A DNA stretch of 32,000 nucleotides from Candidatus Brocadia sp. (lineage in GTDB: Bacteria; Planctomycetota; Brocadiia; Brocadiales; Brocadiaceae): contig CP091279.1 of assembly GCA_021650915.1 (NCBI GenBank), positions 2,820,001 through 2,852,000 of the forward strand. Reading direction: 5' to 3'. The notes beneath the pieces were generated by a model, which saw nothing but the letters and a program-made list of their open reading frames with translations, ran no database searches and was not told the origin of the DNA. Below, piece after piece: positions 1-32,000 of the stretch. The number at the start of each line of letters is the position of its first letter. Positions within the stretch are counted from its first letter, which is position 1. A program made the translations under genes and the position numbers.

Positions 1-265
1 TGCCCTACTACGTCCTCAAACGTTTGGGGACGATATCGGCGTGCTAACACAACATATGACATGAGCTTTTACCTCGATAAGCGCCTATACCAAACCTTCT
101 CTGTATTATTATACTTTTTCGTATGCTTCATATCAATATGCATTCCTTCGTCACGGCAAACAGAGCAGAAAGCGCGGCTTAAACGCGTCGTGACAGAGAT
201 TGAGCAAAAGGCCGTGCACTTTTTTTCGTTCCCATTCCCATGGGTTTGCCTATGCAGTAGGCTCA

Positions 266-364
266 GACCAGACTGACTCACGGCACATAAGGATATATGC
301 TTATGGCTGCTTGCTTCCGCACCTGACCAGGTTCGCACAATCTCTTATTGCATGAGGTCCGGCC
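266..364 (-). ncRNA. ffs: Signal recognition particle RNA (small 4.5S-type); boundaries approximate
   Basis: The minus-strand read of 305-331 is CCUGGUCAGGUGC-GGAA-GCAAGCAGCC. This is the SRP helix 8 / domain IV signature (E. coli 4.5S: CCAGGUCAGGUCC-GGAA-GGAAGCAGCC). It has the GGAA tetraloop (plus-strand ttcc 315-318), the conserved AGG/AGCA symmetric loop, and a compensatory UCC/GGA -> UGC/GCA change in the closing stem. The flanking arms pair by eye (GAUUGUGC with GCAUAUAUC, GCAAUAAG with CUUAUGUGC, GACCUCA with UGAGUC), giving one hairpin of about 100 nt. No covariance model was run. Confidence 0.7.
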
Positions 365-493
365 TTCATCACCCCTTACATCGGCAAGGCTCATGATCTG
401 TGGGTCCTCGAAAAAGCGATTGATCCTGCTATAGCGGGTTGCAGGTTACAAGGAACCGCTAGCTCCCCATCTAGCACGGCCGATTTTATAAAC

Positions 494-586
494 TGGCGGA
501 GAGGGCGGGAGTCGAACCCGCGATACCGATTTTGTCGGTATACGCGCTTTCCAAGCGCGCTCATTCGGCCTCTCTGACACCTCTCC
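494..586 (-). tRNA. tRNA-Ser (anticodon GGA), class II with long variable arm, CCA encoded
   Basis: The reverse complement reads GGAGAGGUGUCAGAGAGGCCGAAUGAGCGCGCUUGGAAAGCGCGUAUACCGACAAAAUCGGUAUCGCGGGUUCGACUCCCGCCCUCUCCGCCA. It has a 7-bp acceptor stem, an anticodon stem CGCGC/GCGCG with loop UUGGAAA (anticodon GGA), a long extra arm, and a GGUUCGA T-loop. Confidence 0.95.
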
Positions 587-836
587 AATGCCTGTCGAAA
601 AATGATACGATAAAATACATAGCGCGGCACAGCCGCAACCAAAAAAGCGCAACCACAAAGAACGTAAGGTTTTACACAAAGATCACAAAGTTTCCAAGAA
701 AACCTTATAGAAAAAGGAAGTTTTTATAGAGTAATACTATAAAGACTTTACCGTTGCATGAGAAATGGGAAGGTTGCGAAGTTGGGAAATTCTTCCAGGC
801 GCACCCTCCTCATTTCCTCGGTTTCGCTATTTTTGC

Positions 837-928
837 TGGCGGAGAGGGTGGGATTCGAACCCACGTCCCGCTGTTATGCGAGAAACGGTTTTCGAGACCG
901 TCCCGATCAACCACTCTGGCACCTCTCC
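837..928 (-). tRNA. tRNA-Ser (anticodon CGA), class II with long variable arm, CCA encoded
   Basis: The reverse complement reads GGAGAGGUGCCAGAGUGGUUGAUCGGGACGGUCUCGAAAACCGUUUCUCGCAUAACAGCGGGACGUGGGUUCGAAUCCCACCCUCUCCGCCA. The anticodon stem is ACGGU/ACCGU with loop CUCGAAA (anticodon CGA). It also has a long extra arm and a GGUUCGAAUCC T-arm. Confidence 0.95.
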
Positions 929-974
929 GACTCATGCGGTTCAATTCATCCAGACCGTTTTAGCTGTCAAGGGG

Positions 975-1445
975 TTATTTCGTCCGGCAATTTTCCAAAA
1001 AGAACTTTTGTAACAAGTGTCTGCATTCGTTGGCAAGGACACCTGGCACAACTTCCAGGCGATGGTTGAACCTGGGCTCCTGTACAAGATTCATTACGGA
1101 GACACACGCCCCCGCCTTTTTATCCACCGTCCCGTAAACAAGGGTATGTACCCTTGACTGTACTAATGCCCCGGCACACATGGCGCAAGGTTCCAGGGTC
1201 ACATAAAGGGTTGTTCCCCGTAAACGCCAGTTTTCCAGAGAGGCGGCAGCTTGTGTTATCGCTATCATCTCGGCGTGGGCAGTGGGATCATTGAGCATTT
1301 CGCGCTGGTTATGAGCACGGGCAATAATGCGATCCTCATGAACAATTACCGCCCCCACCGGCACCTCGTTTTTTTTCACGGCCTTTTCCGCTTCTATGAT
1401 AGCCTGTCGCATGAAATATTCATGCCTTTGCACATCTGTTGCCAT
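975..1445 (-). CDS. tadA: tRNA-specific adenosine deaminase (A34 -> I34 on tRNA-Arg ACG)
   Basis: The ORF track gives 975..1496. The protein carries the CDA-fold zinc motifs HAEMIAI (H-A-E) and PCAMCAGAL (PCxxC), with typical TadA length and N-terminus (MRQAIIEAEKA). I placed the start at the ATG at 1443-1445 (MATDVQRHEYFMRQA...) because the longer ORF runs into the tRNA-Arg gene at 1470-1543. Confidence 0.9.
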   Translation of the reverse strand: MATDVQRHEYFMRQAIIEAEKAVKKNEVPVGAVIVHEDRIIARAHNQREMLNDPTAHAEMIAITQAAASLENWRLRGTTLYVTLEPCAMCAGALVQSRVHTLVYGTVDKKAGACVSVMNLVQEPRFNHRLEVVPGVLANECRHLLQKFFLENCRTK

Positions 1446-1469
1446 AAACGTTCTGTCAGAAGAGTAAAA

Positions 1470-1543
1470 CGCGCCCAGGAGGATTTGAACCTCCAACCTC
1501 CGGATTCGTAGTCCGTGACTCTATCCAATTGAGCTATGGGCGC
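1470..1543 (-). tRNA. tRNA-Arg (anticodon ACG); CCA not encoded
   Basis: The reverse complement reads GCGCCCAUAGCUCAAUUGGAUAGAGUCACGGACUACGAAUCCGGAGGUUGGAGGUUCAAAUCCUCCUGGGCGCG. The acceptor stem is GCGCCCA/UGGGCGC, the anticodon loop is CUACGAA (ACG), and the T-arm is GGAGGUUCAAAUCCUCC. It closely resembles E. coli tRNA-Arg(ACG). Confidence 0.93.
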
Positions 1544-1745
1544 TAACGATAATTCTCCGGCTTGTAAGAGCACCGTCACCGTGCCCTGAACATGGAATTC
1601 CTCAAGCGGTGCCTTTGAAACTCATCTTCACAAAATAGCGGATTCTTAAGTTAAATGCATTTAAAAGCAAAGGATTACTACTCGTGGTAGAGGCGTGTAC
1701 ATCGATAAGCAACGAAGACAAGTATAAGCATATCAAAAGTCAATG

Positions 1746-2465
1746 TCAAGACATAATCCCTTTGTCCTTAAAACTCACAAAACGCTCATTTCCGATGATA
1801 ATATGATCCAAAACCTTTATGCCAACAATATTTCCTGCCTCTAATAGCCGGTTCGTTATTTGGAGGTCTTCTTTACTGGGTTCCGGATCACCTGAAGGGT
1901 GATTATGGACAAAGACCACGGCGGCCGCAGATTCCTTAATTGCCGGATTGAACACCTCACGGGGGTGAACGATGCTTGAGGTAAGACTGCCTGCGGAGAT
2001 TTGCATCTCTTTGATAACGCGGTTTTTATTGTCAAGCAAAACAACCAAAAAGACTTCCTGTTTCTTTCCGCGCAAACGTTCGTGAAAATGGTCAAAGATG
2101 TCATTGCTGCATTTAAATTGCTGAAGGGGTTTTACCGAAATGGTAGAAAACCGTTTTGCAATTGCTAGTGACGCCTTGATTTGTGCTGCCCGCGCCGGAC
2201 CTATCCCTTTTATCTTGCACAATTCACCAACGGATGCCATGCTCAGCCTTCGGAAATCCCCATACTCGGAAAGAAGCTTTTGCGCTAAATCAACGGCGCT
2301 GTAATTGGTCGTGCCGTCACGAATGATGATTCCCAGAAGTTCCGCATCCGTCAGGTGTTCATCGCCGCTTTGGATAAGCCGTTCCCGTGGTCTCTCATGG
2401 GTAGGGAGTTGTTTTATTGTAGGACGTTTCTTGTCTTCCTTCATAACGGTACTGATCTGCCGCAT
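1746..2465 (-). CDS. radC: RadC-family JAB/MPN domain protein with N-terminal helix-hairpin-helix
   Basis: JAMM motif HNHPSGDPEPSKED, HhH segment LCKIKGIGPARAAQI, and N-terminal ERPRERL typical of RadC/YsxA. The start is ambiguous (MRQIS at 2465 or MKEDKK at 2444). Confidence 0.9.
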   Translation of the reverse strand: MRQISTVMKEDKKRPTIKQLPTHERPRERLIQSGDEHLTDAELLGIIIRDGTTNYSAVDLAQKLLSEYGDFRRLSMASVGELCKIKGIGPARAAQIKASLAIAKRFSTISVKPLQQFKCSNDIFDHFHERLRGKKQEVFLVVLLDNKNRVIKEMQISAGSLTSSIVHPREVFNPAIKESAAAVVFVHNHPSGDPEPSKEDLQITNRLLEAGNIVGIKVLDHIIIGNERFVSFKDKGIMS

Positions 2466-2657
2466 GAGGGGCTTGCCGGGATCATGAAAAGGTTATTTCC
2501 TTGCAGATCACCTCTCTGCACCGACAGATTATACTTCAGGAATTCCCCCTGTCAACAAAATGTCTTTGTGAACCCGTGGCCGAAAAAATATTTGATTAAA
2601 CGTCCTGCCTTGTTTATAGTACCATGGAGCGGAAAAAATTCTTTAGGAGATTTACCC

Positions 2658-3224
2658 ATGCACACCCCCGATTCGGTTATGCCTGAATTTCAGATGGCTA
2701 TGACGCCGCATCAGAATCTTGCTGATGTGTGCAATGTATTGATCAAAAAAGCGATAGAACTTGGCTGTGTGCAGGCGGCGGTTATTCATACCAACACCAT
2801 CAGTGTTGCTCGATGGGTCCAATTGAAATGCAAATACGGATGTGAAGCATACGGAAAAAAACTCACCTGTCCGCCCCACTCACCTTCGTTTGAAGAAATG
2901 AAAGAGATTCTCAGGGAATATACCCGGGCGCTGCTTCTCCGCGGACACCTGAGCTGGCAGATGCGGTATATCACGGCAGAAATCGAAAAGATGGCATTTT
3001 CCCTGGGCTTTTATAAAGCCTTTGGGCTGGGAGCAGGTCCTTGCAAATTATGCGAGGATTGCGATACCTCGCATGCCTGTGTTCGCACGACGGAAGCACG
3101 GCCTTCGATGGAGGCATGTGGTATCGACGTCTATCAAACGGTAAGAAACCATAATTTCAAAATTGAGACGCTGAAAAGCAAGGACGACGAAGTGAATATC
3201 TACGGTCTGATCTTACTGGAATAA
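2658..3224 (+). CDS. DUF2284-like predicted metal-binding protein (Cys-rich)
   Basis: The ORF track gives 2355..3224, but its first ~100 codons are antisense to radC. AGGAGA lies 7 nt upstream of the ATG at 2658. Cys motifs CKYGCEAYGKKLTCPP and CKLCEDC...C match my recollection of the DUF2284 family. Confidence 0.65.
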   Translation: MHTPDSVMPEFQMAMTPHQNLADVCNVLIKKAIELGCVQAAVIHTNTISVARWVQLKCKYGCEAYGKKLTCPPHSPSFEEMKEILREYTRALLLRGHLSWQMRYITAEIEKMAFSLGFYKAFGLGAGPCKLCEDCDTSHACVRTTEARPSMEACGIDVYQTVRNHNFKIETLKSKDDEVNIYGLILLE

Positions 3225-3242
3225 ATTTTCAAAGTTTATAAT

Positions 3243-3938
3243 TTGCTGAACAAATTACAAGCAACCTTAATGAAACAAAAATTAACCATCGCCTCATTGA
3301 TTAAAGAAGCAAAAGCATTTTGTGAACAGGAATCAAAATTTGATAATCGAGATCTATTTGGAATAACCGATGGTAAGGCTGTTGGCACATTCATAGAACA
3401 TAAATTCCAAGATTTCCTTTCTTCTAAATATGAATATATAATTGGTTCTTCAGCAAATGGAATTGATATGCCTTCCGAAGATTTAAATACTGATATAAAG
3501 GTAACATCTATCAAACAACCTCAATCTTCTTGTCCTTTCAGAAATGCAAGACAAAAAATATATGGTCTCGGATATAATTTATTGGTATTTGTCTATGATA
3601 AAAATGACGATCCAGTCACAAAGACAGCAAGGCTTAATTTTGTAAGTTGTTCATTTATTGACAAAAACAGAACTGCAGATTATCAAGTAACACGAACCAT
3701 CCGGCAAATGTTAGAAAATAATGCAAATGCCGACGATATTATTGCATATTTAACTGACAGAAATCTTCCCACCGACGAAATCACAATAAATCAACTGGCA
3801 GATGAGATATTACACACGAAACCAAAGCAAGGGTATTTAACGATATCGAATGCATTGCAATGGCGATTACAATATGGACGTATTGTAGAGCTAGTAGAAA
3901 ATGTAGATGGAATAATTCGCATAATCAGTAAAATATAA
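3243..3938 (+). CDS. Putative type II restriction endonuclease (PD-(D/E)XK fold candidate), family unassigned
   Basis: ORF in AT-rich DNA, ending 10 nt upstream of a DNA methyltransferase on the same strand. Candidate catalytic motif GIDMPSEDLNTDIKVTS (D ... D-x-K), preceded by a GK-x-x-G-x-x-x-E segment (TDGKAVGTFIEHKF) reminiscent of MutH/Sau3AI-type nucleases. The track start is TTG at 3243; ATG at 3270 (MKQKLT...) is an alternative. Confidence 0.5.
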   Translation: MLNKLQATLMKQKLTIASLIKEAKAFCEQESKFDNRDLFGITDGKAVGTFIEHKFQDFLSSKYEYIIGSSANGIDMPSEDLNTDIKVTSIKQPQSSCPFRNARQKIYGLGYNLLVFVYDKNDDPVTKTARLNFVSCSFIDKNRTADYQVTRTIRQMLENNANADDIIAYLTDRNLPTDEITINQLADEILHTKPKQGYLTISNALQWRLQYGRIVELVENVDGIIRIISKI

Positions 3939-3948
3939 ATATTATCAC

Positions 3949-5760
3949 ATGAAGACAGCCTTTCAACATGTCAATACTGTTACAATCAATTTCTTTAGAG
4001 AGAAAGTTGGTAGGATAACCGATTACCGAGAAGCAAACGAACTATTAATTCAGCTATCGGGCATTGATAGTTTTTTTAGAAACAAGGACGAATTTTTAAC
4101 TTTTTTGGATTTATTGAAACCGTGTTCGGTAGTTTGTGAGGGGATAGCCCGACGGGAATATGGAGATTTTCAAACACCTCTAGAATTGAGTAACACAATA
4201 TGTTCATATTTAGCTAGCGAAGACATATTACCAGATGTGATAATCGAACCAACATTCGGAAAAGGTTCCTTTATAATATCCGCTTTAAGACATTTTTCTC
4301 AAACAAAACGAATTTACGGAGTAGAAATTTACGAACCGTATTATTGGCTAACGAAGTTTCTCATACTTGAACTGTTCATCAACACACCAAATCTAAACAA
4401 ACCCAAAATCTTTCTTTACTGTGATGATATCTTTAATTTTGATTTTAGCTCAATCGAAAAATCAATTGAGACTCACAGTATTCTGGCATTGGGCAACCCG
4501 CCTTGGGTTACTAATTCAGAGTTGAGCACTTTAAATTCATCTAATCTTCCTGCAAAAAGCAATTTTAAGTTTTATAAGGGCTTTGAAGCTATCACCGGAA
4601 AGGGAAACTTTGACATCGGCGAGTACATTATTCTGATGATGTTCAAATTGTTTTCAAAATATTACGGGCATATGGCCATGTTAGCGAAGAACTCTGTTAT
4701 CAAGAATGTAATATACGATCTTCCCAAAATGAATTATAGAATTGGCGACATGGTTGCACTGAAGATCGATACAAAATATTTTTTTAACGCCGCAGTTGAA
4801 GCCTCGTTATTCAAATGCAGCTTTAAATCACGTAGTTCTTCTACGATTTGCAAAGTATCTTTGCTAAATTCTCCTCACTTAGTTGAAAATGAATTTGGCT
4901 GGGTAGGCAATAAATTTGTTTCCGATGTATCCCTTTATGAAAAACACAAAAAATTCGATGGAGTGTGCTCCTATATTTGGAGGCAGGGAGTTAAACACGA
5001 CTGCTCTAAAATTATGGAACTCGACATGGTAAATAACAAATATTTCAACGGATTCGAAGTGGAAGTAAACCTCGAAGACGATTTAGTCTACGGTTTAGTC
5101 AAAAGCTCAGACTTGCGCTTACCAGTTATAACAAAGCCACGAAAGTATGTTGTTATAACCCAAAAAAAAATTGGTGAGGGCACTTCTTATTTGCAGGATA
5201 AATTTCCAAATCTTTATAAATATTTATCTGAAAATGAGCAGTATTTTTTACAAAGAAAATCGAGTATTTATGTAGGCAAAGCGCCGTTTTCTATATTTGG
5301 TGTAGGAGATTATTCTTTCAAACCTTATAAAGTAGCAATATCGGGGTTATACAAACGTTCTACTTTTTCTTTAATTTTGCCTTACAAAGGTAAACCGATG
5401 ATGTTAGATGATACATGCTATTTTCTTGGGTTCGACTATATTTCTGAGGCAATAATAATCTGGGCAATTCTCAATAGCGAATATATCCAAAAGCTCCTTA
5501 CGGTAATCACATTTCTGGATTCAAAACGTCCTTACACAAAAGAAGTTCTAATGCGTCTTAGCCTTAATGAAGTGGCGGAGTATCTTACATTTGATCAAAT
5601 TAAAGACATTATAAAACTCTTACCTACAAACATGCCAATTTATCTAACGAAAAATGAATGGAATGAATTTCTTGCAAAAGACAAAAACAAAAGACTAAAG
5701 CCAAAACAGCTCGCATTATTTGAGACATTACACAATGTGAAACAGGGAGGCATCTTTTGA
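3949..5760 (+). CDS. N6-adenine DNA methyltransferase (gamma-class, Eco57I/TaqI-like with C-terminal target-recognition domain)
   Basis: Substrate-adjacent motif YGDFQTP, SAM-binding motif I IIEPTFGKGSFI, and catalytic motif IV LGNPPWV (NPPW). The motif I -> IV order and long C-terminal half resemble TaqI_C-type specificity domains. Confidence 0.85.
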   Translation: MKTAFQHVNTVTINFFREKVGRITDYREANELLIQLSGIDSFFRNKDEFLTFLDLLKPCSVVCEGIARREYGDFQTPLELSNTICSYLASEDILPDVIIEPTFGKGSFIISALRHFSQTKRIYGVEIYEPYYWLTKFLILELFINTPNLNKPKIFLYCDDIFNFDFSSIEKSIETHSILALGNPPWVTNSELSTLNSSNLPAKSNFKFYKGFEAITGKGNFDIGEYIILMMFKLFSKYYGHMAMLAKNSVIKNVIYDLPKMNYRIGDMVALKIDTKYFFNAAVEASLFKCSFKSRSSSTICKVSLLNSPHLVENEFGWVGNKFVSDVSLYEKHKKFDGVCSYIWRQGVKHDCSKIMELDMVNNKYFNGFEVEVNLEDDLVYGLVKSSDLRLPVITKPRKYVVITQKKIGEGTSYLQDKFPNLYKYLSENEQYFLQRKSSIYVGKAPFSIFGVGDYSFKPYKVAISGLYKRSTFSLILPYKGKPMMLDDTCYFLGFDYISEAIIIWAILNSEYIQKLLTVITFLDSKRPYTKEVLMRLSLNEVAEYLTFDQIKDIIKLLPTNMPIYLTKNEWNEFLAKDKNKRLKPKQLALFETLHNVKQGGIF

Positions 5761-5855
5761 TGGTATCTATTCTTGTAGAAATGGAAATTTCCTACCAACA
5801 AGTATCGTATCCTACTCATACATAAATTCCAGAACATTTTAGTAAGGGGAAAAAC

Positions 5856-6170
5856 ATGATGACAGATTTTATTAATAAGATGATCAACCTCGGCTTTGGG
5901 GCAGCGCTTCTTACGAAAGAGAATGTCGAAGAAGTCATTGACGAAATGGTAAAAAAAGGGGAGATTAAAAAAGACGAGGCAAAGGCGCGGGCAAGCGATC
6001 TCTTTAAAAAGGTGCTGTCAAGCAAACAGGAGATTGAATCAAAGATCGAAAAGATTGTGGAAAACGCTCTCCATAAGCTGGACATACCCACACGAAAAGA
6101 ACTCCAGGAGATGCAGAAAAAACTAGAAGAGGTTATAAAGAGGCTGGAATCGAGGGAAGACCTGACGTAA
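5856..6170 (+). CDS. Phasin-like small coiled-coil protein (COG3937-type)
   Basis: 104 aa, highly charged and helical, with N-terminus FINKMINLGFGAALLTKE..VEE.VDEMVKKGE typical of the phasin/PHA-regulator-like family. AAGGGGAAAAAC lies upstream of the ATG. The opposite-strand ORF 5816..6226 has a low-complexity Ser/Phe composition and was rejected. Confidence 0.55.
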   Translation: MMTDFINKMINLGFGAALLTKENVEEVIDEMVKKGEIKKDEAKARASDLFKKVLSSKQEIESKIEKIVENALHKLDIPTRKELQEMQKKLEEVIKRLESREDLT

Positions 6171-6270
6171 CAACAGAGTGCCAGGGTAACAAGCGCCAAA
6201 AACCCATGAATACCGATAAATCGCATTCCAAACGAATTTTAACGAATCAGGCTTTTCAGATGGGTAATAC

Positions 6271-7959
6271 ATGCAACTCAGGAAAATAGGACAAAAGATT
6301 CGGGACATACGCCGTTTCAATCAGATCCTCAGAATATTGACCAAGCACGGGTTTGGGTTTGTTATCCAACAGCTTCATCTGGAAGACCATATCATTGGAA
6401 GGGGCATTATCAAAACGCGGATATTGCGCCGTTTTACCGAGCCCCTGGAGTCTCGTGCCGTCCGGCTCAGGAAGGTATTGGAGGAACTCGGCCCCACCTT
6501 TATTAAATTTGGCCAGATCCTCAGCGTTCGGCCGGACCTGATTCCTTTAGACCTCTGCAATGAAATGAGCAAGCTCCAGGACCGTGTTCCTCCCTTTGGT
6601 TACGAAGGCGTCCGGAAGCAGATCAGGGAATCCTTCGGAAAAAATCCGGAAGAATTATTCGCTTCCTTTGATCCGGAGCCCCTGGCGGCTGCTTCCCTCG
6701 GGCAGGTGCATCGGGCGCAACTCGGGACGGGAGAGAGCGTCGTGGTAAAGGTGCAACGTCCCGATATCCGTAAAATGATTGAAACAGACGTCGATATCCT
6801 TTACACCCTTGCCCAGTTGGCGAGCCGATATATGCAGGATATCAAATTTTTTAATCCCGTCGGCATCGTTAACGAATTTTCCAGGGTGATAACAAAAGAG
6901 ATTGATTTTACCTGTGAGGCGCATAATATTGATCGGTTCCGCAAGAACTTTAAGGATTGTGCAACGGTTTGTATTCCTGCCGTCTTTTGGGACTATACCA
7001 GATCAAAGGTCATTACGACGGAGGAAATCAAGGGTGTCCGTCTGAACGACTACTTAAACCAGCCACACACTGCTGAAGAAAAGAAGGCCGTCGCTGCCAA
7101 CGGCGCCAATGCCGTTCTGCAGCAAATATTCGTCGACGGCTTCTTTCATGCAGATCCGCATCCGGGAAACATCTTCATCCTGCCCGATAATGCGGCCGCC
7201 TTCATCGATTTTGGCATGGTAGGCAGGCTTGACGAAGACACGAAGGACGTTATTATAAGCCTCCTGATTGCCGTATCGATGAAAAATATCAATGGTATCC
7301 TGAAGGCGTTGGAAAGACTGGGCACCTTTGTTGAGGAGGACACCTTGCAGGATTTCAAGAATGATATTACTGATTTTTTGGAAAGGTACTACGATATTCC
7401 CTTGAGGCAGATTGATCTGTCTGTCGTACTTCCGCAAACCATTGATCTCATGACGCGGCACAAATTAAAGATACCGCCGCAATTCCACATCTTAATCAAG
7501 ACGCTCGCAACGATAGACGGCGTTGCCAGGCAGTTAGACCCGGACTTTAATACCATAGCGCACACCAGACCCTTTGTAGAGAGGCTGGTGCAGGAGCGAT
7601 ACGATCCGAAGCGCATCATCAGGGAGGTGACATCGTATTCGTCAGAACTCCTGGATATCCTGAGAATAATTCCGCGGGATACTTATGAAATCGTAAAAAA
7701 GATCAAAAGAGGGAAGCTCAAAATCGAATTTGAGCATCAGGGTCTCTCAAAATTTATTTCTGAAATGGACAAATCCAGCAACCGGATTTCGTTTAGCCTC
7801 GTCATATCCGCACTGATTATCGGGTCGTCGCTTATCATTATGACCAATCGCGGTCCCCTCGTATACGGTTTTCCGGTGCTGGGCATCCTGGGATTTGTCT
7901 TCGCAGGTTTTCTTGGACTGGGGCTTGCAATAGGGGTCTTGAAATCCGGCCGTCTGTAA
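6271..7959 (+). CDS. ubiB: UbiB/ABC1 (AarF-domain) atypical protein kinase with C-terminal TM helices
   Basis: Motifs LGPTFIKFGQILSVRPDLIP, AASLGQVHRA, VVVKVQRPDI, HADPHPGNIFI and IDFGMVG. There are two hydrophobic helices at the C-terminus. Confidence 0.9.
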   Translation: MQLRKIGQKIRDIRRFNQILRILTKHGFGFVIQQLHLEDHIIGRGIIKTRILRRFTEPLESRAVRLRKVLEELGPTFIKFGQILSVRPDLIPLDLCNEMSKLQDRVPPFGYEGVRKQIRESFGKNPEELFASFDPEPLAAASLGQVHRAQLGTGESVVVKVQRPDIRKMIETDVDILYTLAQLASRYMQDIKFFNPVGIVNEFSRVITKEIDFTCEAHNIDRFRKNFKDCATVCIPAVFWDYTRSKVITTEEIKGVRLNDYLNQPHTAEEKKAVAANGANAVLQQIFVDGFFHADPHPGNIFILPDNAAAFIDFGMVGRLDEDTKDVIISLLIAVSMKNINGILKALERLGTFVEEDTLQDFKNDITDFLERYYDIPLRQIDLSVVLPQTIDLMTRHKLKIPPQFHILIKTLATIDGVARQLDPDFNTIAHTRPFVERLVQERYDPKRIIREVTSYSSELLDILRIIPRDTYEIVKKIKRGKLKIEFEHQGLSKFISEMDKSSNRISFSLVISALIIGSSLIIMTNRGPLVYGFPVLGILGFVFAGFLGLGLAIGVLKSGRL

Positions 7960-8033
7960 ATCCGGCAGAGGAAGTAGTGATAGATTTGGTCGTAGATAGG
8001 TGTATTTTGTCCAGGGCACAATAAAAATACCTC

Positions 8034-10334
8034 GTGCATCCTATGGGAAATTTTACGCAGTGGCAGCTCAGTTTCACTGGCATTGAAAACGTCTGGTTGC
8101 GGATGGTCGTCCTGTTGCTGGCAATTATAGCGCTTTTCTTTTCCTGGCATGGTATCAGGGCCATTCCTTCCCGCAGCAAACAAGCGGCGCTTTTTGCACT
8201 CCGCCTTCTGGCGACGGCGCTTTTTGTTCTGCTTCTGTTTCAGCCGCAAATAGAGCAGAAGGAGGTGATTAAATTAAAGAACAAGGTCGTGTGTCTTTTA
8301 GACAATTCTGAGAGCATGACGCTTAAAGGAGGAGATACGGGAGTCACGCGGTTCCAACTCGTAAAAAATTTTTTCCATGACAACGCATCGTTTTTTGAAG
8401 AATTGGAGAATACGTTCGACGTTGACTACTTAGCCTTTTCTGATGCTATCAATGAGATCTCTTACGATGACATGAAAAAAGACCTTGCTCTCGATGGTGC
8501 GAACACGGATATCGTCCAAACCTTAAAACTTCTGAAAAAACGCTACGCAGGTAAATCCGTCAAGGCATATTTCGTCTTCTCCGATGGCGCAGACACCACC
8601 AGGCTTCCTTTAAGCATGGATAAAATCGAAATTATTTCAAATCTTACGAAGGGCCTGGCAGCTCCCTGTTTTACCTTTTCCCCATCCGGCAATATGGAGG
8701 CCAGGGATGTTGCAATCAGCGCGGTTTCGTATGACAGCTTTACCTTTGTGCGAAGTGCATGGAAGGCTGATGTCGTTATAAAGATTCATGGATATAAAGA
8801 CCTCAGGCTCCCTGTTACCCTAAAACAAGGCAACGACATCATTTCTTCGAAGGTCCTGGATACGGGAAGCGAAAGCGAGCTTCATATCGACCTTTCATTT
8901 ACCCCCCATACGACAGGCACCTTTCTCTATACGGTCTCCCTTCCCACCCAGCCCCATGAAGCAATTGCCGAAAACAATCAGGCCAGCCTTCTCGTGAAGG
9001 TTGTGCGTGATAAGATACGGATTATGCATGTCTGTGGGCGTCCGTCGTGGGATGAGCGTTTTCTCAGGGGAGTATTGAAAAGCGATCCCAACATTGATCT
9101 CATCTCCTTCTTTATTTTGCGGACTCCGTCAGATGTCTCCGATGCACGAAATGATGAACTCAGCCTCATTCCTTTCCCGGTAGACGAGTTGTTTACACAG
9201 GCGCTTAACAGTTTTGATTTGGTTATTTTTCAGAACTTTGACTATCGTCCTTATGATACGGCGCTTTTCCGGTTTTCGCATTACCTGTCGAATCTTCAAA
9301 GGTTTGTGACAGAGCAAGGCGGCGGTTTTGTGATGATTGGCGGTGATATCTCGTTTTCTCAGGGTGGGTATGACGGCACTCCTCTTGATGAAATCCTTCC
9401 CGTAAGTCTCAACACAGGGAAAGACACGATCGACACCACACGATTAAAAGCGGTTCTGACCCATGACGGACTGAAACATCCGGTGGCTGCGCTTGATGTT
9501 AATGCAGAAAGAAATGCTGCTATCTGGAAAGATCTTCCGGAACTGGACGGATGTAATGTAACGACTGAAATGAAGCCGGACTCCATAACCCTGGCCATCT
9601 ATCCGACAAAGGGAAACCCGCCCCTTGTTGCAGTTCGGGATACGGGACGGGGGAGATGTATGGCCATAACAACCGATTCGTTGTGGCGATGGAATTTCTT
9701 GTCACTTGGGAAAGGGGGTAGCAACCGGCATTATATAAAATTCTGGCAGAACTCCATAAAATGGCTTATCAAAGACCCCACGTTAAACCCTATTCATGTT
9801 ATCGTAAACAAGGAGGCTTTTTTACCAAACGAAGAAGTGCAGATCAGAATCGATGCCGTGGGTGGAAATTACCAGCCGCTGGACGGGGTCCAGTTGGATA
9901 TAAATATTACAAACGAATTTTCCGGGAAAAGCATATTTTCTTCAAAGGGTCTTACGGGTACTGATGGTCAGTATCGGTTTGCCGTCAAGCATGCTACGGA
10001 GGGATACTATATGGTTAAAGTGTCAGGAAAGAAAGGGAGTGATGAAGTTGGGCAGGATTATGCCGTTTTTACGATCGCTTTAAAAAATGAGGAATTTAAA
10101 GACACTTCCATCAGGGGTGACATTCTTGCCCGAATGGCCGCGGTATCCGGGGGAAAACACTTTGAACTTCCCGCAAAAAATATCGGTGAAAAATTATCGA
10201 TTGAAAATCCAACGATTGTAAAGCTTGTCGGTAAGCGGCAAATCTCTTTGTGGGACAATGGTTACATCTTTGTGGCAATCCTGACCGTTGTTTCTGTCGA
10301 GTGGTGGATGAGAAAACGGGGAGGATTGAGCTGA
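8034..10334 (+). CDS. Large membrane protein with BatA-like N-terminal double-TM domain, vWA-like segment and GATase1-like domain
   Basis: Two N-terminal TM helices, DxSxS MIDAS-like motif (VCLLDNSESM), and a central block IMHVCGRPSWDERF...FDLVIFQNFDY...GGGFVMIGG resembling class-I glutamine-amidotransferase-like folds. It ends in a C-terminal TM anchor followed by WWMRKRGG. The product name is an inference. Confidence 0.65.
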   Translation: MHPMGNFTQWQLSFTGIENVWLRMVVLLLAIIALFFSWHGIRAIPSRSKQAALFALRLLATALFVLLLFQPQIEQKEVIKLKNKVVCLLDNSESMTLKGGDTGVTRFQLVKNFFHDNASFFEELENTFDVDYLAFSDAINEISYDDMKKDLALDGANTDIVQTLKLLKKRYAGKSVKAYFVFSDGADTTRLPLSMDKIEIISNLTKGLAAPCFTFSPSGNMEARDVAISAVSYDSFTFVRSAWKADVVIKIHGYKDLRLPVTLKQGNDIISSKVLDTGSESELHIDLSFTPHTTGTFLYTVSLPTQPHEAIAENNQASLLVKVVRDKIRIMHVCGRPSWDERFLRGVLKSDPNIDLISFFILRTPSDVSDARNDELSLIPFPVDELFTQALNSFDLVIFQNFDYRPYDTALFRFSHYLSNLQRFVTEQGGGFVMIGGDISFSQGGYDGTPLDEILPVSLNTGKDTIDTTRLKAVLTHDGLKHPVAALDVNAERNAAIWKDLPELDGCNVTTEMKPDSITLAIYPTKGNPPLVAVRDTGRGRCMAITTDSLWRWNFLSLGKGGSNRHYIKFWQNSIKWLIKDPTLNPIHVIVNKEAFLPNEEVQIRIDAVGGNYQPLDGVQLDINITNEFSGKSIFSSKGLTGTDGQYRFAVKHATEGYYMVKVSGKKGSDEVGQDYAVFTIALKNEEFKDTSIRGDILARMAAVSGGKHFELPAKNIGEKLSIENPTIVKLVGKRQISLWDNGYIFVAILTVVSVEWWMRKRGGLS

Positions 10335-10346
10335 GACAAAAAGTGC

Positions 10347-10375
10347 TTGCAATAAAATACATAATTTAGTATATT
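10347..10375 (+). promoter_or_regulatory. Candidate sigma-70-type promoter for cmk-rpsA
   Basis: TTGCAA (10347-10352), a 17-nt spacer, then TATATT (10370-10375), about 65 nt upstream of the cmk start. This is pattern match only. Confidence 0.3.
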
Positions 10376-10440
10376 CAACCTTTTTGCATTCTCATACCTT
10401 AACGATGAGACGCTATTACCGGTAACGAAAGAGGTCTTGT

Positions 10441-11124
10441 TTGATAATAGCGATTGATGGTCCCGCTGGTTCCGGGAAAAGCACCATCGCCAGGATGCTG
10501 GCAAGGCGGCTGGGCTTTAACTATCTCGATACGGGAGCTATGTATCGGGCGCTTACGTGGAAGGCGTTACAGGACGGAGCAGACTTAACAGATGCAAACG
10601 CCTTATGCCAGCTGATGGACCAAACCGCCATCGAATTTCGGGGTAAGAACGATGGTATGCAAATATGGGTTGATGGGGTTAATGTAACGGAAAAAATCCG
10701 CGCACCCTCTGTAACCAACAACGTTCATTATATATCGAACGCATCCAGTGTCCGGCACCGTATGGTAAAACTCCAGCAAATGTTTGCGTCCGGAGGGAAT
10801 GTCATTGCAGAAGGGAGGGATATGGGTACCGTTGTCTTTCCGCATGCAGACAAGAAATTTTTTTTAGATGCTGAAATTGAGGAGCGTGCCCGGAGGCGGC
10901 ATGACGAGATGCGTCTGCCGGATGGCGAAATTTCGTATGCCGATGTGATGAAAGATATAGAAATACGTGACAAGCGGGATACGACGAGGGATAACTCTCC
11001 CCTCAGAAAGAGTGATGATGCAATTTACCTGAATACTACAAAAATGTCGATTGAAGAAGTGGTCGCTCGGATATTCGAAGAACTTGAGCCAGTGGTCAAA
11101 AAACTGGACGTTTATAAAGAGTGA
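10441..11124 (+). CDS. cmk: Cytidylate kinase
   Basis: TTG start. N-terminus IIAIDGPAGSGKSTIARMLA, YLDTGAMYRA and GRDMGTVVFP motifs, with the conserved cmk-rpsA gene order. Confidence 0.92.
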   Translation: MIIAIDGPAGSGKSTIARMLARRLGFNYLDTGAMYRALTWKALQDGADLTDANALCQLMDQTAIEFRGKNDGMQIWVDGVNVTEKIRAPSVTNNVHYISNASSVRHRMVKLQQMFASGGNVIAEGRDMGTVVFPHADKKFFLDAEIEERARRRHDEMRLPDGEISYADVMKDIEIRDKRDTTRDNSPLRKSDDAIYLNTTKMSIEEVVARIFEELEPVVKKLDVYKE

Positions 11125-11189
11125 GTAAACGTAATTTATTTTAAAAACCTTTTATTTTTTTCATTTTATTTCGGAGAAATCATCAAATT

Positions 11190-12941
11190 ATGGATCGGGA
11201 TATTTTAAAAGAGTACAATGTAAATTTAGCCGATATTGAGCGTGAGGTTGAAGCTATCGTTGGAAGCGAGGATACCAAAAAAAAGATAGAATCTACCTAC
11301 TATGATTCTATTCAGAATTTTGAGGTAGGCTCGGTTCTTAAGGGGCGTATTCTTAGTGCTCTTGGTGATAACATTGTCATAGACTGCGGATATAAATCCG
11401 AAGGTATGATACCCAAGCTTGAATTCGATGATCCTTCCGAGATAAAAATAGGTGAAGATGTTGAGGTCCTGTTGGAAGCAGTAGAGGACGATTCAGGACT
11501 TATTAAATTATCGAAGCGGAAAGCAGACCGCATTCGTGGCTGGGAAAGGGTTATTGCAAAATATAAAGAGGGCGATATCATCACTGGTCGGGTGACGAGA
11601 AAAATTAAAGGAGGCCTGCTCGTCGATATGGGGGTGCCAATATTTTTGCCTGCTTCCCAGATTGACGTAAAGCCGCCAGGCGATATTTCTCAATATATTG
11701 GACAGGAAGTCACCTGCCGAATACTAAAAATCGATGAGACTCGGCAAAATATTGTTGTTTCCAGAAGAAAGCTTATTGAGGAAGACCGCGACAAAAAGAA
11801 ACAAGGCCTGCTGTCGGAAATTGCTATCGGGCAGATCAGGAAAGGCGTGGTGAAAAATATCGCCGACTTTGGTGCATTCATTGATTTGGGTGGTCTGGAT
11901 GGACTTCTTCACATTACGGATATGAGTTGGGGAAGAATAAGCCATCCATCGGAAGTGCTTGCTATTGATGATGAGGTTGAGGTAATGATACTTGACATCG
12001 ACAAGGAAAAGGAAAAGGTCGCTCTTGGGTTAAAACAAAAGTCACCAAACCCGTGGTTACTCATCGAGGAAAAATACCCCGTTGGCTCCAAGGTAAAGGG
12101 CCAAGTCGTCAATATTATGTCGTATGGTGCATTTGTAAAACTGGAAACAGGTATCGAAGGTCTTGTGCATATTTCGGAGATGTCCTGGACCCGTCGCATT
12201 AACCACCCATCAGAAATGGTGGCGATCGGAGACATGGTAGAAGTTGTCGTTCTCAAAATTGATAAGGAAAAAGAAGAAATCTCACTCAGTATGAAACAGA
12301 CGGAAGTTAATCCGTGGACGGTTATTGAAGAAAAATATCCCGCAGGAACAAGAATCAAGGGACGCGTCCGGAACCTGACCAATTATGGCGCTTTCATTGA
12401 GATCGAAGAAGGGGTGGACGGCTTGCTCCATATTTCTGACATGTCGTGGGCAAAGAAGGTTGGACATCCTTCAGAAATTGTTAAAAAGGGAGATAAAATT
12501 GAAGCCGTGGTGCTTTCTGTTGACCGGGAAAAAAAGAGAGTTGCCTTGGGTCTCAAACAACTCTCCGATGATCCATGGGTAAAAGAGATTCCTGAAAAAT
12601 TTAAAGTAGGCGATGTCGTCTCCGGCAAGGTCACGAAATTGACCAACTTTGGCGCATTTCTTGAGCTTGGGAAAGGGATTGAAGGGCTGTTGCATATCTC
12701 GGAATTATCCAATGAAAAGGTGAATAATCCCGCGGATGTTGTCAATATTGGTGATGATCTGGAAGTAAGAGTTATTCGCATTGAACCGGAGGCAAGAAAG
12801 ATCGGGTTGAGCCTGAAAAAAATGATTGATGCAGAAGGGAAAAGTGCTGCGTCGTTGTCAAATGAAGATTCTCAAAAGCAGATAAACGGTGGTACTGTGA
12901 TTCGTGAAGGACAGGATTCTGACGCTGCAAGCGTATCGTGA
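11190..12941 (+). CDS. rpsA: 30S ribosomal protein S1 (six S1 domains)
   Basis: Repeated S1 OB-fold units (G.V..I..FGAF(I/V).L..G.(D/E)GLLHIS(D/E)(M/L)S) recur six times. GGAGAAAT lies upstream of the ATG. Confidence 0.95.
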   Translation: MDRDILKEYNVNLADIEREVEAIVGSEDTKKKIESTYYDSIQNFEVGSVLKGRILSALGDNIVIDCGYKSEGMIPKLEFDDPSEIKIGEDVEVLLEAVEDDSGLIKLSKRKADRIRGWERVIAKYKEGDIITGRVTRKIKGGLLVDMGVPIFLPASQIDVKPPGDISQYIGQEVTCRILKIDETRQNIVVSRRKLIEEDRDKKKQGLLSEIAIGQIRKGVVKNIADFGAFIDLGGLDGLLHITDMSWGRISHPSEVLAIDDEVEVMILDIDKEKEKVALGLKQKSPNPWLLIEEKYPVGSKVKGQVVNIMSYGAFVKLETGIEGLVHISEMSWTRRINHPSEMVAIGDMVEVVVLKIDKEKEEISLSMKQTEVNPWTVIEEKYPAGTRIKGRVRNLTNYGAFIEIEEGVDGLLHISDMSWAKKVGHPSEIVKKGDKIEAVVLSVDREKKRVALGLKQLSDDPWVKEIPEKFKVGDVVSGKVTKLTNFGAFLELGKGIEGLLHISELSNEKVNNPADVVNIGDDLEVRVIRIEPEARKIGLSLKKMIDAEGKSAASLSNEDSQKQINGGTVIREGQDSDAASVS

Positions 12942-12972
12942 CAACGTGATCTAAAAAAGAAGGAGGCATCCT

Positions 12973-13785
12973 ACGGAGTCTGCTTTACAAACATACCTGA
13001 AAGAAATTAACCAAATTCCGTTATTGTCTTCGGAAGAAGAAAAAAATGTAACAAAAAGAGTGGTCGAGGGAGATGGAGAAGCGCGGGAAAAACTGATACG
13101 TTCCAATTTGCGACTGGTTGTTAGCATTGCCAAGGAGTACATTAACCGGGGGCTTTCCTTCTTGGATCTGATTGAAGAAGGAAATCTTGGGTTGATTCGT
13201 GCAGTTCAGGGATTCGATCCTTCGACGGGATACAAATTCAGTACGTATGCAACGTGGTGGATTAAGCAGGCAGTCCGCAGGGCTTTGACCGATAAGGCAA
13301 GGATGATTCGTATACCCTCGTATATGCTCGAAAAAATATCACGACTCAAAACCACTTCGAATCATTTGCTCGACAGCTTGGAGAGGCCTCCAAGCTACAA
13401 CGAAATTGCAGAAGAGATGGATATTACTGCAAAAAAGGTTGAATTGATTGAGCACGCAACGCGCTCCACGATGTCTCTCGACGGAGAAGGGTTTACCGGT
13501 TCAGATCTCATCTGGGCACTGAGTAATGTTTTGCCTGATGAGAGGACGCTTCCGCCTGAGGATGAGGTGGAGGAAAGGTATGAAAGAGAAAGCTTGGAAA
13601 AGTTTCTTGAGATTATTGACAAACGGGAGGCCACGGTAATAAAATTGCGATACGGGTTGGTGGACGGTGACCCAAAGACCTTGGAAGAAATCGGTGCGTT
13701 ATTGCATATAAGCCGTGAACGAGTCAGGCAAATCGAGAAGGAAACGATCCAAAAATTACATTATATCTTGACAAAAGAAAAATAA
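12973..13785 (+). CDS. RNA polymerase sigma-70 family factor (compact, regions 1.2-4)
   Basis: Region 2 [12 protein letters not shown]...[23 protein letters not shown]...[15 protein letters not shown], and region 4 [19 protein letters not shown]. The ORF track starts at TTG 13024, but the in-frame upstream codons encode [15 protein letters not shown] (region 1.2). The 5' end is therefore extended to ACG 12973, which sits 6 nt after AAGGAGG (12960-12966). See findings. Confidence 0.88.
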
Positions 13786-13788
13786 TTT

Positions 13789-14304
13789 ATGAATGAATTA
13801 AAAAATTTAGTGCGTGATGTACCAGATTTCCCTAAAAAGGGTATTATCTTTAAAGATATTATGCCTCTTTTGCAAAATCCGAAAGGATTAAGAAAGGCCG
13901 TTGAAATCATTTCTGGCCATTATAAAAATGAGAAAGTTGACATTGTTGTTGGCGCCGAAGCGCGGGGTTTTATTCTGGCGCCTACGATTGCTTTTGCGCT
14001 GGGAGCTGGATTTACCCCTATCAGAAAGCCCGGTAAACTTCCTTACGAAAAGATCAGCATGAGCTATGCCCTCGAATATGGTACTGATGTGCTCGAAATA
14101 CACAAGGATGGAATCAGCAAGGGACAGCAGGTGCTCATGGTAGATGATTTATTAGCTACCGGCGGAACTATGTCCGCATGCTGCAAGCTGGTTGAATCGC
14201 TTGGTGGGAGAATCGTAGGCTGTGCCTTTCTGGTTGAACTATCATTTCTTGATGGCAAAAAAAACCTCACACCCTACGATATCTTTTCTGTCATAAAATA
14301 CTAA
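13789..14304 (+). CDS. apt: Adenine phosphoribosyltransferase
   Basis: FPKKGIIFKDI N-terminus, PRPP-binding loop VLMVDDLLATGGT, and typical length of 171 aa. It starts 3 nt after the sigma-factor stop. Confidence 0.92.
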   Translation: MNELKNLVRDVPDFPKKGIIFKDIMPLLQNPKGLRKAVEIISGHYKNEKVDIVVGAEARGFILAPTIAFALGAGFTPIRKPGKLPYEKISMSYALEYGTDVLEIHKDGISKGQQVLMVDDLLATGGTMSACCKLVESLGGRIVGCAFLVELSFLDGKKNLTPYDIFSVIKY

Positions 14305-14365
14305 AATATACTTCCGCCTGTTATTCCTTTTCTCGTGACCGGAAGATACAGACAGCGTTCTATGA

Positions 14366-14629
14366 TTATTTCAGGGTTATTTCAATCGATTCGCCATCCT
14401 TCCAAATTTGATTGAATACTTTCACGTTCTTCAGCGCGTCCATTACCTGTTTTTCAATCCACATTATCACATCGCTATAGCCACAACTGAAACATTTTAC
14501 CATCCAGGGCATCTTGAGGGTTTTTACCATAACTGAAACCGCTTCTCCGTCACAGTTTGGACATTTAACAGAGGAAATTACGGCCTTATACTTTTCTCCG
14601 ACTTCCTTATTTGAAAAAGATTCTGACAT
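14366..14629 (-). CDS. Small zinc-ribbon protein (hypothetical)
   Basis: Two CxxC pairs (CPNCDG ... CFSCG). AAGGAG lies 8 nt upstream of the ATG at 14627-14629. The longer track ORF (to 14707) adds a hydrophobic leader with no RBS. Confidence 0.45.
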   Translation of the reverse strand: MSESFSNKEVGEKYKAVISSVKCPNCDGEAVSVMVKTLKMPWMVKCFSCGYSDVIMWIEKQVMDALKNVKVFNQIWKDGESIEITLK

Positions 14630-14913
14630 TATAGCGCTCCTTAAGAAGGGTTGTAGCATATCAAATTCATGTAATACACAACAAACTACACCAAAGAAAA
14701 GTTTCACGCAGTCAGCATTTCATGGTTTTTCGTTGGGAGTTTTCTGACTCAAACACAAAAAGCATTGAGTCGTCGATCTCTTACCAGTAAATTCCTCTGA
14801 CATAATAAAAATAATCTAACTTGTTTGCGTATTGATTTCAAGTAATTTGTTTGAATTAATTAACTAAAAATCCGTGATCTTTTTTCATCGTGCGAACATT
14901 CGTTAACACTTCT

Positions 14914-15429
14914 TCATTGTTTCAACATCTTTAATACCTTTTCCGGCAAGGGCTCTCTGTTTTTATAATTTATCGTTATGAGCGTAACGTCCTTGCGTTT
15001 TTTAATTTCTTCGGTAAAGGTATCCCCGCTTTCTTTTATCGTACAAAGAAGGGCTTTATCACTGTTGAGGATTTTTTCCAGCAATTCTCTGAATTTTTGT
15101 GAAAAGAGTTCCATCGTTCCAATTTCGTCGACTACGACAACTGACTTGCATCTCATAGCATCTTCCAGCGCTGGTATAGCAATTTTTTCAAAGGAATCGA
15201 GGTCGACCCGATATTTACCGACTTTATAATTGCTGTTGCACTCAACATGCGCCAGAATGCCGTCTCTTCCATCCAGCGTAACGATCCTAAAGCCCACACG
15301 TCTGTCCATTACACGAATTTCCTCAGTAAAAAAGCCTCCTGCGTCCATTCCCACCAGCGGGAGTATCTTTTTGATTACCGACGTCTTTCCTATACCGGGT
15401 TTACCAGTTAATAAAATGTGCCTTTTCAT
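14914..15429 (-). CDS. THEP1/COG1618-type nucleoside-triphosphatase
   Basis: Walker A LLTGKPGIGKTS, Walker B VVVVDEIGTMEL, and a ~170-aa size with motif spacing typical of the THEP1 NTPase family. Confidence 0.75.
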   Translation of the reverse strand: MKRHILLTGKPGIGKTSVIKKILPLVGMDAGGFFTEEIRVMDRRVGFRIVTLDGRDGILAHVECNSNYKVGKYRVDLDSFEKIAIPALEDAMRCKSVVVVDEIGTMELFSQKFRELLEKILNSDKALLCTIKESGDTFTEEIKKRKDVTLITINYKNREPLPEKVLKMLKQ

Positions 15430-15524
15430 TTCCTACTCTTATATAGCGATGTTAAAATCTATGCCATATCTACTCCCTGCGCCATTTTCGCGAAGACGGC
15501 CCTCTTTACATTCATTCTGTAAAT

Positions 15525-16148
15525 CTATTGGCTGAGCGCTTTGGCAATAGTCTCTCCAAATTTTTGCGCAGCGGCCGGACCGCTGGCGGTAATAATATTT
15601 CCATCCCTTTCTACATCGGCGCCAGTATAGTTTGCGCCAGCGGATTGTATCTCTTTTACCGTCGAAGAATAGGTGGTTGCCTTTTTGCTTTTTAGCAAGC
15701 CTGCCTTTGCAAGGGTTACCGGTGCAATACAGATAGCGCCGACAATCTTTTTTGCAGTATGTGCATCATTAGCGATCTTGTGGGCAATAGGGTTATCCCA
15801 ATATTCATTAGCACCGGAGCCACCGACAAATATAACTGCGTCATAATCTGACGCGTGGATATCGGTGAACAGGATTTCGGGTTTTACCTTCGCCCCAAGC
15901 ATACCCGTAGACTCTTTTAATGAAGAAGAAGCTACGGTAACGGTTACACCGTTTTTTTCTAAAACCTCCTTGGGTTGCAACAACTCCTCATCTCTGAAAT
16001 TATTACAGGCAATAATCATTACAGCTTTTTTCCCTTTTATAGATTGCATGACACTATCCCCCATTATCGGATCAATAAATAAGCCCGACAAAAGAAATGG
16101 TGCAATTACCAAGCCGGGTAAAAAATTTCTCATGCTAATATCCCTCAT
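15525..16148 (-). CDS. DJ-1/PfpI family protein with N-terminal signal/anchor sequence
   Basis: Nucleophile-elbow segment VGAICIAPVTLAKAG, YDAVIFVGGSG, and hydrophobic N-terminus FLPGLVIAPFLLSGLFI. The ATG at 16133 (MRNFLPG) has GAGGGA 7 nt upstream and may be the true start. Confidence 0.8.
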   Translation of the reverse strand: MRDISMRNFLPGLVIAPFLLSGLFIDPIMGDSVMQSIKGKKAVMIIACNNFRDEELLQPKEVLEKNGVTVTVASSSLKESTGMLGAKVKPEILFTDIHASDYDAVIFVGGSGANEYWDNPIAHKIANDAHTAKKIVGAICIAPVTLAKAGLLKSKKATTYSSTVKEIQSAGANYTGADVERDGNIITASGPAAAQKFGETIAKALSQ

Positions 16149-16176
16149 AAGTTGTGCCTGATTGATTCTGGCACGG

Positions 16177-16485
16177 TTATTTCCTTAAACTTTTGCCAAG
16201 TTCCTTCTCCACGGCCAGTACCTTATGTTCAATCATCTTTGCCTTCTTGTCCTTCCTCTCATCTATCTTAATGGTGGTGTACACCCTTTCTGACGACTCC
16301 AGCATCTTATTATGGCATTTCCTGATCAGGTCAAATACCTGATCGCTTTCTCCTTCGACAACTGTGCCCATGGCATGGAGCTTGTAATCCAATCCACTTG
16401 CATCAATAATTTTGACAACATGAGCAACATGGCTTGCCAAATCAATTTCCTTCCCGATGGGAACCACACTAATCTCAGCAATCAT
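16177..16485 (-). CDS. MTH1187/YkoF (UPF0045) family thiamine-binding-like protein
   Basis: MIAEISVVPIG N-terminus, HAMGTVVEGE core, and ~100 aa, typical of the MTH1187 family. GAAGGAGGTG lies upstream of the ATG. It ends 28 nt upstream of the DJ-1 gene. Confidence 0.8.
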   Translation of the reverse strand: MIAEISVVPIGKEIDLASHVAHVVKIIDASGLDYKLHAMGTVVEGESDQVFDLIRKCHNKMLESSERVYTTIKIDERKDKKAKMIEHKVLAVEKELGKSLRK

Positions 16486-16663
16486 GCGACACCTCCTTCA
16501 ATTTTTTCTGTTAAGGAATAACGATATGCTGCTTATGATAACGTTTCAGGCTAATAATTTATGCTATATGAGAAACACGATAATTTCAAGTACGAAAGCA
16601 AACATTTCTCTTCGTTCATCGCTGTATTCGAAATGAGGGAGTCACACCTACTACCTATTTTTG

Positions 16664-16692
16664 TTGACACATGCTGCTATCCGCATTATATT
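16664..16692 (+). promoter_or_regulatory. Candidate sigma-70-type promoter upstream of or overlapping the rluA-family start
   Basis: TTGACA (16664-16669), a 17-nt spacer, then TATATT (16687-16692). This is pattern match only. Confidence 0.3.
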
Positions 16693-17396
16693 TGAAAACT
16701 ATGAAGAAAATGAAGCCGGTACCGTACCGACATAGACCCAAGGGTTTAACGATTCTCTACGAAGACCGTGATATTATTGTTGTTGACAAGAGCGCTGGTT
16801 TGTTGACGGTGAAAGCAACCTATGAAAAAGAAAAAACAGCCCATCACATTTTGACCAACTATGTGCGTAAGGGCAGTTTTAAATCAACAAAACAACTTTT
16901 TGTTGTGCATCGGCTGGACCGCGATACCTCCGGCGTTCTCTTGTTTGCCAAGAGTGCTGAGGCCAAAGAGAATCTTAAACTGCAATGGAAAGCCGTCAGG
17001 AAAAAATATGTGGCCGTGGTTCATGGGATATTAATTGAAAAAAGCGGGACAATCACCTCATATTTGACTGAAAATGATGATTATGAAGTTTTTTCAGTCC
17101 AGAGTTCGAGGAAGGGGGAATTGGCAAAAACCCGTTACAAAGTGTTAAGAGAAGCAAAAAGGTTTAGTTTGCTTGAAATTGAATTATTAACGGGCAAAAA
17201 AAACCAGATACGGGTACATTTTGCTGAGAAGGGACACCCTCTTGTTGGTGACGATAAATATGGTAAAAAAGACGCACCCAAGAGTCGTCTTGCCCTTCAC
17301 TCACAGTACATCACGTTTCGGCATCCACACAGCGGCAAAGAACTAACTTTTGAAGCCGAGGTGCCTGGTTTCTTTAAAAGCTTTTTTGATGCCTGA
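16671..17396 (+). CDS. RluA-family 23S rRNA/tRNA pseudouridine synthase (no S4 domain)
   Basis: Catalytic motif HRLDRDTSGVLLFAK, plus ILYEDRDIIVVDKSAGLLTV and GKKNQIRVHFA. Alternative starts at 16701 (MKKMKP) or 16710 (MKPVPY) are more likely if the promoter at 16664-16692 is real. Confidence 0.88.
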   Translation: MLLSALYLKTMKKMKPVPYRHRPKGLTILYEDRDIIVVDKSAGLLTVKATYEKEKTAHHILTNYVRKGSFKSTKQLFVVHRLDRDTSGVLLFAKSAEAKENLKLQWKAVRKKYVAVVHGILIEKSGTITSYLTENDDYEVFSVQSSRKGELAKTRYKVLREAKRFSLLEIELLTGKKNQIRVHFAEKGHPLVGDDKYGKKDAPKSRLALHSQYITFRHPHSGKELTFEAEVPGFFKSFFDA

Positions 17397-17719
17397 TAAA
17401 AAAGATTAATTTCGCAGTTCACTGCTGAAGAAGCAGAGAATGCAGGAAAAAAAGATGAAGACCAGGGTATGTGGTACGCCGATGATATTTTTAACCACTA
17501 CCTGCAACAATTATGAGTGAAGTCTGATTGTGGTTGCACATCAATATGACATCCTCCGTTTTAGAGAAATCTCATGGGGTTTCCTGATTAAGTTTTCTAT
17601 CAATGATCCACACCAGTGTCTCTGTTCCCGCGGTTGGAGCAATCAAATGAAAGTCAATGCCCTCTAAACCAAGCCAGTCAGTCAGAAAAGATAAAATGCG
17701 GAGTGTGTAATTTACGAAG

Positions 17720-17762
17720 CAACCCTGCCAGGGTTTGAGCCCATGGCAGGGTTGATTTTATT
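17720..17762 (+). terminator. Candidate rho-independent terminator
   Basis: An 11-bp GC-rich stem, CAACCCUGCCA (17720-17730) with UGGCAGGGUUG (17744-17754), and a 13-nt loop. It is followed by AUUUUAUU...UUUU. Confidence 0.45.
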
Positions 17763-17803
17763 CCTCGTTTTAATGAAGCGCTTTGATGGACATGAGCAGT
17801 TGA

Positions 17804-18091
17804 CTATTTGTGATCTTTGTCTCTCATGCATTCGCCTGGATTCTTTTTAAATTTATCGGCGCACCCTTCACAGCAGAGATAGATTGACTTTCCTTCGTGT
17901 TCTACCTTTACCGCCTTCTCTTTATCACTGATGGCCTTTCCACAAGCCACACATTTCGTTTCTGCCTTTTCAGCCGTTGAAACTTGTTTTGCACTGCAGC
18001 ATTCACCCGCTATGATTGTACTGTTTACATAAAAAGCTGTTGGAAAAAACGCTAACGCAGCAGCACTGGCAAAGTGCACGATCCTCTTCAT
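17804..18091 (-). CDS. Secreted YHS/TRASH-like metal-binding domain protein
   Basis: N-terminal signal-like peptide (MKRIVHFASAAALAFFP), then CVACGKAI...YLCCEGCADKFKKNP, which resembles the YHS/TRASH CxxC...C..C..F pattern. Confidence 0.5.
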   Translation of the reverse strand: MKRIVHFASAAALAFFPTAFYVNSTIIAGECCSAKQVSTAEKAETKCVACGKAISDKEKAVKVEHEGKSIYLCCEGCADKFKKNPGECMRDKDHK

Positions 18092-18185
18092 TCTGCCCTC
18101 TCTTTCTCCAAAAAACCTTGTTTATAAAATAAAGTACCTCTGCGCGAATATTAACAAATATTCCATAAGAAGCAATGAGAAAACG

Positions 18186-19877
18186 TTAGTTTTTGAGATG
18201 GTCTTTTAGGCGCTCTATTGTATTTTTGATCTCTTCACCATCCGGTGCGGCGGGATTAAGTCTCAGGTAAATTTCATAATCCCTCAGCGCCTTTTCATCT
18301 TTTCCGAGCTTCTTAAAGGTATGTCCACGATGAAGGTATGCCAGGGGATTGTAAGGAAACAGTTTAATGGCTGTCGCAAAGTCCTCAAGCGCTTCATTGG
18401 TCATTTTCAGCTGGTTCTTAATTTGGCCTCGTTCATAATAAACGCCGGCAAGCCGCGGATTCAGTTCGATCATCTTATTGTAGTCCGCCAGAGATTTTTC
18501 GATCTCTCCCTTTCCCCGGTATGCCTTAGCCCGAATATAATAGGCGAAGGCATTATCCTTGTTGCTTTGTATGAAGTTTGATATATCCGCAATTGCTTCG
18601 TCAAAGCGCTGTGCATCGGCATGGAGAATGCTTCTCTTCATGAAAATTTCTGTATTATTGGGATCCAGTTCCAGTCCCTCGTTGAAGTCTGCCAGGGCTT
18701 TTGCCGGTTCATCCGATTCGGCATATGCCAGCCCCCGCTGGGCATACGCCAGCGCAAATTCCGGATCTAAAGAAATGGCGCTGTTGAAGTCTCCAATGGA
18801 CAAGTCTCTCCTGCCAATCATTCTAAAGGCAACGCCGCGATTATAATACGACAGGGCTGAATTAGGGTCCAACGCGATTGCCTTGCTGTAATCCATGATG
18901 GCTTTGTCAAAGATTTCCCGCGAGGCATATAGCGAACCACGGTTGTAATAGACCGGTGCATAGTCGGGATTCAGGGCAATGGCCTTGTTGTAATCATCCA
19001 GTGCGCGGTCATTCTCATGCATCTTCTCATACATTACACCACGGTTACTGTAGGCCACGGCATCGTTGCCGTGTAATTCAATAGCGCGGTTTACGTCTTG
19101 TAATGCCGCCTGTATATTGCCTTTCTCCTTTTGTGTTATGGATCGGTTCAGATAAATATCGGCAATGACCTCATTACGGGTAAGATTCTTGAGATAACAT
19201 CCATTTCTGATGCTTGCCTGCGAGATACGCTTTCCCGGCATGTTAATGTAGTAACTGTCGGGCGTAGACAAACCTTCGTACCCGGTCTCAATATTTCTCC
19301 GGAAATCTCCGTCGTCGTACCGGACAAAAATATGCTCTGGCACACTCACCCCGTGGATGGGTACGTGTAACCCTTCTGCTATGCACAGATAAAGGAGGGA
19401 GAGGCCTACGCAGTTGCCAGTCTTAGTATCCAGTACCTTATTGAGGGAGAGAGAATCAAGATCCCCCGTTTGAACATAGGTAAATTGGAGTTCATTAAAA
19501 AGGACGAGGTTGATTGTTTTAATAACCTGTTCCGGTTCTGTTTCTTCACGAAGGCCGATTTTGATATTTTTCACAATATCGTCCAGTTTCCTGAGATACT
19601 CGTTTATGTCGATTTCAGGATAGGATTCTTGTGCAATTTCAAAGACCGTCCTTGCGAGGCTTGCTTGTTGAGGAGCGATCTCCCACCCTGGATTCGGAGC
19701 TGAATTGTCTGCGAGCAGAACGGATAAAGGATGCCAGATGCCTGTGAGAAGATAGGGAAAACTGAAAATGACACAGACACCGCCAACAAGAAAGAATTTG
19801 CTGCCGGCATGGACAAACCGGAGCAATGACCTCTTCGCTTTATCATGACAGACTGGGGATTTGCAAGGATAACTCAT
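18186..19877 (-). CDS. Transglutaminase-like domain plus multi-TPR repeat protein (SirB1-like architecture)
   Basis: N-terminal TM segment, Cys-His-Asp core candidate (TGNCVGLSLLYLCIAEGLHVP...PEHIFVRYDD), then about 9 TPR units (repeating A..Y.NRG..Y....A..D(Y/F)..AI.L(D/N)P). Confidence 0.8.
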   Translation of the reverse strand: MSYPCKSPVCHDKAKRSLLRFVHAGSKFFLVGGVCVIFSFPYLLTGIWHPLSVLLADNSAPNPGWEIAPQQASLARTVFEIAQESYPEIDINEYLRKLDDIVKNIKIGLREETEPEQVIKTINLVLFNELQFTYVQTGDLDSLSLNKVLDTKTGNCVGLSLLYLCIAEGLHVPIHGVSVPEHIFVRYDDGDFRRNIETGYEGLSTPDSYYINMPGKRISQASIRNGCYLKNLTRNEVIADIYLNRSITQKEKGNIQAALQDVNRAIELHGNDAVAYSNRGVMYEKMHENDRALDDYNKAIALNPDYAPVYYNRGSLYASREIFDKAIMDYSKAIALDPNSALSYYNRGVAFRMIGRRDLSIGDFNSAISLDPEFALAYAQRGLAYAESDEPAKALADFNEGLELDPNNTEIFMKRSILHADAQRFDEAIADISNFIQSNKDNAFAYYIRAKAYRGKGEIEKSLADYNKMIELNPRLAGVYYERGQIKNQLKMTNEALEDFATAIKLFPYNPLAYLHRGHTFKKLGKDEKALRDYEIYLRLNPAAPDGEEIKNTIERLKDHLKN

Positions 19878-19931
19878 AAGCCAAAAGGCATAAATTTTGC
19901 CAAAAATGGTACAAGCCCAGCCTCTGCGGAG

Positions 19932-21335
19932 TTAATAGGCATGTTTATTGATAAATCCATTCCACAGCGTCAGCCATATGATTTTCAGATCAAAATGGAG
20001 TGACCAGTTTTCAATATAATACAGATCGTATTCAATCCGCTTCTCCAACGAGGTATTTCCACGCCAGCCACTAACCTGCGCCCAGCCGGTAATTCCCGCC
20101 TTCATTTTGTGTCGTAACATATATTTTGGAATGGCATTTCTGAAATTGTTTATGAATACCGGCCGTTCCGGCCGCGGCCCGACAATACTCATATCGCCAC
20201 GGAGAACATTGAAAAACTGCGGGAGTTCGTCCAGGCTCGTCCTTCTCAGGAGTTTGCCTATTTTTGTGCACCGGGGATCGTCCCTCTTCGTCCATACGGG
20301 ACCGGATGCCACTTCAGCATCGACTTCCATCGTCCGGAATTTTATCATTTTAAAAATCTTGCCATCCATTCCCATTCGCTCCTGTTTAAAGAAGACCGGT
20401 CCATGGGAAGTTATCTTCGTGAGGAGCGAGATAACTCCGATGAGAGGAGCCGTGCAAATTAACATGATCGTGGCAACAACAATATCCAAAAGCCTTTTCA
20501 CGATGATATTCCATCCATAGAGCGGGGTATCACGAAGGCTAATAAGCGGCATGCCCTCAAACTCACTTACGCTGCCCCGTAAGGTAATAAACTCAAAGAG
20601 ATCGGGTAAAACCATGATGCTTACCATCTCGTCGCCAAGATAATCCAGAATTTCCTTCAATTGATTATGGGCATGAAAAGGCAATGCAACAAACACAATG
20701 TCAATGCCCAGCTTCACAACGAACGAACGGACATCGGAGTATTTTCCCAGCACGCGGATTCCATGCAAAGTATTTCCGATGCGGCTCGGATCATGTGTCA
20801 GGAAACCGGAAATCCGTATTCCAAGTTCCGGATGTTTCCGCAATTTTTTTACCAGGTCTTGCCCAAAATTTTCTGTGCCAAGAATCAATGCATATCTTTG
20901 GTTATATCCCTTTTGCCGTAAAAAGCGTAAAAATTCCCGAAATAAAATGCGAGTCAAACTAAGCGATAGAATATTGATGAGCCAGAAATAAAAGAACGTC
21001 AGTCGGGAAAAATCATATTGACGGAAGAGGAAGGTAAGTGAGATGAGGATGAGGGTGGCAAAAGTCGATGCCTTGGCAATATCTGCAACTTCAGAAAGCT
21101 TAGTCGAAACCCGGCGGGGTCGGTACAATCCAAATATCCGAAAAACTATCCCCCATAAAGGGATCATAAAAATGAGGAGGGTCAGGTATGTTTTAAAGGG
21201 GGGAATCCCTTTAAGAACAGGTACGATGCCCGAGTAAAAACGCAGATAATAAGCCAGCATCCAGGCGCCAGACAAGACGAGCCAATCGGTAAGAAGGAGT
21301 ACTGACTCAAAGAACTTGCTATGTTTCTTTAGCAT
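19932..21335 (-). CDS. Polyprenyl-phosphate glycosyl-1-phosphate transferase (WcaJ/EpsB-type priming sugar transferase)
   Basis: Four to five N-terminal TM helices, a central Rossmann-like region, and the C-terminal bacterial sugar transferase domain (KRLLDIVVA...GPVFFKQERMG..GK.FKMIKFRTM...DELPQFFNVLRGDMSIVGPRPERP). Confidence 0.9.
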   Translation of the reverse strand: MLKKHSKFFESVLLLTDWLVLSGAWMLAYYLRFYSGIVPVLKGIPPFKTYLTLLIFMIPLWGIVFRIFGLYRPRRVSTKLSEVADIAKASTFATLILISLTFLFRQYDFSRLTFFYFWLINILSLSLTRILFREFLRFLRQKGYNQRYALILGTENFGQDLVKKLRKHPELGIRISGFLTHDPSRIGNTLHGIRVLGKYSDVRSFVVKLGIDIVFVALPFHAHNQLKEILDYLGDEMVSIMVLPDLFEFITLRGSVSEFEGMPLISLRDTPLYGWNIIVKRLLDIVVATIMLICTAPLIGVISLLTKITSHGPVFFKQERMGMDGKIFKMIKFRTMEVDAEVASGPVWTKRDDPRCTKIGKLLRRTSLDELPQFFNVLRGDMSIVGPRPERPVFINNFRNAIPKYMLRHKMKAGITGWAQVSGWRGNTSLEKRIEYDLYYIENWSLHFDLKIIWLTLWNGFINKHAY

Positions 21336-21342
21336 AAATGCT

Positions 21343-21364
21343 TTTCAATAGTAACTATTCAGCG
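21343..21364. repeat. Left end of IS: 8-bp target-site duplication TTTCAATA (21343-21350) plus 14-bp IRL GTAACTATTCAGCG (21351-21364)
   Basis: Read directly from the sequence. IRL is the exact reverse complement of 23056-23069, and the flanking octamer is repeated in direct orientation at 23070-23077. Confidence 0.9.
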
Positions 21365-23069
21365 TAATATCGCCCCCTATCGTTACGAGCTGGCAAAATC
21401 AGGCAATTTGCCGCGAAATACCATCCGTAATGCCTGACTTAAATTTACCCCTTGTTTTCGACAAGTCGAGAGATAACTACGGATGAGGCAGAAGATCTTC
21501 GCTCCGTCCAGAGAACGAAAACAGCCCGATATCTTCTGCTGAACCTTCGTCATCCTGATATCGTTTTCGGCCAGGTTATTCGTGAAGGGGACGTTTTTAT
21601 TGTCCATAAATCTGAGCACATCACCCTCATACTCCCGTAATCGTTCCAGGAGATTCCGTGCTTTTGTCCTTTTTACCCGCCCTCTTTTCCCCTTACGGTT
21701 CGTTTCATCAGGGGGCGGGCTTTCAGCTTCTGCGTTTTGTAATATCCCCCGGTACCTTTGCCGGTATTTCTCAGACTCGCCGTTTTCCAACAAACCCCCC
21801 GCATCCTTTACCGCACGGTTTATCTCTTCGAGCAGGGCTTTCATCTCTTTCGCCCACGGTTGCTTCTTATCCTCTTCCCACACCCCCTCCAATTCCCTCA
21901 GGTGGTGTGCATTACAGAGCGCATGTGTACAGCGGGTGTAGGTGTAATACGCCTTCAAATGGTCGTGACAAAGAATCCCCCGAAACTGGGGCAGTATCCC
22001 GATACTATCCATCGCTTCCGTCCCACGTCTTTCGTGAGGGAAAAAGTGTGTCCACAAACTATTGGATGCACTATGCAGCCAATACCTGTCTCCGTTCTTG
22101 TTGATGCTCGTTTCATCTGCCTGCAATACCTCTGATTTGACAAGTTCTTCCTTGGTTTTCCCCTCGAAGGCTTCCAGAGATTCGTAGGCATCCTTGTTAA
22201 AGTTGTAAAGAGAGCCTTCGCTCAGCGGTATCCCCATCTGCTCCTCAAAATACTCCTGGATCCTCTTATTGGGTATCAATTGATACTGTGACATATATAC
22301 TGCGTGCGCTTTCAAATCCGGCCCATACTGCACTGCCTTTGTCACCCCTTCCGGAAATGACGCTACAAACCTACTTCCCTCCGCATCCTCAACTATCTCT
22401 GCCCGATACTCCGTTACCACCCTTGAAATCTTCATATCAAACACCTGACGCGACTCATAACCGATCAACCTGTATTTGCCGCTCGGATACTTCCTCCGGT
22501 CTACTTTTATTACTTCCACCTTATCAGGATTGGCTACCTTTTTCAGCGTTACTCCATCATGACCCTCTTGCCCACCTGCCTTCCTCTCTCCTTTCGCCCT
22601 GCTCTTTCTCGTGCGATTCGGATCGCTTGCGGGCGGCTTACTACTGTTGCGACTGTTCCGGTTCAGACGTCCTACCAGCAGCGTTATCACTAACACCAAC
22701 AACTCTATCATTGACCTTATGGCAGGTGACAGACCTTTTTCCTCTGAAAGCAGCTTTTCTACTTTCCGCAGCGTTGCATCTATATCTATATTCTCTATCG
22801 TCAATGGATGGCACCGGTATTAATAGCCTGAAATCATCTCCTGCGGCTATTATACCACAGGCTTTTTCACCCATTTTTTTCACCCTCTACCGCCCTACAA
22901 AACTCTGTAATTCTCTGGCCGAACATACCCCACACCTCTCTTTGCAAAAACCTCCGATGGGCTACAGTGGCATCCTCCACAGCCATTTATTCTACCAACC
23001 AATTCTACGGCCCCCTTTTCTCATGTTGACTGTCAACTAAATTCTAAAATATTTTCGCTGAATAGTTAC
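21351..23069 (-). mobile_element. IS66-family insertion sequence (single-ORF, ISBst12-like), 1719 bp, apparently intact
   Basis: Perfect 14-bp terminal inverted repeats beginning 5'-GTAA (an IS66-family hallmark), an 8-bp direct target duplication TTTCAATA (the IS66-family TSD length), and one full-length transposase ORF. Confidence 0.9.
21383..22804 (-). CDS. IS66-family transposase (TnpC-type DDE)
   Basis: N-terminal leucine-zipper-like helix; basic linker NSSKPPASDP; DDE-region motifs LQADETSINKNG, ILCHDHLKAY and LCNAHHLRELE; C-terminal FTNNLAENDIRMTKVQQKISGCFRS. All are typical of IS66/ISBst12-group transposases. Confidence 0.9.
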   Translation of the reverse strand: MTIENIDIDATLRKVEKLLSEEKGLSPAIRSMIELLVLVITLLVGRLNRNSRNSSKPPASDPNRTRKSRAKGERKAGGQEGHDGVTLKKVANPDKVEVIKVDRRKYPSGKYRLIGYESRQVFDMKISRVVTEYRAEIVEDAEGSRFVASFPEGVTKAVQYGPDLKAHAVYMSQYQLIPNKRIQEYFEEQMGIPLSEGSLYNFNKDAYESLEAFEGKTKEELVKSEVLQADETSINKNGDRYWLHSASNSLWTHFFPHERRGTEAMDSIGILPQFRGILCHDHLKAYYTYTRCTHALCNAHHLRELEGVWEEDKKQPWAKEMKALLEEINRAVKDAGGLLENGESEKYRQRYRGILQNAEAESPPPDETNRKGKRGRVKRTKARNLLERLREYEGDVLRFMDNKNVPFTNNLAENDIRMTKVQQKISGCFRSLDGAKIFCLIRSYLSTCRKQGVNLSQALRMVFRGKLPDFASS

Positions 23070-24207
23070 TTTCAATATATTGTTTAAATTTTTCTTTAAA
23101 TATTGAACGATCGAAGTTTTCCGCATGTTTTCGAATTAAGCGCGGATCAAAAAGGTTTGTCCTTTGTTCAAAAAACCGCACCGCTTCCATTAATGACCCT
23201 GGAGTTTGTTTTGTAAAAAATACTCCTGTGGGTGATTCCGAATCTATCAGGGTCTTTGCCGCAGGTGACTCGCGGGGAGAAGGATACACTCCATGAACCG
23301 TTTCCAGTGCACCGCCCCTGGCAAAGGCAATTACCGGCTTTCCGCAGGCTTGTGCCTCTAAAGGGACGATGCCGAAGTCTTCTTCTCCGGGAAAGATCAA
23401 CGCTTTGCATCCCCGATAATACTCCCTCAATGATTCACTGGATTGCCATCCGATACATTGTACATGCTTTTTTGCCATCTTTCTGATCCGCCGTTCTTCC
23501 TGGCCTTCTCCGATCAGAATAAGCGGCAGGCCCATTCTTTCAAACGCTTCTATCGCAATGTCGATTCTCTTATAGGGGGCAAATGCCGATACGAGCAAAT
23601 AATAGTTTCCTTCTTTATAATTTTCCTGAGGTGTATAAAGCGAGCAATCCACGGGTGGGTGGATCACTTCTGCCAATCTTTTATAATACTTTTTTATCCG
23701 GTTTGCAACATGATAGGAGTTTGCTACAAAGTAATCCACCCGTTCACTGGAAGTAACGTCCCACATTCGTAAATAATGGGCAACAGGCGGCATCAAAACC
23801 TTTGAAATCAGTCCCTTTTGACCCGCACCAAAATACGTTTGATATTGGTCCCATACATATCGCATGGGAGTATGGCAATAACATACATGGACCGCCGTTG
23901 CAGAGGTGAGAATGCCCTTTGCCACACAGTGACTGCTGGACAGAACCAAATCGTATGCACCCATATCGAATCCTTCAATGGCCAAAGGAAACAACATCAG
24001 AAAAGATCTGTAATGCCTCTTAGTCAAAGGTATTTTCTGAAGGAAAGAGGTTTGTATATTCCTTTCCTCGATGATCTTTGAAACGCTGCCTCGGAGATGG
24101 ATTAAGGTAAAAACATCTGCATCTGGAAAGATCTCGCAGAATATCTCTAAAACCTTCTCTCCGCCGCGCATTCCGGTAAGCCAGTCGTGAACAATTGCTA
24201 CCCGCAC
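23044..24207 (-). CDS. GT4-family glycosyltransferase (Glycos_transf_1); 3' end rewritten by the IS insertion
   Basis: GT-B fold signatures: N-terminal MRVAIVHDWLTGMRGGEKV and E-x7-E region EEDFGIVPLEAQACGKPVIAFARGGALETV. The last 8 codons plus stop (SNYSAKIF*) are encoded by the IS right end (23044-23069). Confidence 0.85.
   Translation of the reverse strand: MRVAIVHDWLTGMRGGEKVLEIFCEIFPDADVFTLIHLRGSVSKIIEERNIQTSFLQKIPLTKRHYRSFLMLFPLAIEGFDMGAYDLVLSSSHCVAKGILTSATAVHVCYCHTPMRYVWDQYQTYFGAGQKGLISKVLMPPVAHYLRMWDVTSSERVDYFVANSYHVANRIKKYYKRLAEVIHPPVDCSLYTPQENYKEGNYYLLVSAFAPYKRIDIAIEAFERMGLPLILIGEGQEERRIRKMAKKHVQCIGWQSSESLREYYRGCKALIFPGEEDFGIVPLEAQACGKPVIAFARGGALETVHGVYPSPRESPAAKTLIDSESPTGVFFTKQTPGSLMEAVRFFEQRTNLFDPRLIRKHAENFDRSIFKEKFKQYIESNYSAKIF
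23056..23077. repeat. Right end of IS: 14-bp IRR CGCTGAATAGTTAC (23056-23069) plus 8-bp target-site duplication TTTCAATA (23070-23077)
   Basis: Read directly from the sequence. See the left-end entry. Confidence 0.9.
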
Positions 24208-24322
24208 AATGCAATCTCTTGTTAATTATCGTAGGGATGAATAAAAATAGATAGCTTCGGTAAATCTACGTAAATGATATTTCAAAGTCAAGCGGAAAAA
24301 GTCCTTGTGCTGTTGCTATTTT

Positions 24323-24354
24323 GAAATATTGTAACACTTTAGTTTTTTGAAAAA
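24323..24354. repeat. MITE left end: 8-bp TSD GAAATATT (24323-24330) plus 24-bp TIR GTAACACTTTAGTTTTTTGAAAAA (24331-24354)
   Basis: Read directly. The TIR is the exact reverse complement of 24458-24481, and the octamer is repeated directly at 24482-24489. Confidence 0.85.
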
Positions 24355-24481
24355 GTAGGGGCGAAGCATTTGCCATCTTGGGGTGTGAATACATTTATAC
24401 CAATTTATGGCAAATGCTTCGCCCTTACACCGTGCGGCAACATCGTTATTATGGTAATTTTTCAAAAAACTAAAGTGTTAC
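24331..24481. mobile_element. 151-bp non-autonomous element (MITE) with IS66-like GTAA termini
   Basis: Perfect 24-bp terminal inverted repeats, an 8-bp direct TSD, no coding capacity, and an internal second hairpin (24359-24375 pairs with 24408-24424). Confidence 0.75.
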
Positions 24482-24489
24482 GAAATATT
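24458..24489. repeat. MITE right end: 24-bp TIR (24458-24481) plus 8-bp TSD GAAATATT (24482-24489)
   Basis: Read directly. See the left-end entry. Confidence 0.85.
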
Positions 24490-24613
24490 AATTGTTACAA
24501 AGTGACCTCAGGAATTTGAAAGAAGATTGATATTTCCGGTTGTATGTGATACATTGAGGATCAATATATTGTGTTTTAGAGATGAAAAACAGGTATGAAA
24601 GGAGACGCACATA

Positions 24614-24817
24614 ATGAATCTAACAGAAGCGATTGATATGGTAGCAAAAGACGAACGGGATCTGCAGTTAAAATACACGAAAGTCGCCGATGAGGAAACT
24701 GACCCATTCGTAAAGGCTTTTTTACACAGAATCGTTAAAGATGCAATAAAACATGAAAAGAAGATATATAAGAAATATGAAAAGGTATTGGCTACCTTAA
24801 ACAAGAAGACGTATTAA
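24614..24817 (+). CDS. Small helical hypothetical protein (67 aa)
   Basis: AAAGGAGA lies 8 nt upstream of the ATG. The composition is a charged two-helix type. The opposite-strand ORF 24508..24804 looks non-genic. No family was recognised with confidence. Confidence 0.5.
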   Translation: MNLTEAIDMVAKDERDLQLKYTKVADEETDPFVKAFLHRIVKDAIKHEKKIYKKYEKVLATLNKKTY

Positions 24818-25041
24818 ACTCTGCCTGCAGCCATGAAACAAAAACCTCCAGTACCGTATCAGATATTTCTCCTGAATCTTTTTCTTCCTGCTATCGTTCA
24901 TACTTGCTTCTGTATGTCCTTTTTACAAGGGCTTTTTTGATTATGCGTTTGCTGCTCCGGAGAGCAGAGCGAGAGCCCTTGTTATAAACGAGGAAATGGA
25001 AGCGTGTTTTCTGCGAGGAATAAAACCGAGAAAGGGATATG

Positions 25042-26238
25042 TTACCTTGCCGGGCTGGCCGTCAGGGATGCAGCGAAGTCGTATCCAAAGATGGAACACT
25101 TTTTCAGATCTTCCGCGGTTGGTGTCAAAAGGGCCTTTATGGGCGGCTGGACAATCGTGAGTTTGAGACCCCTCAGCCGTTCTTCCAGGAGTCTTGTTGC
25201 CTCACCGCTCCATCCATAGGCACCAAAAGTGGCACATTTCTTAAGCTTTACGTTGACGCTAAACATGACATTGAGAATGTCCCACAGGGGCTTTAGTGCA
25301 TCGCCATTTATAGTCGACGAGCCCATCAGAATGCCATCGGCAGATTCAATCTCGCATCGCATGGATTCCGGCGATACGGTGGTAGCGTCAAAGAGTTTTA
25401 CCTCGGTATTTACCGTAGTGGCACCCTTTGCGACTGCCTCGGCCATCTTTCTCGTATTTCCGTACATTGATGCATAAAAGACCAAAATCAGTTTTTTGTA
25501 AGGGTCTTTTCTTGCCGTGCTCCAGTCTTTATAGGCATGAATGTATTTCCAGGGATCCGTCCGCAGGATGGGGCCGTGACTTGGGGCAATGAGGCGAATA
25601 TCCATGTCTTTTATCTTTTCTATTGCCTCAAGAATCTTTTTCCGATAAGGGCCCATGACGTGCTCAAAATAATAGCGGAAATCTTCCGTAAAGTCATCAA
25701 CCCGGTCATCAAAGAGCCGTTCATCACAAAAATGGGTCGCAAAACCATCACACGGAAAGAGTACGCGATCTTCTGCCAGGTAGGTAAACATCGTATCAGG
25801 CCAATGCCAGTACGGTGCATGGATAAACCGTAATTGCTTATTGCCCAGGCTAATAGTTTCTCCGTCTTCTACCATCCTTCCCTGAACATCCCTGTGTAAA
25901 ATATTTTTCAGAAAGAGGGCTGCCGTCCTTGTGGCCAGGATTTGGGCGTTTGGCGCTTCTTTTAAAAGCATGTCCAGCGCCCCGGTATGATCCATTTCGG
26001 CGTGATTTACCACAATATAGCAAATGTCATTGAGATTAATTAACGACCGGAGTTTTTCAAGATGTTCCTGGGCAAACTTTTCGTGCACACAATCAATGAG
26101 GGTAGGTTTGTCTGCAAGGATAAGATAGGAATTATAAGTGCTCCCAAACCGGGTTTGAAATACCACGTCAAATACCCGGAGGGTTGCATTTAATGCCCCA
26201 ACCCAATGAACGTTTTTGATGATTTCCAAGGTTTGCAT
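25042..26238 (-). CDS. Flavodiiron protein (FprA/ROO-type A-type flavoprotein; O2/NO reductase)
   Basis: Metallo-beta-lactamase-like diiron motif VVNHAEMDHTGAL (H-x-E-x-D-H) and C-terminal flavodoxin domain ILVFYASMYGNTRKMAE...GSSTINGD. The start is set at MQTLEIIKNVHWVG (ATG 26236-26238), the typical FDP N-terminus. The track ORF extends to 26322. Confidence 0.9.
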   Translation of the reverse strand: MQTLEIIKNVHWVGALNATLRVFDVVFQTRFGSTYNSYLILADKPTLIDCVHEKFAQEHLEKLRSLINLNDICYIVVNHAEMDHTGALDMLLKEAPNAQILATRTAALFLKNILHRDVQGRMVEDGETISLGNKQLRFIHAPYWHWPDTMFTYLAEDRVLFPCDGFATHFCDERLFDDRVDDFTEDFRYYFEHVMGPYRKKILEAIEKIKDMDIRLIAPSHGPILRTDPWKYIHAYKDWSTARKDPYKKLILVFYASMYGNTRKMAEAVAKGATTVNTEVKLFDATTVSPESMRCEIESADGILMGSSTINGDALKPLWDILNVMFSVNVKLKKCATFGAYGWSGEATRLLEERLRGLKLTIVQPPIKALLTPTAEDLKKCSIFGYDFAASLTASPAR

Positions 26239-26376
26239 AGGATCGTTATTGCCATATCGGAAATAAGGTTCAGTATGGCAGAAATACCAAACAAGAAATT
26301 CCAGATTTCTCAGCCGTTTCAATGCCGATTTCTTTCATTGAAGCGTATCAGGAATCTGGCGATTGTGATGATGGAT

Positions 26377-26868
26377 TTACACAACAGCCTTCTTCTTTTT
26401 TACAAAATTCATCAATCCCCCGGCTTGAATAATCTCTTGCATCTCCTGGGGAAAAGGTTCGAATTTAAACCGTTTTTTTGAAGTGTTATTCAGGATTTCT
26501 CCGGAGTTAAGGTTGACCTCGATCTCATCTCCTTCCCGGATCTGCTCTGCTGCCTCTGGACATTCAAAAATGGGCAGACCAATGTTAATGGCATTCCGAA
26601 AGAAGATACGGGCAAAGGACTTTGCAATAACACAGGAAATCCGCGCAGCCTTGATGGCAATGGGGGCGTGCTCGCGGGAGGAGCCACACCCAAAATTATC
26701 TCCTGCGACAATAATATCGCCCACGTTAATCTTCTTCATAAAATCCGGATCGGCATCCTCCATACAGTGAGCCGCCAGCTCTTTTGTATCGGTGGTATTT
26801 AGATACCGTGCAGGGATGATTTCATCCGTATTGATGTTGTTTCCGAATTTCCAGCAAGTGCCTTTCAT
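26377..26868 (-). CDS. leuD: Aconitase-family dehydratase small subunit (LeuD type 2 / HacB-like)
   Basis: 163 aa. Motifs NINTDEIIPARYL, GDNFGCGSSREHAP and ARIFFRNAINIGLP. AAGGA lies 5 nt upstream of the ATG. Confidence 0.85.
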   Translation of the reverse strand: MKGTCWKFGNNINTDEIIPARYLNTTDTKELAAHCMEDADPDFMKKINVGDIIVAGDNFGCGSSREHAPIAIKAARISCVIAKSFARIFFRNAINIGLPIFECPEAAEQIREGDEIEVNLNSGEILNNTSKKRFKFEPFPQEMQEIIQAGGLMNFVKKKKAVV

Positions 26869-26912
26869 CGTATCCTTATGGTATCGTGTTGATACACATC
26901 CTCTTTTGTCCT

Positions 26913-29900
26913 TTATCTTTCCCTTCCTGCTACCAATTCCCGAGTGCTTTCAGCGCCTTTTTGTCTATAGCTTGTTGCCACATGTTTTTTGTGCAACCTG
27001 CCTTCCATCCTTTGATATGCCTGGTGCATAAAAGCCTCCAGCCGGGTTTCCTCGTTTGACTGCTCCTGGCCGTCAAATGACAACTTGAGACACGGCATGC
27101 CGTAAAAATCTTTTTGAAACCTTTCAAGCACGCCATTGACCACCGTCCCCGGCATGCAGTGAAAGGGAAGAACGTTGATCAAGCCGTCAAATCCTTCCTC
27201 AACATACTCAATTGCCTTGCCTAAACTGAGTACCGGATCGCCTTTGTAAGAATCGTCGATATACGCTTTCCCCTTTTTGATAAGCTCTTTAATTGATGCC
27301 TCTTTCGGGAAATGCCTGATGCTTCCCTTAAACACCTTTGTGAGCTTATAGGCATCATATCTCTGAACAACATCTGAAATGATTTCACCAAAAAGTCCCT
27401 TATAATCCTTTTCAAAGCGACATGATTCCCTACGACAGTGTGCAATATAATTAATCCATTCAGAAAAAGGCGGGATAAATGCCTCTCCTCCCAACTTTTC
27501 GATGCTTCTGGCAAGAAAATTGTTTGCAAACTCATTGCATCGGACATAGGTCTCCCCAATGATTCCGATTAATGGCCTGGGCTTGCTCCGGTCTATCTTT
27601 ATCTTTGCAAACGCACGGTTGGCCTCGCGGGCAAATTCGACTAAATTCTGATGTTTTTCAAGCGCAACTTCAGCCTTTTCCAAATACTTATCATAGAGGG
27701 CGTCTGTTTCCCCTTTGTGCAATTCATAAGGTCTTGTCTCTCTCTGTAATTTTTGCAGAAGATCAGTATACATAATGCCATTCCATGCCAGTTTACGAAA
27801 ATGGGTGCCGAGGTTTTTCGTATCTTCATCATAGTTCTCTCCCTGATCCATGGTATAGAGAGGCACATGGGGAAGTCCAAGATCATCGAGCACCATCCGT
27901 TGAAATTTATTGTACTGACCAAACCGGCAGGGGCCGGATGCCGTGGCCATAAAGAAGGCGCTTGCCTCGGGGTCAAAATCAGGGCTCATCGCCTTTTTCA
28001 CGATATCTCCGGTGGTAAGAATCGCCGGGTAACATTCCTTCCCTGAAGTGAATTTTCGTCCAATATCCACCGACTGTTTATTTGCCATGGGCAATGCCTC
28101 CGCCAGCACCCCGTTAGCCCTCATGGAGGCAGCAATCATCTTGCCGTGGTCACACATATAGGGGATGTATATCGTGCGTTTCTTTTTCTCTGCCAAGGTG
28201 CGAATTGGCACATCGTCTCTCAATTTTTTTCGTTCAACAGACGGTTTGACATTTTTCAGACTGTCAATGAATGCCTCGCACCGGGTGATCGCCCCAACAT
28301 CTGAACTATGCTCGTCAATCTCTATGGTTAAACAGGGTTTCCCGCCAAGTTCCTTGGCAAAGAACTTGGATATAAAGGAGTCCGGACCACAGCCGAAATT
28401 CGTGATGTATAACGGATAGAGTCTCTTGTCTCTTGCTATTATCCTGGCTGCAGCGAGGAATTTTTGCCCGGTCTTCCAGTACATATTCGGGTAATCCTGG
28501 GCTACCTCTTCGATATCCAGCGTCAGAAAGTCAAGCGGGATGGTCAGGATGCCCAAATCGCGCAATTTTTCCGGAAGCCCCAGGTTCATGCCCGTATCGC
28601 AGCCGTTATAGGACCGGCTGATCAGCACAAAGGCCTTTTCATTTTCCCCTAATTTTTCCAGAATCTCCCTTCCCCTTACTTCAAGTGTTTTGTTGAAAGT
28701 CTGCAGCGCCTCATGTGCAGACCTTATGGCCGTTTCAGCAACTGCCCCCGTTCTTCCCATGCTCCTTGCAAGGTCACGCAGGGTTTTATTAAGATACTCT
28801 TCCCCGTATTCAAAATGGATGACGGGCGACAACACCTCAAACTTCTTTTCCGTAAAATCGATTGCCGAACGGACAAGATACGGTATGCACTGTACATACG
28901 GACACGCATATGAGTGCGTAAGTTTCTGGCTGCTGTGCGTTAAATTAATCACGCTGGGCAGGAACAGATAATCAATATTCCGTTCAAGCATATCGATGAC
29001 ATGGCCGTGCGCAACCTTGATGGGAAAGCAGGTTTCTGCGGTAATCACTTCCACCCCGTTATAGATAATGTCCTTATTGGTATCGCTGGATGTAATTACC
29101 TCAAAACCGAGTTCGGTGAAGAATGCCTTCCACATCGGGTAGAAATCGTAAAAAGTGGAAACCTGCGGTATCCCGACCTTTTTCCCAACTGGTTGATCGG
29201 GTTTGTTTTTCTTGTAGGTATTGAACAGGGAGTCCTTCCTCTCGCGAAAGAGTCTGGGGAGGTGCTTTCCCTTTTTCAGCGTCCTTTCATCATCAAATTT
29301 ACCGCAGCGGCTTCCATAATGGAGTGGGTTTTCTCCATCGATGGTAACCTTTCTGATCTCGCATATATTTGAACAGTCCTTGCAAACAAAGGAAGACAGT
29401 TCATACCGCTTATGCCGGAGGTCAAAACCCTTGAAGCGCGATTTTTCCCACGTCCTTTCCTCCATGGCAATAATCGCAGACCCGATGGCGCCCATGATGT
29501 CGTGATGGGGCGGAACCATGATCGTTTTCCCGGTTACCTTTTCAAATGCAGCTTTTACCCCTCGATTGGCGGCCACTCCTCCCTGAAAGAAAATGGTGTT
29601 TCCGATTTTTCTGTCTTCTACGACCCGGTTAATAAAGTTTAACACAACGGAATAGCTTAGTCCTGCAAGCAGGTCATCTTTGGCCGTCCCGCGCTGCTGA
29701 TGATGGTTCAGGTCGGATTCCATAAATACGGTGCAACGCTCGCCAAGATGAGAAGGGCAGCATGACGAAAGCGCGCGTTTGCTGAATTCCCCTTTGATGC
29801 TCACGCTCAGCTTTTCTGCCTGCTCTTCCAGAAATGAGCCGGTTCCTGCGGCGCACACTTTATTCATGGCAAAGTCCACGATCGCCCCGTTTTCCAGACG

Positions 29901-31187
29901 GATAAACTTGGAATCCTGTCCGCCGATCTCAAAGATGGTGTCTACGCTCTTGTCTACCGTTGCAGCGGCGGTTGCATGGGCGGTAATTTCATTTTTCGCT
30001 ATATCAGCGCCAATAAAATCCCCCGTTAAGTAGCGCCCTGAACCTGTCGTTCCTGCGCCACAGATGATCACCTTGTCTCCCACTTCCAGACCAACCTCAT
30101 ACAACCCTTGTTTTACGGCCTCAAGCGGTCTTCCTGCAGTCATAAGATAGCGTCTCGCCAGCACATTCTTATGCTTGTCGACCACAACGATGTTGGTGCT
30201 GATCGACCCCACGTCGACTCCCACATATGCCTCAATCTTTTCATCGCCAGCGATCACATGCGTTTTTTCAACAATTTTATAATTATCCGACTGAAGGGGT
30301 TCCAGGTTTGAAGGCTTTGCGCCACGATTTCTTAAATATTCTTCAACCTCTTTTAAACCCCGGAAGGGTGAATGGATGCCTTTGTCGATCAGGGTAAACA
30401 CCGTGCCGATTGCTCCCATAACATTAAAATATTTTGGTATCAGGAGTTCGCCTGGTTTGAGTTCCAGGATATCCTCAAAGGCCTTGATCATACCAACGTT
30501 TGCCGCCACACCACCCTGGAAAACAATGGGCTTGGAAAATTCCTTTCCCTTGCCGATATTGCTCTTGAAATTTCTGGCCATAGCATAACAGAGGCCGGCC
30601 ACGATATCATGCACGGGTGTGCCTTCCTGTTGCAGATGAATCATATCGGTTTTGGCAAAGACACTGCATCGTCCGGCTATCCGGGGAGGGTTTTTAGATT
30701 TTAGCGCAAGATCTCCGAATTCCTTTTCAATAGCAATGCCTAGCCGTGTGGCCTGCTGATCCAAAAATGATCCCGTCCCTGCGGCACACATGGTATTCAT
30801 GGAAAAATCGGAAACCTTGGTTTGCCCTGAGGCTGCATCCCTCTCGATCAGCATAAGCTTTGAGTCTTCACCGCCAATTTCAATGATGGTGTGCACTTCA
30901 GGGTATAAGGTTGTTGTTGCCTGACTATGGGCAACAACCTCGTTGACAAAGGCAATGTTCATTAATTCAGAGACAAGCTTGCCGCCAGAACCGGTAATCG
31001 CTATTCCATCAATATCATCAATATGGGTTCGATTGAAGATGTCTCGTAAGACGAGGATGAGTATTTCTACCGGTTGCCCGTGTGAGCGGACATAGTGATT
31101 TTCCAGAATTTCCTTATGCCCGTTGACCAATACCGCCTTTACGCTTACAGAGCCAATATCAAGTCCTATATATTTTTTCTGAGACAT
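26913..31187 (-). CDS. 1424-aa fusion: two BcrAD/BadFG/HgdC-type activase ATPase domains plus two DUF2229 (dehydratase-component-like) domains
   Basis: ATPase domain 1: YIGLDIGSVSVKAV, NTMCAAGTGSFLDQQA, AGRCSVFAKTD. ATPase domain 2: YVGVDVGSISTNIVVV, NKVCAAGTGSFLEEQA, GERCTVFMESD. The paired Cys are those that ligate the bridging [4Fe-4S] cluster in HgdC-type activases. A Cys-rich linker CKDCSNICEIRKV...GSRCGKFD follows, then a long C-terminal region typical of 'CoA-substrate-specific enzyme activase' fusion proteins. GGAGAAAG lies upstream of the ATG. Confidence 0.9.
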   Translation of the reverse strand: MSQKKYIGLDIGSVSVKAVLVNGHKEILENHYVRSHGQPVEILILVLRDIFNRTHIDDIDGIAITGSGGKLVSELMNIAFVNEVVAHSQATTTLYPEVHTIIEIGGEDSKLMLIERDAASGQTKVSDFSMNTMCAAGTGSFLDQQATRLGIAIEKEFGDLALKSKNPPRIAGRCSVFAKTDMIHLQQEGTPVHDIVAGLCYAMARNFKSNIGKGKEFSKPIVFQGGVAANVGMIKAFEDILELKPGELLIPKYFNVMGAIGTVFTLIDKGIHSPFRGLKEVEEYLRNRGAKPSNLEPLQSDNYKIVEKTHVIAGDEKIEAYVGVDVGSISTNIVVVDKHKNVLARRYLMTAGRPLEAVKQGLYEVGLEVGDKVIICGAGTTGSGRYLTGDFIGADIAKNEITAHATAAATVDKSVDTIFEIGGQDSKFIRLENGAIVDFAMNKVCAAGTGSFLEEQAEKLSVSIKGEFSKRALSSCCPSHLGERCTVFMESDLNHHQQRGTAKDDLLAGLSYSVVLNFINRVVEDRKIGNTIFFQGGVAANRGVKAAFEKVTGKTIMVPPHHDIMGAIGSAIIAMEERTWEKSRFKGFDLRHKRYELSSFVCKDCSNICEIRKVTIDGENPLHYGSRCGKFDDERTLKKGKHLPRLFRERKDSLFNTYKKNKPDQPVGKKVGIPQVSTFYDFYPMWKAFFTELGFEVITSSDTNKDIIYNGVEVITAETCFPIKVAHGHVIDMLERNIDYLFLPSVINLTHSSQKLTHSYACPYVQCIPYLVRSAIDFTEKKFEVLSPVIHFEYGEEYLNKTLRDLARSMGRTGAVAETAIRSAHEALQTFNKTLEVRGREILEKLGENEKAFVLISRSYNGCDTGMNLGLPEKLRDLGILTIPLDFLTLDIEEVAQDYPNMYWKTGQKFLAAARIIARDKRLYPLYITNFGCGPDSFISKFFAKELGGKPCLTIEIDEHSSDVGAITRCEAFIDSLKNVKPSVERKKLRDDVPIRTLAEKKKRTIYIPYMCDHGKMIAASMRANGVLAEALPMANKQSVDIGRKFTSGKECYPAILTTGDIVKKAMSPDFDPEASAFFMATASGPCRFGQYNKFQRMVLDDLGLPHVPLYTMDQGENYDEDTKNLGTHFRKLAWNGIMYTDLLQKLQRETRPYELHKGETDALYDKYLEKAEVALEKHQNLVEFAREANRAFAKIKIDRSKPRPLIGIIGETYVRCNEFANNFLARSIEKLGGEAFIPPFSEWINYIAHCRRESCRFEKDYKGLFGEIISDVVQRYDAYKLTKVFKGSIRHFPKEASIKELIKKGKAYIDDSYKGDPVLSLGKAIEYVEEGFDGLINVLPFHCMPGTVVNGVLERFQKDFYGMPCLKLSFDGQEQSNEETRLEAFMHQAYQRMEGRLHKKHVATSYRQKGAESTRELVAGRER

Positions 31188-31207
31188 GGTTTAACTCGCT
31201 TTCTCCA

Positions 31208-32000
31208 TCAATTCTTCATAATTTCATCCGGTGGCGTAATCTTTCCCGTAATTGCAGACGCAGCCGCAACGGCGGGACTGCAGAGATAAATCTCACTTTT
31301 CGGGTGCCCCATGCGGCCAACAAAATTACGGTTGGTCGTGGAAAGCGCCCGCTCTCCCTCCGCTAAAATTCCCATATGGCCGCCGAGACATGGCCCGCAT
31401 GTTGGGGTAGAGACGACCGCCTCAGCGTCAATAAATATCTCGATTAATCCTTCTTGTATTGCCTGCTTGTAAATTTCCTGAGTTGCTGGGAAAATGATGA
31501 GACGAAGGGCGGGATGCACCTTTTTCCCTTTCAGAAATCTTGCGGCGATTCTGAGGTCTGAAATCCGTCCATTGGTACAAGAGCCGATCACTACCTGATC
31601 AATCTTGATCCCCGAAACCTCTTCCACGGGTTTTGTGTTTTCCGGCAAGCTGGGAAGGGCTACCTGAGGCGAGATTTCATCAGCATGAAATTCATAGGTC
31701 TTTGCGTAGGTGCAGCCGGGATCGCTGTGGTACATGATGGGTTTTCTCCGGAATCTGCTTTTAATATAGTCTTCCGTATTTTTATCGGGGGCGATGATGC
31801 CGCTCTTTGCCCCCGCTTCGATGGCCATATTGCAGATGGCAAAACGATCGTCCATGGGTAAATTTGATATAGCGCTGCCGGTAAACTCCATCGCCTTGTA
31901 GAGGGCGCCATCCACGCCGATCTTCCCAATCGTGTAAAGGATTAAATCCTTCCCGGATGTCCAGTTTTTTACCTTGCCATGAAAAACAAATTTGATCGAT
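31208..32000 (-). CDS. leuC: Aconitase-family dehydratase large subunit (LeuC type 2 / HacA-like), 5'-truncated by window edge
   Basis: [4Fe-4S] ligand motifs [10 protein letters not shown] and [10 protein letters not shown], plus NRNFVGRMG. The frame stays open upstream of the track's GTG (31915) to the window end (..[38 protein letters not shown]..). Confidence 0.88.

Follow-up and report, generated by a model that had tools for sequence, protein, structure and literature searches.

NspV cleaves DNA at TT^CGAA and has the isoschizomers BstBI, AsuII, Csp45I, SfuI and Bsp119I. Its recognition site is given as TTCGAA, a sequence that is very rare in Microcystis (PMC2779907). In the prototype system from Nostoc sp. 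PCC 7524, the gene for the 220 aa endonuclease R.NspV is followed by the gene for a 480 aa methyltransferase (MTase). In Xylella fastidiosa, PD1667-PD1668, located in the prophage-like region xpd8, are annotated as an NspV methylase and restriction enzyme (PMC2605562). The NspV-homologous Xylella system is patchy among strains and has been linked to the SMRT motif TTCGA6mA (bioRxiv 10.1101/2022.09.01.506293). Further pairs in the order R-then-M are found on plasmids, including Aeromonas pAER-e58e, Klebsiella pmS1O1-GES24, Nostoc flagelliforme pNFSY05 and plasmids of Lactococcus garvieae and Lactiplantibacillus plantarum.

We analysed a window of 32,000 nucleotides from a Candidatus Brocadia genome (contig CP091279.1, positions 2,820,001 to 2,852,000). 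The region ~3228-5821 of this window can be described with high confidence as a horizontally acquired type IIP restriction-modification (R-M) cassette of the NspV family, located in the Candidatus Brocadia fulgida chromosome. The pair is an ordinary type II R-M system that is already catalogued, with both proteins annotated in Ca. Brocadia fulgida: the exact restriction endonuclease (REase) protein carries the GenBank annotation 'restriction endonuclease', and the MTase is identical to KKO20192.1 / A0A0M2UWI5. The finding itself is of little weight, given that family, prototype and likely site are known and that the proteins already stand in the GenBank annotation.

Two co-directional open reading frames, 10 nt apart, were confirmed on the plus strand at 3243..3938 (231 aa when read from a TTG) and 3949..5760 (603 aa). 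They lie between the stop of a DUF2284 gene at 3224 and the start of a phasin-like gene at 5856, and this layout agrees in coordinates and gap with a previous sequence-only reading of the locus. The REase start is placed at the ATG at 3270 because all homologues begin MKQK, including an NCBI protein of 100% identity; the length of 231 aa given earlier is hence corrected to 222 aa. The housekeeping flanks enclose just these two genes, with no other domains found by Pfam and NCBIfam profile searches. As expected of a type II (IIP) system, a small REase and an MTase are encoded by separate genes, and there is no specificity subunit, ATPase/helicase or translocase domain. The locus comprises:

3222..3227, plus strand: left junction TAAATT, copy 1 of the repeat, holding the TAA stop of the intact DUF2284 gene
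3228..3269, plus strand: AT-rich 5' leader of 42 nt, with no recognisable promoter
3270..3938, plus strand: gene for the NspV-family type II REase, 222 aa (NF052465, PADLOC, PF27258 and homology to the prototype)
3939..3948, plus strand: R-M spacer of 10 nt, ATATTATCAC
3949..5760, plus strand: gene for the cognate gamma-type N6-adenine DNA MTase, 603 aa (PADLOC, Pfam and homology to the partner of the prototype)
5707..5721, plus strand: QLALF codons (Q587-F591), a candidate beta-clamp-binding motif suggested by homologue conservation
5761..5821, plus strand: AT-rich 3' tail, common to other cassette-bearing Brocadia and the B. sapporoensis remnant
5822..5827, plus strand: right junction, TAAATT copy 2, placed by empty-site comparison and included in repeat D9

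Downstream of the right TAAATT are ~12 extra nt, followed by the native phasin ribosome-binding region and the ATG at 5856. Another cassette-bearing locus, L015, has a leader of only 17 nt (vs 42 nt here), so the 5' leader appears to be dispensable or variable. A scan for promoters and terminators gave nothing exceeding shuffled controls. The order R-then-M is shared with Nostoc PCC 7524, although the 10-nt gap replaces a 4-nt overlap seen in Nostoc, Aeromonas and Klebsiella. Co-transcription, with the REase gene first, is probable, and the pair would function without a controller protein; the Lactococcus pair, in contrast, has an upstream HTH gene that possibly encodes one.

Judged by homology, the REase belongs over its full length to the curated NspV family and is an orthologue of NspV. 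It matches the NCBIfam type II REase equivalog NF052465 along the entire profile (1-209 of 209; E 2.8e-104, 346.8 bits with a cutoff of 290) as well as PADLOC REase_II (E 7.5e-89), and the Pfam label PF27258 'NspV', common to both REases, is precomputed on a protein identical to that of the window. Alignment with NspV of Nostoc PCC 7524 (P0568 'NspV endonuclease') gave 55% identity and 71% positives across 214/222 aa (E 7e-88), the two proteins being co-linear and similar in length. These matches refute the sequence-only reading where it held that the protein matches no restriction enzyme family, and bear out the first of the two options it offered, a type II R-M system. The second option, an MTase-linked effector of a new unclassified family instead of a classical restriction enzyme, is extremely improbable. 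Its appeal lay in the absence of any match in a Pfam-A copy lacking PF27258, which is probably why the protein looked unclassified at first, and also in weak structural neighbours and the absence of a sequence-level relative in the PDB; however, curated family models in three libraries cover the REase, and it is directly homologous to a biochemically defined prototype.

The D...DxK nuclease core that had been proposed from the sequence fits both the family-conserved residues (D66, D75-I-K77) and a PD-(D/E)XK-like model. All of 47 close REase homologues have E43, D66, D75 and K77; in 30 diverse homologues K77 is >=90% conserved, while D66 is missing in a few divergent members. We propose E43 (3396-3398), D66 (3465-3467), D75 (3492-3494) and K77 (3498-3500) as putative catalytic residues. 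An AF2 model built from the diverse alignment (pLDDT 95.4, pTM 0.91) superseded one from the 47 close homologues (75-95% identity), for which pLDDT was 64.9 and fell below 50 over the catalytic core. In the model, residues 35-51 form a helix, 65-67 a short strand and 74-80 a further strand, and alignments and model together place the D...(D/E)xK arrangement on adjacent strands after a helix, as is typical of PD-(D/E)XK enzymes.

The resemblance of the REase model to PD-(D/E)XK enzymes is nevertheless weak. A Foldseek search with an AlphaFold model had been suggested previously; the top 33 PDB matches were all PD-(D/E)XK enzymes (the type II REases SfiI, MvaI, HincII, EcoRV and BcnI, and the mismatch-repair nuclease MutH), but similarity is low (best E 9.5e-3, TM 0.40). 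Solved REases of the EcoRV/HincII/SfiI/MvaI type are the only kind among the top structural neighbours, and the secondary structure of the model agrees with their helix-borne Glu and with a D...(D/E)xK placed on successive strands. They differ from it in that TM is 0.2-0.4 and identity ~8-16%, with no sequence-detectable relationship. No meaningful relative emerged among PDB sequences when the REase was searched by sequence and by profile, and the NspV family is without a close solved structure.

The assignment of the downstream gene as a gamma-class N6-adenine MTase is supported by motif X (GDFQTP, aa 72-77), motif I (EPTFGKGSF, aa 100-108, DNA 4246-4272) and motif IV (NPPW, aa 183-186, DNA 4495-4506). 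These precede a conserved target-recognition half (~aa 300-546), giving the motif order X, I, IV and C-terminal target-recognition region that characterises the gamma class. The protein also matches PADLOC MTase_II (E 3.9e-124) and Pfam N6_Mtase (27 bits, cutoff 20.4). The C-terminal half had been likened to TaqI_C, a relationship that was not detected either as a Pfam TaqI_C match (E<=1) or when the family profile was searched against PDB sequences including M.TaqI (E<=1). The one related signal came from PADLOC, where aa 370-518 match type IIG enzymes in their C-terminal portion (E 3.5e-15).

The MTase is 38% identical to the product of the 480-aa gene that follows nspVR in Nostoc PCC 7524 (483 aa aligned, E 1e-107). 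The core is homologous across all 480 aa, and because the catalytic half (41% identity) and the target-recognition half (36%) are similarly conserved, a domain swap is not indicated. The Brocadia protein differs from the prototype in having ~66 extra N-terminal and ~57 extra C-terminal residues, the latter including QLALF; these correspond to subfamily-specific extensions at aa 1-66 and 547-603. The plasmid pairs share the two-gene architecture and, like that of the window, are AT-richer than the carrier replicon. They differ in being plasmid-carried and in having short-form MTases of 470-520 aa, and their identity to the window proteins is 50-61% for the REase and 34-43% for the MTase.

Family membership and the literature lead us to infer TTCGAA specificity and TT^CGAA cleavage for the window system. 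The 'unknown specificity' of the sequence-only reading was therefore too pessimistic, TTCGAA being the family expectation. In the proposed mechanism, the first gene would encode a small Mg2+-dependent PD-(D/E)XK-type NspV orthologue, with E43, D66 and D75-x-K77 as the putative active site; this enzyme most likely cuts the palindrome TTCGAA as a homodimer. The second gene product, a SAM-dependent N6-adenine MTase, would most likely methylate both strands to TTCGA(m6)A, protecting host DNA, while incoming phage or plasmid DNA lacking the methylation would be cleaved.

The deep-branching Brocadia/Nitrospirota subclade with long-form MTases could instead, while belonging to the NspV family, read a site other than TTCGAA. 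This is unlikely, although it has an appreciable chance of being correct: the two proteins share only 55% (R) and 38% (M) identity with those of the prototype, the MTase subfamily has added N- and C-terminal segments, and the host does not avoid TTCGAA. The window contains 8 such sites where 8.6 are expected (O/E 0.93), one of them inside the MTase gene at 5053, the pooled cassette-bearing loci contain 15 where 18.3 are expected, and loci with or without the cassette, like the window itself, showed no depletion. The absence of avoidance, which contrasts with the rarity of the site in Microcystis, is compatible with recent arrival, and lends no positive support to the specificity. Against a changed site, both proteins are homologous over their full length and co-linear with the prototype, with no swap of the target-recognition domain, the REase passes the NCBIfam equivalog model, and REases within the subclade are unusually uniform (75-84% identity across phyla). 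In addition, a distant proteobacterial NspV homologue still yields TTCGA6mA (bioRxiv 10.1101/2022.09.01.506293). TTCGAA hence remains the predicted site.

The composition of the cassette is foreign to its surroundings. GC content of 3228-5821 is 0.339 compared to 0.452 in the remainder of the window, which upholds an AT-richness previously judged by eye. Among 485 equally long segments from other parts of the window, GC falls no lower than 0.405 (mean 0.448, sd 0.022), placing the cassette at z = -5.0. GC3 is 0.22 for the REase gene and 0.34 for the MTase gene, as opposed to 0.48-0.58 for the flanking genes. There is no integrase nearby, as had been noted, and no transposase; the accompanying statement that flanking repeats are lacking holds for long repeats, since neither direct nor inverted ones were found at the island edges, but not for a single 6-bp direct repeat, TAAATT. 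Two tRNA-Ser genes, tRNA-Arg and SRP RNA are located at 212-1543, the nearest tRNAs ~1.7 kb from the cassette with RadC and DUF2284 genes intervening. An integrase- or transposase-borne genomic island was rejected, as a recombinase gene is absent, the tRNAs are not adjacent and long flanking repeats are absent. The Xylella PD1667-PD1668 pair, similar to the window in lying on a mobile region (a likeness drawn from the published description), is prophage-associated, whereas no phage or recombinase genes surround the window cassette. Phage was likewise rejected as the main vehicle, with a homologue in just 1/50,697 phage records.

Comparison with other Brocadiaceae revealed the orthologous site to be occupied in 4 lineages, empty in >=10 genomes and to contain a remnant in 1. 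Empty sites, that of B. pituitae among them, read ...ctggaaTAAATTGATTAAGGAGG...atg with a spacer of 23-28 nt, and the window departs from this sequence right 3' of TAAATT. The B. sapporoensis remnant is decayed (201 nt, 74% identity, E 6e-27) and retains the right junction. The locus thus combines deviant GC with a presence/absence polymorphism at an orthologous site, the two features by which a horizontally acquired island was operationally defined. Outside Brocadiaceae, the closest REases (~82% identity) belong to Nitrospirota and Thermodesulfovibrionia. For the same genome pairs, dS of the cassette (0.28-0.81) is 2-5x lower than that of the adjacent UbiB gene (0.69-2.33); a difference in codon composition, and not younger age, could be a partial cause. 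The earlier proposal of a horizontally acquired defence cassette is supported by GC, empty sites, remnant and lower dS, and the pair is not a set of conserved core genes of native composition present in all relatives, since many relatives lack it. In this explanation insertion was precise, between the DUF2284 stop codon and the phasin-like ribosome-binding site, and without a recombinase of its own, and the cassette has since undergone exchange, loss or erosion across Brocadiaceae lineages.

Alternatively, the cassette may be an old, vertically inherited resident of this Brocadiaceae locus that has been lost many times, in place of a recent horizontal arrival. L015, with a UbiB only 79% identical, has the cassette at the same intergenic site, and the B. 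sapporoensis remnant illustrates that loss by erosion does occur. Vertical descent is however unlikely, its chances being modest: the composition is still far from that of the host (GC3 0.22-0.34 vs ~0.5), dS is reduced relative to UbiB as described, and the junctions of the window and L015 differ. Furthermore, the at least 10 empty sites look independent and are perfectly clean, and close relatives such as B. pituitae (UbiB 93%) are without the cassette while a distant lineage has it. We therefore retain horizontal acquisition as the preferred explanation.

R-M systems often degrade, and decay has occurred at this very locus in B. sapporoensis. The window pair could accordingly be a decaying relic with an inactive REase and an effectively orphan MTase, to which the lack of TTCGAA avoidance would also correspond. 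It is very unlikely that this is the case, as both open reading frames are full-length with all family-conserved residues kept, and many independent assemblies contain an identical REase protein. Purifying selection acts on both genes, with dN/dS of 0.06-0.12 for the REase and 0.11-0.14 for the MTase.

The predicted TTCGA(m6)A mark should tell anammox populations of the B. fulgida type apart from relatives without the cassette, such as B. pituitae. It is possibly of use for methylation-based metagenome binning and for the choice of DNA preparation in anammox genetics. The locus also offers a clean natural series of empty, occupied and eroded states, in which a recombinase-less R-M pair enters and leaves one intergenic site.

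The only unusual feature of the cassette is the MTase tail, where QLALF is a possible binding motif for the beta sliding clamp. Clients of the beta-clamp share the consensus QL(S/D)LF (PMC9690074), and no description of a clamp-binding motif in R-M methyltransferases was found in the literature searched. We tentatively suggest, as a minority possibility, that a C-terminal beta-clamp-binding motif anchors long-form NspV-type MTases, that of the window included, to the replisome. If so, newly replicated, hemimethylated TTCGAA would be re-methylated directly behind the fork, ahead of the cognate endonuclease, and the clamp-tethered MTase would be a counterpart of Dnmt1-PCNA coupling in bacteria, carried by an R-M system. 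This provides a cheap testable hypothesis of how some R-M systems might link maintenance methylation to replication. The parallel with eukaryotic Dnmt1-PCNA coupling and with bacterial clients bearing a C-terminal QL(S/D)LF is that of a DNA methyltransferase with a conserved clamp-type pentapeptide near its C-terminus, in a tail that otherwise varies; the likeness is purely one of sequence, and the short-form M.NspV prototype lacks the tail.

QLALF occupies aa 587-591 of 603, 12 residues before the C-terminus, and belongs to the family pattern QxSLF. In 95 of 118 long-form MTase homologues Q..[LMIV]F occurs at a fixed offset, most commonly as QLSLF, and 93/96 motifs are positioned <=20 aa from the C-terminus. 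As is seen for beta-sliding-clamp (DnaN) clients, a QL(S/D)LF-like pentapeptide near the C-terminus is thus set in poorly conserved surroundings, the five positions having an information content of 3.8/1.4/2.4/3.8/3.9 bits compared to ~1 bit in the flanking linker.

Only two co-directional genes, 10 nt apart, lie between the end of a DUF2284 gene (stop 3224) and the start of a phasin-like gene (5856), and our ORF calls agree with the sequence-only reading on this layout. The AT-richness that had been judged by eye is both correct and strong: the GC content of 3228–5821 is 0.339 compared to 0.452 in the remaining sequence of the window, lower than in all 485 same-length windows elsewhere in the window (minimum 0.405; z = -5.0). 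At third codon positions, GC is 0.22 for the upstream (REase) gene and 0.34 for the downstream (MTase) gene, compared to 0.48–0.58 in neighbouring genes. The ORFs and the RNA genes in the vicinity are as follows.

3243–3938, plus strand: upstream ORF as first called, 231 aa from a TTG
3949–5760, plus strand: MTase ORF, 603 aa
212–479, minus strand: large SRP RNA, in the RNA gene cluster 212–1543
494–586, minus strand: tRNA-Ser(GGA), called by ARAGORN and not in the Rfam gathering-threshold table
837–928, minus strand: tRNA-Ser(CGA), in the same cluster
1470–1543, minus strand: tRNA-Arg(ACG), in the same cluster

All REase homologues, one of them a GenBank protein with 100% identity, begin with MKQK, and the true start is thus the ATG at 3270, correcting the length from 231 to 222 aa. 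The start of the DUF2284 gene also differs between assemblies (2355–3224 and 2655–3224; called lengths of 188 and 275 aa), the longer form overlapping a divergent RadC gene.

The upstream protein had been placed in no nameable restriction enzyme family. It was found to match the NCBIfam equivalog NF052465 ('type II restriction-modification system restriction endonuclease') over the whole profile (E 2.8e-104, 346.8 bits; curated cutoff 290 bits) and the PADLOC model REase_II (7.5e-89), while Pfam PF27258 ('NspV' in gene tables) is assigned to an identical protein and to thousands of relatives. A search started from a Nostoc plasmid homologue recovered the prototype by name, yielding P0568 ('NspV endonuclease', Nostoc sp. 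PCC 7524) and P0501 (Nos7524_1225, UniRef name 'Type II restriction enzyme NspV'). The Brocadia REase aligns end-to-end with P0568 (55% identity, 71% similarity, E 7e-88). As a member of the NspV family it refutes the option of a 'new family' effector, and the cassette is an ordinary type II R-M system of the NspV family that has been catalogued before and carries a GenBank annotation.

Conserved blocks in the family alignment comprise TDGKxxGTxIE, GID(F/L)P, DIKxTS, PQSS, QKxxGLGY, RTAD and ISNALQWRL, with E43, D66, D75 and K77, the proposed catalytic residues, invariant in close homologues. A model built from a shallow alignment was poor (pLDDT 65); the use of 30 diverse sequences gave one with pLDDT 95.4 and pTM 0.91. 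Foldseek against the PDB returned exclusively PD-(D/E)XK enzymes (SfiI, MvaI, HincII, EcoRV, MutH, BcnI) as the top 33 matches, though these are weak (best E 9.5e-3, TM 0.40). Together with conserved D66/D75/K77, these predicted fold matches support the nuclease core guessed from the sequence. A sequence-level relative was not found in the PDB, and the NspV family is without a close solved structure.

The downstream protein is a gamma-class N6-adenine MTase, as first proposed: motifs X (GDFQTP), I (EPTFGKGSF) and IV (NPPW) occur in gamma-class order, and the protein passes two family models, PADLOC MTase_II with a strong match (3.9e-124) and Pfam N6_Mtase with a weak one. The TaqI_C-like C-terminal half was not reproduced, with no Pfam TaqI_C match at E≤1 and M.TaqI not recovered among PDB sequences by the MTase family profile. 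In Nostoc PCC 7524, a 480-aa gene lies directly downstream of nspVR with a 4-nt overlap, and the Brocadia MTase shares 38% identity with its product across the entire length (E 1e-107). Identity is similar in the catalytic (41%) and target-recognition (36%) halves, and there is therefore no sign of a domain swap. The REase is more conserved than the MTase (55% vs 38% to the prototype; 75–84% vs 51–68% among the best 120 homologue matches), the reverse of the usual type II pattern.

MTases of the Brocadia/Nitrospirota type carry ~66 extra N-terminal and ~57 extra C-terminal residues compared to prototype M.NspV. The N-terminal extension (aa 1–66, window 3949–4146), absent from the prototype, is specific to the subfamily (~62–66 aa, pattern AN...GI..FF) and conserved in Planctomycetota, Nitrospirota, Bacteroidota and Marinimicrobia homologues; no family matched over it. 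The C-terminal tail contains a Q-x-x-[L/I]-F pentapeptide at a fixed offset in 95 of 118 homologues, most commonly QLSLF (19), QPSLF (16) and QYSLF (13).

5707–5721, plus strand: QLALF, MTase aa 587–591, at the conserved QxSLF position of homologues P0121–P0240

Nearly all motifs (93/96) lie ≤20 residues from the C-terminus, with an information content of 3.8/1.4/2.4/3.8/3.9 bits compared to ~1 bit in the surrounding variable linker. Short-form M.NspV of Nostoc and Aeromonas lacks the motif of the long-form MTases. Bacterial proteins that bind the beta-clamp through a pentapeptide QL(S/D)LF 'at their C-terminus' have been described, as has PCNA-tethered Dnmt1 (PMC9690074), and QLALF resembles that pentapeptide at the level of sequence. 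Clamp binding by the MTase pentapeptide is a tentative and somewhat doubtful reading; the same conserved element could equally serve intramolecular packing or act as an R-M contact. No report of an R-M methyltransferase with a beta-clamp-type motif was found in the literature searched.

NspV cuts at TT^CGAA, as does BstBI. Its recognition site is TTCGAA (PMC2779907), and the NspV-homologous type II pair PD1667-PD1668 of Xylella fastidiosa (also PMC2605562) has been linked to the SMRT motif TTCGA6mA (bioRxiv 10.1101/2022.09.01.506293). By homology, TTCGA(m6)A methylation and TTCGAA cleavage would quite probably apply to the Brocadia cassette, our confidence being limited by an identity to the prototype of just 55% (REase) and 38% (MTase). 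Site avoidance was uninformative (8 TTCGAA observed in the window vs 8.6 expected), and TTCGAA was depleted neither in cassette-bearing nor in cassette-free loci.

The MTase is identical to KKO20192.1/A0A0M2UWI5 of Candidatus Brocadia fulgida, and the identical cassette occurs in the same context in several assemblies. The flanking UbiB gene led us to the orthologous locus in 27 genomes of Brocadiaceae. The cassette occupies the same junction in few lineages only: L004 (REase 96%, MTase 92% identity), B. carolinensis (L005) and the distant GWA2_39_15 (L015; 88% and 82%, with tighter junctions). At least 10 genomes lack it and have a DUF2284-phasin gap of just 23–28 nt, including B. pituitae (UbiB 93% identical). 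The 535-nt spacer of B. sapporoensis (L011 9121–9655) retains the right junction and a decayed remnant of the REase-end/MTase-start region (201 nt, 74% identity, E 6e-27), and from this match we take it to be an erosion scar of the cassette at the same site. These empty and eroded sites, along with the deviant GC, uphold the proposed horizontal acquisition; the defence cassette is real, intact and of horizontal origin. Purifying selection acts on both the REase and the MTase gene (dN/dS 0.06–0.14). Cassette dS between lineages (0.28–0.81) is well below that of adjacent UbiB (0.69–2.33), which points to exchange after the lineages split. Among the matches listed, the closest non-Brocadiaceae REases (~82% identity) belong to Nitrospirota and Thermodesulfovibrionia. 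The pair is also found on plasmids of Aeromonas, Klebsiella, Lactococcus, Lactiplantibacillus and Nostoc, in every case AT-richer than its carrier.

No recombinase accompanies the cassette, in line with the integrase-free island first described. Flanking repeats had likewise been reported absent, which holds for long repeats; a 6-bp direct repeat, TAAATT (3222–3227 and 5822–5827), does bound the insert. Both flanking genes remain intact, and empty sites carry TAAATT once. The repeat could be a target-site duplication or microhomology used for insertion, and is too short to exclude chance. At the same DUF2284-phasin site, L017 (9049–9559) holds an unrelated 511-nt insert with several GC-rich hairpin-like palindromes (e.g. 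CCCCACTTTCGTGGGG, CCCTCCCTTGATGGGAGGG) and L018 (9535–9670) an unrelated 136-nt insert, which makes this intergenic region a possible hot spot for insertions.

On the Lactococcus garvieae plasmid (L002 3441–3950), a helix-turn-helix regulator gene, likely encoding a controller (C) protein, lies directly upstream of the NspV-like REase gene, unlike in the Brocadia, Nostoc and Aeromonas versions. Elsewhere in the window, an AT-rich stretch of ~830 nt (24208–25041, GC 0.35–0.38), with a glycosyltransferase gene on one side and a flavodiiron-like (ODP/flavodoxin) gene on the other, is without a long ORF and contains small ORFs only (e.g. 24614–24817, plus strand, 67 aa). Milder low-GC patches (0.36–0.38) occur at 14250–15250, near an NTPase_1 gene (14914–15429, minus strand), and at 11000–11500, at the cytidylate kinase/S1 protein junction.

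Follow-up and report, generated by a model that had tools for sequence, protein, structure and literature searches.

The locus lies in a 32,000-nt stretch of DNA from Candidatus Brocadia sp. (the window), between a GT4 gene of a polysaccharide locus (start codon GTG, 24207) and a divergent gene encoding a 67-aa protein (ATG, 24614), and an IS66-family element resides nearby. We found that the element under study has its left end 124 nt from the GT4 start codon and its right end 133 nt from the ATG of the 67-aa gene, in agreement with the distances of about 120 and 130 nt given in the original prediction. The features of the region are as follows.

21351 to 23069, minus strand: resident IS66-family element, ISCku5-like, 1719 bp, with a single 473-aa ORF (PF03050 and DUF6444 in Pfam).
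24263 to 24291, minus strand: promoter-like site for GT4, TTGACT-17-TAGATT, from a consensus scan only, outside the element and 32 nt from the left duplication copy.
24323 to 24330, no strand: left copy of the target-site duplication, GAAATATT, a direct repeat of 24482-24489 that fits the family consensus nAWWWWTn.
24331 to 24354, plus strand: left terminal inverted repeat, GTAACACTTTAGTTTTTTGAAAAA, 24 nt; the same 24-mer bounds more than 150 elements elsewhere.
24355 to 24376, plus strand: 5' arm of the inner hairpin, GTAGGGGCGAAGCATTTGCCAT, pairing with 24407-24428; it forms the conserved core of the largest subfamily.
24377 to 24406, plus strand: loop of the inner hairpin, which differs among copies in the alignments.
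24407 to 24428, plus strand: 3' arm of the inner hairpin, ATGGCAAATGCTTCGCCCTTAC, from pairing and alignments.
24429 to 24457, plus strand: asymmetric subterminal spacer, consensus ...CGCTATTATTGGAA, which gives the element its orientation and is common to several subfamilies.
24458 to 24481, minus strand: right terminal inverted repeat, 24 nt, exactly reverse-complementary to the left one.
24482 to 24489, no strand: right copy of the target-site duplication, GAAATATT, a direct repeat of 24323-24330.
24527 to 24555, plus strand: promoter-like site for the 67-aa gene, TTGATA-17-TACATT with TG, from a consensus scan, outside the element.

The terminal inverted repeats are perfect (24 of 24 positions) and the octamer GAAATATT is directly repeated on both flanks of the element, so that the exact 24-bp inverted repeats and the 8-bp duplication claimed for this segment are both borne out. 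Elsewhere in the window, the 24-mer GTAACACTTTAGTTTTTTGAAAAA had no match at up to three mismatches, and none was obtained in 100 shuffles. The second strong hairpin that had been noticed inside the element is likewise present, with 22-nt arms that are 95% complementary, and the 151-bp unit folded far more stably than its shuffles, both as DNA (-51.5 kcal/mol, z = -10.7) and as minus-strand RNA (z = -10.5). The body had also been described as free of ORFs, and its coding capacity is indeed nil, the overlapping ORFs being spurious and no longer than 49 aa. The very stable hairpin (z about -10.5), the site between two divergent genes, and a minus strand on which the GC-rich inner stem is followed by TTTTT might be taken to indicate a structured regulatory element specific to the polysaccharide locus (a terminator, attenuator, operator palindrome or small RNA) that is not mobile. 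We consider this extremely improbable; it is effectively refuted by the more than 150 copies at unrelated loci, which have 8-bp duplications of their own.

An exact-match scan of one genome per species located the 24-mer in at least 120 genome stretches, and at least 109 further stretches of JGI metagenomes carried it. The copy-number check proposed in the original prediction, a search with the 24-bp repeat, thus revealed a highly multi-copy sequence (at least 229 stretches) whose copies bear their own 8-bp duplications. A single-copy unit kept at the same locus in distant relatives, the pattern that had been named as telling against a MITE, was not what we observed, and the MITE call is supported. 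Among the matches listed, the hosts were mostly Ca. Kuenenia, Ca. Brocadia, Ca. Jettenia and other Brocadiaceae MAGs, with a few MAGs labelled, according to the depositors' bins, as other Planctomycetota, Deltaproteobacteria/Syntrophaceae/Desulfobacterales or Deferribacteres. Copies are also dense within single genomes, at least 101 repeat ends being present in 40 retrieved slices of one Kuenenia MAG and at least 44 in 19 slices of one Brocadia MAG. Pooling of the loci yielded 152 non-redundant elements with two recognisable ends, and the family ranges in size from 91 to 374 bp, with modes near 137, 151, 163, 216, 252 and 300 bp. The viral contigs contained no 24-mer, the 18-mer matches in them being chance occurrences inside conserved phage genes, and blastn of the plasmid collection returned no match to the repeat under a low-complexity filter that may mask part of it. 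Many MAG contigs terminate inside copies of the element, and the short-read Logan unitigs carrying GT4 stop about 150 nt upstream of the GT4 start, where the left repeat has its inner edge. Anammox bacteria have no pure culture and are known almost entirely from assemblies, and this repeat, with its hundred or more copies per genome, accounts for many contig breaks; it is also a practical marker for strain typing.

Perfect 8-bp duplications flank 69 of the 152 paired copies, in 67 distinct sequences. With up to two mismatches allowed, matching flanking octamers were found in 109 of 149 copies, compared with 0 of 149 in an offset control in which the same flank comparison was made 12 bases further out. 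The duplicated octamers are 75% A+T, against a background of 57%, and the target consensus is palindromic, nAWWWWTn. When insertion points were scored after in silico excision of each element, 10.6% of the insertions were found to interrupt an open frame of at least 150 codons, versus 72% of random positions in the same loci, and divergent intergenic regions were over-represented among the insertions (28% versus 13%). In 123 of the 152 copies the inverted repeat is exactly 24 nt long; since it stops there within single copies, this length belongs to the element and not to the query. The mobile unit is the segment bounded by the 24-bp ends, and its insertion involves a cut staggered by 8 bp in target DNA that is AT-rich and mostly intergenic. 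This preference for AT-rich and often divergent-promoter intergenic DNA makes the family a plausible source of regulatory variation between strains.

We distinguished at least nine subfamilies with two or more copies, plus singletons, the interiors of which are unrelated, with only the 24-bp ends in common. Type II MITEs have only the terminal repeats in common with their parent IS (PMC10969869), and because the interiors here are unrelated and only the ends are shared, the elements are type II MITEs in that terminology. The window element has all the structural characters of a MITE other than an identified parent, and we are highly confident that the segment 24331-24481 represents one copy of a non-autonomous DNA transposon of the type II MITE kind. 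It belongs to the largest subfamily (43 of the 91 first elements, from Kuenenia and Brocadia), the core of which is a GTAGGGGCGAAGCATTTGCC...GGCAAATGCTTCGCCCCTAC hairpin, with an asymmetric ...ATTATTGGAA spacer at one end. Copies of about 137 bp are devoid of part of the subterminal spacer, and in a few copies (L012:983-1119, L030 and L081) the loop is inverted relative to its flanks.

Alignment of 27 Kuenenia and Brocadia copies showed near-invariant stem arms and a variable loop, with essentially no covariation (one compensated pair; covariation term, -0.14 kcal/mol). Because the stem is near-invariant and yet does not covary, the hairpin is conserved as a sequence and not as an evolving RNA structure. 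The Rfam search gave no family at its gathering score for the element, and at E values up to 1 it returned only generic hairpin-type miRNA models, with 18-27 bits as against gathering scores of 43-245. The reading of the inner hairpin as an RNA structure was dropped for these two reasons, and both findings also count against a regulatory element confined to this locus. That the stem arms are far more conserved than the loop hints at a constraint which a pure-passenger view leaves unexplained.

The inner arms begin GTAG...CTAC, and hairpins of the form GTAG-N-CTAC occur in several subfamilies. REP elements carry a conserved GTAG, and the sequence might then be a REP/REPIN-type palindrome spread by a RAYT transposase (Y1, IS200/IS605-like), with the inner arms forming a hairpin similar to a REP doublet. 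However, REP/REPIN and IS200/IS605 elements have neither target duplications nor long terminal inverted repeats, whereas 8-bp duplications are the rule here and the mobile unit is bounded by the 24-bp repeat, and we regard this origin as highly implausible for the element as a whole. Within the type II MITE, the passenger hairpin could be derived from a REP-like module.

It had been suggested that the MITE supplies or disrupts promoter or terminator activity at this site, but our data do not favour such an effect. Both promoter-like sites are outside the element, and no terminator-like site was found by scan, a result that also weighs against the regulatory-element alternative. The block from 24514 onward, which includes TTGATA-17-TACATT, is kept upstream of the orthologous 67-aa gene in other Brocadia species, and this conserved promoter block starts 25 nt beyond the duplication. 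The MITE here is most likely a near-neutral passenger between two divergent promoters, with both predicted core promoters intact, and we infer that it has no regulatory effect at the locus. In other Brocadia species, the 67-aa gene has a different neighbourhood, between an M4 peptidase gene and a cold-shock protein gene, and there is consequently no orthologous intergenic region that could serve as an empty site. The comparison with an empty site (a single GAAATATT) that the original prediction had proposed yielded no such site: none of the same-species assemblies had one, all of them carrying the element or breaking in it, and the exact 32-mer across the empty site (GTTGCTATTTTGAAATATTAATTGTTAC) was absent from the JGI metagenomes. 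The element is not conserved at the locus in other Brocadia species, which counts against a regulatory element of the locus.

The alleles recovered differ in the state of the element. L123 is identical to the window; L121 is 100% identical except that the IS66 element is absent and 60 bp (24430-24489) are deleted, the deletion ending exactly at the outer edge of the right duplication copy; and L122 has a scaffold gap inside the element. In L124-L126, the 3' end of a group II intron abuts C/GAAATATT at the right terminus of the element, and the intron site, between the terminal A and C of the right repeat (GTGTTA/C), was found in two independent copies. These intron insertions offer a testable case of a retroelement targeting the end of a DNA transposon. 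We conclude that a genuine insertion took place at this locus, since its duplication is intact and other members of the family behave in this way everywhere; in the populations sampled it is at or near fixation.

The MITE cannot move alone; a DDE-type transposase supplied in trans would bind both 24-bp ends, cut at the GTAAC termini and insert the element into an AT-rich target (nAWWWWTn) through a cut staggered by 8 bp. The GAAATATT duplication would arise when this cut is repaired, and the interior would be carried as passenger DNA. For transposase action in trans, end binding and cut-and-insert chemistry, this scheme draws on established transposon biology. Judged from the sequence, the transposase is on balance most likely of the IS66 family, because the MITE shares GTAA(C) ends, an 8-bp duplication and an AT-rich target with the resident IS66 elements. 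GTAA termini together with 8-bp duplications typify IS66 and are not known to us from any other family. The MITE repeat reads GTAACAC, and the resident IS66 element likewise begins GTAAC. For IS66, a repeat of 20-30 bp that starts with GTAAGCG has been described, together with 8-bp direct repeats (PMC11946415), and the MITE repeat agrees in the GTAA and in its length of 24 bp but not in the GCG of GTAAGCG. With the ISCku5-like repeat it agrees at only about 9 of the first 12 and 14 of 24 positions, which speaks against the IS66 assignment. The two features of the IS66 signature originally assigned to the element, GTAA termini and an 8-bp duplication, are present, and IS66 elements reside in the same genomes, but no PF03050 gene with these ends was found among the repeat-bearing loci.

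Repeat pairing, tblastn, an IS66 DDE HMM run over all ORFs, and clustering of adjacent ORFs were applied to about 230 loci (about 1.5 Mb, in 8-kb slices around the repeat matches). None contained a full-length element with the MITE repeat, and the proposed check for a full-length IS bearing the same repeat was therefore negative. There was no PF03050 gene between or next to MITE-type ends in these loci, and clustering of the ORFs adjoining solo ends revealed no recurrent transposase family. In only three of the approximately 230 loci was an IS66-type transposase present; it belonged either to ISCku5-like copies, which have different ends of their own, or to the fusion gene of L210. Three kinds of candidate were rejected. 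Repeat pairs 0.7-8 kb apart, considered as full-length IS, enclose ordinary host genes and have no matching duplications. A 2.2-kb identical block ending at the repeat in L013 and L057 belongs to two contigs of one MAG that are 100% identical over 7952 bp, and encodes a coiled-coil protein. The 812-aa gene of L210 (RecB-like/RNase_H_2 plus IS66-DDE), considered as a partner, has a MITE inserted into its 3' end with the duplication AAATTTTT, and MITE-type ends are absent from its full-length relatives, which lie on contigs of about 2.9 kb and 65 kb.

The neighbouring IS66 element is real, as had been predicted, with ends GTAACTATTCAGCG and the duplication TTTCAATA, and its close relatives are named 'ISCku5 family' by NCBI. 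Since L121 has a single TTTCAATA where the window carries the IS66, the latter is a recent insertion, which shows that the IS66 family is active in these genomes. A general search for GTAA...TTAC pairs flanked by perfect 8-bp direct repeats recovered it and no other element. A relative whose transposase is 73% identical was found in four copies, which have the ends GTAACTATTCAGCG/GTAACTACTCAGCG and the 8-bp AT-rich duplications AAATTTTT, AAAATATT, GATTTTAT and GGAGATTA. Because its repeat differs beyond GTAAC, the neighbouring ISCku5-like element is probably not the partner of the MITE, and the earlier guess that the neighbour is not its direct parent also holds, GTAACTATTCAGCG-type ends being kept by the ISCku5-like copies across transposase identities of 73-100%.

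It might nevertheless be supposed that the MITE is cross-mobilised by a resident ISCku5-like transposase that recognises mainly the GTAAC terminus together with loose inner similarity. ISCku5-like copies are the sole IS66-type element seen near the MITEs (window, L017, L018, L049 and L060); they have the terminal pentanucleotide, the duplication length and the AT-rich targets in common with them; and the right-hand repeat of the 73%-identity copy matches that of the MITE at 14 of 24 positions, counted by eye. We think such cross-mobilisation unlikely, since the MITE repeat is as stable as the GTAACTATTCAGCG repeat and different from it, MITEs are also found in MAGs from lineages in which we saw no ISCku5-like element, and the surroundings of MITEs show no enrichment of ISCku5-like copies (4 loci in about 1 Mb).

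A somewhat stronger, though still less favoured, alternative to an IS66-family enzyme is that the MITE is moved by a non-IS66 transposase, either of another family with 8-bp duplications (ISL3, IS256 or IS1595-like) or an undescribed or domesticated non-IS enzyme. No IS66-type gene is present inside any repeat pair in the approximately 1.5 Mb of loci, the MITE repeat is without the GTAAGCG start quoted for IS66 (PMC11946415), and the 24-mer is identical across MAGs labelled as different phyla, whereas the resident IS66 elements keep another repeat. The combination of GTAA termini and 8-bp duplications, however, is to our knowledge characteristic of IS66, and the IS66 elements of the same genomes have the same GTAAC end, duplication length and AT-rich target; an IS66-family enzyme is the assignment that we prefer.

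A broader proposal, to which we give little weight, would make the family an orphan cross-phylum cassette, in which one identical pair of ends has repeatedly captured unrelated hairpin modules and spread among anammox bacteria and co-resident anaerobes without a conventional parent IS, the transposase being rare, carried by plasmids or phages, or a domesticated chromosomal enzyme outside any IS. Part of the same proposal is that the element terminus may have become a homing site for group II introns, at which mobile elements nest. Should the sharing of identical 24-bp ends across phyla be genuine and not an artefact of binning, it would point to a horizontally shared transposase in anoxic nitrogen-cycling communities.

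In the searchable literature we found neither this family nor any MITE of anammox bacteria (Kuenenia and Brocadia) described, and nothing on the repeat sequence or on ISCku elements. The Correia elements of Neisseria and the pneumococcal RUP elements are familiar bacterial MITE families. Like bacterial type II MITEs, the members of the present family (91-374 bp) are non-coding, have terminal inverted repeats and a duplication of fixed length, occur in tens to hundreds of copies, and show an intergenic bias and strong fold-back structure; unlike them, they have no parent IS that we could find, and a single 24-bp repeat, always identical, encloses many unrelated hairpin interiors in MAGs that the depositors' bin labels place in several phyla. 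The single-ORF group of IS66, represented by the ISCku5-like element, resembles the MITE in its GTAAC ends and 8-bp AT-rich duplication and is present in the same genomes, but the MITE encodes nothing, and its 24-bp repeat differs from GTAACTATTCAGCG beyond position 5 and from GTAAGCG. With REP/REPIN elements the family has in common abundant intergenic GC-rich hairpins, and the MITE inner arms start with GTAG, but its 24-bp terminal inverted repeats and 8-bp duplications are features that REPINs are without. The elements described here constitute a new family within the known MITE class, which goes beyond the routine in its missing parent, in the identical ends carried on unrelated interiors, and in the group II intron at the element terminus.

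The end of the MITE was found to be interrupted by a group II intron, with the insertion point lying between GTGTTA and the terminal C. The intron was identified by matches to Rfam RF02005 (D1-D4, 114 bits) and RF00029 (domain V/VI, 48-50 bits), and was located in the following sequence slices.

L059:5708-6355, minus strand: ORF-less group II intron copy of 648 nt in Kuenenia Bin_40, both junctions visible
L124:1-214, L125:1-186 and L126:1-28: intron 3' end at the window locus, corresponding to window 24481/24482

L124, L125 and L126 come from three further assemblies that cover the same locus as in the window. In these, the 3' end of the intron, ...CTACTCGAC, lies directly against C-GAAATATT, and this junction is the exact right terminus of the MITE. 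Insertion at two independent sites points to the MITE end as the homing site of the intron.

A deletion allele was present in L121, another same-species assembly, which lacks 60 bp of the window (24430-24489). The right-hand portion of the MITE is lost, together with the terminal repeat and the duplication copy on that side. One boundary of the deletion is the exact outer edge of the duplication, and microhomology was absent at the junctions. Variant forms were also observed elsewhere: the subfamily to which the window's copy belongs includes members whose hairpin loop is reversed relative to the asymmetric flanks (flip/flop), with the stem arms the same.

L012:983-1119, L030:682-831 and L081:6056-6204: copies with inverted loop
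L041:7897-7932: 36-bp element consisting solely of two overlapping terminal repeats (GTAACACTTTAGTTTTTTGAAAAAACTAAAGTGTTAC), the minimal form of the MITE family

The 2.7-Mb contig JAOSJV010000001.1 (slices L051 and L086) is labelled Burkholderiales and has a G+C content of 37-39%; compared with L058 and L039, its slices contain 1.5-2.2 kb stretches 95-97% identical to Kuenenia Bin_40. By these sequences the label looks wrong, and the MITE's apparent spread across phyla should be read with caution.

The surroundings of the MITE in the window include two further features.

Window 21351-23069: ISCku5-like IS66 element, 1719 bp, ends GTAACTATTCAGCG, duplication TTTCAATA
Window 24614-24817, also L129-L136: 67-aa gene, JGI name 'rubrerythrin'

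L121, otherwise 100% identical to the window, has an empty site where the ISCku5-like element sits, and the element is a recent, polymorphic insertion. It replaced the last GT4 codons (...EKHLC* to ...SNYSAKIF*) and separates GT4 from the overlapping sugar-transferase gene downstream (19932-21335), so the insertion is probably polar on this operon. In Kuenenia Bin_40 (L017:~130-205), an end of an ISCku5-like IS66 (GTAACTATTCAG...) lies within the loop of a MITE copy, a nesting of two element types. The 67-aa gene, for which a Pfam search gave no match, is confined to Brocadia-like genomes. Its neighbours in other species are an M4 peptidase gene on one side and a cold-shock protein gene on the other, and in the window GT4 and flavodiiron genes, so the gene order in the window is a lineage-specific rearrangement, with its breakpoint between 24208 and 24514.

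The RNA genes at the window start are ordinary and unrelated to the MITE.

Window 212-479, minus strand: bacterial large SRP RNA (169.8 bits)
Window 494-586, 837-928 and 1470-1543, minus strand: tRNA genes Ser-GGA, Ser-CGA and Arg-ACG

A MITE insertion also cut short the Brocadia copy (L210) of a widespread fusion-protein family of ~900-950 aa, which combines a TM0106/RecB-like region, RNase_H_2 (PF13482) and an IS66 DDE domain (PF03050).

L210:2876-5314; relatives P0162-P0281; L246; L247:5001-7688: fusion-family members

By source names (Methanoperedens, Methanoregula, Ignavibacteriales, Chloroflexi), the family occurs in bacteria and archaea. The GGCTGAAACCT(A/G)GCGTT repeats flanking the L247 gene are direct, not inverted. 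The fusion gene often lies on contigs of ~2.9-4.5 kb, which would suit a large single-ORF IS.

Follow-up and report, generated by a model that had tools for sequence, protein, structure and literature searches.

A putative glycerolipid ester-to-ether reductase gene inserted between leuC and leuD in Candidatus Brocadia and other Brocadiia

The locus and the 1424-aa protein

The window analysed here is a stretch of 32,000 nucleotides from Candidatus Brocadia sp. On its minus strand a leuC-like gene is followed by a 1424-aa ORF (referred to below as ger), a leuD-like gene and a flavodiiron gene, separated by gaps of 20, 44 and 138 nt (Table 1), the last being measured from the ATG chosen in public gene calls. 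The ORFs of the window confirmed the order and spacing of leuC, ger and leuD given in a preliminary description of this DNA. The genes of the two LeuCD subunits are usually adjacent, whereas those of Brocadia lie 4.3 kb apart. No promoter-like or terminator-like sites were found on the minus strand of the window in the leuC-ger or ger-leuD gap, and we infer that ger is co-transcribed with leuC and leuD.

Table 1. Features of the leuC-ger-leuD region, in coordinates of the window
Feature	Position	Strand	Description
leuC	31208..32000	-	3' 263 codons of a 420-aa isopropylmalate/citramalate isomerase large subunit; 5' end outside the window; Pfam Aconitase
leuC-ger spacer	31188..31207	-	20 nt, TGGAGAAAGCGAGTTAAACC, includes GGAG
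ger/plsAR-type gene	26913..31187	-	1424-aa single-chain BCR/HAD-family ATP-dependent reductase; putative glycerolipid ester-to-ether reductase
ATPase (activase) domain 1	30372..31169	-	aa 7-272; cluster cysteines C134, C174; PDB match HadI activator 4eht
ATPase (activase) domain 2	29454..30224	-	aa 322-578; cluster cysteines C445, C485; PDB matches MbdQ 9gai_D, HgdC 1hux
Cys4 ribbon	29304..29384	-	C602-x2-C605-x3-C609 ... C628; lies between ATPase and reductase halves
Reductase module 1	28224..29270	-	includes Pfam DUF2229, aa 670-887; invariant C720, C762, C933
Reductase module 2	27003..28190	-	divergent duplicate of module 1; invariant C1052, C1087, C1344
ger-leuD spacer	26869..26912	-	44 nt, 3' end ...CATAAGGATACG; AAGGA 4 nt ahead of ATG
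leuD	26377..26868	-	163-aa isopropylmalate/citramalate isomerase small subunit; TIGR02084 equivalog
Flavodiiron protein gene	25042..26238	-	metallo-beta-lactamase-like and flavodoxin domains; 138 nt 3' of leuD

The 1424-aa protein shares 100% identity with one designated 'CoA activase [Candidatus Brocadia sp.]'; its identity to Kuenenia stuttgartiensis protein P0022, with 98% of the query aligned, is 81%. Pfam finds two BcrAD_BadFG (PF01869) stretches and one DUF2229 (PF09989) stretch in it, and the NCBIfam model TIGR00241 (acyl-CoA dehydratase activase) matches with 291 bits. The motifs of ATPase domain 1 are DIGS (aa 10), GGEDSK (105), CAAGTG (134), RCSVF (173) and QGGVA (224), and those of domain 2 are DVGS (325), GGQDSK (422), CAAGTG (445), RCTVF (484) and QGGVA (535). 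All 71 homologues keep these ATPase motifs and the four cluster cysteines without change, and the double ATPase with CAAGTG and RC(S/T)VF cysteines had been correctly described. A search of solved structures matched these domains to MbdQ/MbdP, HgdC, HadI and DCCP-R (7yyl_E). All four cysteines of the Cys4 ribbon are likewise invariant (71/71); because model confidence is low in this region (pLDDT 52-65), metal or cluster binding by the ribbon is proposed tentatively.

Within reductase module 1, C970 (70/71 homologues) and C863 (67/71) are nearly invariant. The last 535 aa of the protein gave no Pfam match, even at E <= 10, so that of the two DUF2229 domains claimed earlier Pfam finds one, while a divergent second copy is supported by profile-profile alignment. 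When aa 640-988 were aligned with aa 1000-1395 using hhalign, 289 collinear columns with matched cysteine motifs were obtained (E 0.0015, probability only 16.8%), pairing ETCFPIK with KECYPAI, CPYVQ with CRFGQ, FGCGPD with FHCMPG, and TRCEAF with TRLEAF. The C-terminal 824 aa, modelled with AF2 (pLDDT 83), matched DCCP (7yyl/6eno), BzdNO chain B (8s02_B) and MbdON chain B with probability 1.0, and in each case about 430 columns were aligned, roughly half of the model. The C-terminal half retrieved 1038 clusters at E <= 1e-30, many of those listed being fusions of about 1400 aa and others shorter, at about 800 aa.

Conservation and inheritance of the insertion

The preliminary description had proposed a synteny check, and the order leuC-ger-leuD proved to be kept across the class Brocadiia, where ger has leuC and leuD on its two flanks at 50 of 80 genome loci. 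With so many related loci sharing it, the arrangement cannot be put down to chance in one genome. Pairwise identities of LeuC and Ger are closely correlated (r = 0.977, 1176 pairs), and ger has been inherited together with leuC. The outer flanking genes vary by lineage (Brocadia, Scalindua and a distant Brocadiia contig), and the triplet is kept down to about 51% Ger identity while these flanks are shuffled, a pattern that normally points to selection on a gene cluster. Homologues at 50-56% identity lie elsewhere in Chloroflexi (Anaerolineales, Dehalococcoidales) and Phycisphaerae, with no leuC or leuD near them, and the position of ger inside leuCD appears to be specific to Brocadiia. In one Pseudomonadota-labelled MAG, gpsA is directly upstream of the homologue.

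The junctions vary among relatives: the spacer between leuC and ger is 13 to 845 nt long, and ger and leuD either overlap, by up to 32 nt, or lie up to 763 nt apart. In four genomes a PIN/MazE-like pair and a Uma2 gene lie between leuC and ger; this junction tolerates passengers, selfish genes included. Some lineages have rearranged the arrangement: in L063 and L073 ger overlaps leuD though no leuC is upstream, while in two Brocadiaceae loci, L020 and L035, ger has no upstream leuC, and L035, whose flanks are complete, also has no leuD downstream. The flavodiiron gene, to which the preliminary description had drawn attention, does lie directly beyond leuD, but this adjacency is conserved in Brocadiaceae loci only and is absent in Scalindua and the more distant Brocadiia.

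Comparison with characterised enzymes

The large fusion family had been described as having no established function, a premise that is now outdated: the family is that of the plasmalogen synthase PlsA-PlsR and the glycerol ester reductase Ger, for which heterologous expression has shown that they make ether lipids by themselves (PMC13159169, PMC12838417, PMC9702350). The characterised members, in anaerobes, reduce the sn-1 ester of glycerolipids, which yields alkenyl or alkyl ethers. When Tmari_0479 or D. alkenivorans SHJ90043 was expressed alone in anaerobic E. coli, 1-alkyl glycerol ethers were formed (PMC13159169), and single-gene plsA from E. faecalis and others has been put into E. coli for recombinant plasmalogen production. 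In these Ger, or 'modified PlsA', proteins (Sahonero-Canavesi et al. 2022, PMC13159169) two PF01869 domains, then PF09989 and a further reductase-type region lie on one polypeptide, as in the Brocadia protein, whose two PF01869 and PF09989 domains correspond to the core architecture given as 'BBD' for Ger (PMC13159169). Small PF06050 pieces described for Ger were not detected in the 1424-aa ORF, unlike Ger, but are on record for close homologues. A 'modified plsA' homologue found with the characterised proteins as queries is on record in Ca. Kuenenia stuttgartiensis (PMC8788747), and Brocadiia are among the hosts of reported Ger homologues, the Kuenenia and Brocadiia homologues having already been listed by the same group. 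Activity has been measured for Ger, whereas the Brocadiia members are known from sequence. The anammox hosts resemble Ger hosts in being strict anaerobes that make saturated alkyl glycerol ethers, not plasmalogens. Ger, where it has been characterised, acts specifically at sn-1, but the main ether of anammox bacteria, their hallmark, is the one at sn-2; in ladderane lipids sn-2 carries an ether and sn-1 either an ether or an ester.

PlsA-PlsR of Clostridium perfringens (CPE1194-1195; Q8XL48/Q8XL47) and the single-gene PlsA of Enterococcus faecalis (EF1327; Q835P9) use the same BCR/HAD-derived ATPase-plus-reductase machinery, which occurs in many species in a fused form of about 1415 aa; the enzyme is an oxygen-sensitive Fe-S protein acting on diacyl glycerolipids. 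Its product is an alk-1'-enyl (vinyl) ether, whereas anammox bacteria are described as alkyl ether makers, and, unlike ger, plsA in facultative anaerobes has a TetR-like regulator upstream. The top fold matches of the C-terminal half were to the double-cubane cluster protein (DCCP) of Carboxydothermus hydrogenoformans (6eno, 7yyl; E 9e-7, probability 1.0), whose ATPase DCCP-R matches the ATPase domain. DCCP and DCCP-R share the logic of ATP-driven electron injection; however, these are separate subunits with only 14-16% identity and another cysteine pattern, and the DCCP substrates are small molecules in vitro. Class I benzoyl-CoA reductases (BzdNOPQ, MbdONQP; 8s02, 9g87, 9gai) and 2-hydroxyacyl-CoA dehydratases with their activators (HgdC 1hux, HadI 4eht) share the ASKHA ATPase pair, the bridging cluster on the CAAGTG and RC(S/T)VF cysteines and the catalytic pair of related modules, but they use CoA thioesters and are heteromeric rather than fused.

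Function of the fusion and its relation to LeuCD

The flanking LeuCD is a housekeeping isopropylmalate/citramalate isomerase, serving leucine and citramalate-route isoleucine synthesis. With the TIGR02083 equivalog model, whose cut-off is 610.65 bits, the full-length LeuC of an identical strain (L081, 8718-9980) reaches 694.5 bits, and LeuD reaches 253.8 bits with TIGR02084 (cut-off 245.85). The LeuC ligand motifs GSCTNGR and TPTCGPCLG, with three cysteine ligands, are present, as in other isomerases of this type. The best solved relative of LeuD is the small subunit of the M. jannaschii isopropylmalate/citramalate isomerase (3vba, 214.7 bits; homoaconitase 2pkp, 166 bits). Kuenenia makes leucine de novo and isoleucine by the citramalate route, and a dual role of LeuCD agrees with Kuenenia tracer data. 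It had been suggested that LeuCD is a paralogue working with the fusion outside the leucine pathway; such a pathway might, for instance, supply branched primers for unusual lipids. The leuA and leuB genes are not adjacent, and the LeuD specificity loop, YLNT, differs from the YLVY of M. jannaschii IPMI and the YLRT of homoaconitase, but the equivalog scores contradict such neofunctionalisation, as do the orthologous pairs of two related planctomycete contigs, in which leuC directly adjoins leuD. These pairs are 69.5-73% (LeuC) and 71-73% (LeuD) identical to the split pair, which shows no extra divergence, and they have the same ARYLNT(T/S)D loop and upstream Zn-ribbon ORF. As Kuenenia also needs the isomerase activity for both amino acids, a new pathway is very improbable. 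We likewise rejected, as scarcely credible, the proposal that the double ATPase supplies the LeuCD [4Fe-4S] cluster with electrons for its maintenance or reactivation; beyond the conserved adjacency and the Fe-S nature of both partners, nothing supports it. A cluster of the aconitase type does not catalyse redox chemistry, the ATPases are covalently tied to their own acceptor modules with 10 or more invariant cysteines, and family members function alone in E. coli. Moreover, homologues occur without leuCD nearby, and the contiguous leuCD pairs, whose scores and loop are the same, have no ger between them.

We consider it probable that the 1424-aa protein belongs, as a self-contained single chain, to the PlsA-PlsR/Ger branch of the benzoyl-CoA reductase/2-hydroxyacyl-CoA dehydratase (BCR/HAD) superfamily and that it is an ancient insertion, not a LeuCD partner; the family assignment draws on the architecture, the fold and literature that leads to it in two steps via Kuenenia. 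The protein could instead be a BCR/HAD/DCCP-type reductase of a non-glycerolipid substrate such as a small molecule, resembling PlsA/Ger at the family level only. The solved structures that match best are DCCP and subunits of benzoyl-CoA reductase rather than a lipid enzyme, and neither the sequence search nor the fold search among solved structures turned up one of PlsA or Ger; Ger and PlsA are currently inseparable by sequence, and the presence of a Ger homologue does not constantly match that of ether lipids (PMC13159169). Against this, the single chain of about 1400 aa with 'BBD plus second module' is the architecture of the characterised lipid enzymes, queries with those proteins retrieved the Kuenenia homologue, and the host clade is rich in ether lipids, which makes another substrate improbable. 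A somewhat better, though still unlikely, alternative is a selected regulatory coupling with no physical interaction implied, in which an oxygen-sensitive ether-lipid synthase is co-transcribed with an oxygen-labile Fe-S dehydratase, tying membrane remodelling to growth or the anoxic state, the O2/NO-scavenging flavodiiron protein joining in Brocadiaceae. The constancy of the triplet amid differing outer flanks, the very tight gaps in the distant clade (13-47 nt and -4 to 38 nt), the window gaps without promoter-like or terminator-like sites, the ger-leuD overlap maintained in L063 and L073, and the putative O2-sensing regulator that controls characterised plsA in facultative anaerobes are in line with such coupling. 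However, several Brocadiaceae gaps reach 680-845 nt with unrelated selfish genes inside, ger of L020 and L035 has no leuC upstream, the flavodiiron adjacency is family-specific, and a gene caught between subunit genes whose co-expression is required would stay in place without selection on its own position.

For the PlsA-PlsR/Ger-type protein, the two N-terminal ASKHA ATPase domains would form an intramolecular pseudo-dimer carrying one [4Fe-4S] cluster on C134, C174, C445 and C485, by analogy with HgdC-type activators. Low-potential electrons, driven by ATP hydrolysis, would pass to the C-terminal pair of DCCP/BCR-like modules with their own invariant cysteines, where the ester carbonyl of a membrane glycerolipid may be reduced and dehydrated to an alkenyl ether and then possibly to an alkyl ether; the ester-to-ether step, including the glycerolipid substrate and the glycerol position, is drawn from characterised relatives. 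In anammox bacteria its likely role would be to build ether bonds into glycerol ether lipids, ladderanes among them. Of the earlier proposals, a fortuitous insertion fits best, if qualified as an ancient and fixed one with vertical inheritance: ger may have entered the leuCD operon, between its two genes, at an early stage of the class Brocadiia and been passed on since as an operon passenger, sharing an operon with leuC and leuD but presumably not cooperating with them mechanistically. What appears to be new is the conserved, Brocadiia-wide insertion, its co-inheritance with leuC, and the location of homologues elsewhere in Chloroflexi and Phycisphaerae. With no sign of a new enzyme partnership, the insertion is a curious one, old and faithfully inherited.

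Organization of the locus and of the surrounding window

The four genes on the minus strand between window positions 25042 and 32000 are collinear, and the gaps of 20, 44 and 138 nt between them, along with the motifs quoted for these gaps in the preliminary description, are present in the sequence. Three public Candidatus Brocadia assemblies match the stretch from 25000 to 32000 at 100% identity, and in them leuC is complete at 420 aa. A simple scan of the two inner gaps on the minus strand revealed no promoter-like or terminator-like site, and an Rfam search of the window and of L081, the same locus in an identical strain, detected neither a leader nor a T-box or riboswitch close to the operon. 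An acidic ORF of 102-105 aa with two CxxC pairs (MVHYTCDMCG...DLCTKCHKKY) is located 5' of leuC in 42 of the 80 loci carrying a homologue of ger, the 1424-aa ORF, and also in both contigs in which leuC and leuD are directly contiguous (L086 and L087). This ORF has no significant Pfam family and has the appearance of a small, conserved zinc-ribbon protein acting as partner or regulator of leuCD in these planctomycetes.

Elsewhere in the window, an IS66-family element with an 8-bp target duplication sits at the junction of a GT4 glycosyltransferase gene and a Bac_transf sugar transferase gene. The element is missing from assembly L082, which is otherwise near-identical, and is thus a recent, strain-level insertion. 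A low-GC island (GC 0.35, compared with approximately 0.47 in the flanking sequence) contains an N6 DNA methylase-like ORF and an unassigned 231-aa ORF, and is probably a restriction-modification or mobile island. The SRP RNA and three tRNAs near the window start form an ordinary RNA gene cluster.

Coordinates of features in the window and in homologous loci
Feature	Sequence	Position	Strand	Remarks
leuC-like frame	window	31208 to window end (open)	-	Pfam, ORF calls
1424-aa ORF (ger)	window	26913-31187	-	4275 nt
leuD-like ORF	window	26377-26868	-	163 aa
Flavodiiron gene	window	25042-26238	-	
GT4 glycosyltransferase gene	window	23044-24207		
IS66-family element	window	~21351-23069		1719 nt
IS66 transposase ORF	window	21383-22804	-	
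Bac_transf sugar transferase gene	window	19932-21335		
Low-GC island	window	3001-6000		
N6 DNA methylase-like ORF	window	3949-5760		in low-GC island
231-aa ORF	window	3243-3938		in low-GC island
tRNA-Arg(ACG)	window	1470-1543	-	
tRNA-Ser(CGA)	window	837-928	-	
tRNA-Ser(GGA)	window	494-586	-	
Bacterial large SRP RNA	window	212-479	-	169.8 bits
Acidic CxxC ORF	L081	8315-8623		~90 nt upstream of leuC, just outside window
Acidic CxxC ORF	L085	6313-6624		
Acidic CxxC ORF	L086	5408-5725		
Acidic CxxC ORF	L087	5401-5712		
Toxin-antitoxin pair in leuC-ger spacer	L017	~138-976		same strand
Toxin-antitoxin pair in leuC-ger spacer	L044	~5183-6000		same strand
Uma2 gene in leuC-ger spacer	L027	~5322-6000		same strand
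Uma2 gene in leuC-ger spacer	L037	~5320-6000		same strand
ger neighbourhood	L035	3886-5733 and 10338-11342		
Deep-branching ger locus	L063	5923-10693		
Deep-branching ger locus	L073	2756-7451		
gpsA	L074	4907-5947		

Anatomy and family of the 1424-aa protein

Pfam assigned two N-terminal stretches to the PF01869 (BcrAD_BadFG) ATPase family (252 bits) and aa 670-887, directly after the ATPase pair, to PF09989 (DUF2229; 211 bits), and NCBIfam found the acyl-CoA dehydratase activase domain twice. Both ATPase domains retain the ASKHA phosphate and adenosine motifs as well as the CAAGTG and RC(S/T)VF cysteines, and by sequence they match the solved MbdQ/MbdP, HgdC, HadI and DCCP-R. All 71 aligned homologues retain C134/C174 and C445/C485, which would be expected to hold a [4Fe-4S] cluster bridging the pair. 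An invariant C-x2-C-x3-C...C ribbon (aa 602-628) separates the ATPase pair from the remainder of the protein, and more invariant cysteines are found in the C-terminal half at positions 720, 762, 933, 1052, 1087 and 1344.

The last 535 aa (890-1424) gave no Pfam match at E <= 10; many close homologues have a recorded PF06050 domain. The C-terminal 824 aa were modelled with AlphaFold2 (mean pLDDT 83). Compared with solved structures using Foldseek, the model matched the double-cubane cluster protein (7yyl, 6eno) and catalytic subunits of the benzoyl-CoA and 3-methylbenzoyl-CoA reductases (8s02_B, 9g87_B), all with probability 1.0; each match covers approximately 430 alignment columns, about half of the model. 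An hhalign comparison of aa 640-988 with aa 1000-1395 gave 289 collinear columns with matched Cys motifs, at an E value of 0.0015 and a reported probability of only 16.8%. Together the alignment and the fold support the C-terminal third as a probable divergent duplicate of the DUF2229 module, so that the two DUF2229 domains initially described are right in substance, although Pfam detects only one. The protein thus combines an ASKHA ATPase pair, having two cysteines per protomer, with paired modules of the HgdAB/BcrBC/DCCP fold, both features of the benzoyl-CoA reductase/2-hydroxyacyl-CoA dehydratase superfamily, and is a four-module, single-chain version of that type of enzyme.

The large fusion family was initially described as having no established function, but it is already known as the PlsA-PlsR/Ger ether-lipid synthases. 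Plasmalogens are formed from diacyl lipids by plsA-plsR of Clostridium perfringens and by the single fused plsA of Enterococcus, Lactococcus and Bifidobacterium (PMC12838417, PMC9702350). Expression of Ger, or 'modified PlsA', of Thermotoga maritima and Desulfatibacillum alkenivorans by itself in E. coli under anaerobic conditions yields 1-alkyl glycerol ethers (PMC13159169). The chemistry proposed for the ester consists of two one-electron reductions, protonation and dehydration (PMC8788747). The core architecture of Ger, stated as two PF01869 plus PF09989 ('BBD'), is common to the window protein, whereas the C-terminal PF06050 (HGD-D)/PF09989 pieces, which vary among confirmed ether producers, were not detected in it; homologues in that study were accepted at E <= 1e-50 and coverage >= 30% (PMC13159169). 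A homologue in Candidatus Kuenenia stuttgartiensis was previously found by PSI-BLAST with Q8XL48, Q8XL47 and Q835P9 (PMC8788747), and the same authors list Ger homologues in Brocadiia. The Kuenenia protein is 81% identical to the window protein over 98% of the length of the latter. The host, Candidatus Brocadia, is an anaerobe of a clade with glycerol ether lipids.

Searches with the reductase half alone returned 1038 representative clusters at E <= 1e-30, many of them listed as fusions of approximately 1400 aa and others shorter, at about 800 aa. Ten cluster representatives were only unnamed or MAG proteins (Aminicenantes, Elusimicrobia, Acetothermia), with no characterised PlsA, PlsR or Ger among them, and the PDB holds no member of the family, the sequence matches there being to the ATPase domains only. 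On the basis of architecture, fold and the literature chain through Kuenenia, membership in the PlsA/Ger family is the best-supported assignment for the 1424-aa protein, and conversion of a glycerolipid ester to an alkenyl or alkyl ether is its candidate activity. In L074, a MAG labelled Pseudomonadota, gpsA (NAD-dependent glycerol-3-phosphate dehydrogenase) ends approximately 33 nt before the ger homologue, a neighbour that fits a glycerolipid role.

Conservation and inheritance of the gene order

In order to determine whether the gene order is conserved in related genomes, a genome collection was scanned with the ger protein, yielding 80 loci, and the flanks were searched by tblastn with the LeuC, LeuD and flavodiiron proteins of the window. 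In 50 of the 80 loci leuC lies upstream and leuD downstream of the homologue. Twelve further loci are one-sided, eight of them because the contig ends and two because of assembly defects; the other two are the deep-branching L063 and L073, in which leuC is truly absent upstream and ger overlaps leuD by 32 and 8 nt, respectively, indicating that the ger-leuD half of the junction can survive without leuC. The split arrangement spans Brocadia, Jettenia, Kuenenia, Loosdrechtia, Scalindua and deeper 'Brocadiia' MAGs, down to approximately 53% identity to the window protein. Neither leuC nor leuD lies near the homologues of 50-56% identity that are labelled Anaerolineales, Dehalococcoidales, Phycisphaerae and Pseudomonadota; among these, gpsA is directly upstream of one and an aminotransferase is downstream of two.

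Over 49 loci, the pairwise identities of LeuC are closely correlated with those of Ger (r = 0.977), which fits a single old insertion and vertical inheritance thereafter. Brocadia, Scalindua and a distant contig each carry different genes outside the triplet. Only Brocadiaceae have the flavodiiron neighbour, and this gene was therefore rejected as part of the unit. The position of ger is not strictly conserved in its spacing: across the relatives the leuC-ger gap ranges from 13 to 845 nt and the ger-leuD gap from -32 to 763 nt, and on this spread the tight gaps of the window were rejected as a sign of conserved translational coupling. The larger leuC-ger gaps hold either a MazE/AbrB-like antitoxin with a PIN toxin (L017 and L044, GC 0.31-0.33) or a gene for a Uma2 endonuclease of 202-204 aa (L027 and L037), showing that the junction accepts passengers.

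In one Brocadiaceae lineage (L020 and L035) leuC is missing upstream of the ger homologue, which has 84% identity. In L035, whose flanks are complete, leuD is missing downstream as well, and ger is flanked by a hydroxylamine-oxidoreductase-like multihaem gene on one side and a radical SAM gene on the other; the sequence downstream of ger in L020 is too short for leuD to be judged. L021, a sister of this lineage, still has leuD downstream of ger.

The flanking LeuCD and the basis of the association

The LeuD protein scores 253.8 against an equivalog cut-off of 245.85 (TIGR02084), and the full-length LeuC of the identical strain scores 694.5 against 610.65 (TIGR02083). The partial LeuC of the window contains the GSCTNGR and TPTCGPCLG motifs, whose cysteines we take to be the three [4Fe-4S] ligands of the aconitase family. 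The closest solved relative of LeuD is a subunit of the Methanocaldococcus isopropylmalate/citramalate isomerase, ahead of homoaconitase, and a LeuD homologue search returned orthologues at 68% identity or more only, with no paralogues or named outgroups. Close LeuD relatives led to the unsplit contigs L086 and L087, one of them labelled Planctomycetes, in which the same zinc-ribbon ORF is followed by leuC and a directly adjacent leuD. Their family scores are practically equal to those of the split pair, the ARYLNT(T/S)D loop is shared, and the unsplit LeuC is 69.5-73% identical to Brocadia LeuC, compared with 70.6% for distant split loci. Nothing marks this LeuCD as the diverged paralogue that had been considered. 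The citramalate route to isoleucine uses LeuCD, and tracer work in Kuenenia shows that leucine is made de novo and isoleucine through citramalate. A 4275-nt gene separates leuC from leuD in the window, as its homologue does at 50 related loci; adjacency is a habit of the LeuCD family and not a functional requirement. Neighbour-joining trees of Ger and of LeuC were too weak at depth to separate an outgroup position from secondary loss for the unsplit relatives.

The best-supported reading places the insertion of a PlsA/Ger-type ether-lipid synthase gene between leuC and leuD at an early point in Brocadiia, after which the gene would have been carried along with the leuCD operon. Of the possibilities raised initially, insertion fits the retained leuC-ger-leuD order in 50 of the 80 loci and the LeuC/Ger correlation. 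Nothing supports the proposed servicing of the LeuCD cluster by the ATPase pair: the pair is fused to its own acceptor, relatives function alone in E. coli, and there are both relatives without leuCD and leuCD pairs without ger between the two genes. The main rival is a selected regulatory tie, in which oxygen-sensitive Fe-S enzymes share an operon; this is possible, but where two subunit genes gain from being expressed together, a gene lying between them is not easily lost without damage, and this alone can explain persistence of the triplet despite reshuffled outer flanks.

A bolder proposal takes the class-wide retention, and the ger-leuD overlaps in several lineages, as signs of a real partnership, either co-translational assembly or reduction and repair of the oxygen-labile LeuCD cluster by the ATP-driven half; separately and more modestly, it would make the Brocadiia enzyme the sought catalyst of the ladderane sn-2 ether, a site that no characterised Ger or PlsA attacks. 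Taken jointly, we consider these claims very improbable. The locus brings to light no new type of Fe-S machinery. Literature searches on anammox gave no mention of the conserved position of ger inside leuCD, the only papers matched for leuC and leuD being on leucine dehydrogenase, and we regard this position as a modest new observation, the components and the anammox homologue being known in print.

Ladderane lipids of anammox bacteria carry mostly an ether at sn-2 and an ether or ester at sn-1 (PMC2911534), and ger is the obvious candidate for the ether bonds of these and other anammox glycerolipids. Because characterised Ger acts at sn-1 whereas the signature anammox ether is at sn-2, the Brocadiia clade is well suited to testing whether enzymes of this family can act at both positions. 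The locus is also a clean, datable case of a large unrelated gene inside the subunit pair of a housekeeping enzyme, kept across a bacterial class; leuC-ger-leuD could serve as a synteny marker for Brocadiia, and it cautions against equating a tight operon neighbourhood with functional partnership.
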